This document shows positions 1-64,000 of a DNA stretch of 64,000 bases, one piece after another. A program made the position numbers and the translations under genes. The DNA lies in NCBI GenBank assembly GCA_963664225.1, contig OY760937.1, positions 5,664,001 to 5,728,000 of the forward strand, in the 5' to 3' direction. The notes under the pieces are model-generated. The model saw nothing but the letters and a program-made list of their open reading frames with translations, ran no database searches and was not told where the DNA came from. Within the stretch, counting starts at the first letter, position 1, and every line of letters starts with the position of its first letter. Source of the DNA: Verrucomicrobiia bacterium. Lineage in GTDB: Bacteria > Verrucomicrobiota > Verrucomicrobiia > Limisphaerales > UBA1319.

Positions 1-3
1 TTA

Positions 4-2241
4 TTGCGCGCGTCCTTCCGCGTCGAAAAGCCGGTGCGACGCGCAGAACTCTTCATCTGTGGACTCGGCTTTTACGAAGCGCGCCTCAATGGAACGCCAC
101 TGGACGATGCGGTGCTCGAGCCAGGCTGGACCAACTATCGCAAAACATGCCTTTACCGCGTTCATGACCTGACCGGACGCATTGTTGCGGGTGAAAATAT
201 TCTCGGCGTGATGCTTGGTAACGGCATGTATAATGTCGTTGGCGGCCGATACACGAAATTCACCGGCTCATTTGGTTCCCCAAAGCTCGTGGCCCAACTG
301 GACATTGAATACACGGATGGAACCACCTCCCGCGTGGTTACAGACGAATCATGGAAGACCGCGCTGGGGCCCATCGTTTTTTCCTGCATCTACGGTGGCG
401 AGGACTACGATGCCCGCAAGGAATGCGCAGGCTGGGATCGTTCGGGTTTTGATGCTTCAGCCTGGCAGGCTGCTGAAAAATGCGAGGGCCCCGGTGGCCG
501 TCTATCAACTCGCTCGGCATCGCCGATCAAGGTCATGGAGACGCTAAAAACCGCCAAAGTGTCGCAGCCACGTCCAGGTTTGTGGGTTTACGACCTTGGT
601 CAGAACTTCTCAGGCTGGCCCAAGCTGAGTGTGCAGGGCCAGGCTGGCGCCACAGTGAAGATGATCACTGGTGAATTGCTGGATCAATCCGGGCTTGTGA
701 GCCAGGGAAGTTCCGGCAGTCCGGTGTGGTTTGCCTACACGCTCAAGGGTGACGGCACTGAGATTTGGGAACCCCGGTTTTCATACACAGGCTTTCGTTA
801 TGTGCAGGTTGAGGGAGCCGTTCCAGCCAGCGAAACCACGGTCGGATCCGGATTGCCACGCATCCAGAACATCGAGGGCCGGTTCCTCTATTCCGATGTT
901 GCTGTGAACGGCGCATTTTCCTGTTCCAACCCGGATGTCAACCGCGTGCATGCCCTGATCCTTGCCGCCATCAAGAGCAACTTCAAAAGTGTGCTGACCG
1001 ATTGTCCACACCGCGAGAAACTAGGCTGGCTCGAATGCACGCATCTGCTCGCTGGTTGCTTCATGTATAATTACGACTGCGCGCGATTTTACGAAAAAAT
1101 CGCCACTGACATGCGGGACGCTCAACTCGACGATGGCATGGTTCCCGACATTGCTCCTGAGTTTGTCGTTTTTAGCGGTGGGTTCCGCGATTCACCCGAG
1201 TGGGGAAGCGCCTGTGTTATCGCTCCGTGGCGCGCCTATCAAATGAACGGCGATGTCCGGATTCTTGAGGCGCAGTATGAGACCATGAAGCGTTATGTCG
1301 GCTATCTTGGCGGCAAAGCGAAGAAAGATATCCTCTCGCATGGACTGGGGGATTGGTATGACATCGGCCCGCGCGGTCCCGGAGAGTCCCAGCTCACATC
1401 CCTTGGATTGACTGCGACTGGCGTTTACTACCAGGACATTGATATTCTGAGGCAGGTTGCCGGTTTGCTTGGCAAAAATGATGACGCGCGCACTTATGAA
1501 AAGTTAGCGGACGAGGTCATGAATGCCTTTAACGGCGCCTTTTTTCACGCCGAGAAGAATCAATATGATCGCAACAGCCAGACAGGGAATGCGCTGCCGC
1601 TGGTTCTCGGGCTTGTATCCCCCGCTCGACAGGCGGCTGTCCTTGACAACCTTGTCAGCGACGTTGCACAGAATGGAAACCGCGTAACCGCAGGCGATGT
1701 TGGATTTTACTATGTGATTCAAGCACTCCTGAAGGGCGGCCGAAGCGACGTGCTTTACGCCATGCTTTGCCAGACCAACGGCCCCGGCTATATGTATCAG
1801 CTCCGAATGAATGCCACCAGTCTCACGGAGGCCTGGGATACCAACCCCATATCATCCCAGAATCATTGCATGCTGGGGCATATCGAAGAATGGTTTTACA
1901 GCGGTCTTCTTGGCATACGGGCTGACGCGCCGGGTTTTCGAAAGATCGTTGTTGCTCCGCAAATGGCAGGCGACCTGACATGGGCCAAAGGGCATTATGA
2001 TTCTCAATATGGCCGAATCGCCAGCAACTGGAAACGGGATGCCAACACGCTGACGATGGAAGTCACTATTCCCGAAAATACGACCGCGACGGTTTATGTT
2101 CCCACAAGTAATGCGACCGGCATTACTGAATCCGGGACACCCGCGTCGCAAGCGCAGGGCGTAAAGTTTCTGCGGACGGAGAAAGAAACTGCCGTATATG
2201 AGGTTGGCTCGGGAGTTTACCATTTCAAATCCATGCTTTGA
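4..2241 (+). CDS. Alpha-L-rhamnosidase family glycoside hydrolase (GH78), 5' end probably outside the window
   Basis: GH78 motifs: 'CGLGFYE', 'DLGQNFSGW', 'PRFSYTGFRYV', catalytic region 'TDCPHREKLGW', 'SLTEAW', 'SQNHCMLG', C-terminal 'VGSGVYHF'. The frame is open from the window edge. Confidence 0.9.
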   Translation: MRASFRVEKPVRRAELFICGLGFYEARLNGTPLDDAVLEPGWTNYRKTCLYRVHDLTGRIVAGENILGVMLGNGMYNVVGGRYTKFTGSFGSPKLVAQLDIEYTDGTTSRVVTDESWKTALGPIVFSCIYGGEDYDARKECAGWDRSGFDASAWQAAEKCEGPGGRLSTRSASPIKVMETLKTAKVSQPRPGLWVYDLGQNFSGWPKLSVQGQAGATVKMITGELLDQSGLVSQGSSGSPVWFAYTLKGDGTEIWEPRFSYTGFRYVQVEGAVPASETTVGSGLPRIQNIEGRFLYSDVAVNGAFSCSNPDVNRVHALILAAIKSNFKSVLTDCPHREKLGWLECTHLLAGCFMYNYDCARFYEKIATDMRDAQLDDGMVPDIAPEFVVFSGGFRDSPEWGSACVIAPWRAYQMNGDVRILEAQYETMKRYVGYLGGKAKKDILSHGLGDWYDIGPRGPGESQLTSLGLTATGVYYQDIDILRQVAGLLGKNDDARTYEKLADEVMNAFNGAFFHAEKNQYDRNSQTGNALPLVLGLVSPARQAAVLDNLVSDVAQNGNRVTAGDVGFYYVIQALLKGGRSDVLYAMLCQTNGPGYMYQLRMNATSLTEAWDTNPISSQNHCMLGHIEEWFYSGLLGIRADAPGFRKIVVAPQMAGDLTWAKGHYDSQYGRIASNWKRDANTLTMEVTIPENTTATVYVPTSNATGITESGTPASQAQGVKFLRTEKETAVYEVGSGVYHFKSML

Positions 2242-2417
2242 TTGGAGCAGCAGGAGCGTTTGGCAATTTGCGATGAGCATGGAGAGCGTCGGCTTGCTGT
2301 CAGGCATGGGCGTATTTGTCGCCCAATGTATGAAATGCCCGCAATCAACCCATCCAAAGACCAAGGTTGGTTTTCATCATAACACCAACCGATAATGCGA
2401 TGCCGCCACTGAGGCTC

Positions 2418-3968
2418 TCAATCCAACCTGTAGAGAACAGCTTGTTGAATCGATACTTTTTTGCTAGTGGATCGCTCGTCCGCGTCGTTTCGCAGAACAA
2501 TTCGCAGAGTGTGTTTGCCGGGTTTCAGGCCATAGGTGTGCCACAGAGTGCTATCGTAAGTATTAGGAACAATGTAGGCATCCAGCATGCTCATTCTCTT
2601 GCCGTCCAGATAAACGTCCGCCCTTCCTCCTTCTTGAGAGAGTTGTCCCATGAGCGCGATGGCCGAGCCTTCAAAACGGAGCGTGGTCTCGGCGTTCACT
2701 GAAGCGGCGGATTTTGCATTTTTGCCGCTTTGCCAGTTGCCTTGCCACGTCCAGGCGTTGTCCTGGACAGGAACGATTTTATACGGACGACCGGGATTCC
2801 ATTGTTCAAGCTTGGGGGATCGCGGAGTCTGAGTCGGAAATGTGATGTCCGTTTCGGTGATTTTTCCACCGGCTTTGGCAATCAGGGTTATGGCGCGATA
2901 TTCGGTCGATTTAACAATGTCCTTGAAGGAGTAATCGGTGAATTCAAATTTTGTATCCGCTATTTTATCGATTCCGCTTTTGAAAAAGTCCGGAATTTTG
3001 GAATAACCGAGCATGACTCCCAGCACTCCGGCAGCGCTGGAGGGATTGCAGTCCGAATCCTGGCCGCATCGCGTGGCGATTTCCATGGTTTTGCCGAAGT
3101 CGCCTTTGCCGAAAAGGAGACCGAACGCGATATAGGCGCCATTTAACTTGGCGTCGATGTTAAAAGGTTGCATGGCGCCGTCGGGACAGACATCGTCTTT
3201 GTCCCATTTGTCCTCAATCATTTGCCATACTTTGCGCCAGTCATCGGGATTTTGAGCTGAATATTCGAGCAAATCACGAACGACTGCGGCGTAAGTGCTC
3301 TGGCTGGGAATACAGGCGAGTCCGGCCTCAACGACTTTGCGAGGGTTGTTTTCGAAATAGGCCGCGCTGTACATGCCGCAGACGAACATGCCACCATAAA
3401 CGCCATCGCCGTAATTCATCACGCGCCCCACGCGGTCGCAATACAAATTCGAAAAGCGCGGCAGACCAGGGGACATCAGGCCAATGAAGTCCGCTTCAAT
3501 TTGGAAATCGATGTCGTTTGCATGGGCATTGTAAAGCGGGTGACCGGACCTGGGGGCTTTAATTCCTCGGTTTAAATTGCGGCGGGCGGCGGCATTGGCA
3601 TGCCAGAGGCCATACTTGGAATTCTTGAACGCTTCACCGTATTGTTCCGAGGTGGCGTTTAAGCCCACGGTATCCATCACACGGGCGAAGGTCATCTCCA
3701 CATAGAGGTCGTCCTGGTGAATCGAATTTTCGACGCGATCCGGCGCCCATTTGATTTCCGCATCGTAAATCTTGCTCAGGGCGCGGAATTCAGTGGGTGC
3801 GCCGTAGGAGACCCCGATCATCTGCCCGGCCCAGCCACCCTTGATTTTATCGAGCAGTTCGGCCCTGCCAATATGGCGCGGCTCCGACTTGGCAGCTTGA
3901 ATCATCATGGCGGACTGCCCCAGGACGAGGGCCGCAATCAGGCTGGTCATCAATTTGCTTTGTTTCAT
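2418..3968 (-). CDS. Secreted ADP-ribosylglycohydrolase-family protein with C-terminal beta-sandwich domain
   Basis: Signal-peptide-like N-terminus; ARH-like 'DKIKGGWAGQMIGVSYGAPTEF', 'QDDLY', 'GQDSDCNPSSAAGVLG'; C-terminal beta-rich 'GRADVYLDG...GLKPGKHTLRI'. Confidence 0.8.
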   Translation of the reverse strand: MKQSKLMTSLIAALVLGQSAMMIQAAKSEPRHIGRAELLDKIKGGWAGQMIGVSYGAPTEFRALSKIYDAEIKWAPDRVENSIHQDDLYVEMTFARVMDTVGLNATSEQYGEAFKNSKYGLWHANAAARRNLNRGIKAPRSGHPLYNAHANDIDFQIEADFIGLMSPGLPRFSNLYCDRVGRVMNYGDGVYGGMFVCGMYSAAYFENNPRKVVEAGLACIPSQSTYAAVVRDLLEYSAQNPDDWRKVWQMIEDKWDKDDVCPDGAMQPFNIDAKLNGAYIAFGLLFGKGDFGKTMEIATRCGQDSDCNPSSAAGVLGVMLGYSKIPDFFKSGIDKIADTKFEFTDYSFKDIVKSTEYRAITLIAKAGGKITETDITFPTQTPRSPKLEQWNPGRPYKIVPVQDNAWTWQGNWQSGKNAKSAASVNAETTLRFEGSAIALMGQLSQEGGRADVYLDGKRMSMLDAYIVPNTYDSTLWHTYGLKPGKHTLRIVLRNDADERSTSKKVSIQQAVLYRLD

Positions 3969-4143
3969 GCATTCTCCTTAAGACTGGTTACAATGTCTGA
4001 CGATTAATTGATTCCAAAGGTCTCGACGCGGCGACAACACGGCACCGCCATAATTTGATTGAACGGCGTTTTTATAGGGATTCCAGTCTCATGCTGTCAA
4101 TGGCGTTGGTGTAAAAGAAATCCAGGCGAACAGGAGGGAAATG

Positions 4144-4178
4144 AAAAACGCGCCGAGGCTTTTAGCTTCGACGCGTTT
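4144..4178 (-). terminator. Intrinsic terminator downstream of ilvD
   Basis: Hairpin aaacgcg-ccgaggct/agcttcga-cgcgttt; the flanking A-run is a U-tract on the minus strand. Confidence 0.6.
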
Positions 4179-4209
4179 GCGTAGAGGACCAGGCGTTCAA
4201 CCGCGCAGG

Positions 4210-6480
4210 TTATTCGCCCTGATAAAGAACCCCACCCGTGCTGGCGTTGCTCACCATCTTCTGGTAACGGGCCAGCCAGCCGGAGAGCTTGCGTTGGACC
4301 GGTTTGAACGTGGTTTTGCGCTCGGCAAGTTCTGCGTCGCTTACGAGGATGTCGATGCGCCGATTTGGAAAATCGATGCGCAAACGGTCACCGGCCTTGA
4401 GCAGTCCAATGGGGCCGCCTTCAACTGCTTCGGGAGAGACATGACCAATGCACGCCCCGGCAGTGCCTCCGCTGAAACGTCCGTCGGTGATGAGGGCCAC
4501 CTTGTCCCCGAGACCCATTCCCACGATGTAGCTGGTGGGGGAGAGCATTTCCTGCATTCCAGGTCCGCCGCGGGGGCCTTCGTTGCGAATGATGGCGACA
4601 TCACCCGCTTTGACTTTGCCGCCGAGAATTCCCTCGCAAGCTTCTTCCTGGCTTTCGAAAATGACGCAAGGCCCTTCAAAGACAAAGGAAGGACCGCAGT
4701 AAGCCTTGAATCCGTCACTGATTCCCGCTGTTTTAACGACGGAACCTTCCGGGGCGAGTTGACCGTAAAGAATGGCCAGTCCGCCATCCTTGGTGTAAGC
4801 GGTTTCCGGGGTGCGAATGCATTGGCGCGCATCGAATCGGAACGCGGGATCGTAGGGCATCAGACCTGCCGATTTCGCTTTGGCCGTTGCTGCGGGACGC
4901 ACCAGGATGCGTGCCTTGGCGATCTGCCAATGGTTCAGACGCATGATTTGGAATACAGATGCGGGCTGACGCTCGCCGGTTTTCTGATATTGCCATGAAA
5001 TGATCACAGGAGATTTGCGCAACTCACCCAGTTCCTGACGGATCAAGCCCTGGCTCTCTTTCATGGTTTTTTCGAGGTAAGCGGTTATTGCCGCCCGCCC
5101 CACCAGAGTTTCCTGACCATCGATTTCCAGACGGGCCTTTTCAGTAAACAAACCGGATTGGGCCTCGAGATCGTCAGCATTAAAGGCTGCGGCCATGCGC
5201 CAGAGGGTGATCGCGCCCTGGTCGGCAGGGAAAAAGAGCAGCGGCTTGGGGGCCAGTCGGCCGCCAGGGGTGATCGCCGAGGCGCCCAGTTTATCGGTCG
5301 GATCCAACACAATGGCGGAAGCACCGGAGACACGCACGGCTTTGGCCCATGCGGAGCATTTCTCTGAACGCGCATCCCACTCATCGATATTCTCGCCGAG
5401 AGACTTGCCGGTCACGGTCTTGCATTCGAGTGTCAGGGCATTCATGCGCTTAAGTTCGCCTAAAATTGTGTGAATGCCTCCCGCGCGCTGCACATCCTGC
5501 ACGTGGTAATCCGAAGATGGTGAAACCTTGCACAGGCATGGGACACGACGGGAAATGGCGTCGATTCGGGCAATATCGTAATCAATGCCCGCTTCACGCG
5601 CGATGGCCAGTGTGTGGAGAATGGTATTCGTCGAACCACCCATTGCAACATCGAGCGCAATGGCGTTGTCAAAAGCCTCAATGGTGGCAATGTCGCGCGG
5701 CTTCAGGTCCTTCTCAATGAGCTTGAGAATCTGACGCGCAGCGCGGTCATAGAGGGCTTCGCGTTCCTTGGAAACGGCCAGCACGGTGCCATTGCCCGGC
5801 AAGGCCATCCCCAAAGCTTCACAAAGGCAGTTCATCGAATTGGCGGTGAACATGCCGGAGCAGGAACCGCAAGTGGGGCAGGCGGCCTTTTCAAGACGGT
5901 CCAACTCAGCGGTGGTGATTTTGCCACTCTGCAATTCAGCGACGCCTTTAAACACAGAAATCAAGTCAGCCTTCTGAAAAGAAGCGGCGGAATTGACCTG
6001 ATCAGCGTGGTTGGCCTGAGTTTCAACCAAACCGGCCGCCATGGGGCCGCCGCTGACGAAAATCGTGGGGATGTTTAGACGCATTGAAGCCATCAACATG
6101 CCCGGCACGATCTTATCGCAATTTGGAATGCAGATCATGCCATCAAAGCAATGTGCCTTGCACATCGTCTCGACGCAGTCCGCAATCAGCTCGCGTGAGG
6201 GCAGGGAGTATTTCATCCCGCCATGTCCCATCGCAATACCGTCATCGACCCCGATGGTATCAAAGACAAATGGCACTCCGCCGGCTTCGCGAACGAGCCG
6301 TTTTACCAGTTGGCCGATTTCGTTGAGATGGGCGTGGCCGGGGATGATATCGGTGTAGCTATTACAGATGGCGATGAAGGGCTTGCTGAAGTCCTCATCC
6401 GATACAATGTTTCCGGTGGCGCGCAACAAACTGCGATGTGGCGCGCGTTCAAAACCTTTCTTAATGATGTCTGAGCGCAT
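4210..6480 (-). CDS. ilvD: Dihydroxy-acid dehydratase with an internal SnoaL/NTF2-like insertion
   Basis: '[19 protein letters not shown]', 'PNCDKIVPG', '[18 protein letters not shown]', 'GGSTN', '[12 protein letters not shown]', 'LITDGRFSG', 'GHVSPEA'. At 756 aa it is longer than usual. Confidence 0.96.
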
Positions 6481-6689
6481 AGTTTAGGCCAACCAAGCTA
6501 AAACACATGATGGCAGTCGTCGAGCACGAGTTTTTTCGGTTTTGCTTCCCTTGTGCGAAGTTTTCTGATTGGATGTCCCTCTGCGGTGATGGGATTCCCG
6601 TATTTGGCAGGGCGCAGGACTAAAATCCGTCCGGCAAGTCGGATGCCCTGTTTTTTAGAGTCCATTATATTGATCAACAACTGTTTACA

Positions 6690-7898
6690 ATGAATGCATT
6701 AAGTACTGTTATTTTAAAGCCTGGTGAAGCGGATCGTGTTTTGGCAGGGCACCCATGGATCTATCAAGGCGCCATTCTTCGGGTAACTCAGGCGGTTGAG
6801 GATGGAGGTGTGGTTCAGGTTAAAGACCACCGTCAGCGCCTTTTGGGCACTGGCTTCTTTAATTCCAAATCCAAAATCAATGTTCGTCTGCTGTCGGAGG
6901 AGCGCGTCGAAATCAACGAGGCCTTTTTTGAGACCCGTATCCGCGCCGCGCTGGCCTTGCGCCAACGGCATCTACCTGGCGCCACCTCTTTCCGACTCGT
7001 CAATGCCGAGAGCGATTTTCTAAGTGGTTTGATCGTGGACAAATACGAAGACGTTCTGGTGCTGCAAACCTCCTCATTGGGGATGGATCAGCGCAAGACG
7101 ATGATAGTTGCGGTGCTGCAAAAAATCCTTTCTCCGCGTGCGATTCTCGAGCGCAACGACATCGGATCGCGAAAATTCGAAGGCCTTCCCGAGGTGCGCG
7201 GCATCCTTGCCGGATCGTTGGGCGAAGGTGATGCCACGCTTTATCCGAAGATTAACGGATTGAAGTTCGCAATGGATGCGCTGGGTGGCCATAAAACCGG
7301 CCTTTATCTGGACCAACAGGTAAATTACCAGAAGGTTTCCGAATATGCCCGAGGCGGCCAGGTCCTCGATTGCTTTTGCTTCATGGGCGGATTCGGCCTT
7401 CACGCCATCAGGGCCGGTGCGCAAAGCGTCCATTTCCTGGATCAGAGTGAGGATGCCATCAAATCGGCAACTGATAACTGCAAAGCAAATGGCTTGGAGA
7501 AGGGCGCTTCTTTTGAGACCACGAATGTGTTCGATTGGCTTAAGACTCGCACCACAGTGGCTCCGCACGAGAAACTGGTTCCCCATTTCGATCTCATAGT
7601 GCTGGATCCTCCTTCGTTCACTCGCAATCGCGCATCGATTCCAGATGCTCTACGGGGCTACAAGGAAATTCATTTGCGGGCCATGAAGCTGCTCAAATCC
7701 GGTGGCACACTGGCTACGTTTTGCTGCTCGCACCATGTCAACGCCCAGGTCTTTCAAGAGGTGATTTTGGACGCCGCCTTTGATGCCCGACGGGTCTTGC
7801 GGCGCGTGGCCACATTCAGTCAGTCTCCGGATCATCCCATCATTCCTTCCATTCCAGAGACGGAATACCTGAAGGGATATGCCTTCGAATTGGTTTAG
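6690..7898 (+). CDS. rlmI: RlmI-family SAM-dependent rRNA m5C methyltransferase
   Basis: PUA domain 'GHPWIY', 'ESDFLSGLIVD', 'GHKTGLYLDQ', SAM-binding 'VLDCFCFMGGF', 'DPPSF', 'TFCCS', 'ETEYLK'. Confidence 0.85.
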   Translation: MNALSTVILKPGEADRVLAGHPWIYQGAILRVTQAVEDGGVVQVKDHRQRLLGTGFFNSKSKINVRLLSEERVEINEAFFETRIRAALALRQRHLPGATSFRLVNAESDFLSGLIVDKYEDVLVLQTSSLGMDQRKTMIVAVLQKILSPRAILERNDIGSRKFEGLPEVRGILAGSLGEGDATLYPKINGLKFAMDALGGHKTGLYLDQQVNYQKVSEYARGGQVLDCFCFMGGFGLHAIRAGAQSVHFLDQSEDAIKSATDNCKANGLEKGASFETTNVFDWLKTRTTVAPHEKLVPHFDLIVLDPPSFTRNRASIPDALRGYKEIHLRAMKLLKSGGTLATFCCSHHVNAQVFQEVILDAAFDARRVLRRVATFSQSPDHPIIPSIPETEYLKGYAFELV

Positions 7899-7933
7899 TT
7901 TTGGTGATTTTCCGAACGCTGGAAACCAACAGT

Positions 7934-7967
7934 AAAAAGGGCGCCGTCAATCGACGGCGCCATTTTT
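7934..7967. terminator. Bidirectional intrinsic terminator between rlmI and the oxidoreductase gene
   Basis: Perfect 9-bp stem ggcgccgtc-aatc-gacggcgcc with an A-run upstream and a T-run downstream, between convergent genes. Confidence 0.8.
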
Positions 7968-7986
7968 CATATAGCAAGAAGGCCGC

Positions 7987-9336
7987 TTAAAAGGCCTGGG
8001 TTTTTCCAGGCATGGCGATGGGGTAATGCCCATTGGCGTCGGGCATGACAGGGGCGGTGGAATCCATATTCAGGCCCTCCAGACCGGGGGCGAGGGTGAT
8101 ATTCGAATTGATGGCTTCATCCCAGGTAATCAGTCTTCCTGATTCGGTGGCCATGCGTCCCATGATTGCGGTCATGCAGGATTTGGCGCACCTTTCGGCT
8201 TCATTATAGGGTTTGTCATTGCGGATGGCATCAAAAAACAAGTCATGCTCCACCTGGTAGGGATTGGCTTCCTGCCCGTCATAATTCCAGAGCAGATTGG
8301 CAGGCGTTTGCTGGTGTCCCTTGTAAATGCGTGGTTTTGTCACGCCTTCGCCCAATACCGCCGAGCCTTTGGCCCCGTGAATGATATCGCCGAAAAACTC
8401 CCAGCAATTGGTCTGATGCCGACCTTGCGCAAACATCCGGGTGCCATCGGCGAAGTGGTATTCGGCCGCGTAGTGATCGAATAATTGGTCCGCTTCATCG
8501 CGCACCTGACGTCCGCCCTGGCCTTGAACCTCCACAGGCCAGGCGTTCTTAACCCAGCAGCAGACATCAATGTTGTGGATGAGCCAATCCACGATAAAGC
8601 TCCCGTTTAACCATGTAAAATTGCTGTAATTGCGTATTTGGTAGGCCAGTTCGTTCATGCCATTCTGGCGGGGACTGACTCCCACGGGCCCGTGCTCGCG
8701 ATAGGCCCAGCAGGTGATGATTTCGCCGATCAAGCCCTCATGGATTTTGTCGATGGCCTCAGCCAGGGGCAAATTATGGCGGCACATCAAACCGCCAGCC
8801 ACTTTAATGTTTTTCTCTTTGGCCAGCTCCCCCGTGTGTATCACACGGCGAATACCGGGAGCGTCCACGGCGAAGGATTTTTCCATGAAGACGTTGATTC
8901 CTTTCTGCACCGCGTATTCAAAATGGATGGGGCGAAAGGCCGGGGGAGTGGTCAACAGAACCACGTCGCCCTTATCGAGGCTGTCGATCGCTTTCTTGAA
9001 AGCGTCCATTCCAATGAATTGTCGATCTTTTGGAACATCGATTTGTTTGGAGAATTGGCCGGCAAGCTGTTTCAGGCTGCCCTCCATTCTGTCGGGAAAA
9101 ACATCCGCCACCGCGTGCAGTTTAGTGGGGCCTTTGGTGGAGAGCGCATTGACCGCAGCGCCAGTGCCACGCCCGCCACAGCCCACCAGGGCGATTTTGA
9201 TCGCATTGTCTTCGGCGGCATAGCCGGGCCGGGCCATGGCGCCCACCAAAGTCACACCAGCGGCGACTTTGGAAGTGGTCTTGAGAAACTCACGACGGGT
9301 TTGCTGGCCAGTCGCCAATGTGGGATCGGTTTTCAT
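7987..9336 (-). CDS. Tat-exported Gfo/Idh/MocA-family oxidoreductase
   Basis: Twin-arginine 'TRREFLK'; Rossmann 'IALVGCGGRGTGA'; 'VFMEKS'; 'WLIHNID'. Start placed at ATG 9336 (ORF track extends to 9399). Confidence 0.88.
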   Translation of the reverse strand: MKTDPTLATGQQTRREFLKTTSKVAAGVTLVGAMARPGYAAEDNAIKIALVGCGGRGTGAAVNALSTKGPTKLHAVADVFPDRMEGSLKQLAGQFSKQIDVPKDRQFIGMDAFKKAIDSLDKGDVVLLTTPPAFRPIHFEYAVQKGINVFMEKSFAVDAPGIRRVIHTGELAKEKNIKVAGGLMCRHNLPLAEAIDKIHEGLIGEIITCWAYREHGPVGVSPRQNGMNELAYQIRNYSNFTWLNGSFIVDWLIHNIDVCCWVKNAWPVEVQGQGGRQVRDEADQLFDHYAAEYHFADGTRMFAQGRHQTNCWEFFGDIIHGAKGSAVLGEGVTKPRIYKGHQQTPANLLWNYDGQEANPYQVEHDLFFDAIRNDKPYNEAERCAKSCMTAIMGRMATESGRLITWDEAINSNITLAPGLEGLNMDSTAPVMPDANGHYPIAMPGKTQAF

Positions 9337-9696
9337 GATATGGAATGGTTTGGAATGTTTTTCAATGGCTTCGGTAAATTTATGGGCTGAACCGCACACG
9401 TATTCAAGTCAGTATTTTCGCACCCGACCTTGGCGATGACGTGCATTTGTTCGATTAATAATGTGCGGGTTAATGATCTTTGAAAACCGGGTCGTGAGGG
9501 AGTTTTGTTTTTGCGCCTAAAGTAAAAATGAACATCTCACATACACCGCCGCAGGATCCGACAAGATGTCCCCGCGCCACATTTGAGGGCAAAAATCGGC
9601 ATCAATATTGAAGGGGAGAAAAGCTGGCCTTTCCAAAGTGTTGTGGCATGGTAACGATCAAGATCGAACGATTTAATTCAACAAATATAAAATCGG

Positions 9697-11259
9697 ATGA
9701 GAACTGACATTGGAGGGGCGCAAAAACGGGCGGGGAACCCCTGTTTTGCCTGGGGGCGAATCGGGTTGCGGGATGTATTATGGCTCTGGCTTTTGGGGAT
9801 GGCATTTGGTGTCCACGCGCAATTCGATGAGATTCAATCACGCATCTCCGAGTTCGTGCTGGATAATGGCATGAAATTCATCGTTCTGGAGCGGCATCAG
9901 GCTCCGGTGGTTTCCTTTTACACTTACGCGGATGTTGGCTCGGCTCAAGAGGTGGAAGGCACCACCGGATTGGCGCATCTTTTCGAGCACATGGCATTCA
10001 AGGGAAGCCAGAAAATTGGGACCAGGGATTATGAAAAGGAGCAATCAGCCCTTGCGAAGGAAGATGCGGCCTATGCGGCTTTTTCGGCAGCGCGCCGACA
10101 GGGGGCGTCAACGGAGGTTTTGAAGCCGCTTGAGGAGGCGTTTCAAGCGGCACAGGCCGAGGCGGGAAAATGGGTGGTCAAGGGTGAATTTGACGAGGCG
10201 GTGGAACGCGCGGGGGGCAGGGGACTTAACGCCAACACGGCTTCAGACCGAACCGTCTTTTTTTTCAGTCTGCCTTCCAATGAGTCGGAACTCTGGTTTT
10301 ATTTGGATTCGGAACGGTTTTATGAGCCGGTGCTGCGCGAATTTTACAAGGAACGCGATGTCGTGATGGAGGAACGGCGCCTGAGTGTGGAAGGCAATCC
10401 CATTGGAAAACTGATCGAGGAGTTTTTGTCTGTTGCCTACAAGGCGCACTCCTATAAATCACCGACCATCGGATACATGAGCGATTTGCAGAATCTCACG
10501 CGCGGTGATGCCCGGGATTTCTTCAGCAAATACTATGTTCCCAGCAATTTGACGGCGGTGGTTGTGGGAGATGTGGATGCCCCCCGGATACGGGCGCTTG
10601 CGGAAACCTATTTTGGGAGAATTCCCCGAAAACCAGCTCCAGAGCCTTTGCGGACCGTTGAGCCGCCACAAGCGGGTGAACGCTCTTTCAAACTGCGTCT
10701 GCAATCCCAGCGGGTCAGCCTGGTTGGCTATCACAAGCCGGGCATTCAGCATCCGGATAACGCGGTTTATGATGCCTTGGGCAGCTTGTTGAGCGAGGGC
10801 CGCTCCTCCCGTTTATATCGAAGCCTGGTGCGCGATCAGAAAATCGCGGTCGAAGCCGGAGGATTCTCGGGATTCCCGGGCCAAAAATATCCAGGAGTGT
10901 TTTTGTTTTATGCCTTTACTGCTCCCGGGCACGAAAATGCGGAGGTGGAAAAGGCTTTGGATGGTGAGATCGAGAGGCTATGCAAGGAATTGGTGTCTGC
11001 GGAGGAGTTGGACGGGGTTAAGAGACGCGCACGCGCCAATCTGTTGCGTCAATTGGATGACAACGCCGGACTGGCCATGCAACTGGCGGATTGGCAGGGG
11101 TTGACGGGGGATTGGCATAATCTGTTTCGGCAACTGGACAAGATCAATGCGGTGACGCCTGCCGACATACAACGTGTGGCCAAGGCAACGTTCAAGGAAA
11201 TCAATCGCACGGTCGGCACGATAGAACCAGCGCAGCCCAATGCGGAATCGGCACAATAA
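9697..11259 (+). CDS. M16 (pitrilysin/insulinase) zinc peptidase, catalytic subunit
   Basis: Inverted Zn motif 'HLFEH' in 'TGLAHLFEHMAFKGS', 'LNANT', 'ERDVVMEERR', 'YYVPSN', 'SSRLYRSLV'; hydrophobic signal-like N-terminus. Confidence 0.92.
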   Translation: MRTDIGGAQKRAGNPCFAWGRIGLRDVLWLWLLGMAFGVHAQFDEIQSRISEFVLDNGMKFIVLERHQAPVVSFYTYADVGSAQEVEGTTGLAHLFEHMAFKGSQKIGTRDYEKEQSALAKEDAAYAAFSAARRQGASTEVLKPLEEAFQAAQAEAGKWVVKGEFDEAVERAGGRGLNANTASDRTVFFFSLPSNESELWFYLDSERFYEPVLREFYKERDVVMEERRLSVEGNPIGKLIEEFLSVAYKAHSYKSPTIGYMSDLQNLTRGDARDFFSKYYVPSNLTAVVVGDVDAPRIRALAETYFGRIPRKPAPEPLRTVEPPQAGERSFKLRLQSQRVSLVGYHKPGIQHPDNAVYDALGSLLSEGRSSRLYRSLVRDQKIAVEAGGFSGFPGQKYPGVFLFYAFTAPGHENAEVEKALDGEIERLCKELVSAEELDGVKRRARANLLRQLDDNAGLAMQLADWQGLTGDWHNLFRQLDKINAVTPADIQRVAKATFKEINRTVGTIEPAQPNAESAQ

Positions 11260-12770
11260 TGGGAAGGAGAGATTTGATGAAAACATTACATTCTTTTATG
11301 GGGCAGACCATCGGGCGCTACGCTTTGGCGTTTCTTTGTGTTGGGATTGTCGTTGCAGCGATACCTGTCAGAGCCGAAAAACCCGTCGATTCGTACAAGG
11401 ATCTGCAATATCCGCCTCTGAATAATCTGCAGATACCCCAACCCAACCGCATCGAATTGGGCAATGGAATCGTACTGTTTTTGATCGAGGATCACGAGTT
11501 GCCGATGGTCAATGTTTCGGTGTTGATCCGGGGTGGGACACGGAGCGAACCGGTGGCCAAAGCAGGCGTGGCTGATTTGTGCGGAACGGTGATGCGCACC
11601 GGGGGGACGGCGAGCCGCCCGGGTGACAAGCTGGACGAGGAATTGGACCGATTGGGAGCGGCGGTCGAGACGGGCATGAGCGACGACCTGGGCTCGGCAA
11701 GTGTATCCGTTCTGAAGGAAGACACAGACAAGGGACTGGCGATCCTGTCCGATCTATTGCAGAATCCCGCCTTTCCTGAGGAGAAAATTGAACTCGCGAA
11801 GATTGGTATCCGGGATTCAATTGCGCGCCGCAATGACAATCCTGGCGGGATCGTTTTTCGCGAGTTTGAACGTATTCTTTTTGGAACAAACTCGGCTTAC
11901 GGTCACCAGCCGGAATACGCCACCGTGGATTCCATCAAGCGCGACGATTTGATCGCATTTTACAAACAGTTTTACCAACCGGAGAATTTGATCGTGGGAG
12001 TCTGGGGTGATTTCAAAGCCTCTGAAATGCAGGCAAAAATCGAAGGAACACTAGGAGCGTGGAAAAAAGGAGGGAATCCAAAGCCTGCAATTCCAGCCGT
12101 GGACACCGCCGTGGAACGGTCCGGGACTTATTACATCGGCAAAGAGGACATCAATCAGACCTGGATAGTGGTGGGGCATTTGGGCGGCCAAAGGAACGAC
12201 CCCGATTATTATGCGCTAAACTTAATGAATCGCATCCTGGGCGGCAGCATGGCCTCGCGCATGTTCAGCAACATCCGTTCGGACATGGGACTGGCCTATA
12301 ATATCCGTTCCATTTGGAACGCCGAATGGGATCATCCGGGCGAGTTTATCGCCAGCGGCAGCACAAAAGCAGGAACGACCGTCAAGATGTTGAACGCCAT
12401 GAAGCATGAGATTCAGCGATTGACTGAGGAAGAGGTGACCGATGAGGAATTGTCACGCGCCAAGGACGGTGTCCTTAAGGGATTCGCTTTTGAGTTTGAT
12501 TCCACAGGCAAGGTGGTGCAGCGAATGATGAATTACGAGTTCTACGGGTATCCACACGATTACCTTCAACGCTTCCGTGAGAATATCGAAAAAGTCAGCC
12601 GGGCCGATATTCTGAACGCGGCTAAAAAACATCTTCATCCCGATCAATCGATCCAATTGCTTTTGGGCCGGGAAAAGGATTTTGACCAGCCGCTGTCAAC
12701 TCTGGGGAAAGTCACTCCGGTGGATATCACAATTCCCGGAGCGCCAGAGGCTGATTCTACGAATAAATAG
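11259..12770 (+). CDS. M16 peptidase non-catalytic partner subunit
   Basis: M16 fold without HxxEH; R/Y pair in 'SRMFSNIRSDMGLAY'; signal peptide; start overlaps or abuts the upstream stop (alternative ATG at 11277). Confidence 0.88.
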   Translation: MGRRDLMKTLHSFMGQTIGRYALAFLCVGIVVAAIPVRAEKPVDSYKDLQYPPLNNLQIPQPNRIELGNGIVLFLIEDHELPMVNVSVLIRGGTRSEPVAKAGVADLCGTVMRTGGTASRPGDKLDEELDRLGAAVETGMSDDLGSASVSVLKEDTDKGLAILSDLLQNPAFPEEKIELAKIGIRDSIARRNDNPGGIVFREFERILFGTNSAYGHQPEYATVDSIKRDDLIAFYKQFYQPENLIVGVWGDFKASEMQAKIEGTLGAWKKGGNPKPAIPAVDTAVERSGTYYIGKEDINQTWIVVGHLGGQRNDPDYYALNLMNRILGGSMASRMFSNIRSDMGLAYNIRSIWNAEWDHPGEFIASGSTKAGTTVKMLNAMKHEIQRLTEEEVTDEELSRAKDGVLKGFAFEFDSTGKVVQRMMNYEFYGYPHDYLQRFRENIEKVSRADILNAAKKHLHPDQSIQLLLGREKDFDQPLSTLGKVTPVDITIPGAPEADSTNK

Positions 12771-12932
12771 GTGGAGTTGGCATCGCGAACGGAATGCTTG
12801 ACCTCTTGAATTCAATCCTATTCCAAAGGTTTCCAATTTGACGGCGTTGGAACTCTGAGGTTTATTCGTGAATGGTCTAAATCTCAGGTATGCCGGATTG
12901 GTTGCACGGCCTGACAGTGGACTGTGCTGCCG

Positions 12933-13715
12933 ATGAACGAAAACAAGCCGATGATATTGTTGTGCCGCTGCTCCCGCGGCGATGTCTCCCATGCGCAAGC
13001 TCAGGAACGCATGGCTCGCGCCCTTGAAGCGGCGCAACTGACTTTCCTGACTGTCGATGATTTGTGCGGACTGGCCGCACTCAAGGATCCTGTTTTGCGC
13101 GAGGTATTGGACAATCATTCCACGACCGTTCTGGCGTGCCATCCCCGCGCCGTTAATTGGTTGATTCGTTCGAGTGGTTCCCAAGCCAATCGAGCCACTC
13201 TTTTAAATTCGCGCGATGAGGCGGCCGAGCCAATTGTCGCACGCCTTCTTGAAACGGGTCTTCCTTCCGGCGATTTCACCTCAATTGTATTCAAGAAAGC
13301 CGGCGAATGGGTTCCATGGTTTCCGGTGATCGACTATGATCGCTGCAAGAATTGCAAACAATGTTTGAGCTTTTGCCTCTTCGGAGTATATGGGTTGGAT
13401 GCGGAGGGTCGTGTATCGGTGGCTAATCCCCAAGGGTGCAAGACCAATTGTCCGGCCTGCGCACGGATTTGCCCTGACGTTGCCATTATTTTTCCGAAAT
13501 ACAACCAGGCGCCAATCAACGGTGCTCCCATCGTGGACGAAAGCTCCGAGCGAGCGAAGGTCAAAGTCAATGTTCAGGAAATTCTGGGCTCTGACATTTA
13601 TGGGGCGTTATCGGAACGCAAGAAGAAAGCCCGGTCTCTGCTGGTCAAGAAATCAGCCAGTCCTGGCGGCCTTGATTTGAACGCACATCAGCCTGCATCG
13701 CCACTCAAACCCTGA
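12933..13715 (+). CDS. Fe-S protein: HdrA-N-terminal-like Cys module plus 2x[4Fe-4S] ferredoxin domain
   Basis: 'CKNCKQCLSFC' and 'CKTNCPACARICP' ferredoxin motifs; N-terminal 'LLCRCS...DLCG...LACHPRA...NSRD'. ORF track start is GTG 12924. Confidence 0.8.
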   Translation: MNENKPMILLCRCSRGDVSHAQAQERMARALEAAQLTFLTVDDLCGLAALKDPVLREVLDNHSTTVLACHPRAVNWLIRSSGSQANRATLLNSRDEAAEPIVARLLETGLPSGDFTSIVFKKAGEWVPWFPVIDYDRCKNCKQCLSFCLFGVYGLDAEGRVSVANPQGCKTNCPACARICPDVAIIFPKYNQAPINGAPIVDESSERAKVKVNVQEILGSDIYGALSERKKKARSLLVKKSASPGGLDLNAHQPASPLKP

Positions 13716-13723
13716 TATTGTCC

Positions 13724-14917
13724 ATGATGCTCCAATTGGCCCGCCGGTTTCTTACCGAACCTGACAAACGTTTGCTTGCGAAACTGGCATGGAATTGCGG
13801 ATGGAAAGGCATGCTGGCCATCAACGCTTTCAATCGGCGTCGCAAACGGGGCGTTTATTTTCCGGCCTTTGTTTTTTTATCGGTGACCAACAAGTGCAAT
13901 CTACACTGTCAAGGTTGCTGGGTTTCAGTGAATAGTCCGCCCCGGGTGTTGGATGGTGGGACTCTTGATCGCGTGGTTACAGAATGCAAGGCGCAGGGGG
14001 CTTCGTTTTTCGGAATTCTTGGGGGTGAGCCATTACTGCACCCGGAAATCTTCGACGTGATCTCCAGACATGGAGACTGCTATTTTCAACTCTTCACCAA
14101 TGGAACTTTATTGACGGATGAGGTGGCTGCGAAATTGAGGCGGTTGGGCAATGTCACGCCTTTGATCAGTGTCGAGGGCAGCGAGCAGGTCAGCGACGAA
14201 CGACGGGGTGGCAATGAAGTCTATCGCAGGTCAATGAGCGGGATTGATGCCTGTCGGCGCAACCGGCTCTTTTTCGGCGTGGCCACGAGCGTTTGCCGGT
14301 CGAACTTTTCAGATTTGGTTTCGCGCAAATTTGTCGATGAATTGATTGCGCGTGGAGCGCATTATTTGTGGTATTACATCTACAGGCCCGTGGGGGCGGA
14401 TCCTTCCCCGGAATTGGCGCTTTCAGAAAATGAAATTGTGGAATTGCGTCAGTTCATGGTTAACATCCGGGCAGAGGCGCCCATTGTGGTGGTGGATGCC
14501 TATTGGGATCACGAAGGGCGCGCCTTGTGTCCGGCAGCCACGGGCATCAGTCATCACATCGGTCCGGGCGGGGATGTCGAGCCGTGCCCGGTGGTCCAGT
14601 TCGCGCGGGAAAATATTGGTGACGGCTCGCAAATGGTGAAACAAATCACCGAGTCCAAGTTCCTTGAGCGGTTCAGGGAATTTTCCAGCAGTGCAACGCG
14701 TGGCTGCGTTCTCATGGATCATCCAGAGGCGTTGCGGCAGTTCTTGATCGAGCAAAACGCAAAGGACACGACAGGTCGAGGTACCGGACTCAAGGAGTTG
14801 GCAGGAATGGCAACGCTACCCTGCCATCACGTTCCGGGTCGTGAAATTCCTGAAAAGCAGTGGATGTATCGGTTTGCCAAGAAACACTGGTTCTTTGGTT
14901 TCGGGGCCTATGGATGA
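13724..14917 (+). CDS. Radical SAM enzyme with SPASM/twitch-like C-terminal domain
   Basis: 'TNKCNLHCQGCW' (CxxxCxxC), 'GGEP', 'FTNGTL', C-terminal 'CPAATG...IGPGGDVEPCP...RGC'. ORF track start is TTG 13718. Confidence 0.92.
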   Translation: MMLQLARRFLTEPDKRLLAKLAWNCGWKGMLAINAFNRRRKRGVYFPAFVFLSVTNKCNLHCQGCWVSVNSPPRVLDGGTLDRVVTECKAQGASFFGILGGEPLLHPEIFDVISRHGDCYFQLFTNGTLLTDEVAAKLRRLGNVTPLISVEGSEQVSDERRGGNEVYRRSMSGIDACRRNRLFFGVATSVCRSNFSDLVSRKFVDELIARGAHYLWYYIYRPVGADPSPELALSENEIVELRQFMVNIRAEAPIVVVDAYWDHEGRALCPAATGISHHIGPGGDVEPCPVVQFARENIGDGSQMVKQITESKFLERFREFSSSATRGCVLMDHPEALRQFLIEQNAKDTTGRGTGLKELAGMATLPCHHVPGREIPEKQWMYRFAKKHWFFGFGAYG

Positions 14918-14960
14918 GGCATTGAATACAGCACATGATTTCCTATAGATTTCAAAGATC

Positions 14961-16625
14961 GTGATGACGCCAAAAACATCTCCGCGCAAGCGTCTGGCAC
15001 AGGATGCTTCGGCATCGCATCACCCGCGAGAGGAGGGAAACTACGGCGTGCCCGCGCAAAAATCGGTGCGGGAGGCGGTGCGCGCATCCGTCCGTCAATA
15101 CGTGCGTCAATTGGAATTGGTGCCACCCTTATCAATGGAGGAATTGCGGGAGCATACAGACGCCCTATTGCAGAACAACGGCCTCGACCATGTCTATCGG
15201 GATTTTATCACTGTATTGGTGGGAAATGAAGTGTGGTGGAATACGATGGCGGGCATTCCATTTGAACGGCGCGTTTTAATGCTGCCGCAATGCCTGAGGA
15301 TCAAATCGGATTGTCCGGCGGTCATGGACGAATTGGGATTGTTATGCGAGCAATGCGGGCAATGCCCCACCGGGGACATTCAAGAGGAGGCCGAAGACTT
15401 GGGCTATGTGGTTCTGGTGGCGGAGGGAACCACCGTGGTGACCAAATTGCTTGAGCAAGGCAAAGTGGACGCGGTCATCGGCATCAGTTGCCTGTCGGTT
15501 CTCGAGCGCGCCTTTCCTCATATGGCCACACATGCGATCCCCGGAATTGCCATTCCCCTGGTTCGCGATGGTTGTGAAAACACCCAGGCGGATTTGGACT
15601 GGGTGCGGGAGGCGATCCATTTGAAGTCCGATGCCCGGTGGCTTGGACGCATCGACATCGAGCGACTGCGGATCGAGGTCGAGACCTGGTTCATGCCGCA
15701 CGCATTGCGGCCGTTGATTTGCCGCGAGGGAACAGAGACCGAAGATATTGCGCTTGATTGGCTCGCGGTTTCGGGCAAGAGGTGGCGCCCGGTTCTGGCT
15801 GCTTGTGTTTATAAGGCGCTGTCGGTCGAGGAGGAAGGTCAACCGGCGGAAAATATTCACAAGCTGGCAGTTGCCATGGAATGTTTTCATAAGGCCTCGC
15901 TGGTGCATGACGACATCGAAGATGAAGACGAGTTGCGGTATGGGAAGGAAACACTTCACAAGCGCCACGGAATACCCATAGCCCTGAATGTCGGCGACTT
16001 GTTGCTGGGCGAGGGTTACCGGTTGGTTGCGGAGTGTGGGGCCTCGCCTGCCCAGACGGCAACCATGCTGGGCGTTGTAGCGGAGGCTCATCGCAATTTG
16101 TGCCTCGGACAGGGTGAAGAGCTGTGTTGGATGCGCAATCCAACGGCCCTGTCATCGCGCAAGGTTCTCGATTTATTTCGACGGAAAACAGCGCCTGCGT
16201 TTGAAGTGGCGCTTCGGCTTGGGGCCATTCGCGCCGATGCCGGAAACGAGGTTGGGAGCGTGTTAAAAGCCTACAGTGAATCTCTGGGCATCGCTTTCCA
16301 AATACGCGATGACCTGGAGGACTTTTCCGGCAAGGACAATGACACCGAAGCGATGCGCCCTTCGATTCTTCACGCACTTGCTTACGAGAGCGCCACAGTT
16401 GCCATGCGGGATGTGTTGGAAGCCGCATGGAAGGATGGCAGGAACGCTGGAACTCAAAACGCCACGGTGCGGGAGTTGATGATGAACGAGCGGGCTGAGG
16501 AAAAGGCGCGTCAGTTGCTTGAGCATTACAAGAATGAGGCAATTCGCTCGCTGGGGCCATTGCGAAACGCTCAACTAAAAAGCCTTTTGCGTCGCGTGGT
16601 TGGAAAAATCGTTGGGTCGATTTAA
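14961..16625 (+). CDS. DUF116-trans-polyprenyl diphosphate synthase fusion
   Basis: Cys-rich DUF116-like 'RRVLMLPQCLR...CEQCGQC...IGISCL...GC'; then 'GKRWRP', FARM 'DDIED', 'GQ', 'KT', SARM 'FQIRDDLED'. Confidence 0.88.
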   Translation: MMTPKTSPRKRLAQDASASHHPREEGNYGVPAQKSVREAVRASVRQYVRQLELVPPLSMEELREHTDALLQNNGLDHVYRDFITVLVGNEVWWNTMAGIPFERRVLMLPQCLRIKSDCPAVMDELGLLCEQCGQCPTGDIQEEAEDLGYVVLVAEGTTVVTKLLEQGKVDAVIGISCLSVLERAFPHMATHAIPGIAIPLVRDGCENTQADLDWVREAIHLKSDARWLGRIDIERLRIEVETWFMPHALRPLICREGTETEDIALDWLAVSGKRWRPVLAACVYKALSVEEEGQPAENIHKLAVAMECFHKASLVHDDIEDEDELRYGKETLHKRHGIPIALNVGDLLLGEGYRLVAECGASPAQTATMLGVVAEAHRNLCLGQGEELCWMRNPTALSSRKVLDLFRRKTAPAFEVALRLGAIRADAGNEVGSVLKAYSESLGIAFQIRDDLEDFSGKDNDTEAMRPSILHALAYESATVAMRDVLEAAWKDGRNAGTQNATVRELMMNERAEEKARQLLEHYKNEAIRSLGPLRNAQLKSLLRRVVGKIVGSI

Positions 16626-16630
16626 GAGTC

Positions 16631-17566
16631 ATGGCTGACGCGGCATCCATAGTTCCAACAAGCAGCGAAGGAATGTTGGCGGTCATCCGCCAGGCTGCAA
16701 GCCAGTTGGAGCCGGATATTCACGACAGTCTCGAGGCCTTTTTGATGAGCCAGTGGACTGCGGCGGGCGGTGCTCGAAATCGCGCCGGCACTGCGGATCT
16801 CTATTACACGGTCTTTCTATTGGAATGTTGCCTCGGGATGGACCTGGCTATTCCGCAGCGACAAGTTCTCGAGTTTTTGAATGGATTTGGAACTGGTCAA
16901 TCCCTTGATTTTGTTCATCGGGCCTGTCTGGCGCGTTGCCGCGGAGTTCTTCCTGAAACCCAATCAGCATCGAACATAAACACTGTAATACTGCGAGGCC
17001 TTGAAGAATTCCGGCTTCCGGATGGCGGCTATAACCAGAATGCGTTGGATCCCGAACGCTGTGAGGATGGGCCGCTTTCGGGCGCGCTGTATGACGGTTT
17101 TCTCGCATTAATGGCTTGGGACGCATTAGGGGGTGTGTTGCCGCGTTCAGAGGAGTTTCTTCAATGGTTGAAAACGATCCAACCCTCTGGAGGTGGTTAC
17201 GGCAACGATGCGGGATTTCAAGCGCCTACCACGCCCGTCACGGCAGGCGCCGTGATGCTTATGGCGCGTCATGGTTTTCCAATACCCAATACAGTGGGCG
17301 ATTGGTTGATGGATCAGCATCAGAGCTTGGGAGGCTTTTTGGCAGCACCCATGGCACCCATGCCGGACTTGCTTTCCACAGCCACAGCATTGCACGCCCT
17401 GCATGTGTTAAAGCGTCCAATGGGAGAAGCAGGTTCAAAGTGTCTGGAGTTTGTCGAGTCCCTATGGGCGGAGGCCGGTGGTTTTCGAGGGTATCTGGAA
17501 GATGACCAGGCGGACGTGGAATATACCTATTACGGTTTGCTCGCTTTGGGTCATTTGGCACGGTAA
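16631..17566 (+). CDS. Prenyltransferase/squalene-oxidase-repeat protein (single alpha/alpha barrel, GGTase-beta-like)
   Basis: Repeats 'GGARN..ADLYYT', 'DGGYN', 'GGYGN', 'GGFLA..PDLLST', 'GGFRG..ADVEYTYY'. Confidence 0.8.
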   Translation: MADAASIVPTSSEGMLAVIRQAASQLEPDIHDSLEAFLMSQWTAAGGARNRAGTADLYYTVFLLECCLGMDLAIPQRQVLEFLNGFGTGQSLDFVHRACLARCRGVLPETQSASNINTVILRGLEEFRLPDGGYNQNALDPERCEDGPLSGALYDGFLALMAWDALGGVLPRSEEFLQWLKTIQPSGGGYGNDAGFQAPTTPVTAGAVMLMARHGFPIPNTVGDWLMDQHQSLGGFLAAPMAPMPDLLSTATALHALHVLKRPMGEAGSKCLEFVESLWAEAGGFRGYLEDDQADVEYTYYGLLALGHLAR

Positions 17567-17571
17567 TCGAC

Positions 17572-19494
17572 ATGAATTCAGGTTTAAGGATTCGTATTGA
17601 CAAGAGTTTGAAGCTGGTTCAGGGACAATTGCTTGAACAATTGCAGCCTGGGCGGGGCTGGGAGGGATATCTCTCCAGCAGTGCTTTATCGACGGCGGTA
17701 GCAGTTTTGGCACTCGCACATACCAACGCCGACGCTCATCAACGCTGGATTGCCGATGGTTTGGGTTGGCTGGCCGCCAATGCAAATGAAGATGGAGCTT
17801 GGGGTGATGCGCCGGGAAGTCCAAGCAACATGAGCACCACCTTGCTCTGCTGGTCCGCCATGGTTTGGTCACGTGATGGAAAGCATTTGTCGGCGGTGGA
17901 ACGGGCAGAGGAGTGGCTGCGTGTGAACTTGGGCGCGTTGGATGGAGACCACATTGCGGATGCAATTCTCCATTTTTACGGAAATGACCGCACTTTTTCG
18001 GCGCCGATTCTTACGGTGTGCGCTTTATCCGGAAGGCTTGGAAAGGGTTTGGAAGCATGGAGGCTGGTTCCGCAACTTCCCTTTGAGCTGGCCATTTTCC
18101 CATATCAGCTTTTCAGATGGCTCCATCTGTCCGTGGTCAGCTATGCCATTCCGGCATTGATTGCAATTGGCCTGGTCCGTCACCATCATGGCGGTTCCGG
18201 GTTCTCACCGCGTCGGATGTTTCGGGAACGCATCAAGAACAGAACGCTTGAGATTCTGGCGTCCATGCAGCCCCAATCGGGCGGTTATCTGGAGGCCACG
18301 CCACTGACGGGCTTTGTTGCACTGGGCTTGGCCAACTCAGGCTATTCCGGGCATCGAGTCACCAAGAAATGCGTGGAATTTTTGATCGCCTCAGCAAGGG
18401 AGGACGGCAGTTGGCCCATCGATACGAACCTGGCAACATGGGTGACGACTCAAGCTGTTAATCAAATTTCTGAGAAGGAAAATCCTTTATCTCGCGCGCA
18501 ATGTGATGGATTGCGCCAATGGCTTCTTGACCAGCAATACACCGTAGAGCATCCGTTCACGCATGCTCCTCCCGGTGGCTGGGCATGGACTGATTTGTCC
18601 GGCGGAGTGCCCGACGCGGACGACACCGCAGGGGCACTTCTGGCGTTGTTCCGTCTTGGCCCGGTGGATCAGCGCACACAAAAGGCTGCCAAGGCAGGTT
18701 TGCAGTGGCTTCTCGATTTACAAAATGGCGATGGGGGCATTCCCACCTTTTGCCGTGGATGGGGGAAGCTGCCGTTTGACCGTAGTTGCCCGGATATCAC
18801 GGCGCATGCGATGCGGGCATTCTGGGATTGGCGCAATTCGGTGGACGGTCCCCTGAAGAAACGCCTGGAAACAGCATTGGAGAAGGGACTTTCCTATCTC
18901 AAGAAATCCCAAACCGCGTCTGGTTCCTGGCTGCCGTTGTGGTTTGGAAACCAGGAGTCCAAGGGACATTCCAATCCGACTTATGGCACCTCTGCTGTGG
19001 TGATGTCGTTATGCGCCGTTGCGGCAGATCACCATGAGAAAGTAATGAATGCGCTGGAAAAGGGGTGTCAATGGCTGGTCTCCGCGCAAAATGCCGACGG
19101 GGGGTGGGGTGGGGATATTGGAGTCCGCTCAACAATCGAGGAGACTGCGCTGGCGGTTAGCGCGCTGGCCGAAGCAGGCATGGATTATGAAAGGTCCTAT
19201 CTCGCAGGAATTGAATGGCTCCTCAATCGCAGCCGGGAATGCACACAATGGCACCCGGCGCCAATCGGGCTTTATTTCGCATCGCTATGGTATTCCGAGC
19301 GGTTGTATCCGCAGGTATTCACAATGGGAGCGCTGACGCGAGCGGCCAAATGGATGAGCGAGGAAACGGGTCGTCTGCAGAAGGAAAGAATTAGCGGGTT
19401 TGATGGAGTGGCGCCAGTTCCGTGCAACGAAGGGCCCGAAGGAAATTCGGGTGGAAGCGCGGACAGACAAAAAGGCTCTCACCGCCGAGCCTGA
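17572..19494 (+). CDS. Class II terpene cyclase, squalene-hopene cyclase family (divergent)
   Basis: Protonation motif 'PDADDTA'; QW repeats (NEDGAW, REDGSW, QNGDGG, QTASGSW, QNADGGW); 'WEGYLSSS', 'SCPDITA', 'STIEETA'; 640 aa beta-gamma didomain size. Confidence 0.9.
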   Translation: MNSGLRIRIDKSLKLVQGQLLEQLQPGRGWEGYLSSSALSTAVAVLALAHTNADAHQRWIADGLGWLAANANEDGAWGDAPGSPSNMSTTLLCWSAMVWSRDGKHLSAVERAEEWLRVNLGALDGDHIADAILHFYGNDRTFSAPILTVCALSGRLGKGLEAWRLVPQLPFELAIFPYQLFRWLHLSVVSYAIPALIAIGLVRHHHGGSGFSPRRMFRERIKNRTLEILASMQPQSGGYLEATPLTGFVALGLANSGYSGHRVTKKCVEFLIASAREDGSWPIDTNLATWVTTQAVNQISEKENPLSRAQCDGLRQWLLDQQYTVEHPFTHAPPGGWAWTDLSGGVPDADDTAGALLALFRLGPVDQRTQKAAKAGLQWLLDLQNGDGGIPTFCRGWGKLPFDRSCPDITAHAMRAFWDWRNSVDGPLKKRLETALEKGLSYLKKSQTASGSWLPLWFGNQESKGHSNPTYGTSAVVMSLCAVAADHHEKVMNALEKGCQWLVSAQNADGGWGGDIGVRSTIEETALAVSALAEAGMDYERSYLAGIEWLLNRSRECTQWHPAPIGLYFASLWYSERLYPQVFTMGALTRAAKWMSEETGRLQKERISGFDGVAPVPCNEGPEGNSGGSADRQKGSHRRA

Positions 19495-19699
19495 GCGTGA
19501 AGAACGACATGGCTAAGACAAATAACCTAATCTGCCTGTTAAGTTAACTATAATAACCTGTCAAACGCCTTCGACACAGTTTGAGAGCCAACGGCTATAG
19601 TCTGGCAAATATTGCAAATATTGGCAATGCGAAAACATGAATTTGTTCATTTTGATTTTTCCATCGTCACCGAGGCCCCGGTTTAGTTAGATAAAGGGG

Positions 19700-20449
19700 A
19701 TGTTATCAGAAAAGCCATGGCAACCCGAGGCCGTGTGGAGGATGGTGATGGCTAATTTTGCCACGCTGTTTCTGGGAATGCTGGCCGCCAGCATTCTTAC
19801 GCGCCTGCTTGGTGGCTGGAACCGGAGTGATTTGGAGATGGTCCATTTTTCTTTAGTGGCCGCAAGTTTTCAAGGGGCGACGTTTGTTTTGGCAGCATTG
19901 TTGTGCCGTTCGCAGAAGGTGACATGGAATGAAGCTTTTGGAATTTCAAACCGGCCACTGCGCGCGCTGAGCATTGCCAGTGTTGTGGCGGTTGGCACTT
20001 TGATTGGGGCGATGATTTTAGGCGCCGTCGCCTCGGCGGTCATGCTGCAACTGGGGATGAAACCAGAAGCCCAACAAGCTGTGCAGATGTTGCAGTCGAC
20101 GGAATCGATCTGGCGGCGGGCATTTTATGGCCTGGTGGCCATTCTGATCGCGCCGGCTGCGGAGGAAATTCTCTTTCGGGGTCTGGTGTATCCCTCGATC
20201 AAACAGATGGGATTCCCAAGGCTGGCGTTATGGGGCACTTCTCTGATTTTTGCGGCAACACATGTCAATGCCATGGCACTTCTTCCTCTGACATTTGTGG
20301 CGCTCATGTTTACACTGTTGTATGAAAAAACGAACAATCTGCTCGCGCCGATTCTGGCCCATTCGATGTTCAACGCGGTCAATTTTGCAATTCTGATTTT
20401 TCAGAAGGATCTTACCAGTATCTGGGATTCGCTCTATGAACGAATTTGA
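19700..20449 (+). CDS. CPBP (CAAX/Abi) family intramembrane glutamic endopeptidase
   Basis: Multiple TM helices; 'APAAEEILFRG', 'FAATH', 'AHSMFN'. Confidence 0.9.
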   Translation: MLSEKPWQPEAVWRMVMANFATLFLGMLAASILTRLLGGWNRSDLEMVHFSLVAASFQGATFVLAALLCRSQKVTWNEAFGISNRPLRALSIASVVAVGTLIGAMILGAVASAVMLQLGMKPEAQQAVQMLQSTESIWRRAFYGLVAILIAPAAEEILFRGLVYPSIKQMGFPRLALWGTSLIFAATHVNAMALLPLTFVALMFTLLYEKTNNLLAPILAHSMFNAVNFAILIFQKDLTSIWDSLYERI

Positions 20450-21350
20450 TCTGATCAGGCTTCTGACGGCTGGCTTGCCCTCCAACGATACCACCATTTT
20501 GGGGGCTGGGGATGATTGTGCGGTTCTTGATCTGGGATTATCGGACCGCTGGCTGCTTTTTAAAACGGACGCCGTGGTTGAAGGAATTCATTATACTTCG
20601 GATGCCAAGCCGGAAGAAGTGGGCCACAAGGCATTGGCCAGGTGCCTGAGCGATGTCGCCGCCATGGCGGGCAAACCGGTGGCTGCGCTGGTTACGCTGG
20701 GCCTTCCGCAGGAGTATGATCCAAAATGGGCGCTGGCGGTTTACGCCGGCATGAGCGAATTGGCGCGACGCTATCGCGTGGCCATTGTGGGCGGCGAAAC
20801 CACAACGGTCCCTGAGCGCACATTGCTGTCTGTGGCGCTTTTGGGAACGGTGGACAAGAATAAATGCCTAAAGAGGTCGGGCGCCCTGGCGGGAGACGCC
20901 ATCTTTGTAACCGGCGAACTGGGCGGTTCCATTCAAGGAAAGCACCTTGACTTTGAGCCGCGCATGGAACAGGCACAGTGGCTGGCAACTCACTTTTCGA
21001 TCCACGCGATGATCGATGTCAGCGATGGTTTGGCGGGGGATTTGCGCCATATCACAAATTCCAGCGGTGTGGGCGCCGAACTCCTTGCGAGTGCGATTCC
21101 CGTGAGCGATGCGGCTCGCAAGGGGGGCAAGCCCCCAATGCAGGCGGCTCTTGAGGATGGCGAGGATTTTGAATTGTTGTTTACCGTTCCAGCGCGTGAG
21201 GCGGTTGCTTTGCTGGACGCCTGGAAATTGGAGTTCCCCGGATTGAAGCTTTCATGCATCGGGAAAATCACAAAGAATCCCGGCTTCATTCTGCATGAAG
21301 GGAACCGGACAAGGGACATTCTGGAGCATGGTTACACTCATTTCGCATAG
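20436..21350 (+). CDS. thiL: Thiamine-monophosphate kinase
   Basis: 'MNEFDLI', 'GDDCAV', 'KTDAVVEGIH', 'LSDVAAMAG', 'IDVSDGL', 'GEDFELLFT'. Confidence 0.95.
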   Translation: MNEFDLIRLLTAGLPSNDTTILGAGDDCAVLDLGLSDRWLLFKTDAVVEGIHYTSDAKPEEVGHKALARCLSDVAAMAGKPVAALVTLGLPQEYDPKWALAVYAGMSELARRYRVAIVGGETTTVPERTLLSVALLGTVDKNKCLKRSGALAGDAIFVTGELGGSIQGKHLDFEPRMEQAQWLATHFSIHAMIDVSDGLAGDLRHITNSSGVGAELLASAIPVSDAARKGGKPPMQAALEDGEDFELLFTVPAREAVALLDAWKLEFPGLKLSCIGKITKNPGFILHEGNRTRDILEHGYTHFA

Positions 21351-21771
21351 TCCGGAGGAGACCGGGCAATTGGGGGAAAGTTGGGGACGAGTCGCCGCCG
21401 CAGGCTGGCTCATTGGTTTGACCGGAGACCTTGGCGCCGGAAAGACCCAATTTGTAAAAGGGTTCGCGCGGGGACTTGACGTGACCGAACGGGTGCATTC
21501 GCCAACATTCGCACTCGCCATTGAGTATCACGGCGGTCGGCTGCCATTGTTTCATCTGGACCTGTATCGTTTGGAAAACGCACAGGAAGTCTTTAGCGCG
21601 GGATTGGAGGAATATTTTCATCAACGCAATGGGGTGACCATCGTGGAATGGGCGGAACGCGCTCCAGTCCACGGCGAAAGTGTCCACACCGGCATGCGTT
21701 ACCGGCGGGTCTTGATCGAGAGCATTGGAGAAAATGACAGGAAAATCAGCTATGAAGATTTTGGCGATTGA
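21328..21771 (+). CDS. tsaE: tRNA t6A biosynthesis ATPase TsaE
   Basis: 'LTGDLGAGKT', 'VHSPTF', 'HLDLYRL', 'IVEWAE'; start at ATG 21328 overlapping the thiL end. Confidence 0.95.
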   Translation: MVTLISHSPEETGQLGESWGRVAAAGWLIGLTGDLGAGKTQFVKGFARGLDVTERVHSPTFALAIEYHGGRLPLFHLDLYRLENAQEVFSAGLEEYFHQRNGVTIVEWAERAPVHGESVHTGMRYRRVLIESIGENDRKISYEDFGD

Positions 21772-22435
21772 ATTTTCAAGCGTTCAACGAAGCGTCGCCC
21801 TTTTGGAAGTGTTGCCGACGAGTCAAGTCAGGGCAGGTGATCTGAATGTGGCGGCTTGCATCACGGAAACTGGTTTGGGCAAAACCAGGGCGATGCCGAT
21901 GATTGAAAACGCCTTAAATCAGGCGGCCTGGGAAAGGCAGGAGATCGATACATTGGTTGTGGGCCTTGGTCCTGGATCCTATACGGGCATTCGCGCCGGT
22001 ATCTCCATTGCCCAAGGCTGGCAATTGGGGCGCTGCGTCAACATCCAGGGTGTTAGCAGCATGGAATGCCTGGCGGCGCGTGCCCATGCCGCCGGATGGC
22101 GTGAGCAGACGCATTTCGTTCTGGACGCCCAGAGAGGTGAATTTTACATGGCCGCCTATGATTTTGACGCACAGACGGCAAAATGTTGCGAGCACCTGGA
22201 ATTAGTTTCACGAGAAAAGGTGCAGGCGGTTCTCGATAAAGGCGGACGTGCGGCTGGGCCTGAAATCTCGAGATGGTTTCCTGGCGGATTTGAATTGTAT
22301 CCCGATGCGGTCACTCTCGGATTGATGGCAGCCCGGGAGCAAAAGTATATTCCCGGGGAACAACTGGAACCGATCTATCTACGCGCAACCACGTTCGTCA
22401 AGGCACCCACTCCCCGGCATATTTCCACCGATTAG
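21752..22435 (+). CDS. tsaB: tRNA t6A biosynthesis protein TsaB
   Basis: 'MKILAIE', 'GPGSYTGIR', 'LDAQRGEFY', 'LEPIYLR'. Confidence 0.92.
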   Translation: MKILAIEFSSVQRSVALLEVLPTSQVRAGDLNVAACITETGLGKTRAMPMIENALNQAAWERQEIDTLVVGLGPGSYTGIRAGISIAQGWQLGRCVNIQGVSSMECLAARAHAAGWREQTHFVLDAQRGEFYMAAYDFDAQTAKCCEHLELVSREKVQAVLDKGGRAAGPEISRWFPGGFELYPDAVTLGLMAAREQKYIPGEQLEPIYLRATTFVKAPTPRHISTD

Positions 22436-22459
22436 CAGGGGCTAAATCCTCTTCGACAG

Positions 22460-22500
22460 AAAAAGAAAACCCGCCCAATCGTCAGGCGACAGGCGGGTTC
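22460..22500 (-). terminator. Intrinsic terminator for the clpC operon
   Basis: Stem aacccgcc...ggcgggtt preceded by aaaaagaaaa (U-tract on the minus strand), between convergent tsaB and clpC. Confidence 0.65.
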
Positions 22501-22525
22501 TGTTTCAAAGTATTTGGAGCCGGGC

Positions 22526-25030
22526 TTAAGAAGCCGAGGCTCCCGTCAACGCTCCTGCGGAAGGGGCGTTTTGCGAAAAACTCAACTTGTCTTTCTCGAG
22601 TGAAACAATAACGGGTTCGGTGCCGTGCAGTTTGCCTTTGAGAATCTCCTCCGCGAGCGGATCTTCGAGGTAGCGTTCCACCGCACGGCGCATTGGACGC
22701 GCGCCATAAGCGGGATCGTAGCCTTTTTCGATGATGAAGTCCCTGGCCATTTCCTCCAGCTTTAGTTTGATGTTTTTTGTCTTTAGACGCACTTCGAGCT
22801 TTGCGACTTCCAAATCCAGAATCTCAATCAGATCCGGCTTGGTCAGCGAGCGGAATACAATGACATCATCCAGACGATTCAAGAACTCGGGCTTGAACGT
22901 TTTCCTGGCTTCTTCCATCAGCCGTTCCTTCATCTTATCGTAGGACGAAGTTTCTGTAGTCGTGGTGAAGCCGATCGCACCCTGCTTCTTAATGGTCTCG
23001 GCGCCGACATTTGAAGTCAGCAAAATGACGGTGTTCCGGAAATCCACCGCGCGTCCCATGCTGTCGGTCAACTTGCCTTCTTCCAATATCTGCAATAACA
23101 CGTTCCAGACATCGGGATGGGCTTTTTCGACTTCGTCGAACAGGACTACGGCGTACGGTTTACGCCTGACCTGTTCAGTGAGTTGTCCGCCATCTTCAAA
23201 ACCGACATAGCCCGGAGGAGAACCAATCAGCCGTGATACGGTGAATTTTTCCATGTATTCGCTCATATCGAGCTGAATGAGGCACTTGGCGTCACCAAAC
23301 ATTGTCTCGGCCAGAGTCTTGGCCAGCAGGGTTTTCCCCACACCGGTCGGACCAAGCAGCATGAATGTGCCGATTGGCCGCTTCGGGTCTTTCAAATCAG
23401 CGCGAGAACGGCGCAAGGCTTTACTCATGGCGGTGACCGCATCGGCCTGTCCAACCACGGTGCGGGTCATGTCCTTCTCCATGTTCAACAGCTTTTGGGA
23501 CTCGTCCTGTTCCATGCGCCGCAAAGGAATGCCGGTCCATTTGGCGACCACTTGCAAAATGTCGTCTTCGTCAATGACCACGCGCTTCTCATCGCGGCTC
23601 GTGCGCCATGCGGACAGGATGGATTCCAAGTTCTCCTTGGCGTGCTTTTCCTCGTCGCGCATGGAAGCGGCCCCCTCAAAATCCTGTTCCTTGATGGCGC
23701 GTTCCTTGCGGGCCTTGATGGCCTCGATCTCGGATTCTATGTGTTTGACATCCGGGGGGCGGGTCATGGACTTAATACGACCACGGGACCCCGCTTCGTC
23801 CATCACGTCGATGGCTTTATCGGGCAGGAAGCGCCCGCTTATGTAGCGATCGGACAATTTGACGGCGGCATCGATCGCGCCATCCGTGATCTCGGCCTTG
23901 TGGTGCTCTTCATATTTTGGGCGCAAACCTTTGAGGATTTGCACCGCCTCATCAATCGAGGGAGCTTCGACCTTGACCGTTTGAAAACGCCGTTCCAATG
24001 CCGCATCCTTTTCGATGTATTTGCGGTACTCGTTGAGGGTGGTGGCTCCAATGCATTGCATCTCGCCACGGCTCAGGGCGGGCTTGATGATGTTCGAGGC
24101 ATCCATCGTGCCTTCGGCCGAACCAGCTCCAACGATGGTGTGCAGTTCGTCGATGAAAAGCAGGACGTTCTTGGCTCGCCGGATTTCATCCATGACCGCC
24201 TTGATGCGTTCCTCAAATTGGCCGCGATATTTGGTGCCGGCCACCATCAGCGCCAGGTCCAGAGTGATCACCCGCTTGTCGCGAAGGAGTTCGGGGACAT
24301 TTCCATGGGCAATCTCCTGCGCCAATCCTTCGACTATGGCCGTCTTGCCCACACCGGCCTCACCGAGGAGAACAGGGTTGTTCTTGGTGCGGCGGCAAAG
24401 AATCTGAATCACCCGTTCGATCTCATTCTGACGGCCGATGACCGGGTCCATCTCGCCTTTACGGGCGATTTCGGTCAGGTCGCGTCCGAAGGCCTTCAAT
24501 GCCGGTGTTTTTACATCGCCTTTCTTGTCTGGAACTTTTTCCGATCCTTCAGGTTGAGGCTGTTCCTCGCCGGCGGAATAATTCGGATCAAGCTCCTTGA
24601 GCACTTCCTGACGGGCCTGCTCAATATCAATATCCAAGTCTTTCAGGACTCGGGCAGCAACGCCGTCCCCTTCCCGGAGAAGACCCAGAAGAATGTGCTC
24701 GGTGCCCACGTAAGTATGATTCAACGCTTTGGCCTCTTTGGCCGCAAGCGAGAGAACCTTTTTGACCCTGGGAGTGTAGGGGATATTGCCAATGACTTTT
24801 TGATCAGGCCCGGTGCCCACCTTCTTCTCCACTTCCAACCGCACGGTCTCCATGTCGAGACCGAGGCGCTGGAGGACATTGACTGCGACTCCCTGGCCCA
24901 ATTTTATCAGCCCAAGCAACAAATGTTCAGTGCCCAGAAAATTATGGTTCAACCGGTCAGCTTCCTTGCGGGCCAAAGCCAGCACCTGCTGTGCGCGCGG
25001 TGTGAAATTATTTAAAGACTCATCACTCAT
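22526..25030 (-). CDS. clpC: ATP-dependent Clp protease ATPase subunit ClpC
   Basis: Clp-N repeats 'FTPRAQ..GTEHLLL'; Walker A 'GEAGVGKT' and 'GPTGVGKT'; UVR-type M domain; 'IGF' ClpP loop; 'YGARP'. Start at ATG 25030. Confidence 0.95.
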
Positions 25031-25046
25031 ACTCAACTTTACAGTG

Positions 25047-26162
25047 CTACGTCCTTGACGGTTTGTCCAGTGATGTTCCATCCTGGCCGGACGATTTAAA
25101 TTGCGGACGCTTTACCAGGTTCAACCTGTCCCGCATCATGTCGGCCCGGATCACATCCCGCTCTTCAGCGGTCATTTTTTCCGAAACGCTCTTTTGGAGG
25201 TGAGCGGGTTGAGTGACAATGAACAACTCGTCCATCAAGAAGCTTTCAACACCTGGAAAAAGGCCCAAATCCAGGCCCAACCTCATGAGAGAAAGCAAAT
25301 TCATTGTTTCTTTTGAGGAAATGCTGTGAGCGTTGGCCAGGATTCCATAGGCGCGGCCGATATGGTTAAGGACCATCTTGTCCTTCTTTTCCATCAAGGA
25401 GGCGCGGGCGTTTTCCTCGTGCTCGATCAATTGGGCCAGGACCTTGTTAAGGCGCTCCACGATCTCGTTTTCGCTTTCGCCCAAGGTCATCTGGTTGGAG
25501 ACCTGAAAGACATTGCCCAAGGCTTCGGTGCCTTCTCCGTAAAGGCCTCGAACCGCAAATCCGAGCTTGTTGACCGCCTGAATGATCTGATTGATCTGCT
25601 CGGACAGCACCAAGCCGGGCAGGTGCAGCATCGCGCTAACGCGAATGCCCGTGCCTACGTTGGTGGGGCAGGCCGTAAGATAACCCAGAGGGGGCACAAA
25701 TGCGTAATCAAGAGATTTCTCAAGCGAGGAATCGACTTGATCGATGGTCGCCCAGACCTGGCGGATTTGCAGACCGGGGCTGATGGCCTGCATTCGCAAG
25801 TGATCCTCCTCGTTGATCATCACGCAGATGGACTCGTCTTTGCTGATGACCACGCCACTGCCGACGCTTTTGGCGGCATGTTCGCGGCTGATCAGATGGC
25901 GTTCCACCAGAATCTGTTTGTCCAGTGCCTTGAGATCGTCCATGGAGGTCGAGAATGCGTTTTGCATCTGCGGCAGACTTTCCACAGCCGTTTTAATGAG
26001 TTCGAGGGATTGGATTCGATCGTTTTTCTTGGCCCATCCTGGAAAGGGAAGATCCCTGAGATTTCGCGCCAGGCGCACCCGGCTCGAGAGCACGATACGG
26101 TGATTCGGGCCATTGCGTTTGCTGGCCTCAGCGGGCGAACTTAGAAATTCCTGCAATGTCAT
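25047..26162 (-). CDS. mcsB: Protein arginine kinase McsB
   Basis: 'SSRVRLARN', 'LVERHLIS', 'INEEDHLR', 'YLTACPTNVGTG', 'VRGLYGEG', 'FQVSNQ'. Confidence 0.95.
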   Translation of the reverse strand: MTLQEFLSSPAEASKRNGPNHRIVLSSRVRLARNLRDLPFPGWAKKNDRIQSLELIKTAVESLPQMQNAFSTSMDDLKALDKQILVERHLISREHAAKSVGSGVVISKDESICVMINEEDHLRMQAISPGLQIRQVWATIDQVDSSLEKSLDYAFVPPLGYLTACPTNVGTGIRVSAMLHLPGLVLSEQINQIIQAVNKLGFAVRGLYGEGTEALGNVFQVSNQMTLGESENEIVERLNKVLAQLIEHEENARASLMEKKDKMVLNHIGRAYGILANAHSISSKETMNLLSLMRLGLDLGLFPGVESFLMDELFIVTQPAHLQKSVSEKMTAEERDVIRADMMRDRLNLVKRPQFKSSGQDGTSLDKPSRT

Positions 26163-26166
26163 ACTA

Positions 26167-26682
26167 TTAACCGGCCACGTTCTGCGTCATTTGATCGCGC
26201 GTCTTTTTTATTTCGTCCCGCAAAAAGGCGGCTTCCTCGAAATTCTCGACTTTGATGGATTCCTGGAGTTGCTGCTGAAGCTTTCGCAGGCGCTCATTCA
26301 AATCCTGAACCTCGCGCAATCCGTGAGGCACTTTTCCAGTGTGTTTCAAGCCCTTGTGCATTGATTTGAGCAGTGGTTCGAGCGGTTCGGCAAAAACGGA
26401 GTAGCAGAAAGCGCAACCCAGCCGTCCGGTCTTCTTGAAATCCGCGATCGAAAACCCGCATTTGGGACATTTGGCCAGATCCGCTTCGTCTGAACGAGTC
26501 TCGGATTCCTGCGGGGTCGCTGCCAGCCCTTTGAGCAGCCCAACCAGGGAGAATCCGGTTGGATCGTCAACGCCTTTGGCCTTTGAACATTGTTCGCACA
26601 AATCGACAGTCTGCATCTTGCTATCGATAATTTGTGTCAAATGCACCGAGGCTTCGTTCTTTTTGCACACATCGCACAACAT
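26167..26682 (-). CDS. mcsA: McsA, activator of McsB
   Basis: Four CxxC motifs (CDVC, CEQC, CPKC, CAFC), 'HTGKVP', C-terminal UVR 'ENFEEAAFLRDEI'. Confidence 0.93.
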   Translation of the reverse strand: MLCDVCKKNEASVHLTQIIDSKMQTVDLCEQCSKAKGVDDPTGFSLVGLLKGLAATPQESETRSDEADLAKCPKCGFSIADFKKTGRLGCAFCYSVFAEPLEPLLKSMHKGLKHTGKVPHGLREVQDLNERLRKLQQQLQESIKVENFEEAAFLRDEIKKTRDQMTQNVAG

Positions 26683-26687
26683 AACTA

Positions 26688-27560
26688 CTAAACGTATATC
26701 GACTCGCCACTGGTTTTAGTCAAGGAATGGTAGGCCTGAATCAGAGTTGCTGTGGCAGGTCCTGGTTTTCCGGTGCCAATCACACGGCCATCGATTTTGA
26801 CCACAGGCACAATTTCAGCCGCAGTCCCGGTCACAAAGCATTCCTCGGCGTTGTAGAGGTCATAGCGTGTCAGGTTGGGTTCCGAGACGGTCATGCCTGC
26901 TTTCCTGGCTAATTCCTGAACCACTCCACGGGTAATGCCGTAAAGCGCTCCGGCCGAGAGGGGAGGGGTCAGCAAGTGCCCTTCTTTGACGATGAAAATA
27001 TTGTCTCCGGTGCATTCAGCCACATACCCATCGGAATTGAGCAGAATCGCCTCTTCGCAGCCGGCATTGTTGGCCTCGATCTTGGCTAAAATGTTATTCA
27101 AATAATTCAGGGACTTGATCGCCGGATTCAGTGCGTTGTGAAGATTCCGGGTGGTGGGCACGGTTACGATGACCATTCCGTTGCGATACATTTCCTCCGG
27201 GTAGAGGGCGATTTTGTCCGCAATAATGATCACCGAGGGATTCTTGCAGCGGTTGGGATTCAGACCCAGCGTGCCAACACCGCGGGTGACCACCAACCGG
27301 ATGTAGCCATCCTTGATGTTGTTTTGACGGCAGGATTCCACGACGGCTTTGACAAACTCGGCATGGGACAAGGGCAAATCCAGGAGAATGGCCTTGGCGG
27401 AATAGAATAGCCGGTCAATATGCTCCTTGAGCCGGAATACTCTTCCGTTGTAAGCGCGGATGCCCTCGAAAATGCCATCTCCGTAAAGGAGACCGTGATC
27501 AAACACGGATATTTTCGCGTCCTTTTCTTCTACAAATTGGCCATCAATATAGATTTTCAT
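26688..27560 (-). CDS. ilvE: Branched-chain amino acid aminotransferase
   Basis: 'DHGLLYGDGIFEGIRAY', PLP lysine in 'IKSLNY', 'ECTGDN', 'GITR', 'TGTAAEI'. Confidence 0.95.
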   Translation of the reverse strand: MKIYIDGQFVEEKDAKISVFDHGLLYGDGIFEGIRAYNGRVFRLKEHIDRLFYSAKAILLDLPLSHAEFVKAVVESCRQNNIKDGYIRLVVTRGVGTLGLNPNRCKNPSVIIIADKIALYPEEMYRNGMVIVTVPTTRNLHNALNPAIKSLNYLNNILAKIEANNAGCEEAILLNSDGYVAECTGDNIFIVKEGHLLTPPLSAGALYGITRGVVQELARKAGMTVSEPNLTRYDLYNAEECFVTGTAAEIVPVVKIDGRVIGTGKPGPATATLIQAYHSLTKTSGESIYV

Positions 27561-27706
27561 GTTACTTGACTCGGCCAGCTTACTGGAAATGCCCCAATGG
27601 AATCAACTGACATTCTCATTATTGAGCAGCATTTTTCGGGCCGATTCGAGAAGTATTCGAGTTGCCGGGATGTCGGCCGTGGCCCTGACGCAAATTCAAG
27701 ATTCTC

Positions 27707-28453
27707 TCAGAGTGAAAGGGGCGTTTGATTGTTGGTGGCCTTTCCATCAACAATTTCAATCCCGTGTGGGGCGCGAGAGGCCAACTTGGCATCATGGGTG
27801 GCAATGATCAGTGTGGCATTTCTCTCCTCACGAAGCGAGCAGAGCAGAGAAATAATTTCCTCACCGGTATGTGAATCGAGATTGCCAGTCGGTTCATCGG
27901 CCAGAATAACGGCTGGATCGTTGATTAACGCCCGGGCAATGGCAACCCGCTGCTGTTCGCCGCCGGAAAGTTCGGAGGGCCGATGTTCCCATCGGTTCGC
28001 CAGTCCGACGCGATCCAGCAAATCGCGCCCCCGGGATTCGACCTCCCTGGCATTTCGCCGGGCCATTCGGGCCGGCAAACAGACATTCTCCAGAGCATCC
28101 AGTTCGGGCAGGAGATGATAAGCTTGAAAAATAAAGCCCACCTTTGCGTTTCTGAAGCGGCTTAACTCCAATTCGGACATGGAGGCGAGATTCTGACCAT
28201 CGAAGATAATGTCACCCGAATTCGGAGTGTCCAAACCGCCAAGCAAGTGGAGTAAGGTGCTTTTTCCTGCGCCTGAAGCACCTCGAATGGCTAGAAATTC
28301 CCCTTTGTATATGCACAAGTCAATGCCTTGCAAAACAATAACATCGCGATGGCCAATTTGGTAATTCTTGACGACCGATCTGGCGATCACCAGCGGTTCG
28401 AGTGACATGTCAACCGAAGCGGCAGGGTTTTCAGATGCGGTCAAGTTATTCAT
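27707..28453 (-). CDS. lolD: Lipoprotein-releasing ABC ATPase LolD
   Basis: 'GASGAGKSTLL', 'GFIFQAYHLL', 'LSGGEQQR', 'ADEPTGNLD'; overlaps the upstream permease stop. Start at ATG 28453. Confidence 0.85.
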   Translation of the reverse strand: MNNLTASENPAASVDMSLEPLVIARSVVKNYQIGHRDVIVLQGIDLCIYKGEFLAIRGASGAGKSTLLHLLGGLDTPNSGDIIFDGQNLASMSELELSRFRNAKVGFIFQAYHLLPELDALENVCLPARMARRNAREVESRGRDLLDRVGLANRWEHRPSELSGGEQQRVAIARALINDPAVILADEPTGNLDSHTGEEIISLLCSLREERNATLIIATHDAKLASRAPHGIEIVDGKATNNQTPLSL

Positions 28454-29732
28454 GGCGAAGGGCTTCGACAGGATGCATGCGGCTGGCATTCCATGCGGGC
28501 AGCAAGCCCGCCACGATACAAAACAATAGCGATACTCCACAGATGACCGCGATATCCCGGGGCATGATCAGGGCGGGCAGTTCTTGAAAGTTATAGACCG
28601 ACGCAGGAAACAATTCGAAGCCGGTCACCCGGTTCATAACATGGAGGAATTGGTTGCGATAAGTCAAAGCGAGCATTCCAAGACCAAACCCTGCCAATAC
28701 GCCCAACACGCCGACCAGAATGCTCTGGCTCAGGAATAGCCACAAGATTTGTAGCCGCGTGGCTCCCAGAGCTTTTAGCAGGCCAATTTCCCGGGTTTTC
28801 TGGACCACAAAAGTGATTAAAGCGCTGGTGATGCCGAACGCCGCGACAATCATGATGAAAAACAGGATGTAAAACATGACGTTCTTCTCGACGATTAAAG
28901 CGTTTAGGATGCTGGAGTTTTCCTCGTTCCAGGTCTTAATTGTAAAATTCCGCCCCAACAATGGTTCCAACTCGTCGCGGACGGCGTTTGCGCTGTAGGG
29001 GTCTTTGAGCATCACCAAAAGGCCATGCACGGAATCATTGAGATCATATAAATCCTGGGCATTGGCAAGGGAGCACAGGATTACCGAGGAGTTGTATTCG
29101 AAATAGCCGACATCGAAGATGCCGCGCACGACATAATCGTCCGGCAGGAACAAATCCTCGCGATTGTCCTGGTTTTTATTCTTACGATTGCTGTCCCTCA
29201 TTTTTTGGAGATTGCGTGGAGAGTGGATGGCCACAACATCATTAACCTCCAATTTCAGCATTTGCGCCAGTTCGGAACCCACGAGAATACCTTTGCCGGA
29301 AACATCGTAATGGCCCGCAATGATGCTGGTGGGAAGGATGCTCACCGTGGCTTCCGCTATTGGATCGATGCCCCGAATGTAGGGTGCCGCCACCTGAGAA
29401 CTGCCCGAGTCGGGCTGGGTTTCCATCAGAACAGGGCCAACGATAAAGGGAGCAACGCCTTTGACCTGGTTGTTGGTAGCAACCATGGAAGCAATGGGGG
29501 GATAGTTCCGCAGCGTAGAGTGAGCGGAGGTGATACGCAGATGCGCATTAAAGCCGAGAATTTTCTCGCGCAATTGCTTGTCGAATCCGCTCATGACGCT
29601 GATCACGATGATCAAAACGGCAACACCCAGCATGACCCCGATGATCGAAATCAAGGTTATGATGGACACGTAAGTCCGCTTGGGCCGCAGATACCGCAGC
29701 GCCAGCAGCAACTCGAACGGAAGCCGCGACAT
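28446..29732 (-). CDS. Lipoprotein-releasing permease, LolC/LolE family
   Basis: 'ALRYLR', 'IIVISVMSGF', 'KTREIGLLKALGA', 'PAWNASRMHPVEALRHE'; FtsX/MacB topology. Confidence 0.9.
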   Translation of the reverse strand: MSRLPFELLLALRYLRPKRTYVSIITLISIIGVMLGVAVLIIVISVMSGFDKQLREKILGFNAHLRITSAHSTLRNYPPIASMVATNNQVKGVAPFIVGPVLMETQPDSGSSQVAAPYIRGIDPIAEATVSILPTSIIAGHYDVSGKGILVGSELAQMLKLEVNDVVAIHSPRNLQKMRDSNRKNKNQDNREDLFLPDDYVVRGIFDVGYFEYNSSVILCSLANAQDLYDLNDSVHGLLVMLKDPYSANAVRDELEPLLGRNFTIKTWNEENSSILNALIVEKNVMFYILFFIMIVAAFGITSALITFVVQKTREIGLLKALGATRLQILWLFLSQSILVGVLGVLAGFGLGMLALTYRNQFLHVMNRVTGFELFPASVYNFQELPALIMPRDIAVICGVSLLFCIVAGLLPAWNASRMHPVEALRHE

Positions 29733-29869
29733 GCATCAGAGGCTAATCAGTGCCGGGTGGAGAGTCAATGACCCGCACGCCAAAATCCGGGTTCTTAAAA
29801 ATTGCAAATAGAGCATCGATGAGGAACACTTCCAAGGCAGACAGCAAAGTTGCCACTAAATAGATCACC

Positions 29870-31282
29870 ATGAATGATTCACATGAATTATCCCAATTCG
29901 ATCTCGCCGTGATTGGCGCAGGAAGTGGTGGATTTGCCGCGGCAAGAACAGCGTCTGCGTCCGGTTTGAAGGTGGCTGTGGTTGATGGGGGGGCTGAGAT
30001 TGGAGGACTGTGCATTTTAAGGGGCTGCATGCCCTCCAAAGCACTGCTTTACGCGGCTGAAGTGCGGCATTTAAGTCTCAAGGGAGATGTCTGGGGCCTG
30101 AAGCCGGGGAATTTGGGCTTTGATTTCGAGAAAGTCCAGGCGCGAAAAGACGCGATGGTGGAGAATTTTGCCTCGTTCCGCCGGGAACAATTGGCCAAAG
30201 GGTCGTTTACTTTCATTCGCAGCAAGGCCAGGTTTTCCGATCCCCATACGCTGGAGTTAGAGGATGGGGCCACCTTGACCGCCAGGCATATCGTCATCAG
30301 CACAGGATCGAAGATCGGTCTGCCTTTGGTGCCGGGACTTTGTGATATAGGTTATTTGACCAGCGACACCGCGCTTGGACTTCACAAACTGCCCAAATCG
30401 ATGATTGTTTTGGGCGGGGGACCGGTGGCGGTTGAATTGGCGCAGTTTTTCCAGCGTTTCGATGTTCAAGTCACAATGGTTCAGCGCAGTCCGCACATCT
30501 TAAAAGGTTTGGATATCGATGCCGCTGAAGCTGTGGAATCAGCCTTAACAAAAGAGGGCATGGTACTTTATACCGATACGAAAGTGCTGCAGGCCCGATT
30601 GCAGAACGGACGCAAATCGGTCGTTTTCGAACGGGCGGGGGAGCGAATGGAGATGGAGGCGGAGGAAATTCTATACGCAATGGGCCGCATTCCAAACACG
30701 GAGGATTTGGCGCTGGAGCGCGCTGGTGTGGTCACTGAGGATGGACGGATCGTGACCGCCCTTTCCATGCAAACCTCTGTTCCGCACATTTACGCAGCCG
30801 GGGATTGCACCGGTCCTTATGAGATTGTGCACATCGCAATCCAACAGGGCGAAACAGCGGCGCGGAATATTATCGATCATTCGAATGCGCACACCATGGA
30901 TTACCGGTTGCTGTGCGAAGTGGTTTTTAGCGATCCCCAGGCTGCGCAGGTGGGTCTGACTGAGAAAGAAGCCACGCTACGCAGGATTCCTTACCTGGCG
31001 GCCAGTTATCCTTTTAACGATCACGGCAAGTCCCTCATCATGGAAGCACTTGAGGGTTTCGTAAAACTGCTGGCCAATCCGGAAACCGGCGAAATCATCG
31101 GCGGCACTGTTGTGGGACCGTCTGGGGGGGAATTGATTCATGAAATTGTGGCGGCCATGCATAAGCGGATGACCGTGCGAGAGTTGGCCGCAATGCCCCA
31201 TTACCATCCGACGCTTGCGGAGATATGGACTTATCCTGCAGAAGAGCTTGCGGACAAAATTCCCATCAAACACGGTGCCTGA
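29870..31282 (+). CDS. Pyridine nucleotide-disulfide oxidoreductase, dihydrolipoamide dehydrogenase-like
   Basis: 'IGAGSGG', redox disulfide 'GGLCILRGCMPSK', 'GGGPVAVE', 'IYAAGD', 'HPTLAE'; no C-terminal Cys-Cys pair of MerA. Confidence 0.85.
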   Translation: MNDSHELSQFDLAVIGAGSGGFAAARTASASGLKVAVVDGGAEIGGLCILRGCMPSKALLYAAEVRHLSLKGDVWGLKPGNLGFDFEKVQARKDAMVENFASFRREQLAKGSFTFIRSKARFSDPHTLELEDGATLTARHIVISTGSKIGLPLVPGLCDIGYLTSDTALGLHKLPKSMIVLGGGPVAVELAQFFQRFDVQVTMVQRSPHILKGLDIDAAEAVESALTKEGMVLYTDTKVLQARLQNGRKSVVFERAGERMEMEAEEILYAMGRIPNTEDLALERAGVVTEDGRIVTALSMQTSVPHIYAAGDCTGPYEIVHIAIQQGETAARNIIDHSNAHTMDYRLLCEVVFSDPQAAQVGLTEKEATLRRIPYLAASYPFNDHGKSLIMEALEGFVKLLANPETGEIIGGTVVGPSGGELIHEIVAAMHKRMTVRELAAMPHYHPTLAEIWTYPAEELADKIPIKHGA

Positions 31283-31371
31283 TTCACGAAAAAGCCGGGC
31301 GAAATGTCGGCAAAGATATCGCAGCGTTCTTCTTGCCTTGGAGCATTCCGGCGTTAGACTGCGCCGCCGCT

Positions 31372-33408
31372 ATGGTTGATTTACAAACGCTCAATCCGCA
31401 GCAAAGACTCGCTGTGGAGACGATCAAGGGACCGGTGTTGATCCTCGCGGGAGCTGGAACTGGCAAGACCCGCGTGATTACTTACCGGATTGCCCATATG
31501 ATCGACCGTGGCATTTCGCCTGGAAGCATCCTGGCGGTCACCTTCACCAACAAAGCCGCCCGTGAGATGAAAGAGCGGGTTTCGCAATTGGTGCCGCGGG
31601 GTCCAAGGCGCAAGGAGGACGAGGCCCCAAAGGATTGGCTGACTATTTCCACGTTCCATTCACTGGGCGCCCGCATTCTCCGCCAGTATATCGATCGGCT
31701 GGGGTATAAACGCAATTTTGTCATTTATGACGATTCCGACCAGTTGGGCGTGGTCAAAAAAATTGTGAGCCATATTTCCGCCAAAGGCGAAAAAATGGAT
31801 CCCAGGGAGATTCTGGGCGCAGTCAGCAAATTAAAAACAAAAGGGGCGCCAGGCGCGATGGACGATGCCGGAGTCACCGGCATGGGTTACCATGTGCGGC
31901 CCAGATATGAAACGGCTCTGCATGCCTGCAACGCGGTCGATTACGACGATTTGATTTTGCTTCCCCTGAAACTTTTCAAAGAGCATCCCGATGTTCTGGA
32001 GGAGTGCAGGGATCGATTCCGTTATGTCATGGTGGATGAGTATCAGGATACGAATGGCTCCCAATTTGCGTTCGTGAATTATTTGACGAAAAATCATCGC
32101 AACCTGTGCGTCGTGGGTGATGACGATCAGAGCATCTATGGTTGGCGCGGGGCGGAAGTGGCCAATCTGCTCGATCTGGAAAAGCATTATCCCGAAGTGA
32201 AGGTGGTCAAACTGGAGGAAAATTACCGTTCCACCAACACCATTCTCGACGCCGCCAATGCGGTGATCAAGTTGAACAGCCGCCGCCGCGAAAAGAAACT
32301 CTGGTCTCGAAATGGGCAGGGCGAGAAGATTCTCATATACGCATTCAAGGACGAAGAAGAAGAGGCAAAAACGATCGTGGAGGAGATTCAGTGCGATCGA
32401 ATGGCGCGCTCCATTCCCTGGAGCGATCAGGCGATTCTGTTTCGCACCAATATTCAATCGCGCCCATTGGAGACAGCCCTTCGAGAGGCTGGGGTGCGTT
32501 ATAATTTGATCGGCGGGCAAAGCTTCTTTGACCGGCGCGAGGTCAAGGATCTGATTGCCTACTTGAAGGTTTTCATCAATCCCAACGACGATAACAGTCT
32601 GTTGCGCATCGCCAATGTGCCCCCGCGGGGCTTGAGCGATGTGACGATGGAACGGTTGCTTGAAGCCAGTCAGAAGCGTAAATGCTCGGTCTATGCTGTG
32701 ACGCGGCATACGGATGTTCAGGAATCGTTCCAGGCGCGAACACGAGAGGCAATGGCTGATTTCATGCGCCTGATCGATGAGATGCGCGCGCCTTTGGAGG
32801 GCGGCAAGAGCTTTTCGCTTTTGGAATGGATGGAACGGTTTCTCAAGGACACCGGCTACATCGACGATTTACGCAAATCTGAAAAGAATGTGGAAATCGC
32901 GGAAAACAGGGTTCGCAATCTCAAGGATCTATTGATCTCGCTGGAGGAACGAATGGAGGAGGGTTTAACGCCCGTGAGGAGATTGGAGGAATTTCTGGAG
33001 GGCATCACGCTGGATGGAGACCGGTATGACGAGAAGGAAACCACAGGGGATGCAGTGACGTTGATCACCACCCATAGCTGCAAGGGTCTGGAGTTTCCGC
33101 GCGTGCATCTTGTGGGTGTCGAGGATGGGTTGCTGCCGCATTCGCGTTCAGCCGTCGAGGGAACGCTGGAGGAGGAGCGGCGTCTCTTCTATGTCGCGAT
33201 CACGCGGGCCAAGCGGATGTTGACGCTGAGCTTTTGCCAAAGCCGGAAAAAGTATGGGCAGTTGGCGCCCTGTCATCCATCCCGTTTTTTGAATGATTTG
33301 CCGAAGGAATTGGTGGAATGGGCGGATCCCAAATCCAATAAACTGGTCCAACCTCAAGCGGGTAAAAGCCTTTTTGCAGCCATGCGCGCGGCCGCCGGCG
33401 GGGAGTAG
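31372..33408 (+). CDS. SF1A DNA helicase, UvrD/Rep/PcrA family (Rep-like)
   Basis: 'LAGAGTGKT', 'TFTNKAA', 'DEYQDTN', 'VGDDDQSIYGWRGA', 'NYRS', 'KGLEF', 'EERRLFYVAITRA'. Start at ATG 31372. Confidence 0.93.
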   Translation: MVDLQTLNPQQRLAVETIKGPVLILAGAGTGKTRVITYRIAHMIDRGISPGSILAVTFTNKAAREMKERVSQLVPRGPRRKEDEAPKDWLTISTFHSLGARILRQYIDRLGYKRNFVIYDDSDQLGVVKKIVSHISAKGEKMDPREILGAVSKLKTKGAPGAMDDAGVTGMGYHVRPRYETALHACNAVDYDDLILLPLKLFKEHPDVLEECRDRFRYVMVDEYQDTNGSQFAFVNYLTKNHRNLCVVGDDDQSIYGWRGAEVANLLDLEKHYPEVKVVKLEENYRSTNTILDAANAVIKLNSRRREKKLWSRNGQGEKILIYAFKDEEEEAKTIVEEIQCDRMARSIPWSDQAILFRTNIQSRPLETALREAGVRYNLIGGQSFFDRREVKDLIAYLKVFINPNDDNSLLRIANVPPRGLSDVTMERLLEASQKRKCSVYAVTRHTDVQESFQARTREAMADFMRLIDEMRAPLEGGKSFSLLEWMERFLKDTGYIDDLRKSEKNVEIAENRVRNLKDLLISLEERMEEGLTPVRRLEEFLEGITLDGDRYDEKETTGDAVTLITTHSCKGLEFPRVHLVGVEDGLLPHSRSAVEGTLEEERRLFYVAITRAKRMLTLSFCQSRKKYGQLAPCHPSRFLNDLPKELVEWADPKSNKLVQPQAGKSLFAAMRAAAGGE

Positions 33409-33480
33409 TCCGCTGCTGAAAAACCAGCGGCTTTCTCCAGCACGTTATCAAGTCCCTGCCACTTTGGCAGGCAGCGAGTG

Positions 33481-35502
33481 TCAGGCAAATTGCAAACGTG
33501 AAGTCGGCGCCTCCGCATCCCAACCCCGGGGCGGCTTGCTGTTGATGGCGGCCACTTCCTTGATGGAAAGTTGATTACCAATCGCCTTGGCCGTTTTCAC
33601 CGGCACATCGCCCGGTTTGCAGACCTGTTGATTCACTTTCTGATACGGCGCGGCTTTGTAACGAATATAGATCTCTGCCGGGGTGTCCGGTTCGAAGAAA
33701 AGGATTTTCGATTTGGGCGGTATGCAGCAATAATCTTTGTTGAGAATGGTGCCGCCAAAGGTGAAGCGCTTGATATAGGTGGCCTCGCGATTGGTGTAGG
33801 AAAGCGTATGCACGCGATCGCGATCCGGCACGGCACAATGGATCAAGTCCTGGCCTACAAACAGTTTCTCAGGCAGTTCAATCACTTTGTAGTGTCCGTC
33901 CTTGAAGACCAAAAGCAATTTGTCAAATTCGGAGCAACTCAACTCAAATTCATCACCGCCCACTTTGTATCCCACATAACCCTTCTCACGGTCATAGGTG
34001 ACTTTGAATGACTTGAAAGCCGCGTCGCGGGCTTCGACCTCGTCGAATCGGCCGTTCTTGGTCAGACGCGGATACAATGGACCATACTTGGCCAACAAGT
34101 CTTGAAGGCGTCCGATGGCGTATTTCACGAGATTCTTGAGGTTTCGTCCCACTTGGTCGAGCTCGGCTTTGACCTTCTCCATCTCTTCGCGATGCTTGTT
34201 GATGTCGAAGAGAGAAATCCGCCGGATTCGGACACTGAGCAGGGTTTCGACGTCTGGGTCAGTCAAATCGCGGTACATTTCGGAGCGGAACGGAATGAAG
34301 CCCTCATAAACGGACGCAACGACCGCTTCATTGGTTTTGCACTGCTCGATTTTTTTGTAAATCCGGTTTTCAATGAAAATGCGAACCAGTGTTTTGAAAA
34401 AAAGTTCCTCCTGGAGTTGGTGCAACCTGTATTCGAGCTCACGCTTCAAAATGTCCAGGAGCTGGTCGGTATTCTCCCGGAGCACTTCGGAAACGGTCAA
34501 TTCCACCGGACGGTTGTTCTTGATCACGACGATGCGGCTGGAGATGGTGGATTCGCAATCCGTGAACGCATATAGGGCAGTGACGAGTTGCTCGGCGTTC
34601 ACACCCTGGGGCGCCTTGATCTCGATTTCGACCTCTTCTGCCGTAAAATCGTTGATACTGCGCACCTTTAGCTTGCCTTTGCGCGCGGCTTCTTCGATCG
34701 AACTGGTCAGCGAGTCGGTGGTCGTGGTCGGTGGAATTTCCTTGATGACCACAGTCGATTCATCTTTGACCTTGATTTTGGCGCGCACACGGATGCTGCC
34801 TTTGCCGTCCTGATATTCCCTGGCGTCCATCAACCCGCCGGTCGCAAAGTCGGGCAGAATCTTGAACGGCTGCTTTTTCAATATCGCAATTTGCGCTTCA
34901 AGCAACTCCGGGAAATTGTGGGATAGAATCTTGGAGGACAGGCCGACCGCGATGCCTTCCGTGCCCAACATCAGAAGCAGGGGCAGCTTGCATGGCAGAG
35001 TCACCGGCTCTTTGTTGCGACCGTCATAACTTGGAACGAATTCCGTCAGGTCATCGTTGAACACCTCGGTGCGCGCGAGTTCTGTCAGGCGGCACTCGAT
35101 GTAACGGGAGGCTGCCGCGGAATCGCCGGTAAAGATGTTTCCAAAGTTACCCTGGCCTTCGATCAGATATCGTTTGTTGGTTAGGACCACCAGGGCGTCA
35201 CCGATCGAGGCGTCGCCATGCGGGTGGTACTGCATGCAATGGCCGACCACATTGGCCACCTTGATGAATTTGCCGTCGTCCTTTTGATGCAGCGACCACA
35301 GGATGCGGCGCTGCACGGGCTTGAGACCGTCGGCCAGATTGGGAATGGCCCGGTCACGAATAACGTACGAGGCATATTCCAAAAAGCCGCGATCCATTCG
35401 TTTATGGAGCAATCCTTCGGCCTTGGTCGCAATGACCGCCGTATGGTGCGGATGATCCGAGGGAGATTCTGCGATGACTTGGTGCTCGTTGGTGTCAGTC
35501 AT
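33481..35502 (-). CDS. parC: DNA topoisomerase IV subunit A
   Basis: 'DGLKPVQRR', 'YHPHGD', catalytic 'AASRYIE'; short CTD without a GyrA box (673 aa). Confidence 0.88.
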   Translation of the reverse strand: MTDTNEHQVIAESPSDHPHHTAVIATKAEGLLHKRMDRGFLEYASYVIRDRAIPNLADGLKPVQRRILWSLHQKDDGKFIKVANVVGHCMQYHPHGDASIGDALVVLTNKRYLIEGQGNFGNIFTGDSAAASRYIECRLTELARTEVFNDDLTEFVPSYDGRNKEPVTLPCKLPLLLMLGTEGIAVGLSSKILSHNFPELLEAQIAILKKQPFKILPDFATGGLMDAREYQDGKGSIRVRAKIKVKDESTVVIKEIPPTTTTDSLTSSIEEAARKGKLKVRSINDFTAEEVEIEIKAPQGVNAEQLVTALYAFTDCESTISSRIVVIKNNRPVELTVSEVLRENTDQLLDILKRELEYRLHQLQEELFFKTLVRIFIENRIYKKIEQCKTNEAVVASVYEGFIPFRSEMYRDLTDPDVETLLSVRIRRISLFDINKHREEMEKVKAELDQVGRNLKNLVKYAIGRLQDLLAKYGPLYPRLTKNGRFDEVEARDAAFKSFKVTYDREKGYVGYKVGGDEFELSCSEFDKLLLVFKDGHYKVIELPEKLFVGQDLIHCAVPDRDRVHTLSYTNREATYIKRFTFGGTILNKDYCCIPPKSKILFFEPDTPAEIYIRYKAAPYQKVNQQVCKPGDVPVKTAKAIGNQLSIKEVAAINSKPPRGWDAEAPTSRLQFA

Positions 35503-35531
35503 GGTTGCTAAAAAATGGAGCTAAAATGGGA

Positions 35532-37364
35532 TTAATCTTCCACAGGCACCACGAGGTTGCTCATGATGTAATCCTTGCGTTCCGGGGTGTTGCGTCCCAT
35601 GTAAAACGAAAGGATTGTGGACGTGTCCTGGACCGGTGCGTACTCCACCTGGCTGAGCCGCATCTCCGGACCGATGAATTGCTTGAATTCCTTGGGTGAG
35701 ATTTCGCCCAATCCTTTGAACCGGGTTATTTCGGGGCTTTTGCCCAGTTTTTTCACTGCGGCATCCCGTTCCGCCTCGGAATAACAGTACGTGGTTTCCT
35801 GTTTGTTGCGAACGCGGAACAAGGGAGTTTCCAATATATGCAGGTGGCCGTCACGGACGAGTTGGTCAAAAAAACGGAAGAAATAGGTGATCATCAAGTT
35901 GCGAATATGCAGGCCGTCCACATCCGCATCGGTGGCCAGAATCACTTTTTCGTAACGCAGACCCTCCAGATTGTCTTCAATGTCCAGGCTGCGCATCAAG
36001 TTATAGAGCTCGTCATTCTTATAGACAACGTCCCTTTTCAGATCCCAAACATTCAGAGGTTTGCCTTTTAATACGAAGATCGCCTGCGTGTTGACATCGC
36101 GGCAACTGACAATGGAACCGGCAGCGGACTGACCCTCTGTAATAAAGACCATCGACCCCTTGCCTTTGGCTTTGGCCTTGTCCAGGTGCGTTTTGCAATC
36201 CTTGAGCTGCGGAATGCGGATGGTGATGGCTTTGGCACGATCGCGCGCCAGTTTTTTGACCTCCTGCAATTCTTTGCGAAGCTGTTCGGTGTCCCGCACC
36301 TTGGCGATTACTTTTTCAGCGATGTCCTTATTGCGATTAAAAAACTGCAGGAGTTCCTCCCGAACCTTGTTCACTATGTCCGTGCGGATTTCCGTATTCC
36401 CGAGTTTGTTTTTCGTCTGGGATTCAAAAATGGGATCTTTCAGTCGAATGGAAATCGCTCCCACCATGCATTCGCGCACATCGTCACTGTCAAATTTTGC
36501 ATTCGCAAATTCATTGATGGCCTTGACCAGACCTTCCTTGAAGGCGCTGAGATGCGTGCCGCCGTCCGAAGTGAACTGGCCGTTCACGAAAGAGTAAAAA
36601 GTCTCGTTGTAACGGCTATTGCTGTGTGTAAAACAGAATTCCAGAACCTTGTTGGTATAGTGGAGCGGGGGATAGATTGGCTCGCTGCCGTCGGCATCCA
36701 GATCCTCCATCACCAAATCCATCAGCCCCAGCTTGGATTGGAATTCCTTGCCGTTATAGACCAGTTTGAGGCCCGCGTTGAGATAGGAATAATGTCTGAG
36801 CCGCCGTTCGACATGCGCCTCGAGATACTTGGAGTCCTTGAAAATTTCCGGGTCGGGTTCAAACCGGATAAAGGTGCCGTTGGGTTCGCCCGGACATTTG
36901 CCGCTTTTTTCGCTCTTGAGTTTGCCCTGGCGGAAGGTCGCTTCGGAAAATTCCCCATCGCGATGACTGCGGACGTAGAATTCCTTGGAGAGCGCATTGA
37001 CCGCCTTGGTGCCCACGCCGTTGAGTCCGACGCTGAATTGAAACACATCGTCGTTGTATTTGGCCCCGGTGTTAATCTTGGAGACGCAGTCGATAACCTT
37101 GCCCAATGGGATACCCCGGCCCTGATCGCGAACGGAGATCGTGTTTCCTTCGATGGTGATCTGGATTTCGCGTCCGCTGCCCATGATAAATTCGTCGATC
37201 GCGTTGTCGATGACCTCCTTTAGCAGAACATAACAACCGTCATCGTGATCCGATCCATTCCCGATGCGGCCAATATACATGCCCGTCCGCATCCGGATAT
37301 GCTCCAGAGAGGATAGCGTCTTGATCTTGCTCTCGTCGTAAACGTGTTTCTTTGAGTCGGCCAT
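35532..37364 (-). CDS. parE: DNA topoisomerase IV subunit B
   Basis: 'EHIRMRTGMYIG', 'EVIDNAIDE', 'GRGIP', 'GLNGVG', TOPRIM 'TEGQSA', 'LKGKPLN', 'DADVDG', 'RFKGLGE'. Start at ATG 37364. Confidence 0.9.
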   Translation of the reverse strand: MADSKKHVYDESKIKTLSSLEHIRMRTGMYIGRIGNGSDHDDGCYVLLKEVIDNAIDEFIMGSGREIQITIEGNTISVRDQGRGIPLGKVIDCVSKINTGAKYNDDVFQFSVGLNGVGTKAVNALSKEFYVRSHRDGEFSEATFRQGKLKSEKSGKCPGEPNGTFIRFEPDPEIFKDSKYLEAHVERRLRHYSYLNAGLKLVYNGKEFQSKLGLMDLVMEDLDADGSEPIYPPLHYTNKVLEFCFTHSNSRYNETFYSFVNGQFTSDGGTHLSAFKEGLVKAINEFANAKFDSDDVRECMVGAISIRLKDPIFESQTKNKLGNTEIRTDIVNKVREELLQFFNRNKDIAEKVIAKVRDTEQLRKELQEVKKLARDRAKAITIRIPQLKDCKTHLDKAKAKGKGSMVFITEGQSAAGSIVSCRDVNTQAIFVLKGKPLNVWDLKRDVVYKNDELYNLMRSLDIEDNLEGLRYEKVILATDADVDGLHIRNLMITYFFRFFDQLVRDGHLHILETPLFRVRNKQETTYCYSEAERDAAVKKLGKSPEITRFKGLGEISPKEFKQFIGPEMRLSQVEYAPVQDTSTILSFYMGRNTPERKDYIMSNLVVPVED

Positions 37365-37616
37365 ATTCAATCCACAACCAATTAAGGGGACGAATATTGT
37401 GAGGAAAAATCCGGTTGCCAATAAGGAAATTAAGGAGCGTTACGAGTGAGCACCGCAACCTATTGTTGATGAACAACATAGGTAATGTTTATAGACGGCT
37501 CCACTCGTGGGTTACCCACTGCCAATGGTTTATAACATGTGAACAACTTTGGATGGTTTTCCGTTCGTTTACCCTTAGAATGCATTCATAATCTCTTACT
37601 CCAGTTTCTCACAAAC

Positions 37617-37664
37617 ACACGATTAGTGGTGTACGTGTGAATAACTTTCCCCTATATGTTGTGG
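37617..37664. promoter_or_regulatory. Tandem NrdR-box-like sites flanking a DnaA box upstream of smc
   Basis: acacgattagtggtgt (37617-37632) and cccctatatgttgtgg (37649-37664) resemble ACACWATATATWGTGT and lie 32 bp apart; tgtgaataa (37636-37644) matches TTWTNCACA on the minus strand. Confidence 0.55.
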
Positions 37665-37710
37665 TTTTTGCCTTTACGGGATAACGACATGGGCGCTTAA
37701 TCAGGGGGTC

Positions 37711-40700
37711 ATGTACCTGAAGAATTTAACGATTCTAGGATTTAAATCGTTTGCGGATAAAACAACCCTCAATTTTTTGCCGGGTATCACGGCGATTGTG
37801 GGGCCGAATGGCTGTGGCAAGTCCAACGTGGCCGACTGCATTCGGTGGGTCGTGGGCGAGCAATCTGCCAAGGCCTTGCGTGGAGGTGAGATGGCGGACG
37901 TGATTTTCAACGGGGCCGATTCCCGAAAACCGCTCGCCATGGCAGAGGTGTCGTTGACTATGAGCGACATCGACGAAGGCCAATTACGAGCCGCCGGTGT
38001 GGATGTTGCATTCGACGAGGTAACGGTGACACGCCGTGTATTCCGGGATGGTTCCAGCGAATACTTCATTAATAAAACACCGTGCCGGCTCAAGGACATT
38101 CAACAGCTATTCATGGGCACCGGTGTGGGGCGCGCCAGCTATAGCATCATGGCCCAAGGCCATATCACGCAGCTTTTGTCCAGCCGCCCGGAAGATCGCC
38201 GAATGGTGTTTGAGGAGGCCGCCGGGATCACGCGTTTCAAGACTCAAAAAAAGGAAGCGTTGCGGAAGCTGGAGAGCACAGAGCAGAATTTGCTGCGACT
38301 GACGGATTTGATTCGCGAGGTCAAGCGGCAGATTGGCTCGCTACAGCGCCAGGCGGGCAAGGCGCGTCGCTACAAACAATTCATGGTGGAGCTTCAGCAT
38401 TTGGACTGCCAGTTGGCGCGACATCAGTTCGACGTTTTCCAGATGGAGATCAAAGACCGCCAGACCAGCGCCGAGAAGCTGCGCATTGAGATGGAGGTTT
38501 GTTCTGAAAGCATGCTGCGCGAGGAGGACGAGATTGGGCGCTTGCGCACGCGAATGATGGAATTGGAGCAGGAGATCAGCGCCTCCCAGCAGCAGGGGCT
38601 TGAGCTAAAGGGGCGGGCGGACCAGCACGAAAGCCGAATCCATTTCAACGAGCAGCGCTTGCAGGAATTGGAAAATCAGAACGCCAAAGCCCTGGGGGAT
38701 ATTGCTCAAGGCGAGGAGCGCCGACAGGTGGCGGAGCAGGAACTGGAGTCATTAAGGGAACGGTTCACAGCCTCGATGACGGGCCTGGAGCAACTGCGCG
38801 TTGCCATGCAGGAGAAACGCGACGCATTGCTGAAGATTGAAAACGGGCTGCGCGAGCGTCAGGAGACGTTGCGCAAGGCCCAGTCCGATGCCTTTAATCT
38901 GGCGCAACAGCTCACCAGGACACGCAATGAAATCAATGCGCTCGAAATGCAGAAGCAGGGCAATGCCGGACGCCTTGAAAAACTCTCCTCTGAAAAAGTC
39001 CAGTTGGAAGAGGAGCGCATCCGCTTGGAGGCGCGGTTGACGGAGTTTGCCACGAATGTCGAGGCGGAAAAAATAACCCTACAGGCCCGCCGTGGAACGG
39101 TCGAGGAACAACAGGCGCGCCTGCGCCAGATTCAGCCGGAACTGGCCCAAATCACAAGAACGCTGGATGAGGCTCTGCGTCAACAGGCGGGACTGCGTTC
39201 CCGCATGAACGTGCTGGAGCAGTTGCAGGCGGCGCACGAGGGATTCAGCGCCGGAACGATGGCGGCCTTGAAGCAGGCTCCGCACATGCTGGGGGTCCTG
39301 GTGGATAAAATCCGGGTGCCGGATAATTATATCGCACCCATCGAAGCCGCCCTTGGGCATTATCTGCAATTGGTGTTGACCGATCAGCCCGAAACCGCCC
39401 GCCAAATTCTGGCCGATCTGCGCGCCAATCGTAAAGGTCGCGCGAGCATCGCGTCACTGGCCCTCCAAGCGAAATCTGGTTTGCCGCAAGCGTCCGAAAT
39501 CGCAGTCGAAAATTCGGCGCCTGCAACTGCAATTGAGCAGAGCGGGGTAACCGCGTCTGAGGCGACGAGTTCGGTTGATGCCACTTCCACTGCGGCTACT
39601 CCCGAAGCCGGCGAGGCTGGGCCTATAGCCGCCACGCTCACCCTCCAGACGGAAATGAGCCTGGGCGGTGCACTGGCCGGAGTCTCGGCGCTCTCCGTGA
39701 TTGAAGCGGATGAGACGGTTAAAAACCTTTTGGAACGGTTGCTTGGAAGGACATTGATCGTGTCGGATCTGGCGACCGCCACAGAGGTCTGGCGCGCTCG
39801 GAATGGCGAATGGGATGTGGTGACCGCAGACGGGGAAATGCTCAGCCGGCATGGCGTCTATACAGGCGGGTCCGCAGGCCATGGGGAAAAATCCGCAGCT
39901 TCCATTTTGGGTCGCAAGAACCAGATCACTGAATTGGAAACCCAGTTGGCCCAATTGCAGGAACAGGTCAACACCATAAGCCGCAGCAAAGGCGCATTGC
40001 AAAGCGAACAAACCGAATTGCAGGCGAGCATGCAGCAGGCGCAAAGCGAACTGCGCGTTCAGGAGGTTGAGATCGCAACGCGCCAGGGCGAATTCAGGGC
40101 TCTTGAAAATGCCGCGCGTTTGTTGCATCAAAAAATCGACACGGTGGTCTATGAAATTCAGAGTCTGGCGGAACAGGCCCAGGAGAATCAGGCCAAACGC
40201 GAGGCGCTGGGGACACAGGCGGGTGCGTTGGAAATTCGTGACCAGGAATTGCAGCAGCAGGTGAATGAAGGCAACAGTGCCCTGGAGGAACTCCGCCAGC
40301 AACGGGACACAGCCAATGGCGCACTGACGGAAACCAAGATCACACTGGCAAGCGAGGAGCAACTTTCCAATTCGCTGCGTCATCAGGTTCAGTCGCAGGA
40401 GCAGCGCATTATCGAGCTATCCCATTTGGTCGATGTTCGTCGTGAAGAAATTGAATCGATTGTGGAACGGCGAGGCCAGTTGCAGTCAGAAATCCACGAA
40501 TCACATGTGCGCGTGGATTCCCTGCGGCAGGATCGTGAATTGGTCAACACCCGCACGGCTTCACTGATCGGTCAAAAACAGGAACTCGAGACCGATATTT
40601 CGCAACGCGACGCCAACTTGAAAGAGCGGCGGCGGCGGCTTGCCGATGTCCAGCAGCAGCGCGGGGTCATCGATGTCGAACTGGCCCAAAAAACGATGTC

Positions 40701-41769
40701 TGTTCAGAACCTCCGGGAGCGTATCCAGCAAAAATACCAGTTGAATCTGGAGGATGTCCGCAGCGAATGCATCACCATCACCATGGCCGAGGAAGGCGCG
40801 CCCAAAGTGGAAACACTCACGCCTGATGAAATGGCCAATCGCGGTCTGGCAACGGATTGGGAAGCCGTGGCCGGGCAGGTGGCGGCGCTCCAGAAACGCA
40901 TTGATGAAATCGGGCCGGTCAACCTGGTGGCCATCGAGGAATACGAAGAGACGGAACAGCGTTACCAATTTCTGACGACCCAGCATGACGATCTGGCCAA
41001 GGCGAAGGAACAACTGCTCGAGGTTATCAACCGCATCAACACACAGACGCGGGAGATGTTCACGGAAACCTTCAATAAGGTCCGGGCCAACTTCCAAGTC
41101 CTGTTCACCGAGATTTTTGGCGGTGGCAAAGCCGATCTCCAACTGACCAACGAGGGCGACGTTCTGGAAAGCGGCATTGACATCATGGCCCGACCACCGG
41201 GAAAACAACTCCGCAGCATCAGCCTCCTCTCCGGTGGCGAACAAACGATGACTGCGGTGGCGCTGTTGTTCGCCATTTACCAGGTCAAACCCAGTCCGTT
41301 CTGCGTGCTGGATGAGTTGGACGCGCCACTGGATGAATCGAACATCAACCGCTTTATCGGAGTTTTAATGCGGTTTGTGCAAAACTCCCAGTTCATCATC
41401 ATCACCCATAACAAACGGACGATCGGCACGGCGGATGCGATCTACGGTGTCACCATGCAGGAACACGGCGTGAGTAAAATGGTGAGTATGAAATTTCAAA
41501 AGAATACTGGGACGCCAGCCGCCAAGCCTGCCGCGGCGAATTCGGTTGTTGAGCCTCCGGTTTATGTTCCCAGTGGGGAGCTGCCGACTGTTTCGCGGTC
41601 AGGCGGAGATTATTCCGCAGCGGAACCGGTGGCATCCATGGAAGATGCGTCAGGGGCTGTTAACAAAGTGACGCAAGGTAATGGACGCAGTGCGTCCCTG
41701 GCGCAAAAAGCCGGGGGTTCCGTAACTGCCAGCCCGCAGGATTCCATGGAGATGGCCATCGCTAAATAA
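37711..41769 (+). CDS. smc: Chromosome segregation protein SMC
   Basis: 'GFKSFAD', Walker A 'GPNGCGKSN', 'FEEAAG', coiled coils, hinge, 'LLSGGE', 'LDELDAPLD', 'IITHNK'. Confidence 0.97.
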   Translation: MYLKNLTILGFKSFADKTTLNFLPGITAIVGPNGCGKSNVADCIRWVVGEQSAKALRGGEMADVIFNGADSRKPLAMAEVSLTMSDIDEGQLRAAGVDVAFDEVTVTRRVFRDGSSEYFINKTPCRLKDIQQLFMGTGVGRASYSIMAQGHITQLLSSRPEDRRMVFEEAAGITRFKTQKKEALRKLESTEQNLLRLTDLIREVKRQIGSLQRQAGKARRYKQFMVELQHLDCQLARHQFDVFQMEIKDRQTSAEKLRIEMEVCSESMLREEDEIGRLRTRMMELEQEISASQQQGLELKGRADQHESRIHFNEQRLQELENQNAKALGDIAQGEERRQVAEQELESLRERFTASMTGLEQLRVAMQEKRDALLKIENGLRERQETLRKAQSDAFNLAQQLTRTRNEINALEMQKQGNAGRLEKLSSEKVQLEEERIRLEARLTEFATNVEAEKITLQARRGTVEEQQARLRQIQPELAQITRTLDEALRQQAGLRSRMNVLEQLQAAHEGFSAGTMAALKQAPHMLGVLVDKIRVPDNYIAPIEAALGHYLQLVLTDQPETARQILADLRANRKGRASIASLALQAKSGLPQASEIAVENSAPATAIEQSGVTASEATSSVDATSTAATPEAGEAGPIAATLTLQTEMSLGGALAGVSALSVIEADETVKNLLERLLGRTLIVSDLATATEVWRARNGEWDVVTADGEMLSRHGVYTGGSAGHGEKSAASILGRKNQITELETQLAQLQEQVNTISRSKGALQSEQTELQASMQQAQSELRVQEVEIATRQGEFRALENAARLLHQKIDTVVYEIQSLAEQAQENQAKREALGTQAGALEIRDQELQQQVNEGNSALEELRQQRDTANGALTETKITLASEEQLSNSLRHQVQSQEQRIIELSHLVDVRREEIESIVERRGQLQSEIHESHVRVDSLRQDRELVNTRTASLIGQKQELETDISQRDANLKERRRRLADVQQQRGVIDVELAQKTMSVQNLRERIQQKYQLNLEDVRSECITITMAEEGAPKVETLTPDEMANRGLATDWEAVAGQVAALQKRIDEIGPVNLVAIEEYEETEQRYQFLTTQHDDLAKAKEQLLEVINRINTQTREMFTETFNKVRANFQVLFTEIFGGGKADLQLTNEGDVLESGIDIMARPPGKQLRSISLLSGGEQTMTAVALLFAIYQVKPSPFCVLDELDAPLDESNINRFIGVLMRFVQNSQFIIITHNKRTIGTADAIYGVTMQEHGVSKMVSMKFQKNTGTPAAKPAAANSVVEPPVYVPSGELPTVSRSGGDYSAAEPVASMEDASGAVNKVTQGNGRSASLAQKAGGSVTASPQDSMEMAIAK

Positions 41770-41795
41770 GACGACCATTTGACAGGAGGGCAAAC

Positions 41796-41823
41796 CACCG
41801 CCCGGGGATGGCCTCGGGCGGTG
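41796..41823. terminator. GC-rich hairpin between convergent smc and GH172 genes
   Basis: caccgcccgggg-atgg-cctcgggcggtg; U-tract is weak. Confidence 0.5.
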
Positions 41824-41838
41824 ATGAATATTCTATTC

Positions 41839-43857
41839 CTATTGGATTGGCGACAGCAGCACGTAATCGACGCCGGCCATGTAGGCTTGAACCGCCTTGG
41901 GATTTGCGCCGGTGATTTCCAGTGTCAGGTTGTGCTCGCCAGCGGTCAATTGGTGCGCGCCCATGTCCAGTGCGCCGGTGGGAACGACCGATGCATCATA
42001 GAGATCGACAGGATTACCAAGTTTTTCACCGTCCAAGTGGAGCTGAACGACTCCGTAATCGCCGGCCTTGGTCATCTGCAATTTCAATTGGTAGCGGCCC
42101 GTTTTGGAGACAGGCAAAGCGAGGCTGAGTTTGTTTCCAGGCTTTCCGTTCGTCCACCACAAGTGCGCGTTTTGACTCCATTGTCCCTCGTATTGGTCGG
42201 TAGCCTGCTCCTGGGTCTGACCACCAGTGCATCCGAGGATTTTCATGCGTTCGCCTTCAATGGCGCCTGCGACCGCATAATTGGTGATGTCCGTCCAATA
42301 CCCAACACGCTCCGACATGGGCCTGGCCATATAGGGATCAGTGCCGCCGGGGGCCAGATACCAATAAACCGTGCTGGCATAAAGAGTGGGTCGGGTGTTT
42401 GGGTAATACTTTTCGATGTCGCCTTCGAAGGAGGTATGGAACGGAATGTTATCTGTGATGTGCCACCGGTTTACGGAAACATGGCCCTTATTGTTCATCG
42501 AGATGGTTTGGTTATGATAGGCATTCTCGAACAAAGTGGGATTGCACCAGGCGTAGCCAAAGTAATCCTCTGATCCGGTGCCAATGGTGGACGGGAATTT
42601 CTCCCCATCGACAAAGAATTTCTCGTCGCCCTCGCCCCACCAACCGCCTTTGGGATTCCAAACATGCAGCATCACTCCGCAGAACCGTCCCGAGCCTTTG
42701 GTTTGAAGCATGGTCCAGTCAATCTGCCTTGCCGGGTCCGCTGGCAGGAGAGCGTCCCTATGCCATTTGGCGTGGAAACGGGCCATGTTCGCAGGATTGC
42801 CAGAAATCGGGGCGTGGGTGATTTCAAAAGTGATCTCCCGGTCCTCGGTGCCATCGTTTGCGAATTGCAGCTCGGCTTCTTTGGCAAACGGCATGTACCA
42901 ATAAGAATACCACCAACCGTCAGCGCTCAGACCCAGGGGGAGAGACTGGTAAACATGGGCTCCCGCAGCAGTGCCGAAGAAGTCGCCGAACGGTGCCCAT
43001 ACGCTGGGATACGGCTCGTCATCCCAGCGAATGCGAATGGACAATTCGCGCAAGGCGTTTTTGTCATTGCTGGAGGGAGGTAATTTGACCTTTGCGCGAA
43101 TTCCGGTGATCGCTCTTTGCCCGTGCAGGTTGATGGTGGTTTTGGCTCCTCCCGCAAGAGTCAGGCTCTTGGAAACCGTGTCGGCATCGGCTCGTGGCCC
43201 GGCGGGATCGCTTCCAGGATGCACAAGAATGTCATTTGCACGATCCAGAGCGCCGAGTTCGCCGCTCGATAATGTGCGTTTAAAAGTGGGGACGACAGTG
43301 CCTGGAGGAAACGTTCCATAGGTGAATTGGAAATACTGGCCCCAATTTTTATCCGCCACCACCTTGCAGGATTTTTGAAACGGGATTGGAGTGTAATTAT
43401 TCCAGCCCATCGCCACTGTGTGAACCAGCGCCGACCGCGTAAACGGTTCGTTTTTCCCATCGAAATAGCCGATGAAGGGTAAATCGACTGCTGGCTCGGT
43501 CGCCCCATCGAGATATATCCGAACATGACCATCCTTGGGCGCCGCCGACCAGATCCGCCAGATGCAACCCGGACCTTCCATCTCGGCCATTACGATTTGA
43601 TCGCCTTCCTTGCGAATGTAACCATCCCCGTCGCCATTGGCATCCCAAGCCACATACTTGTCAGTTGCTTTGTCATATCGGCTGGCTCGGTCATAGCTGG
43701 ACCATTGCTGACAGTTCTCGCCGGGTCCGGGAAGGGTGGCGAGGCGCTCCATGCTGGTCAGTCGGCCAACCAGGTCCTGGTAAGTCAAGATTTGCTCTGA
43801 CGCCAGCGCGGATGCGCCAAGGAGTCCCAAAGTGAGAATGGAACAAAAGGTTTTCAT
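41839..43857 (-). CDS. Secreted DUF2961/GH172-family glycoside hydrolase with extra domains
   Basis: Signal peptide; 'GPGCIWRIW', 'PFGDFFG', 'YWYMPF', 'WWGEGDEKFFVDGE', 'GTGSEDYF', 'RWHITDNIPF'; C-terminal CBM-like beta domain. Confidence 0.85.
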   Translation of the reverse strand: MKTFCSILTLGLLGASALASEQILTYQDLVGRLTSMERLATLPGPGENCQQWSSYDRASRYDKATDKYVAWDANGDGDGYIRKEGDQIVMAEMEGPGCIWRIWSAAPKDGHVRIYLDGATEPAVDLPFIGYFDGKNEPFTRSALVHTVAMGWNNYTPIPFQKSCKVVADKNWGQYFQFTYGTFPPGTVVPTFKRTLSSGELGALDRANDILVHPGSDPAGPRADADTVSKSLTLAGGAKTTINLHGQRAITGIRAKVKLPPSSNDKNALRELSIRIRWDDEPYPSVWAPFGDFFGTAAGAHVYQSLPLGLSADGWWYSYWYMPFAKEAELQFANDGTEDREITFEITHAPISGNPANMARFHAKWHRDALLPADPARQIDWTMLQTKGSGRFCGVMLHVWNPKGGWWGEGDEKFFVDGEKFPSTIGTGSEDYFGYAWCNPTLFENAYHNQTISMNNKGHVSVNRWHITDNIPFHTSFEGDIEKYYPNTRPTLYASTVYWYLAPGGTDPYMARPMSERVGYWTDITNYAVAGAIEGERMKILGCTGGQTQEQATDQYEGQWSQNAHLWWTNGKPGNKLSLALPVSKTGRYQLKLQMTKAGDYGVVQLHLDGEKLGNPVDLYDASVVPTGALDMGAHQLTAGEHNLTLEITGANPKAVQAYMAGVDYVLLSPIQ

Positions 43858-43872
43858 AGGGTATATGGTTGA

Positions 43873-43900
43873 AGATTATTCGGCCGCACGATTCTGTCAA
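43873..43900 (-). promoter_or_regulatory. Candidate sigma70 promoter for the GH172 gene
   Basis: Minus strand TTGACA-16 bp-TAATCT just upstream of the ATG at 43857. Confidence 0.4.
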
Positions 43901-43996
43901 TAGAATGCTGCACCCACAAAACGATCGGAACCGTGCCCCTGCGAAAGCTTGACGTGGGAACCGATGCGAAAAACAACTGAAAATTGATAACGAGGA

Positions 43997-44086
43997 TGGC
44001 GGAAGGGACAGGAATCGAACCTGCGGTAGGGTTGCCCCTACTCCTGATTTCGAGTCAGGCGCCTTAGACCACTCAGCCACCCTTCC
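43997..44086 (-). tRNA. tRNA-Ser (CGA)
   Basis: Minus strand GGAAGGG...CCCTTCC-G-CCA acceptor stem; anticodon arm CCTGA-CTCGAAA-TCAGG; long variable arm GTAGGG-GCAA-CCCTAC; T-loop GGTTCGATTCC. Confidence 0.97.
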
Positions 44087-44441
44087 CGCCGTTTATTATC
44101 AATGACTTGCTACAGTCCGAATAATGTTCCATCGGCAAATTGACATTGCTTTTTGATGCCGTTTGCCTGACATCAGGCAAAGCAGAAGAAAAGGCTGGTT
44201 GGGCCATGACTTCCTACGCCAATCCGACTCGATAGCGACCGTCGTGCAAGTATTTCGCATGTCTTCGGGTCCGGGGCAAGCTCATAGTGCAATCCTTGAA
44301 AACTAATGTGATGGCTGCCCCCAATCTTCGGTCGTCGATTCAAAGACGGCTCTGCGTTAAAAGTTTGCAGAAACCAAGTGTCTCCTGTGAATCTTCCGAA
44401 CATTTAGTGTATTGGGAAATCTCGACTGCTGCCTCAAAATT

Positions 44442-44490
44442 AAAAAGAAAACCGGCCGGAGTCCTGGTGTTGCCATGGACTCGGACCGGT
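44442..44490 (-). terminator. Intrinsic terminator downstream of typA
   Basis: Long imperfect hairpin accggccggagtcctgg...ccatggactcggaccggt with adjacent aaaaagaaa (U-tract on the minus strand). Confidence 0.6.
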
Positions 44491-44536
44491 TTGAATAGAC
44501 TGAATTGGGATTCCCGCTGGAATCCGCAATGCAAGC

Positions 44537-46366
44537 TTAGTGCTGCTCCACTTTAATGTTCCGAATTTGGGATGCGCGCTTGCGCATGGTTTCATTAAGA
44601 AGTTTTTTGCGTAGGCGAAGATTATGGGGGGTGGCCTCCACATATTCGTCCCCTCCGATGTACTCCAGCGAGCGTTCCAAAGATAATTTAAGCGGAGGCT
44701 CGAGCTGGATTCCTTTGCCATCTCCGGTGGAGCGCATGTTGCTCAGTTTCTTTGCCTTGCATGGATTGACAGGGATATCGCCTTCACGCGGGTTTTCGCC
44801 CACGATCATTCCACTATAAATTTCATCGCCCGGCTCGACCATGAGCCGTCCGCGCTCTTGAATGGCGTTGAGCGCGTAGGATGTGGCCACGCCGTTTTCC
44901 ATGCTGACCAGGGAGCCTGTTTTGCGGGATATGACTTCTCCGCGATCAGCTCCGTAGCTGTTGAATAAATGGCTCATGACACCCATGCCGCGAGTCATAT
45001 TCACCAGGTCGGTTTCAAAGCCAATCAAACCACGGGTCGGGATGAGCGCCTCGATGCTGATCTGATCAGCATGATGTGCCATATGGCTGATTTCCGCTTT
45101 GCGGTTGGAAAGGTTTTCAAGCACCGATCCCATCGCGTCTTTTGGAATTTCCAGGAACAGGTTTTCAAGGGGTTCCAGCAGGTTTCCCTGCTCATCGCGA
45201 TGGTAAATGACCTCCGGACGGGAAACGAGAACTTCGTAGCCTTCGCGCCGCATTTGCTCCACCAAAATGGCGATTTGCATTTCACCACGACCGCTGACTT
45301 CAAAGATGTTTGGCGCATCGGTCTGGGCTATTTTGATGCTGATGTTCGTGCGGATTTCCTTTTGGAGCCGCTCCCAGATATGACGCGCGGTGACCAGTTT
45401 TCCGTCCTTGCCACCCAGAGGGCCGTCGTTGACGGCAAATTCCATGTGAATGGTGGGCGGGTCGATTGGTTGGAAGGGCAGAGGGATTCGCTCCGGAGTA
45501 TCGGTCACAGTTTCACCGATGAAGACGTCATCAAAACCCGATAATCCGATGATGTCACCGGCGCCGGCGGATTGGATTTCGATACGTTGAAGCCCGTCGA
45601 AATGAAAAATGGCGGTGACCTTGCCGGTATCTTTCCGTCCGTCGCCGTGCAAACAGGCTACAGAGTCTCCCACGGCGACTTTGCCGCCGAGAATTTTGCC
45701 CAGGGCGATGCGTCCCAAATAGTCCGAGTAATCCAGGTTGGAGACCAGCAACTTAAATTCGCTGTCCGGGTCCGCCTTTGGCGGAGGGATTTGATTGATA
45801 ATGGCATCAAACAAAGGCTGAATGGTTTTGCTGGGATGCTTCAGATCGGCGGTGGCAAAACCCTCTTTGGCACTGGCGTAAATGACTGGAAAATCCAATT
45901 GGACGTCCGTGGCATTAAGGGACATGAACAATTCAAAAACCTGGTCGAGCACCTTGTGGGGGGTGGCATTTTCGCGATCAATCTTGTTGATGACCACGAT
46001 CGGCTTGGCACCCGCTTCCAGTGCCTTACGCAGGACGAATCGCGTCTGGGCCTGCGGACCGTCCACGGCATCCACAACCAAGAGAACGCCGTCGATCATG
46101 TTCAGGGCGCGTTCCACTTCACCACCGAAATCCGCATGTCCCGGGGTGTCCACAATGTTGATGTGGTAATCTTTGTATTTAAAGGCGGCGTTTTTGGCGC
46201 GGATGGTAATGCCTTTTTCGCGTTCAAGGTCCATGGAATCCATCATGCGCTCCTCTGTGGCCTGGTTGGCGCGAAAAGTTCCAGACTGTTTCATTAAACA
46301 GTCAACCAACGTGGTTTTACCGTGGTCCACGTGAGCAATGATGGCAATGTTTCGAATATGCAGCAT
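44537..46366 (-). CDS. typA: Translational GTPase TypA/BipA
   Basis: 'IRNIAIIAHVDHGKTT', 'ERE.GITI', 'DTPGHADFGGEVER', 'NKID', 'GRGEMQ', 'K.LSNMRS', 'EYVEATP'. Start at ATG 46366. Confidence 0.97.
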   Translation of the reverse strand: MLHIRNIAIIAHVDHGKTTLVDCLMKQSGTFRANQATEERMMDSMDLEREKGITIRAKNAAFKYKDYHINIVDTPGHADFGGEVERALNMIDGVLLVVDAVDGPQAQTRFVLRKALEAGAKPIVVINKIDRENATPHKVLDQVFELFMSLNATDVQLDFPVIYASAKEGFATADLKHPSKTIQPLFDAIINQIPPPKADPDSEFKLLVSNLDYSDYLGRIALGKILGGKVAVGDSVACLHGDGRKDTGKVTAIFHFDGLQRIEIQSAGAGDIIGLSGFDDVFIGETVTDTPERIPLPFQPIDPPTIHMEFAVNDGPLGGKDGKLVTARHIWERLQKEIRTNISIKIAQTDAPNIFEVSGRGEMQIAILVEQMRREGYEVLVSRPEVIYHRDEQGNLLEPLENLFLEIPKDAMGSVLENLSNRKAEISHMAHHADQISIEALIPTRGLIGFETDLVNMTRGMGVMSHLFNSYGADRGEVISRKTGSLVSMENGVATSYALNAIQERGRLMVEPGDEIYSGMIVGENPREGDIPVNPCKAKKLSNMRSTGDGKGIQLEPPLKLSLERSLEYIGGDEYVEATPHNLRLRKKLLNETMRKRASQIRNIKVEQH

Positions 46367-46516
46367 ACAAATATCTCTCAATCGAGCCAGACATCTTGTT
46401 CAAATATAAATTATAAAGCAAGTTTTTGCGGAAAAAATCGGATGTCGCTTCAAAAAAAGGCTAAAATGAGGCAGATTTGTCCATTCCAAGCCATGGGTTT
46501 CTGCTCATGGATCAGC

Positions 46517-46557
46517 AAAAAGAGGCAACGATGAGAGATTATCTCCGTTGCCTTTTT
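46517..46557. terminator. Intrinsic terminator downstream of the GH38-like gene
   Basis: aaaaagaggcaacg...cgttgccttttt inverted repeat. Confidence 0.65.
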
Positions 46558-46633
46558 GGCGAGATGGTGACCCGTTGAGAGTGGCTCAACGCTATATAGT
46601 GAAGTAAGTCATTGCGCAGGAATTGATTATCTA

Positions 46634-49600
46634 CTAAAACTCGGCGCGTAAACTTACGAGGCTATAGCCGGGCACCTTTATTGCGCCAGTTAGAGGCTTT
46701 CCGAGCTTTTCACTGGTGTCCGTAAGATAAATGGCTTTGGGTTTTCGACCGCCCCAAGTGATGTGGGTATCGTGCGTCTTACCTGAAACGCCGAACAGGC
46801 GAACGATCAGCGCTTTGCCGTCATCGGCGGGCTTCAGGGCGGATACCAGGATGTCTGGGGAGTCCACCTGCAAGAGGGGTGCCGCGGGCCGTGAAGATTC
46901 GGAAGCGCGGACGGGAAGGAGCGCGAAACTCCGGCTCAACCCGAACCGGGCCGACTCGGCCGGGTTGGATTGGCGATGCGGCCGCAAAACGAAGCGAAAG
47001 ACCACGGGGCCATCCTGGTAGGCGCGGTAATTGGTTCCCCAGTGGTTGTTCATGGACCAGGAATAAATTTTCTGGGTGGGTTCCACTTTTTTTCGCCAGA
47101 CATCGGGATTGGTTTGGGAATTGAGGAGTGTGGCGGTGATGCCGCCCACTTCCACCAAAGGCGCGTCGAGTGTGACCCAGGTGACACCACGGTTTTTGTT
47201 TGAGACTTCGGCCCAGCGTCCGACGGTGAACCAGTTCTTGCAGGCGCTGGGCATCTGATCGAGTTCCGGGCGCATGACACCCAAAGGGATATCCAGGAGA
47301 ATCTCCCCACCAGGCACGTTGAATGGAAATGCGAAATTGACGCTCTCCTTGCCTTCTTTGGCCATGTAGCTTTTTACATCGAGACGGGCCTTATCGACGG
47401 TGTTGATGATTTCGACATGGTCCATACCGGCGACGATGCGGATTTCCCGCTGCAACATGCGGCAGCCGGGGGCTGCGGATTCCACGATGAGCGAGGCGAC
47501 CAACGGACCTTTTTCGCCAACGCGCAGTTTCACCGGTCCATTGCGCTGGAGATTGGCCGGGTCTTCGCCTATGAGATAGCGATAATCATTGAGGGATTCG
47601 CCATTGCTTGTGTCGGCGAAATTCCCATCCACGCCGTGCAAGGTTAACTCAACAATGCCGCCCGTGATTTCATCGATGCGCACCCTTACGATGCCATTAT
47701 CCAGAACCGCGCCATTCACCGTTGCGGGTTTGGAGACGGCAGGAGAACCGTTGGCCACTCGATAGCGACGGGAACCCAAGGCGGGGATTTTGCTGGCCAT
47801 GAACACCATTTCGCCGGATGCGAGCCTTTGGGACGGCACGGGTTTGCCACGATCATCGATGATGGACGATCCCAGCGTAGCCAGTTCGGGCGAAAGCATC
47901 ACCAGATCGGTGCGGGTCCATGAAAGAGTGTTGAAGACATCGAAGACCGGCTCATTCGACGGTTTTCCACCGATGGCTTGTTTTAGGAGGGCTTCAGATT
48001 GTTGAGCGGCTTGCGTGGCGTAGCTCCTTTTAATGGCCCATTGTTCCTTTGTTTCCTTGCGTTCGGGTTCGCCCACGCTGCACCAGGCACCCCAGGTATG
48101 TTCCGAATAGAGCAGAACATTGTCCCACGCGTCATTGAAAGCTGCTTTGGGGTAATCCTGAGGACGCAACATGGCAAACAGGGTTTCCGCCTGGGCAAGC
48201 CGGTCGGAACTGGTGCGATTCATGCCAGTTTCGAGGGCGCTGGAGCCAGCGCCGTCCTCCCAATATGGGGTCCAATCGCCACGGACGACAGGCAGTTTAT
48301 CTCCGTATCGTTTTTCCAGTGCCTGAAAGGCCTCGCTGGCGGAGGAGATGACAAATTTGGGCCAGGCGTATTTCGAATTCCAATCCTTGACCGCCTCGCT
48401 GATTTCCAAGTCGGGCACTGCGTTATCGCCGTGACCGCTCCAGCGCACATGGGCGATGTCATAGGTGTAGCCGCGTTTGGCCAGGCCATCACAGAAATCG
48501 TCCACGAGTTCCGGAGTCAACCGGCCATAACGGTGAGACATGGCGTAGCCCCAGAACGGAATCCAGACGAGGACCTTGGATGTTCCATCCGGCCCCATCC
48601 AATAGAAGGGTTTGTTTTCCCACTCGCGCAATATGGTGCCGATGCGGTCGCCGTAATTGGGTGCAGTGGAGAAATATTTAATGCCCGCCATGTTCATCGC
48701 GGGAACCGTTCCCCACGTATAGCCGGGGACATCGCTGATCATGGCCGAATCGATGGTTATTCCACAGCGTTGGGCCAACTCCGTGGAGAAGCGGAACAAT
48801 CGAATCAGCTCTTCAGGGCGGCAAAGGCCGGTCAGTTCATTGAGATACATTCCGCACAAGGCGACCTGTCCGCTTTTGACCGCGTCCAGGAATGCGGTCC
48901 TCTGAGTGTCGTCCATGCGACGCAGGTATAAATCTGCCGCCCAAAGAACTTCGACATTCCAGACGAAACGGGAACCTGCGGGGTAATTGGCGGTTTTCTT
49001 CGCATACTCAATTCCCTGGAGGAGGTTGTTGACCTGCTTTTTTTCGATGTCGGTCTGGATTTCGGTATAGCCGATGTCCGTATGGGAGTGGGGCAGGACA
49101 TAGACGGTGAGTTTGGGAACCGGTTTCAAATGAACCACCTTGGCGGCTTTGGACTGGCCGTTGATTTGAACGGTCATTTTCCGATCTGTTTCCGTCGATA
49201 CGGCCGGTGTGAGAAAAATGTTGGTGTGAATACCTTCCTGGATTTTTCCCAAGGGCAGCGGTGTCGATCCTTCGACGTTCAAAACGGCATCGGCCTCCGC
49301 ACCAAAATGACGTAGAACGACCCGGATGGGCTGTTGCCAGGCTCCCTCTTTTTCCACCAATCCCCGGATGGTTTGCACCTCCTGAATCAGGGTAAGATCA
49401 TAGAGATTCGATAATTCGGCACCCGACGGGGTCGCAAGGCCGACCGAGTCGTAAAGCATCCAACAGCCATTGATGATGGTTAGGGTGACCGTATTATCTC
49501 CCTCCTTTAGAACGGATGATGGGAACGGAATGGAAACCTGGGTGGGTTTTCCCTTGGTTGGATCGCCGTTAATGGAATCGTCGCCGCCGCCGCGGGGCAG

Positions 49601-50071
49601 GGCACGTTCAAATGTCTGGTCGTTGATTTGAATGCGCAGGGTTGGAGGCAGGGAGGCTTGAGTGTCCAATAGATCCAACTGAAGTCGGCATTCGCCGGGG
49701 GTGGGCAGTTTTTTCAAAACAAACAGAATCGTGAAGGGATGAGGGCGTCCACCGGCCCAGGCGTCCTGCAGACCGGGGTGGACATAGGGCCAGTCCTTCC
49801 GGGTGTCTGAAGCGCCCACAAGAAAGAATCCGTCCTGGTTAAAGCGGCTGAAACCACCGGGGGCGAGCGCAAATTCCGAGTTTTTGTGGTCGGGCTGACC
49901 CACCTGCCAAAGCCAGGCGTTATCCGCGGCGGTTGCGGAAGTGAGCGTGAGCATTGCCAGGCAGATCAGAGCGACAGCCTGGAGGAACAGGCGCGGCGCG
50001 GACATGCGCTGAATATCGACAGGTCGATTGCGGGACAGGGCCGAAGATGGCGGGTGCGCGTGCGTTCTCAT
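46634..50071 (-). CDS. Secreted GH38-like (alpha-mannosidase fold) glycosidase with N-terminal rhamnogalacturonan-lyase domain III-like module
   Basis: 'HSHTDIGYT', 'MISDVPGY', 'YSEHTWG', 'FNTLSW.R', 'MNNHWGTNY', 'LKPADDG'; N-terminal 'LWQVG..D..EFALAP...DWPYVHPG'. True start is probably 50071 or 50005, as the longer ORF overlaps the neighbouring gene. Confidence 0.8.
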   Translation of the reverse strand: MRTHAHPPSSALSRNRPVDIQRMSAPRLFLQAVALICLAMLTLTSATAADNAWLWQVGQPDHKNSEFALAPGGFSRFNQDGFFLVGASDTRKDWPYVHPGLQDAWAGGRPHPFTILFVLKKLPTPGECRLQLDLLDTQASLPPTLRIQINDQTFERALPRGGGDDSINGDPTKGKPTQVSIPFPSSVLKEGDNTVTLTIINGCWMLYDSVGLATPSGAELSNLYDLTLIQEVQTIRGLVEKEGAWQQPIRVVLRHFGAEADAVLNVEGSTPLPLGKIQEGIHTNIFLTPAVSTETDRKMTVQINGQSKAAKVVHLKPVPKLTVYVLPHSHTDIGYTEIQTDIEKKQVNNLLQGIEYAKKTANYPAGSRFVWNVEVLWAADLYLRRMDDTQRTAFLDAVKSGQVALCGMYLNELTGLCRPEELIRLFRFSTELAQRCGITIDSAMISDVPGYTWGTVPAMNMAGIKYFSTAPNYGDRIGTILREWENKPFYWMGPDGTSKVLVWIPFWGYAMSHRYGRLTPELVDDFCDGLAKRGYTYDIAHVRWSGHGDNAVPDLEISEAVKDWNSKYAWPKFVISSASEAFQALEKRYGDKLPVVRGDWTPYWEDGAGSSALETGMNRTSSDRLAQAETLFAMLRPQDYPKAAFNDAWDNVLLYSEHTWGAWCSVGEPERKETKEQWAIKRSYATQAAQQSEALLKQAIGGKPSNEPVFDVFNTLSWTRTDLVMLSPELATLGSSIIDDRGKPVPSQRLASGEMVFMASKIPALGSRRYRVANGSPAVSKPATVNGAVLDNGIVRVRIDEITGGIVELTLHGVDGNFADTSNGESLNDYRYLIGEDPANLQRNGPVKLRVGEKGPLVASLIVESAAPGCRMLQREIRIVAGMDHVEIINTVDKARLDVKSYMAKEGKESVNFAFPFNVPGGEILLDIPLGVMRPELDQMPSACKNWFTVGRWAEVSNKNRGVTWVTLDAPLVEVGGITATLLNSQTNPDVWRKKVEPTQKIYSWSMNNHWGTNYRAYQDGPVVFRFVLRPHRQSNPAESARFGLSRSFALLPVRASESSRPAAPLLQVDSPDILVSALKPADDGKALIVRLFGVSGKTHDTHITWGGRKPKAIYLTDTSEKLGKPLTGAIKVPGYSLVSLRAEF

Positions 50072-50285
50072 AGGTGGTGTTTCGTGGATGGAGGATAACC
50101 TGTGCGGAGGCCAGCGGGCAACTGGAATTTTAAGAAGGCGGGGGAAAAATGAGGACGCCACGAAATGAACGAAATAATTGAAATGGAAAGGTGTAATCCG
50201 CAGATGCCGCAGAGATGCGCAGATCGAACCCCAAGAACCTGGTGCGGTACTTTCTATAGAGAATTTGTCCTGCGCCCCGGTAAAA

Positions 50286-50828
50286 TTATATGCGGGAGCG
50301 TTCGGGTGTATTGGCGAGTCTGGGGAATGTTCTTTGAAGCTCCCGGATGAATTTTTCCGGATCGTCCGGTGTAACAACGACGGTGCGCGTTCGTAACTTG
50401 AGGACAACGGCACGTTTTGGGTCCGTGATATAGGCCCGGTAGCGGCCCAATTTTTCGTTTCGAAACAGGCCGCTCATGGCGAAAAGTCCGTCATTGCCCC
50501 AGATTTTCCTGGAGCGTTTGGTGACTTCAGGATCGTGGTAAACGGCTTCCAAATCGCCAAGGTCCAGAGTGTTCGACCATAAAAGGCGCTGAATGCTTAA
50601 GCGGCCCGCATCCAGAGTGTAACCGCGAATCATGAAGAAGGCGCAGCCCAGCAAAATGGCCGGGGGCACAACCAGCATGATCAATAGCACCCTGATGCTC
50701 ATGGCTGGAGAGTGTGCAGCGCGCAAGATAATGAATTGAATGGCTGGCAATATGAGCAGCAGAGAGCCGGTCAGAATGGTGAGGAGGATCACTTTTCGCC
50801 CCCACGGGGCCGAGAAAGATATATTCAT
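50286..50828 (-). CDS. Membrane protein with bacterial PH domain (bPH_5-like)
   Basis: Two N-terminal TM helices, then '[25 protein letters not shown]...VVL...VVVTPDDP..F'. Confidence 0.7.
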
Positions 50829-51016
50829 GAGTTCTTTGGTTCTTCAGGGATTGAGGTGGAGGAGCGGGACGACCCCTTGCGGTGCTGTGTGACAGACTGC
50901 CGCAAGAGGTATTCGATCTGGCCGTTGACACTGCGCAATTCTTCCTGCGCCCAAGCCTCCAACTCCGACCAGAGCTTGGGATCGATCCGCAGCAAGAATG
51001 ACTTTCTATTTTCCAT
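50825..51016 (-). CDS. Arc-like ribbon-helix-helix DNA-binding protein
   Basis: '[28 protein letters not shown]' RHH pattern; 4-bp ATGA overlap with the downstream gene. Confidence 0.85.
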
Positions 51017-51122
51017 GCCCGACGTTGTGAAAGTTCAATTCTGTATTTGTTATCAGTGATAGCCGATGTGCCGGGTGAGGGCACCAGGCCCACAGCCTGA
51101 AAGATCACTTCTGTATTCGTTC

Positions 51123-52034
51123 TCAGTGATAGAGGGTGCCGGCATTCACCACGGGGTGGACTTCGGATTCGGCGCAAAGAACGACCAGGAGGTTGCTCAC
51201 CATCGAAGCCTTGCGTTCCTCATCGAGATTGACGACGGATTTCTCCGCCAATTCGCGCAAGGCCATATCGACCATGCTGACCGCGCCGTGGACGATTTGT
51301 TTTCTGGCGGCGATGACCGCCTCGGCCTGCTGGCGGCGCAACATGGCGCTGGCAATTTCCGGTGCGTAAGCCAGATGGGTCAAACGGGCTTCCTCGACGA
51401 TCACACCCGCCTTGGCCAGACGCTCCTGCAATTCCTTGCGGAGGTTCACGGAGACCTCATCCACACCGCTGCGCAGGGTGATTTCGTTTTCTTCACCGTG
51501 GTCGTAAGCGTAGCTGCTGGCGAGGTGACGGACGGCGGATTCGCTTTGAACGCTGACGTAATCATCGTAGCGCTCCACGTCGAACATCGCCTGGGCGGTG
51601 TCCTCGATCCGCCAGACCACGACCGCGCCGATTTCGATGGGGTTGCCCCGTTTGTCGTTCACCTTCAAGGGTTGGCCATTGAGATTATGGGCGCGCAACG
51701 AAATGCGGAGTTTTCGATTGAACGGATTGGTCCAATGAAAACCGCTTTCGCGCACCGTTCCCACATAAGCGCCGAAAAGGATCAGCACACGAGCCTCATT
51801 CGGCTGCAGGGTGAAAAAGCCCGAGGACAGAATGGATAACAGGATTAATCCTGTGATGCCTCCGAACAGAGAGAGCAGATTAGGCTCGGAGTTGGTTTGG
51901 ACGGCAATGACGATCGAGTGAATGGTCAGATAGAGGCTGCCCACAATCATCAGGAAGATGATGCCTGCCATGAACCAGCCATTAATAACCCCGACTTGTC
52001 TTTCCTTGGATGCGACTTGGATTTGGTTGCTCAT
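51123..52034 (-). CDS. SPFH/Band 7 domain membrane protein
   Basis: Two TM helices; 'PNEARVL.LFG.Y.GTV', '[12 protein letters not shown]', '[18 protein letters not shown]', '[10 protein letters not shown]'. Confidence 0.92.
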
Positions 52035-52044
52035 AAAGTTAGGT

Positions 52045-52098
52045 AGGTATTATTTATATACCATAGTGATATCATAACGCAATCACGGCAGGTGTCAA
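52045..52098 (-). promoter_or_regulatory. Sigma70 promoter of the SPFH-Arc-PH operon with overlapping palindrome
   Basis: Minus strand TTGACA (52093-52098), 16 bp, TATGAT (52071-52076); palindrome TGATATCA at 52067-52074. Confidence 0.6.
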
Positions 52099-52248
52099 TC
52101 CCCTGAATGAAATTAATTGAAGAAAGGGGGAAGTGCGCATCAAGAGTCAGGCCTCCGGGGATGAATAAGGAAATTCGAGGAGATGAATCAAGATCAATCC
52201 CGAGACTGCCAAAAGCGATACGAAAAAAGCCTCGATGAGGCGTGCAAC

Positions 52249-54729
52249 CTATTTATCTGCAATAGGTTTAAAACCGCTAACGAGGTTCCAATAGGCGCGG
52301 TCCAGATCGTAAACATTCACGGGCGACGCGCTGTCGTCCAGGTCCGGGGCGAGGACGCCGAAGCGTTTCATTTCACGCACATAAGCGGCGGTCGGCTTGA
52401 AATCAGGCATGTCGAAGCGCCCGATTTTCTTAAGCTGGCGCTGGCCCGCCTCACACATGGCCAGGAGTTTCTGATAATCAGGATCGTTGCGATCCTTAAA
52501 GACGATGACCGGTTGTTTGTTCTGGTCGAGACAAGCGCCATAGCCGCCTTCGCTTTTTTCCAGAGGCCCGAGGAGGATGAGCGATTTCTCCGGGCGGCTC
52601 AGATTATAGACCATGTGGCGGCTGAGATTGAGGCGGGGATCGTTAAAATCCGGCCGCCAAAATGAAACATCCCGTTCGTCGGAAAGGACTCGAGGCAGAG
52701 TCCAACTTTTGATGTGACACGAGGCGCAGCGGCGATCGATGACATCGGCGGCGGCTTTGGATTCGGGCCAGTTTTTATCGGCATCGTTCTCCTGGTTTTC
52801 GTGGTAACCGCCGATCATCCCGCAACCCAATGCGGCATAAGTGCCGGGGTAGGGGGCGCCGGATTCAATCCAGTAACGCACTTTCTCGAAGTCTTCAGAC
52901 GATGCCTTAACGTCATGATGGCTACCGTTGAACTTGGTCATCAGAGGACTGGCCGTCGCGCCGATTTTTCGGGGCGCCAGATTGCTCTTGGGATCATTGC
53001 GACCATCCACAACTTGATGGCGACAAGTGAGGGTGTAATAGCTGTGGGAATACATGGGGCCGTGATCGCCAGTGAGAATAACGCGTCCGTCCCGGCGGTC
53101 ATAATCGTGGCAACGCACGCAGTAGCGATCCAGAATGGGCTGGATATCGCGAGGGAAATCAAAGACATCGGGAATGCCTGAGACGGGCGTGATGGCACTG
53201 GCTGCCCGACGCGATGCCAGGGGCATTTCGTTTTTGGAAATGGTCGGCGCCTGAGCGCGATTTTCGTGGCAGCCGACACAGCCCATGGTTTCCCCGGGCA
53301 TCACGGATAAAAAGCTCTGCATGCGTTTTATCGAGTTGCCGTGTTCATCCAGGGCGATCAGAAACAGGCTGCGCAAGGCGGGGACATCAAAATACGCGGA
53401 GCCATCGGCCTCAACGGGGACCGTGCCCAGGATTCGCTCCAAAGTGAAGGTGCCGCCATAGGAGAGCGGTTCCATGCCGCCCGTGTAATTAATGGGCTTG
53501 GGGAGGGACTCCACGACGAGCAGCTTTTTGACTTCACCGGACTTGACTCCTCCCATATTGCGGCCCGTTCGCACGTTGGACAGTAAAAGCGATCCAGTGG
53601 ATCTGGTGTAATCTACGCGCGGTTGGACCACTTTTTCCAGCGGACGTGAAGCCAAAGGGCGGGGTTCGTGGCACCAGATTTCCTTCGACGCCAAATCATT
53701 GGGGAGACGGTATAATTCCCGCACTTCACCCTGCTCGTTGACGACCACGATGCGCGAGTTTTGAGCCGCCAGAAACTGGCCCTGGCCCAAGGGGTAGGGG
53801 TCCCGGAAATCATCGGTCTTTGTAATGCGACGCGCGGAGGGAAGATCGTCCGGACCCTTCTGTGGCGAAACGATGGTCAGGGCGCCCGCATGTTCCCGCT
53901 GGCCGTGACCCGCCGAAAAAACAGACATGATGGTGTCCGTGCCGGGAATGGGTTTGGCATCGATCATGACCGTGCCGGGATGCAGGTTGCCGTAATAGAC
54001 CATTTGACCGGTGCCATCGGGATTCGAAGTCCATAGATGATGATAATCGACCTGGCTGCGATCGACATATTCCCAGCGAGTGTAAAGAATGCGACCGTCG
54101 GGCAGGGGCCATGGTGTGTTGTCCTGCTCAATATTTGCGGAAATCTGGCGAATGTTTCCCCCGGAGCGATCGCAACGGTGGAGGACGGCAACTTGAGTTA
54201 GCCAGCAATTCACCCACCGGCGGCACCGGCTGGAAACGAAGAAGATATCGCCGTCGGGTAGATAGGAGGGTTCGAAATCATCGTAGGGGCCATCGGTGAG
54301 TTGCTTCAAACCCGTGCCATCGGATTGAATTTCATAAAGGTGATAGGCGTCCGTGCCGCCTTTACGGTAGGAAAAGAGAATGGTCCGTCCGTCATAATGC
54401 ACCTGGGGATCGCGGATGGCGCCCTCGGGATCGCAGATCAGGTCGGTGGTTTTGCCTGTCGTGAGATTCAAACGGCACAGGCGCCCTTGCGCTCGAAACG
54501 CCTTGCGTTCGGTGCTGTCCGCATAATAACCAAAATTGGCATACCAGTGGCCGTCATAATTCATTTGCCGGGTGGCAAAAATGATTTCGGTTATGTTGGC
54601 GGGCAGGGCGGAATTTTCAGCGGCGGCAGCAGTCGAATGGACGCCACAGACCAATAGGAATACGCTTACGAGGGCAACGCAAAATACGGCCAAATTGCGT
54701 CTGCAGAAGCTGAGTAAGCTGTTCTTCAT
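52249..54729 (-). CDS. Secreted beta-propeller / hydrazine-synthase-alpha-middle-domain protein with three c-type heme motifs
   Basis: Signal peptide; PD40-like repeats ('QLTDGPYDDFEPSYLPDG', 'DGRILYTRWEY'); 'LGTVPVEADGSAYF.VP...ALDE.G....MQS....PGE..GCVGCHE'; further CVRCH and CASCH. Confidence 0.75.
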   Translation of the reverse strand: MKNSLLSFCRRNLAVFCVALVSVFLLVCGVHSTAAAAENSALPANITEIIFATRQMNYDGHWYANFGYYADSTERKAFRAQGRLCRLNLTTGKTTDLICDPEGAIRDPQVHYDGRTILFSYRKGGTDAYHLYEIQSDGTGLKQLTDGPYDDFEPSYLPDGDIFFVSSRCRRWVNCWLTQVAVLHRCDRSGGNIRQISANIEQDNTPWPLPDGRILYTRWEYVDRSQVDYHHLWTSNPDGTGQMVYYGNLHPGTVMIDAKPIPGTDTIMSVFSAGHGQREHAGALTIVSPQKGPDDLPSARRITKTDDFRDPYPLGQGQFLAAQNSRIVVVNEQGEVRELYRLPNDLASKEIWCHEPRPLASRPLEKVVQPRVDYTRSTGSLLLSNVRTGRNMGGVKSGEVKKLLVVESLPKPINYTGGMEPLSYGGTFTLERILGTVPVEADGSAYFDVPALRSLFLIALDEHGNSIKRMQSFLSVMPGETMGCVGCHENRAQAPTISKNEMPLASRRAASAITPVSGIPDVFDFPRDIQPILDRYCVRCHDYDRRDGRVILTGDHGPMYSHSYYTLTCRHQVVDGRNDPKSNLAPRKIGATASPLMTKFNGSHHDVKASSEDFEKVRYWIESGAPYPGTYAALGCGMIGGYHENQENDADKNWPESKAAADVIDRRCASCHIKSWTLPRVLSDERDVSFWRPDFNDPRLNLSRHMVYNLSRPEKSLILLGPLEKSEGGYGACLDQNKQPVIVFKDRNDPDYQKLLAMCEAGQRQLKKIGRFDMPDFKPTAAYVREMKRFGVLAPDLDDSASPVNVYDLDRAYWNLVSGFKPIADK

Positions 54730-54792
54730 GTGAATGGTTTATTTCAGGACATTATGCCCGGGATGACAAGCCGTAAAACGATTGTATGGCAC

Positions 54793-54830
54793 AAAAAAAC
54801 ACGATCCGGCGCATGAGGCCAAATCGTGTT
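54793..54830 (-). terminator. Probable terminator downstream of glgB
   Basis: aaaaaaacacgat...atcgtgtt hairpin with U-tract on the minus strand. Confidence 0.5.
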
Positions 54831-54910
54831 ATTCCATAATGGGCTGCATGAGCCCATGCGGTCGTTTTACTCCAAGGCGCCGAACTCCGAGCGAATGCGT
54901 TTGGGATCGT

Positions 54911-57109
54911 TTAACCTTCGCTCTTAAAAACGGAAATGCTCAAGGGTGGCAGAGTGATCGAAGCGGACCAGTTTTGGTGGTGGCAAGGAACTTCTTCCGC
55001 AGTGACACCGCCGAGGTTTCCCTGGTTGCTGCCTCCAAAAACCGAGGAATCGCTATTGAGCACTTCCCGCCAAAAACCGGGGCAGGGCAGACCGATCCGA
55101 TAATGGTGTCGTGTCACCGGGGTCAGGTTCAGAACGATCAGCAAGCGTTTGGTGCAATTCTTGTTCTGGCGCACAAAAGAAAGCACGCTGTTCTCGTGGT
55201 CCGTGCAATCCAGCCAATAAAAACCGACAGTGTCATAGTCCGCCTCCCAAATGGCGGACTCGTTTTTGTAGAGTGCGTTAAGATCTTGTAGAAATTTCTG
55301 TGTTCCCTTATGGAACGGGCCCGCTTCCAAAAGAGGCCAGTCAATGCTGGCATTTGGATTCCACTCGGAGCTCTGGCCGATTTCGTCGCCCATGAAGACC
55401 AGCTTTTTACCGGGAAACAGCCATTGATACCCCAACAAGAGACGTAGATTGGCGAATTTTTGCCAATCGTCACCCGGCATTTTGCCAATCAGGGAACCTT
55501 TGCCATGGACAATTTCGTCGTGCGACAAGGGCAGGACGAAATTCTCGTGGTAGTGGTAGAGCATTGCGAACGTGAGATCGTTCTGATGAAATTTCCGAAA
55601 GACGGGATCCAGGCTGAAATAGCGGAGGGTGTCGTGCATCCATCCCATGTTCCATTTCAAGGTGAATCCAAGACCGCCGAGGTATGGGGGTCGGCTCACC
55701 TGAGGCCATGCGGTGGATTCCTCAGCGATCATCATCACACCCGGATGCTCGGTTTGCACCAGGTGATTGACGTGTTTCAGAAAAGCCACTGCCTCGAGGT
55801 TCTCCCGACCGCCGTATTGATTGGGGATCCACTCGCCAGGATTGCGGGAATAATCCAGATAAAGCATAGAGGCGACGGCGTCCACGCGCAAACCATCGAT
55901 ATGAAAGCGTTCACACCAAAAGAGGGCGTTTGCGGTGAGAAAGTTGCGTACTTCATTTCTGCCGTAATTGAATATAAGGGTGCCCCAGTCCTGATGAGCG
56001 CCCTGGCGGGGATCCTCGTGTTCGAAAAGCGCTGTGCCATCAAAACGCGCCAGGGCCCAGGTATCCCTTGGGAAATGGGCCGGCACCCAATCAATCAGAA
56101 CTCCAATGCCGGCTTCGTGGAAGGCGTTGACCAGGTATTGGAAATCGTCCGGCGTTCCGTAGCGGGATGTAGGGGCGAAAAAACCGGTGACCTGGTAGCC
56201 CCAGGAAGGGAAGTAGGCGTGCTCGGCTACAGGCAGGAATTCGACATGCGTGAATCCCATTTTTCGGACGTAATCGACCATGGGTTGCGCAATTTCGCGA
56301 AAGCTGGGGGATTCGCCCATGCTTTTCTTCATCCAGGAACCAAGATGAACCTCGTAAATGCTGATGGCGGAGGATAGCGGTTTCCATTCCTGCCTGCGCT
56401 TCAGCCAGGCTCCGTCGGTCCATGCGAATTTGGAATTGTCCCAAACGACGGAAGCGGTTTTCGGCGGGATTTCAAAGAGGAATCCGAAGGGATCGGTCTT
56501 GAGCATCAGTTGGTCATGCGCATCCTTGATCTCAAATTTATAACAGGCACCGGCCGTAACGCCTGGAATAAATATTTCCCAAATTCCCGAGGATCCCACC
56601 AGACGCATGGGATGGACGCGGCCATCCCAGTTATTAAAAATTCCCACAACGCTGACCCGTTTGGCATTGGGAGCCCAGACAGCAAAGCTTGCACCATGAA
56701 CGCCATCGATAACCCGCAAATGAGCGCCCAGTTTGTCATGAATGAGGTGCTCGTTGCCTTGGGCAAAAAGATACAAGTCGGTTTCGCCCAAAGTGGGCAG
56801 GAAAGAGAACGGATCACGAAATTGCCGTGTCTGGCCCTGTTCGTCGGTGACGATCAGGTCATAGGCGTAAACGCGCTTGGAATCCTGGCAAACACCTTCG
56901 AACAGGCCGGTTTTGTGAATTCTCTTGAGCTTGAAGCGTGGCTTCGAGGATTCATGCACGGGAACCACTTCCACTTGCGCCGCACCCGGTTGCATGGATC
57001 GCACAACGATACCGGAACCATCCCCCAGAGGATGCATGCCAAGGAGTTGATGCGGGGATTGATGCCGCACTTGAACCAGACTATCCCGTTCCTGCGCAGT
57101 TAAAAGCAT
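54911..57109 (-). CDS. glgB: 1,4-alpha-glucan branching enzyme (GH13)
   Basis: 'FAVWAPNA', 'IYEVHLGSW', 'SWGYQ', 'DWVPAHFP', 'GLRVDAVASM', 'AEEST', 'LSHDE'. Start at ATG 57109. Confidence 0.96.
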   Translation of the reverse strand: MLLTAQERDSLVQVRHQSPHQLLGMHPLGDGSGIVVRSMQPGAAQVEVVPVHESSKPRFKLKRIHKTGLFEGVCQDSKRVYAYDLIVTDEQGQTRQFRDPFSFLPTLGETDLYLFAQGNEHLIHDKLGAHLRVIDGVHGASFAVWAPNAKRVSVVGIFNNWDGRVHPMRLVGSSGIWEIFIPGVTAGACYKFEIKDAHDQLMLKTDPFGFLFEIPPKTASVVWDNSKFAWTDGAWLKRRQEWKPLSSAISIYEVHLGSWMKKSMGESPSFREIAQPMVDYVRKMGFTHVEFLPVAEHAYFPSWGYQVTGFFAPTSRYGTPDDFQYLVNAFHEAGIGVLIDWVPAHFPRDTWALARFDGTALFEHEDPRQGAHQDWGTLIFNYGRNEVRNFLTANALFWCERFHIDGLRVDAVASMLYLDYSRNPGEWIPNQYGGRENLEAVAFLKHVNHLVQTEHPGVMMIAEESTAWPQVSRPPYLGGLGFTLKWNMGWMHDTLRYFSLDPVFRKFHQNDLTFAMLYHYHENFVLPLSHDEIVHGKGSLIGKMPGDDWQKFANLRLLLGYQWLFPGKKLVFMGDEIGQSSEWNPNASIDWPLLEAGPFHKGTQKFLQDLNALYKNESAIWEADYDTVGFYWLDCTDHENSVLSFVRQNKNCTKRLLIVLNLTPVTRHHYRIGLPCPGFWREVLNSDSSVFGGSNQGNLGGVTAEEVPCHHQNWSASITLPPLSISVFKSEG

Positions 57110-57358
57110 ACTTTTTATTATGCCAGCAAAATTTAAAAAAGCACGAAAAAACGGCCTGGATCGATTATCTTCCTGTATAGAACACGGGAAAGGCCCGCCG
57201 CATTGGCCAATAAAACGATTTTTGCGATATTTTGATCCCAAAGTTTCTTCGTTCATGGGATCGTTGATCAAATCCTATCCATCGGTGGCTCCACATAACT
57301 TGAATGGTCTGAACGTTTTTTGTTTGAAAAATGCGCGTTTGAAATGCAGCGTTCACGC

Positions 57359-58486
57359 ATGATGAATTTGAACCTGACCGCCCTGGCTGCGGAATTTAAT
57401 AAAAGGGCTGGCGAATTATCCGGGATGCGTGTGACTGCGGGTTTCGACGGTTTTGTCGATGAAATCATCTCGGTGGTTCAAGAGCGAAAGGGGCTTGACC
57501 AGTGGACCGCGATGTCCGACATCACCAGTTTTGGAAATTGGATCAAGGCGGCTGCGGGCCGGAGCAGCCTGCGTGAAATTATTGTCCACCGGGCCGATCC
57601 GGGAGGATGCACTGTAAACATGGGAGACGGCCTTGCCGCTCTGGGGATCCAGATAGACGCCTTCGCGACACTGGGCCAGCCGACGCATGGTGCGTTCGCG
57701 GATTTTGCAGCCAAATGTCATAGCTGCCATTCCTGGGGCAGGGAACCTGGACGAACGCTTGCCTTTGAATTCGCCGATGGAAAATTGATGTTCAGCGCCG
57801 TGACCCAATTGGCCGAATTCGATCCCGACATGCTGGATAAGGTTCTGGCGGATGGAACTTATCTGCGCGCCTGCCAGCAGGCCCGACTGGTGGCCTTGAC
57901 CGATTGGACGCTCTACCCGCACATGACCGCTTGCTGGCGCAAGCTTCAAACTGAAGTTTATGGCAAGCTGACACACCGCCCATTTTATTATCTGGATCTA
58001 GTGGATCCAACGAGCCGGTCTGAAGCGGACATTCGGGCCATGATCGAAGCGATACCTGGCTTTGAAAGAAGCGGTGCCACCGTTTTGGGGCTTAATGGAA
58101 ATGAGGCAAACGTGCTTTCACGCCTCCTGGACCTGCCCGAAGTGCATGAGGACGCACAAGCCATCCGGGACCAGGCAGAACGATTGAGGAAGAAACTGGG
58201 TATCAGCCAGGTGGTGATCCATTGCATGAAAGTGGCCGCTCGCGCTGATCAGGAGGCCGCGGTGGTTGTTCAGGGGCCTTTCTGCGCGAAACCTAAAAAG
58301 AGCACCGGCGCGGGAGATCGATTCAATGCGGGCTACTGTTCCGGATTGCTTCTGAATCTATCCCCGATCGATTGCCTTCTTTTGGGATCGGCTTGCTCGG
58401 GCTTTTTTGTGCGCAACGCGCGCAGCGCGTCCGCAGCCGAACTCGGAAAATTCATGGAATCATGGGCCGAAGGGAAGGTGGATTGA
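57359..58486 (+). CDS. PfkB/ribokinase-family carbohydrate kinase (divergent)
   Basis: C-terminal 'STGAGDRFNAG', 'LN.NEA', N-terminal 'GFDGFVD' and 'PGG'. Confidence 0.75.
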   Translation: MMNLNLTALAAEFNKRAGELSGMRVTAGFDGFVDEIISVVQERKGLDQWTAMSDITSFGNWIKAAAGRSSLREIIVHRADPGGCTVNMGDGLAALGIQIDAFATLGQPTHGAFADFAAKCHSCHSWGREPGRTLAFEFADGKLMFSAVTQLAEFDPDMLDKVLADGTYLRACQQARLVALTDWTLYPHMTACWRKLQTEVYGKLTHRPFYYLDLVDPTSRSEADIRAMIEAIPGFERSGATVLGLNGNEANVLSRLLDLPEVHEDAQAIRDQAERLRKKLGISQVVIHCMKVAARADQEAAVVVQGPFCAKPKKSTGAGDRFNAGYCSGLLLNLSPIDCLLLGSACSGFFVRNARSASAAELGKFMESWAEGKVD

Positions 58487-58513
58487 GCAAAGGCTCTCCC
58501 TTTTTATGACAGC

Positions 58514-58542
58514 AAAAAAGCCCGGTTAAACCGGGCTTTTTT
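58514..58542. terminator. Bidirectional intrinsic terminator
   Basis: aaaaaagcccggtt-a-aaccgggctttttt perfect inverted repeat between convergent genes. Confidence 0.9.
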
Positions 58543-58564
58543 CGTTCAGACAAAACATTGACCC

Positions 58565-60043
58565 TTATTGGGCGCCGTGGCAGGAGAAGCAATCCGGATC
58601 GGTTCCTTCAGATGCGGTATCCGGATGAGCGAACTTAAAGCCCGCCGAATTGAATTTCTTAAGTTCGTCCCCGCTGCCCTGGGCGATGATGATATGGCAA
58701 TCATTGCATCCGCTGGCTTCGACTTTGCGTTTGCCGTCGGCGGCGATATGCTTTCCATCGTGGCATCGGAAACATCCAGGCCAGGTCTTGTGGCCGATGT
58801 TATCAGGATAGGAACGCCAATCGGCCTTCATTTCCGGGAAGATGCTGTTGCGGGAGATTTGTTGAGCCTCGCTGATCACCGATTCAATGCGTTTTTCGTT
58901 GGGATAAGCTTTTCGCAATGTGATGGCGATGTATTCCATGGCCGCAGACTCCGTTGCGTTGGTATGGCTCAGGATGGCCACAAGATTGGACTTAATGAGA
59001 GGAATTCCCGCGTCAATCCGGCTCGTGCTTATGGCCAGATCGACGGAATCCTGAGGCGCACGGAATTGATGCGCCGGGCGGTTGTGGCAATCGAGGCAAT
59101 CCATCGTGTGAGTTTTGTATTTGGAGGGATCGTCCTTGAAATCCGCCGTGCGAAATTCGGTGACGACACCTTTGGGATCCGTCATTCGGATCCATTGGAT
59201 GGACTGCTTGTTGTCATTGGTGGAAATGAATTCCACCTTGTTGCCGATGTTCATGTGCCAGTGAATGCCGCCCACAGGGCCGTGGGTGGGATCCCCGCCG
59301 CCCACGTTCATGAGGAGGCGAAAAGTGGCGGGAGTGTTGGTCTCATCGGAAAGGTAATGGGCATAATTGCGATCCAGGCTTCCCACGAATTTCTTGGGCC
59401 AGTGGCACTGCTCGCAAGTTTCCTGTGCGGGACGGAGGTTATGAGGAGTGCCGATGGGACGATCGAAATTATTGCGGATAGTCCCCACCAATTGATTCAC
59501 ACCGTTGAGCTTGGCCTTTACAAAGGAAACAGCGCCGGGACCGACATGACACTCGGTGCAGCCAACCCTGGCATGGGGAGAATTCAGATAGGTGGTGTGT
59601 TCAGGCTTCATCGGTTCATGGCAGGTCTGACCGCAAAAGGCGACCGATTCCGCAAAATGATAGGACTCATAGCTTCCCACCGCCGAAACAAGCAGAAATA
59701 CCGCGCTGCAGATGGCAAAAATGACCAGATTGCGCCGATCGCGGGCCTTCGAAAAATCGATTGTAATGAGTGGCATCTCGGCGTTGGCCGCATTCTTGAT
59801 GATCCGGCGGCGCTGTAAAAACCAGCCCACCAGGATAAGAAAAACGCCAAAGGCCAGAAAGCCGGGGGCCACTATGAAGGTTAGAATGCCAAGGTACGGA
59901 TTGGGATCTTTAGCCAGAAGATCGATGAAGAATAACAGGATAAAACTGAATAAACTCCCAATTGCAACGACTAAACCAATAAGGCTTAACCAGTTACGAA
60001 AAGCCGAAACGTGCGTGCTTGTTTTAGATGTGGTATCACTCAT
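58565..60043 (-). CDS. Membrane-anchored NapC/NirT-related multiheme cytochrome c (ImcH-like)
   Basis: Three N-terminal hydrophobic helices; heme motifs CGQTCH, CTECH, CEQCH, CLDCH, CFRCH, CNDCH, CFSCH. Confidence 0.85.
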   Translation of the reverse strand: MSDTTSKTSTHVSAFRNWLSLIGLVVAIGSLFSFILLFFIDLLAKDPNPYLGILTFIVAPGFLAFGVFLILVGWFLQRRRIIKNAANAEMPLITIDFSKARDRRNLVIFAICSAVFLLVSAVGSYESYHFAESVAFCGQTCHEPMKPEHTTYLNSPHARVGCTECHVGPGAVSFVKAKLNGVNQLVGTIRNNFDRPIGTPHNLRPAQETCEQCHWPKKFVGSLDRNYAHYLSDETNTPATFRLLMNVGGGDPTHGPVGGIHWHMNIGNKVEFISTNDNKQSIQWIRMTDPKGVVTEFRTADFKDDPSKYKTHTMDCLDCHNRPAHQFRAPQDSVDLAISTSRIDAGIPLIKSNLVAILSHTNATESAAMEYIAITLRKAYPNEKRIESVISEAQQISRNSIFPEMKADWRSYPDNIGHKTWPGCFRCHDGKHIAADGKRKVEASGCNDCHIIIAQGSGDELKKFNSAGFKFAHPDTASEGTDPDCFSCHGAQ

Positions 60044-60229
60044 ATTGCGAATGAGGGTTATTTTCCCGAAATAAGGACCAACGTAAAGGCCAAAATACCG
60101 GGATTATTCATCCGCTGCTTTTACCTGGAAGTATCTCTCATGGATTGGAGTCCCCGGAGCTTGATTTGTCATTGTGGCCGCAAATTGAGCCAAACAACGT
60201 GAAAGCAGAGTTCTGAGGTCAAAGGATTT

Positions 60230-62290
60230 ATGTCAGACTTGCCGACTGGTTTTTCTTGGCCAGCCTTCTTAAATTTGAAAGTATCTGATCCCATGAGATG
60301 TAATTCAAATCCGGCGTGTGGACATTCAATTGTATCGGGGGGGCTGGCCGTTATTTCCAGTAAAATAGGGCTATTAGCCCTCGTATTGGCCGGGTTGGCA
60401 GGCCTCTGTTCACTGGCAGAGGCGGCAAATGAAAGTCCCGAGCCAGTGCTTCAAGCAGGCGGAAGAGATCATTCAGTCCGTCCACAGGCAATTTACACAT
60501 TTGATGCGCACAGTTTGCGGCGGTTCGATGCCACAAAACCGGCTGAAATTGCAAAAATATGGGATTCCTGCCATGTGCTGACTGCGATTCAAGGTCTGGC
60601 CAATCGTGAACGTCCACAACTTTACGTTTTTTATTGCGAGGAATTCGGGGTGGATACGGATCACTTTTGGTTTGATTGGTTTCGCGGAGAGGACGGGTGG
60701 TTGGCCGGGGCTGGAGTCAAGCCATTGCGCAATTTAGCCGAAACCGTTCGGGCCTTCCGGAATGTTGTGAATGGATTGGTTGTTTATGATCCAGCCGTTC
60801 CCGCAACCGCCAATGTGGCCTCCACGGCCGCCGGGTGTGCAAGTTTGATCCCGGTGCGTTACGATCCGACGCCCGGCAGCATCTATACGCTGTTGACCGG
60901 GGAATTGAAACTTCCTGTGAAATTGTGGCTGATCAATCCGGACGGCACATCGAAATTCACCGGCAAGGGCGTTTTGCCGGATTTTGATGTGCCATCGAGT
61001 GGCAGCGCCAAGACGGATGCCTACCGGTGGGCGATCCGGCGATTCCTCCAACCCGGCCAGTGCGATGCGCGGTATGCGGCTTATTATATCGATTCGTATT
61101 GGATGAAGATGGCCCGCAACGGCGGTCCTGATTTGCATACACTCTCCAATCACGACTATTTCATCAGCCGGAAGGCCTTCTTTTTTGACCTGTCGCCATG
61201 GGGCGATGAGCTTCCGAATGACGATCCGAATCAACCCATGGGCCTCGATCGGAAGGTATTTCTGGAGGTTCTAAATGCGCTATACCTGGCCGCCAATGGG
61301 GAGATCATCAAGGTGGGAGGATTCCCTCCCTGGCCCTACAAATATACAAACCACGGCCAGGTTGGTGGAAAACATGAGGGCGTGCCCACGGAATGGGAAT
61401 TTGGGAGGATAATCTCACAATTCAACGGATACATGGAGGCCGATGCCGCAGGATTGTCCGCCATCGCCAATGCCTCCTTTGCGCGGCATTATCCGCTGGC
61501 GGAGCGCTATGCCCAGCCCAATGCCAGGCCTTCATTTGAGACCTGGAGAAAGCGCGGTTATCTCACCACTTCAGGCAAGGTGGCTCCGAAGCTATATCTG
61601 GGATATTACGTGGGTGACTACGACGCGCCATCCTGGCTTTATAAAGCGGTGCCAGCCTTTTTCAAGGATCCCACCCGGGGCTCGGTGCCGCTGGGGTGGG
61701 CATTTGATCCGAACCTATCCGATCGCGCGCCGCAAGCATTGGTATATGCCTACCGATATGCCACGACCAATGACTATTTCATCGCGGGCGATTCGGGCGC
61801 CGGTTATCTGAATGTGCGGGGTCTGACCGAAAGACCTGACTCAGGGTTGCCCCCGGGTCTTCAGGCGTGGGTGAATCACTGCAAAAAGTATTATGCGTTG
61901 TGGGATATGAGTATCACCGGCTTTGTGCTCGATGGCTCTGCGGGAGCCGCCACGGCGAGTGATTTTGCCGCTTATCGCACTTTCAGCCCGAACGGAGCGG
62001 GCACTCATTTCGAAGCGGGACCAAGCCTTAAATCCGGGCTGCCGACATGTCGGGAAACGGATCTGCCTGATTCACCCGAGGCTGCGGTCGAAGCGATTCG
62101 GAGCCAGGCTTCCAAATTAAATGGCGAACCCGGTTTTCTTTGGGCCAGGACGATCCTTCGTTCGCCAAAATACTATTTGGATATCGCCAAAATATTGGAG
62201 GAAAAATACCCGGACCTCGCGGTGGAAGTGGTGGATCCCTACACCTTTTTCGGCCTGATCAAGCGGCATTTCCAGCAAAAAGGCCAATAA
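60230..62290 (+). CDS. GxGYxYP-family putative glycoside hydrolase (secreted)
   Basis: 'IQGLANRERPQLY', 'GLVVYDP', 'YYVGDYD', 'PLGWAFDP', 'ATTNDYFIAGDSGAGYLN'; hydrophobic signal region. Start is uncertain (60230 or 60293). Confidence 0.7.
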   Translation: MSDLPTGFSWPAFLNLKVSDPMRCNSNPACGHSIVSGGLAVISSKIGLLALVLAGLAGLCSLAEAANESPEPVLQAGGRDHSVRPQAIYTFDAHSLRRFDATKPAEIAKIWDSCHVLTAIQGLANRERPQLYVFYCEEFGVDTDHFWFDWFRGEDGWLAGAGVKPLRNLAETVRAFRNVVNGLVVYDPAVPATANVASTAAGCASLIPVRYDPTPGSIYTLLTGELKLPVKLWLINPDGTSKFTGKGVLPDFDVPSSGSAKTDAYRWAIRRFLQPGQCDARYAAYYIDSYWMKMARNGGPDLHTLSNHDYFISRKAFFFDLSPWGDELPNDDPNQPMGLDRKVFLEVLNALYLAANGEIIKVGGFPPWPYKYTNHGQVGGKHEGVPTEWEFGRIISQFNGYMEADAAGLSAIANASFARHYPLAERYAQPNARPSFETWRKRGYLTTSGKVAPKLYLGYYVGDYDAPSWLYKAVPAFFKDPTRGSVPLGWAFDPNLSDRAPQALVYAYRYATTNDYFIAGDSGAGYLNVRGLTERPDSGLPPGLQAWVNHCKKYYALWDMSITGFVLDGSAGAATASDFAAYRTFSPNGAGTHFEAGPSLKSGLPTCRETDLPDSPEAAVEAIRSQASKLNGEPGFLWARTILRSPKYYLDIAKILEEKYPDLAVEVVDPYTFFGLIKRHFQQKGQ

Positions 62291-62298
62291 AAGCACCT

Positions 62299-62329
62299 GG
62301 GAGCCTGTTCGACGCCCGGACAGGCTCTC
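62299..62329. terminator. Hairpin between the convergent GxGYxYP gene and gatB
   Basis: gagcctgttcg-acgcc-cggacaggctc. Confidence 0.5.
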
Positions 62330-62356
62330 TAAATGGGACGGGAGGTCAGCAGACGA

Positions 62357-63781
62357 TCAGGCCTGGAGTTTTTTTGCCAGGATGTCGCCAACGAGATTGG
62401 GATTGGCTTTTCCCTTGCTGAGTTTCATCACCTGGCCTTTTAGAAAGTTCAGAGCCGCGATTTTCCCGGCTTTATAATCCGCCGCGCTGCGCGGATTGGC
62501 TGCGATGGCCTCATCGCAGAATTGTTCGATGGCTCCGGTGTCGCTGACCTGGAGGAGTCCTTTCTTCTCCACAATCTCGCGCGGATTGGCGCCTGAGGCA
62601 AACATCTCGGTGAATACGTCTTGCGCAATTTTACTGCTGATTTTGCCTGAATCCACCAAATCGATCAGTTCCAGAATGGCATCGGGGGCGAATTTCACAT
62701 CCCCCAGACCGGCGTTGGATTCGGTGAGTTTTGCGCGCAGATTGTTGATGATCCAGTTTGCGGCAGCCTTTGGATTTTTTGCGCGGCCCGCGAGCTTTTC
62801 GAAATAATCGCACAGCGGCACATCGTTGACGAAGGTTTCCGCATCGGAGGCCGGCAATTGATATTGGCGTTCCAATCGGCGCTTTTTTGCCAGCGGCAGT
62901 TCGACCACCAACGTGCGCACTTCAGCCTTCCATTGTTCCGTGGGGGCAAAAGGCATCAAGTCCGGCTCAGGGAAATAGCGGTAATCATGAGCCTGCTCCT
63001 TGGTGCGCATCGTCTCGGTGATGCCGCCGATGTCATCCCAACGGCGGGTTTCCTGATATAATTTGCCTCCCTTGGTCAAAACGTCGATCTGACGGGGAAT
63101 TTCATATTCCAGGGCTTTGCGAACCCCGCTGAAACTGTTCATGTTCTTGATCTCGATCTTCATCCCCAAAGCCGTCTGGCCCTTGGGGCGAACACTGATG
63201 TTGACGTCGCAACGGACCATGCCCTTTTCCATGTCGCAATCGCTCACGCCTCCATAGATAAGGATGTCCTTCAGAGCATTGAGATAATCACACGCCATCT
63301 GGGGGGAGGTGATATCCGGTTCGGTGACGATTTCCAGGAGCGGGACACCCGCGCGGTTGAAATCCAGCCCGCTATTACGGTCAAAATGAAAACTCTTGCC
63401 CACATCCTCTTCGAGGTGCGCGCGTGTGATGCGGACCCGTCCAATCGTTCCCTCGGTTTCAAACTCGACCATGCCGGCGGAAGTGGAGGGTCTGTCGTAC
63501 TGGGTGATCTGGTAATTCTTTGGCATGTCCGGATAGAAATAATTCTTCCGGTCAAATTTGGCGTAATCGCAAATGGAGCAGTTCAACAAATAGCCCGCCA
63601 GGGCGGTCCGGCGCAGGGCTTCTTCATTGGCCACGGGCAAAACGCCTGGAAGCCCCAGACAAACGGGGCACACGTTGGTGTTGGGCGCAGCGCCATATTC
63701 ATTGGCGCAACCGCACCACATCTTGGATTTGGTTTTTAACTGGACATGCGTTTCCAGCCCGATGACAGCTTCGTATTCCAT
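62357..63781 (-). CDS. gatB: Asp-tRNA(Asn)/Glu-tRNA(Gln) amidotransferase subunit B
   Basis: 'VIGLETHVQL', 'CPVCLGLPG', 'RKNYFYPD', 'HLEED.GK', 'RCDVNIS', 'DYRYFPEPD', 'GQVMK...GKANP'. Confidence 0.97.
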   Translation of the reverse strand: MEYEAVIGLETHVQLKTKSKMWCGCANEYGAAPNTNVCPVCLGLPGVLPVANEEALRRTALAGYLLNCSICDYAKFDRKNYFYPDMPKNYQITQYDRPSTSAGMVEFETEGTIGRVRITRAHLEEDVGKSFHFDRNSGLDFNRAGVPLLEIVTEPDITSPQMACDYLNALKDILIYGGVSDCDMEKGMVRCDVNISVRPKGQTALGMKIEIKNMNSFSGVRKALEYEIPRQIDVLTKGGKLYQETRRWDDIGGITETMRTKEQAHDYRYFPEPDLMPFAPTEQWKAEVRTLVVELPLAKKRRLERQYQLPASDAETFVNDVPLCDYFEKLAGRAKNPKAAANWIINNLRAKLTESNAGLGDVKFAPDAILELIDLVDSGKISSKIAQDVFTEMFASGANPREIVEKKGLLQVSDTGAIEQFCDEAIAANPRSAADYKAGKIAALNFLKGQVMKLSKGKANPNLVGDILAKKLQA

Positions 63782-64000
63782 AATGACCTGAACCCATCAT
63801 GGCAGAAAGCACGCGACACGAAAACCTCTATTTCACATAAATGGCGAGCTGGCTTGAAAACACTTGCGAAGCCTTTTTTTGAATGCGCGATTTTTTATGG
63901 TGTCAGAAATGCTCGATTATGCGATTCTAATCATTGATATGATGCTCCACTCCGGTCATGCCGTTTTACGGAATTTCCTGTGCCTGACGGGAATCGCTGC

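Follow-up and report, generated by a model that had tools for sequence, protein, structure and literature searches.

The systems closest to the one considered here lie among the class II terpenoid cyclases, wherein two studies (Santana-Molina et al. 2020, PMC7306690; bioRxiv 10.1101/2024.10.28.620730, 2025) delineate an SHC-like/unknown-function clade: beta-gamma SHC homologues of ~600 aa with conserved catalytic residues and a polyprenyl synthase encoded nearby, with homologues named from Verrucomicrobiota, Planctomycetota, Kiritimatiellia, Lentisphaerae and Acidobacteriota. According to the second study (bioRxiv 10.1101/2024.10.28.620730), in which a size range of 550–700 aa was used for the clade, its gamma domain is picked up by a 'triterpenoid'-type HMM, and its sister clade consists of epoxy-polyprenyl cyclases, e.g., Lon15, AtoE, Bra4 and PlaT2, which act on regular chains of C20 to C40 and start from an epoxide, the epoxidised substrate requiring O2. 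A dedicated polyprenyl synthase alongside a divergent SHC-family cyclase is also a feature of the Bacillus sporulenol pathway (HepS/HepT heptaprenyl-PP synthase, YtpB and SqhC), in which, according to PMC7306690, a regular (head-to-tail) chain is cyclised without squalene. A further parallel might be struck with the hopanoid pathway (HpnCDE, SHC and HpnH), an isoprenoid lipid pathway that employs both an SHC-fold cyclase and a radical SAM enzyme. On the side of electron transfer, Makarova et al. 2015 (PMC5898192) attribute to DUF116, by prediction, a flavodoxin-like fold and a role in electron transfer, and record its fusion to a polyprenyl synthetase in some bacteria, e.g., Pirellula staleyi.

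In the window, i.e., the whole 64-kb stretch of DNA analysed, five co-directional genes on the + strand (12924–19494), spaced by 2–43 bp according to the ORF calls (2, 43, 5 and 5 bp in order), code, in this order, for a ferredoxin-like protein, a radical SAM enzyme, a fusion of DUF116 to a polyprenyl synthase, a barrel resembling prenyltransferase beta subunits and a DxDD cyclase of SHC-like type. The domain types and catalytic motifs of all five are intact, and the features that an earlier note on this DNA had singled out, namely five close co-directional genes, an intact FARM and SARM in the chain-building enzyme (DDIED and DDLED in the fusion) and a DxDD cyclase (DADD), are all present. 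The operon is genuine and represents an ordinary case of a pathway already recognised yet uncharacterised: the cyclase clade with its nearby synthase was described in 2020 and 2025 as being of unknown function, and the DUF116::synthase fusion was noted in 2015, so that the label 'undescribed' in that note went too far, although no characterised pathway matching the operon was found in the literature. No paper was found in which this cyclase is linked to radical SAM and ferredoxin genes; the portions of the two clade papers available (PMC7306690, bioRxiv 10.1101/2024.10.28.620730) have 0 occurrences of 'radical SAM' and 'DUF116' and make no mention of the ferredoxin or the barrel.

The cyclase (17572–19494, + strand, 640 aa) displays the Pfam domains SQHop_cyclase_C (4e-34) and SQHop_cyclase_N (1.3e-13) and carries its DADD motif at residues 348–351 (window 18613–18624), with D348, D350, D351 and T352 each conserved at 90% or more in an alignment of 56 family members. 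When the family profile is compared with the A. acidocaldarius SHC (1gsz; 1e-42), SHC being the closest solved structure by sequence, the DxDD, D447/H451 and Y495 positions align. As a canonical SHC (TIGR01507), the protein was rejected at 94.1 bits against a cut-off of 431.1, the genome's true SHCs scoring 688.8 and 635.7, and its identity to the genome's own SHC is 23%, which supports the earlier reading. It is far under the cut-offs of TIGR01787 (122.8 bits against 322.7), TIGR03463 (86.7 against 851) and TIGR04277 (56.4 against 500), setting it apart from SHC, OSC and tetrahymanol synthase, and NCBIfam scores likewise distinguish it from SqhC. With its 640 aa, a beta-gamma architecture comprising both SQHop domains, conserved SHC catalytic residues and a polyprenyl synthase fusion ending 947 bp upstream of its start, it fits, as judged from sequence, the SHC-like/unknown-function clade. 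Its homologues make up 626 representative clusters at E<=1e-30, and the close ones belong, by organism name, to Planctomycetota, Verrucomicrobiota, Kiritimatiellia, Lentisphaerae and Bryobacteraceae. The last ~40 residues constitute an unconserved tail, with orthologues stopping near residue 600. Unlike the epoxy-polyprenyl cyclases, the module has no linked monooxygenase and an intact alkene-protonating DxDD; unlike the sporulenol pathway, it has no YtpB-type enzyme and instead possesses the radical SAM enzyme, ferredoxin, DUF116 and barrel.

The phyletic distribution of these genes is strongly coupled. Among 300 genomes of the phylum, the same sample for both counts, 36 carry the fusion and 35 the cyclase, with all 35 cyclase genomes falling within the 36, and the radical SAM gene occurs in 32 of the 36 fusion-bearing genomes, in agreement with the co-conservation that the earlier note had made a condition of its proposal. 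Three genomes (G213, G263 and G336) have fusion and cyclase without a match to the module's radical SAM enzyme, the G213 locus bearing a different radical SAM gene. Module genes co-occur in 19 families of the phylum. Within the same order, 40 relatives yielded the cyclase orthologue in 26, the fusion in 27 and the radical SAM enzyme in 25; 24 of these relatives possess both cyclase and fusion, 2 the cyclase without the fusion, 3 the fusion without the cyclase, and 11 have neither of the two. Because the compared genomes are related, such co-occurrence counts overstate independence. Of the 35 phylum genomes bearing both, 19 have fusion and cyclase at most ~3 kb apart. The conserved order ferredoxin–radical SAM–fusion–barrel–cyclase, for which the earlier note had recommended a search, does recur, being kept in 5/25 order-level loci and in 6/14 phylum-level loci, the latter picked from those 19 genomes; the ferredoxin, radical SAM and fusion genes, with or without the barrel, stand together in 11 further order-level loci. 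At 20 of the 25 loci from the order, the five do not form one contiguous block, and the cyclase is often alone in unrelated surroundings. This solitary occurrence in many relatives would speak for five unrelated chance neighbours lacking any functional unity, a reading that retains next to no probability against the near-perfect coupling (35/35 cyclase carriers with the fusion), the recurrence of the order in distant families and the existence of barrel::cyclase fusion proteins (P0123, P0156 and P0172, with P0262 as a weaker case). Chance adjacency is contradicted by the phylum-wide co-occurrence and recurring gene order; the five genes are one evolutionary unit, grouped beyond what chance would give.

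Genes for squalene/phytoene synthase (PF00494) were detected in 6 of the 36 fusion-bearing genomes. Since the other 30 module carriers have no such SQS_PSY gene, a cyclic polyprenoid made without squalene, as the earlier note had envisaged, is the best reading, and we consider it on balance probable that the five genes form a conserved module, widespread among bacteria, by which a dedicated isoprenoid chain is both built and cyclised without recourse to squalene, the product being a polyprenoid that carries rings and most likely serves as a membrane lipid. Neither an SQS_PSY nor a canonical SHC gene lies in the 64-kb window. The earlier remark that hpn genes are absent is right for the window and wrong for the genome, where the proposed check for hpnCDE/SQS and a canonical shc turned up, outside the window, HpnD, HpnK, HpnH (C1:1243862–1244965, 363.8 bits) and two bona fide SHCs. 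In this genome and most of the order, a complete hopanoid set coexists with the module, the SHC-type matches across the order being weak; due to this coexistence, squalene is a possible substrate of the cyclase in this genome. The protein could be an accessory triterpene cyclase converting squalene from HpnCDE encoded elsewhere to hopene or another triterpene, with its neighbours raising FPP or modifying hopanoids. The hopanoid genes of this genome, the closest solved structure being SHC and the 'triterpenoid'-type HMM match of the clade's gamma domain in the preprint (bioRxiv 10.1101/2024.10.28.620730) speak for such a role, but the retention of the cyclase in 35/36 module carriers despite 30/36 being without a PF00494 gene, its scores far under every SHC, OSC and tetrahymanol-synthase cut-off and its one-to-one tracking of a dedicated synthase render it unlikely. 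With the cyclase as query, no second, canonical-SHC-type match (E<=1e-8) was seen in the 36 fusion-bearing genomes. The module also differs from the hopanoid pathway proper, in that its radical SAM enzyme reaches 41 bits on HpnH (cut-off 225) and its cyclase stays as far below the SHC cut-off as given above, the true genes being located elsewhere.

The squalene-independent pathway would begin with the fusion protein (14961–16625, + strand, 554 aa), which combines DUF116 (2.2e-32) with polyprenyl_synt (2.9e-43), both domains residing on one protein in 120/120 of its best homologues. The trans-polyprenyl diphosphate synthase domain (residues 268–492, window 15762–16436; PF00348, 148.4 bits against a cut-off of 27) has its FARM, DDIED, at residues 317–321 (window 15909–15923) and its SARM, DDLED, at 450–454 (window 16308–16322), both conserved in 121 sequences, as is the segment CFHKASLxHDDIED with Ala/Ser at -5/-4 before the FARM. 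These small residues probably occupy the position of the bulky 'floor' of short-chain enzymes, and the domain may extend an allylic primer into an all-trans polyprenyl diphosphate of medium or long chain length; it reaches no NCBIfam equivalog of defined chain length. As the genome has two further polyprenyl synthases, the fusion is a dedicated third. The Cys-rich DUF116 domain (residues 77–219, window 15189–15617; PF01976, 112.1 bits against a cut-off of 25) has seven invariant Cys in 25 orthologues, including C129-x2-C132-x2-C135, and a predicted model (pLDDT 80) with a flavodoxin/Rossmann-like core. It shares the Pfam domain, the CxxCxxC and other conserved Cys, and the flavodoxin-like fold with archaeal DUF116/arCOG02078 proteins, which, according to PMC5898192, have two N-terminal transmembrane helices and occur near sulfite/nitrite reductase genes; in contrast, the fusion has three predicted N-terminal helices with many charged residues, and its DUF116 domain is joined to the synthase.

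The radical SAM protein (13718–14917, + strand, 399 aa) belongs to its superfamily by PF04055 (1.6e-17, 64.6 bits against a cut-off of 29.5) and bears a CxxxCxxC at C60/C64/C67 (window 13895–13918), invariant in 29 sequences. Three more Cys invariant in these sequences, C271, C290 and C330, suggest a putative twitch/partial-SPASM auxiliary cluster, the match to SPASM (PF13186) being weak (15.2 bits, under the cut-off of 21.5; E 0.027). Its top NCBIfam matches are NirJ2 and AhbD, at ~64 bits far under their cut-offs, and SkfB (8.5e-12) heads its sequence matches in the PDB; HpnH (TIGR03470) was discarded as an identity at 41 bits. An aromatic-rich C-terminal tail is also seen. The enzyme would modify the polyprenyl chain without O2, probably ahead of cyclisation, since its gene is the most tightly linked to the synthase; a tentative suggestion for the reaction is that it forms a C-C bond or processes the allylic diphosphate end reductively. 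The earlier note overstated its case in proposing an anaerobic route and a new way to a squalene-like precursor; either might apply.

The ferredoxin-like protein (12924–13715, + strand, 263 aa) matches Fer4_10 (2e-06, 28.1 bits against the Pfam cut-off of 25.5) and, weakly, PorD/HdrA-type ferredoxins in NCBIfam. Its 2x[4Fe-4S] domain (C141–C183, window 13344–13472) has C141/C144/C147/C151 and C172/C176/C179/C183 invariant in 19 sequences, and an N-terminal domain has four further invariant Cys (C14, C16, C48 and C72), with all 12 of its 12 Cys invariant in the 19 orthologues; Pfam recognises nothing in the first 125 aa at E<=0.1. In most loci, its gene adjoins the radical SAM or synthase gene, and this linkage suggests that the ferredoxin may reduce the radical SAM enzyme. 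The three-cluster protein would pass electrons to that enzyme probably via the DUF116 domain tethered to the synthase.

The barrel (16631–17566, + strand, 311 aa) is a single alpha/alpha-toroid with a Prenyltrans match (1.2e-08, Pfam) and no NCBIfam family match. Its predicted model (pLDDT 92.9) has the alpha/alpha-toroid fold of protein prenyltransferase beta subunits, the top structural match being GGTase-I beta (Z 24.3, with 265 residues aligned at an rmsd of 2.9 A), followed by FTase beta (Z 23.6) and, lower down, by the beta-only cyclase 8paj (Z 20.6), SHC (19.0) and MstE (18.7); on the predicted model, it is closer to the former subunits than to cyclases. Protein prenyltransferase beta subunits coordinate zinc through Asp, Cys and His. 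Among 16 orthologues of the barrel no Cys is invariant, C271 being kept in at least 90%, and the PxPDLLSTATxLHA motif is invariant in the 16. The prenyltransferase-beta likeness fits prenyl transfer to an acceptor as well as it does a lipid pathway, and there is some lesser chance that the product is a meroterpenoid or prenylated small molecule, the barrel moving a (cyclised) polyprenyl group onto an acceptor made or tailored by the radical SAM enzyme. The model's Z of 22–24 to the beta subunits against 17–21 to class II cyclases, the invariant Asp/His-containing motif and, according to bioRxiv 10.1101/2024.10.28.620730, the use of meroterpenoid substrates by the neighbouring-clade enzymes Lon15 and MstE argue for such a product; it is opposed by the want of an invariant Cys, by the fact that no head-group, UbiA/ABBA prenyltransferase or alpha-subunit gene is conserved beside the module (no alpha-subunit gene being seen there in the annotated loci) and by inheritance in many families and housekeeping-type contexts rather than as a sporadic biosynthetic island.

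A M16 peptidase gene pair (9697–12770) and a CPBP/Rce1-like protease gene (19700–20449), both identified by Pfam, flank the five genes just upstream and downstream, respectively. Together with the prenyltransferase-beta fold of the barrel and the presence of the peptide maturases SkfB and PqqE among the best matches of the radical SAM enzyme, they might evoke a RiPP-like peptide or protein prenylation system, in which one substrate would be processed by the M16 pair and CPBP protease, prenylated by the barrel and cross-linked by the SPASM-like enzyme. This is very improbable, given that M16/CPBP matches occur in 0/54 related loci (tblastn), with a single CPBP gene found by Pfam ~2 kb from the module in locus L064, that gaps of 2–43 bp are too small for a precursor-peptide ORF and that the barrel has no conserved Cys.

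Returning to the squalene-independent polyprenoid pathway, the barrel may bind the prenyl diphosphate in a complex with the cyclase. The cyclase would then protonate the terminal double bond through its DxDD aspartate, aided by the conserved SHC-type His/Tyr helpers, and fold the chain into several rings. As to the 5' boundary of the operon, the ferredoxin ORF runs from 12924, the start at 12933 given in the earlier note being the first ATG of the frame.

The five plus-strand genes between 12924 and 19494 form a unit, a real and strongly co-inherited module: their co-conservation, which the earlier note had left to be checked, is borne out by co-occurrence in both the order-level and phylum-level genome samples and by a recurring gene order. 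The open reading frames are separated by 2, 43, 5 and 5 bp and encode, in order, a 263-aa ferredoxin-like protein (Fd; Pfam 4Fe-4S dicluster domain), a 399-aa radical SAM protein (rSAM; Radical_SAM), a 554-aa protein combining DUF116 and polyprenyl_synt in a single chain (the fusion), a 311-aa Prenyltrans alpha/alpha toroid (the barrel) and a 640-aa SHC-like cyclase (17572–19494; SQHop_cyclase_N and SQHop_cyclase_C). This is the five-gene arrangement originally described, and the motifs reported with it, i.e., FARM, SARM, DADD and CxxxCxxC, were all found. In 12500–20600, predicted sigma-70 promoters and terminators were about as numerous as expected from shuffled sequence and did not clearly delimit an operon.

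Among the 40 genomes of the order-level sample, orthologues of the cyclase occur in 26, of the fusion in 27 and of rSAM in 25; cyclase and fusion are found together in 24, the cyclase alone in two, the fusion alone in three (genomes that are 75–91% complete) and neither in 11. In an evenly sampled set of 300 genomes from the phylum, used identically for both searches, 36 carry the fusion and 35 the cyclase orthologue, every one of these 35 being among the 36; the carriers are related to one another, and the counts are therefore not independent trials. The sole fusion carrier without a cyclase (G267) has a partial fusion match. These 36 carriers span 19 families, and 32 of them have an rSAM orthologue. 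The full Fd-rSAM-fusion-barrel-cyclase order is seen at 5 of 25 order-level loci and at 6 of 14 phylum-level loci, the latter picked from the 19 genomes where no more than about 3 kb separates fusion and cyclase. A further 11 order-level loci keep Fd, rSAM and fusion together, with or without the barrel, the cyclase being elsewhere in unrelated contexts. By organism name, homologues extend to Verrucomicrobiota, Planctomycetota, Kiritimatiellia, Lentisphaerae, Sumerlaeia and Acidobacteriota.

None of the five proteins reaches a named equivalog in an NCBIfam scan: on hopene_cyclase the cyclase reaches 94 of the 431 bits required, rSAM gets about 64 bits with NirJ2/AhbD and 41 with HpnH, the synthase part of the fusion matches every chain-length class weakly, and the barrel has no match at all. 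Placed by these family cut-offs and by published trees, the cyclase fits a clade that specialists have flagged as the main uncharacterized branch of the hopanoid/sterol cyclase family. In the available text of Santana-Molina et al. 2020 (PMC7306690), an "SHC-like" group is defined whose planctomycetal, verrucomicrobial and some Bacteroidetes members retain the active site; a polyprenyl synthase is usually found near these genes, and novel polycyclic triterpenes are said perhaps to await discovery. The accessible part of a later preprint (bioRxiv 10.1101/2024.10.28.620730) describes a clade with neither function nor structure known, notes elevated substitution along its stem at the surface through which SHC-type enzymes dimerize, and holds that knowing what it acts on would help settle the evolution of substrate use in these cyclases; it also names Gemmata obscuriglobus, a tractable carrier. 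The terms "radical SAM" and "DUF116" are absent from the portions of these two texts that were available. A 2025 preprint on a Bipolaricaulota isolate lists a single cluster that comprises a DUF116 protein, IspH, an SHC, a polyprenyl synthetase and an enzyme termed "adenosyl-hopene transferase". A characterization of a DUF116/SHC-like/radical SAM pathway was not found in the literature searched, whose coverage leaves out most subscription journals. The module adds a further example to a gene set in which both cyclase and synthase have previously been recorded as uncharacterized.

The claim that hpn genes are missing holds for the window but fails for the genome, which has elsewhere an HpnD with an adjoining HpnK, another SQS_PSY protein, a genuine HpnH and two bona fide SHCs, of which one is present in duplicate; the statement is therefore true of the window only. 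As judged from this gene complement, the organism also has an ordinary hopanoid pathway, and given those genes squalene is a possible substrate of the module cyclase in this genome. Across the phylum sample, no PF00494 (squalene/phytoene-synthase family) gene was found in 30 of the 36 module carriers, and in none of the 36 did the cyclase query retrieve a second, canonical-SHC-type match at E<=1e-8. Most simply read, the cyclase gets its substrate from the dedicated synthase. As for the duplicated canonical SHC gene, it occurs on contig C1 with identical scores on opposite strands, at 1591811–1593613 (minus) and at 5778709–5780511 (plus), the second copy lying about 51 kb past the window end; a large inverted duplication, or a repeat in the assembly close to where the contig ends, could account for this.

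Several features of the synthase, cyclase and barrel offer clues to the chemistry. The fusion has its FARM (DDIED) at residues 317–321 and its SARM (DDLED) at 450–454; upstream of the FARM, Ala (-5) and Ser (-4) are conserved in 121 sequences, a pattern of medium- and long-chain polyprenyl synthases. The genome encodes two ordinary polyprenyl synthases in addition. The cyclase carries DADD at 348–351 and is 23% identical to this genome's own SHC. Its family profile aligns with the A. acidocaldarius SHC (1e-42), and conservation of the DxDD motif and of the positions of SHC D447/H451 and Y495 makes initiation by protonation of a double bond plausible. The barrel model (pLDDT 92.9) is closest to the beta subunits of protein prenyltransferases (GGTase-I beta, Z 24.3), followed by beta-only cyclases (20.6), SHC (19.0) and MstE (18.7); its aligned orthologues share an invariant PxPDLLSTATxLHA motif and no invariant Cys. 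The barrel probably binds a prenyl diphosphate, whether to transfer it or merely as a partner of the cyclase. In three of 150 representative cyclases (P0123, P0156 and P0172) a barrel is fused at the N-terminus, and in a fourth (P0262) weakly so; a predicted complex of the barrel with cyclase residues 1–600 scored 0.00, a run without controls that carries no weight for or against binding.

The 640-aa cyclase frame is open in the window, and the stretch over its N-terminal region also reads open at a related locus, L027. In-frame stops in the cyclase matches of relatives' genomes were dismissed as an artefact, those at five loci being simply where the genes normally end, close to query residue 600. 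In the protein collection, a 425-aa entry (P0275) covers 66% of the query at 100% identity, which would reflect another gene call or assembly starting near M216 and lacking the N-terminal third.

The Fe-S modules described earlier are present, but their extent had been put too low. Fd has eight invariant Cys in two [4Fe-4S] motifs and four more (C14, C16, C48 and C72) in an N-terminal domain that matches no Pfam family. At loci L032, L044–L049, L055 and L058, from several families, Fd matches as two pieces about 360–450 nt apart, i.e., the N-terminal Cys domain and the 2x[4Fe-4S] domain, which points to an inserted domain or to a gene split in two. In rSAM the CxxxCxxC motif is accompanied by three further invariant Cys (C271, C290 and C330) and a sub-threshold Pfam match to SPASM, which together suggest one auxiliary cluster. 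Seven Cys are invariant in the DUF116 domain, CxxCxxC among them; the AlphaFold model of this domain (pLDDT 80) comprises three helices and a flavodoxin/Rossmann-like core, the Cys-rich loop being of low confidence. Against the PDB the model gave no Foldseek match at E<=0.001, and its best VIA-align Z of 7.2 came from matches that are generic Rossmann/flavodoxin-like folds. A model of this kind, with no specific likeness to a solved structure, agrees with Makarova et al. 2015 (PMC5898192), where, in the text available, DUF116 is predicted to be a flavodoxin-like electron-transfer domain and its fusion to a polyprenyl synthetase in Pirellula staleyi is already noted. Of the module genes, rSAM is the most tightly linked to the synthase, and one locus with no match to the usual rSAM (L070, G213:C4) has a different, 502-aa radical SAM gene between its Fd and cyclase genes; radical chemistry therefore seems integral to the pathway. 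An Fe-S flavoprotein gene (Fer2_4/Fer4_20/Pyr_redox_2) lies beside the L070 cluster.

On balance, the module is somewhat likely to constitute a squalene-independent pathway to a cyclized polyprenoid with an Fe-S/radical step, for which "anaerobic" is a reasonable but tentative gloss. Its cyclase travels with a dedicated chain synthase, with rSAM and with as many as three Fe-S proteins, for the most part in genomes without a squalene/phytoene-synthase gene; what was an orphan cyclase thereby becomes part of a compact gene set open to expression and testing. A polycyclic regular polyprenoid, if that is the product, would add a new class to the bacterial membrane lipids and could supply a biological source for sedimentary biomarkers of debated origin. 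Tricyclohexaprenol-type polyprenoids, long postulated, are the proposed parents of the tricyclic terpanes in rocks and oils, and are not known to have an established biological source. In the available text of a geochemistry paper, tricyclohexaprenol is the parent of tricyclic terpanes with 30 or fewer carbons. That the module is the PVC/Acidobacteriota source of such cyclized regular polyprenoids is, with all its parts taken jointly, a long shot: the lipids would be an O2-independent stand-in for hopanoids or sterols in lineages without squalene, and the rSAM/Fd/DUF116 trio would act on a polyprenyl diphosphate by Fe-S chemistry of a new kind, for instance a reductive or radical processing that would replace the O2-dependent epoxidation of the sister clade, or else the making of a new C-C bond.

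Among the neighbours, genes for BamB-like PQQ_2 beta-propeller proteins, which bear a signal peptide or are membrane-anchored at the N-terminus, border the module at 10 of the 14 phylum-level loci (such genes lie within L063–L069, L072 and L074–L076), and one representative, the 1092-aa P0178, is a cyclase–hydrophobic helix–PQQ_2 fusion. The closest orthologue in this genome (C1:439603–440805; 40% identity, 2e-97) is unlinked to the module. Perhaps the PQQ_2 protein acts in the periplasm as a sixth member of the pathway. A gene for a CobW/COG0523-type GTPase (a metallochaperone family) adjoins the barrel gene at L021 (6267–7079), and another, with a glycine-cleavage-H-like protein gene, sits between Fd and rSAM at L075 (8013–9613).

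In the window, the module has two M16 peptidase genes (9697–12770) immediately upstream and a gene for a CPBP/Rce1-like intramembrane protease (19700–20449) immediately downstream, neighbours that had prompted the idea of a RiPP or prenylated peptide. Neither has a tblastn match in 54 related loci, Pfam placing a single CPBP gene near L064; the idea was dropped because these neighbours are not conserved. Further along, at 22526–26682 on the minus strand, a ClpC-type AAA+ chaperone gene is followed by genes for an ATP:guanido phosphotransferase (McsB-like) and a UVR-motif protein (McsA-like), an arrangement best known from Firmicutes. The window also contains an HZS_alpha-type protein gene with a NapC/NirT-type cytochrome c gene nearby (52249–54729 and 58565–60043, both on the minus strand); PF18582, the middle domain of hydrazine synthase alpha, matches the 826-aa protein at 7.9e-21, and a similar HZS_alpha protein is encoded at a relative's locus, L038.
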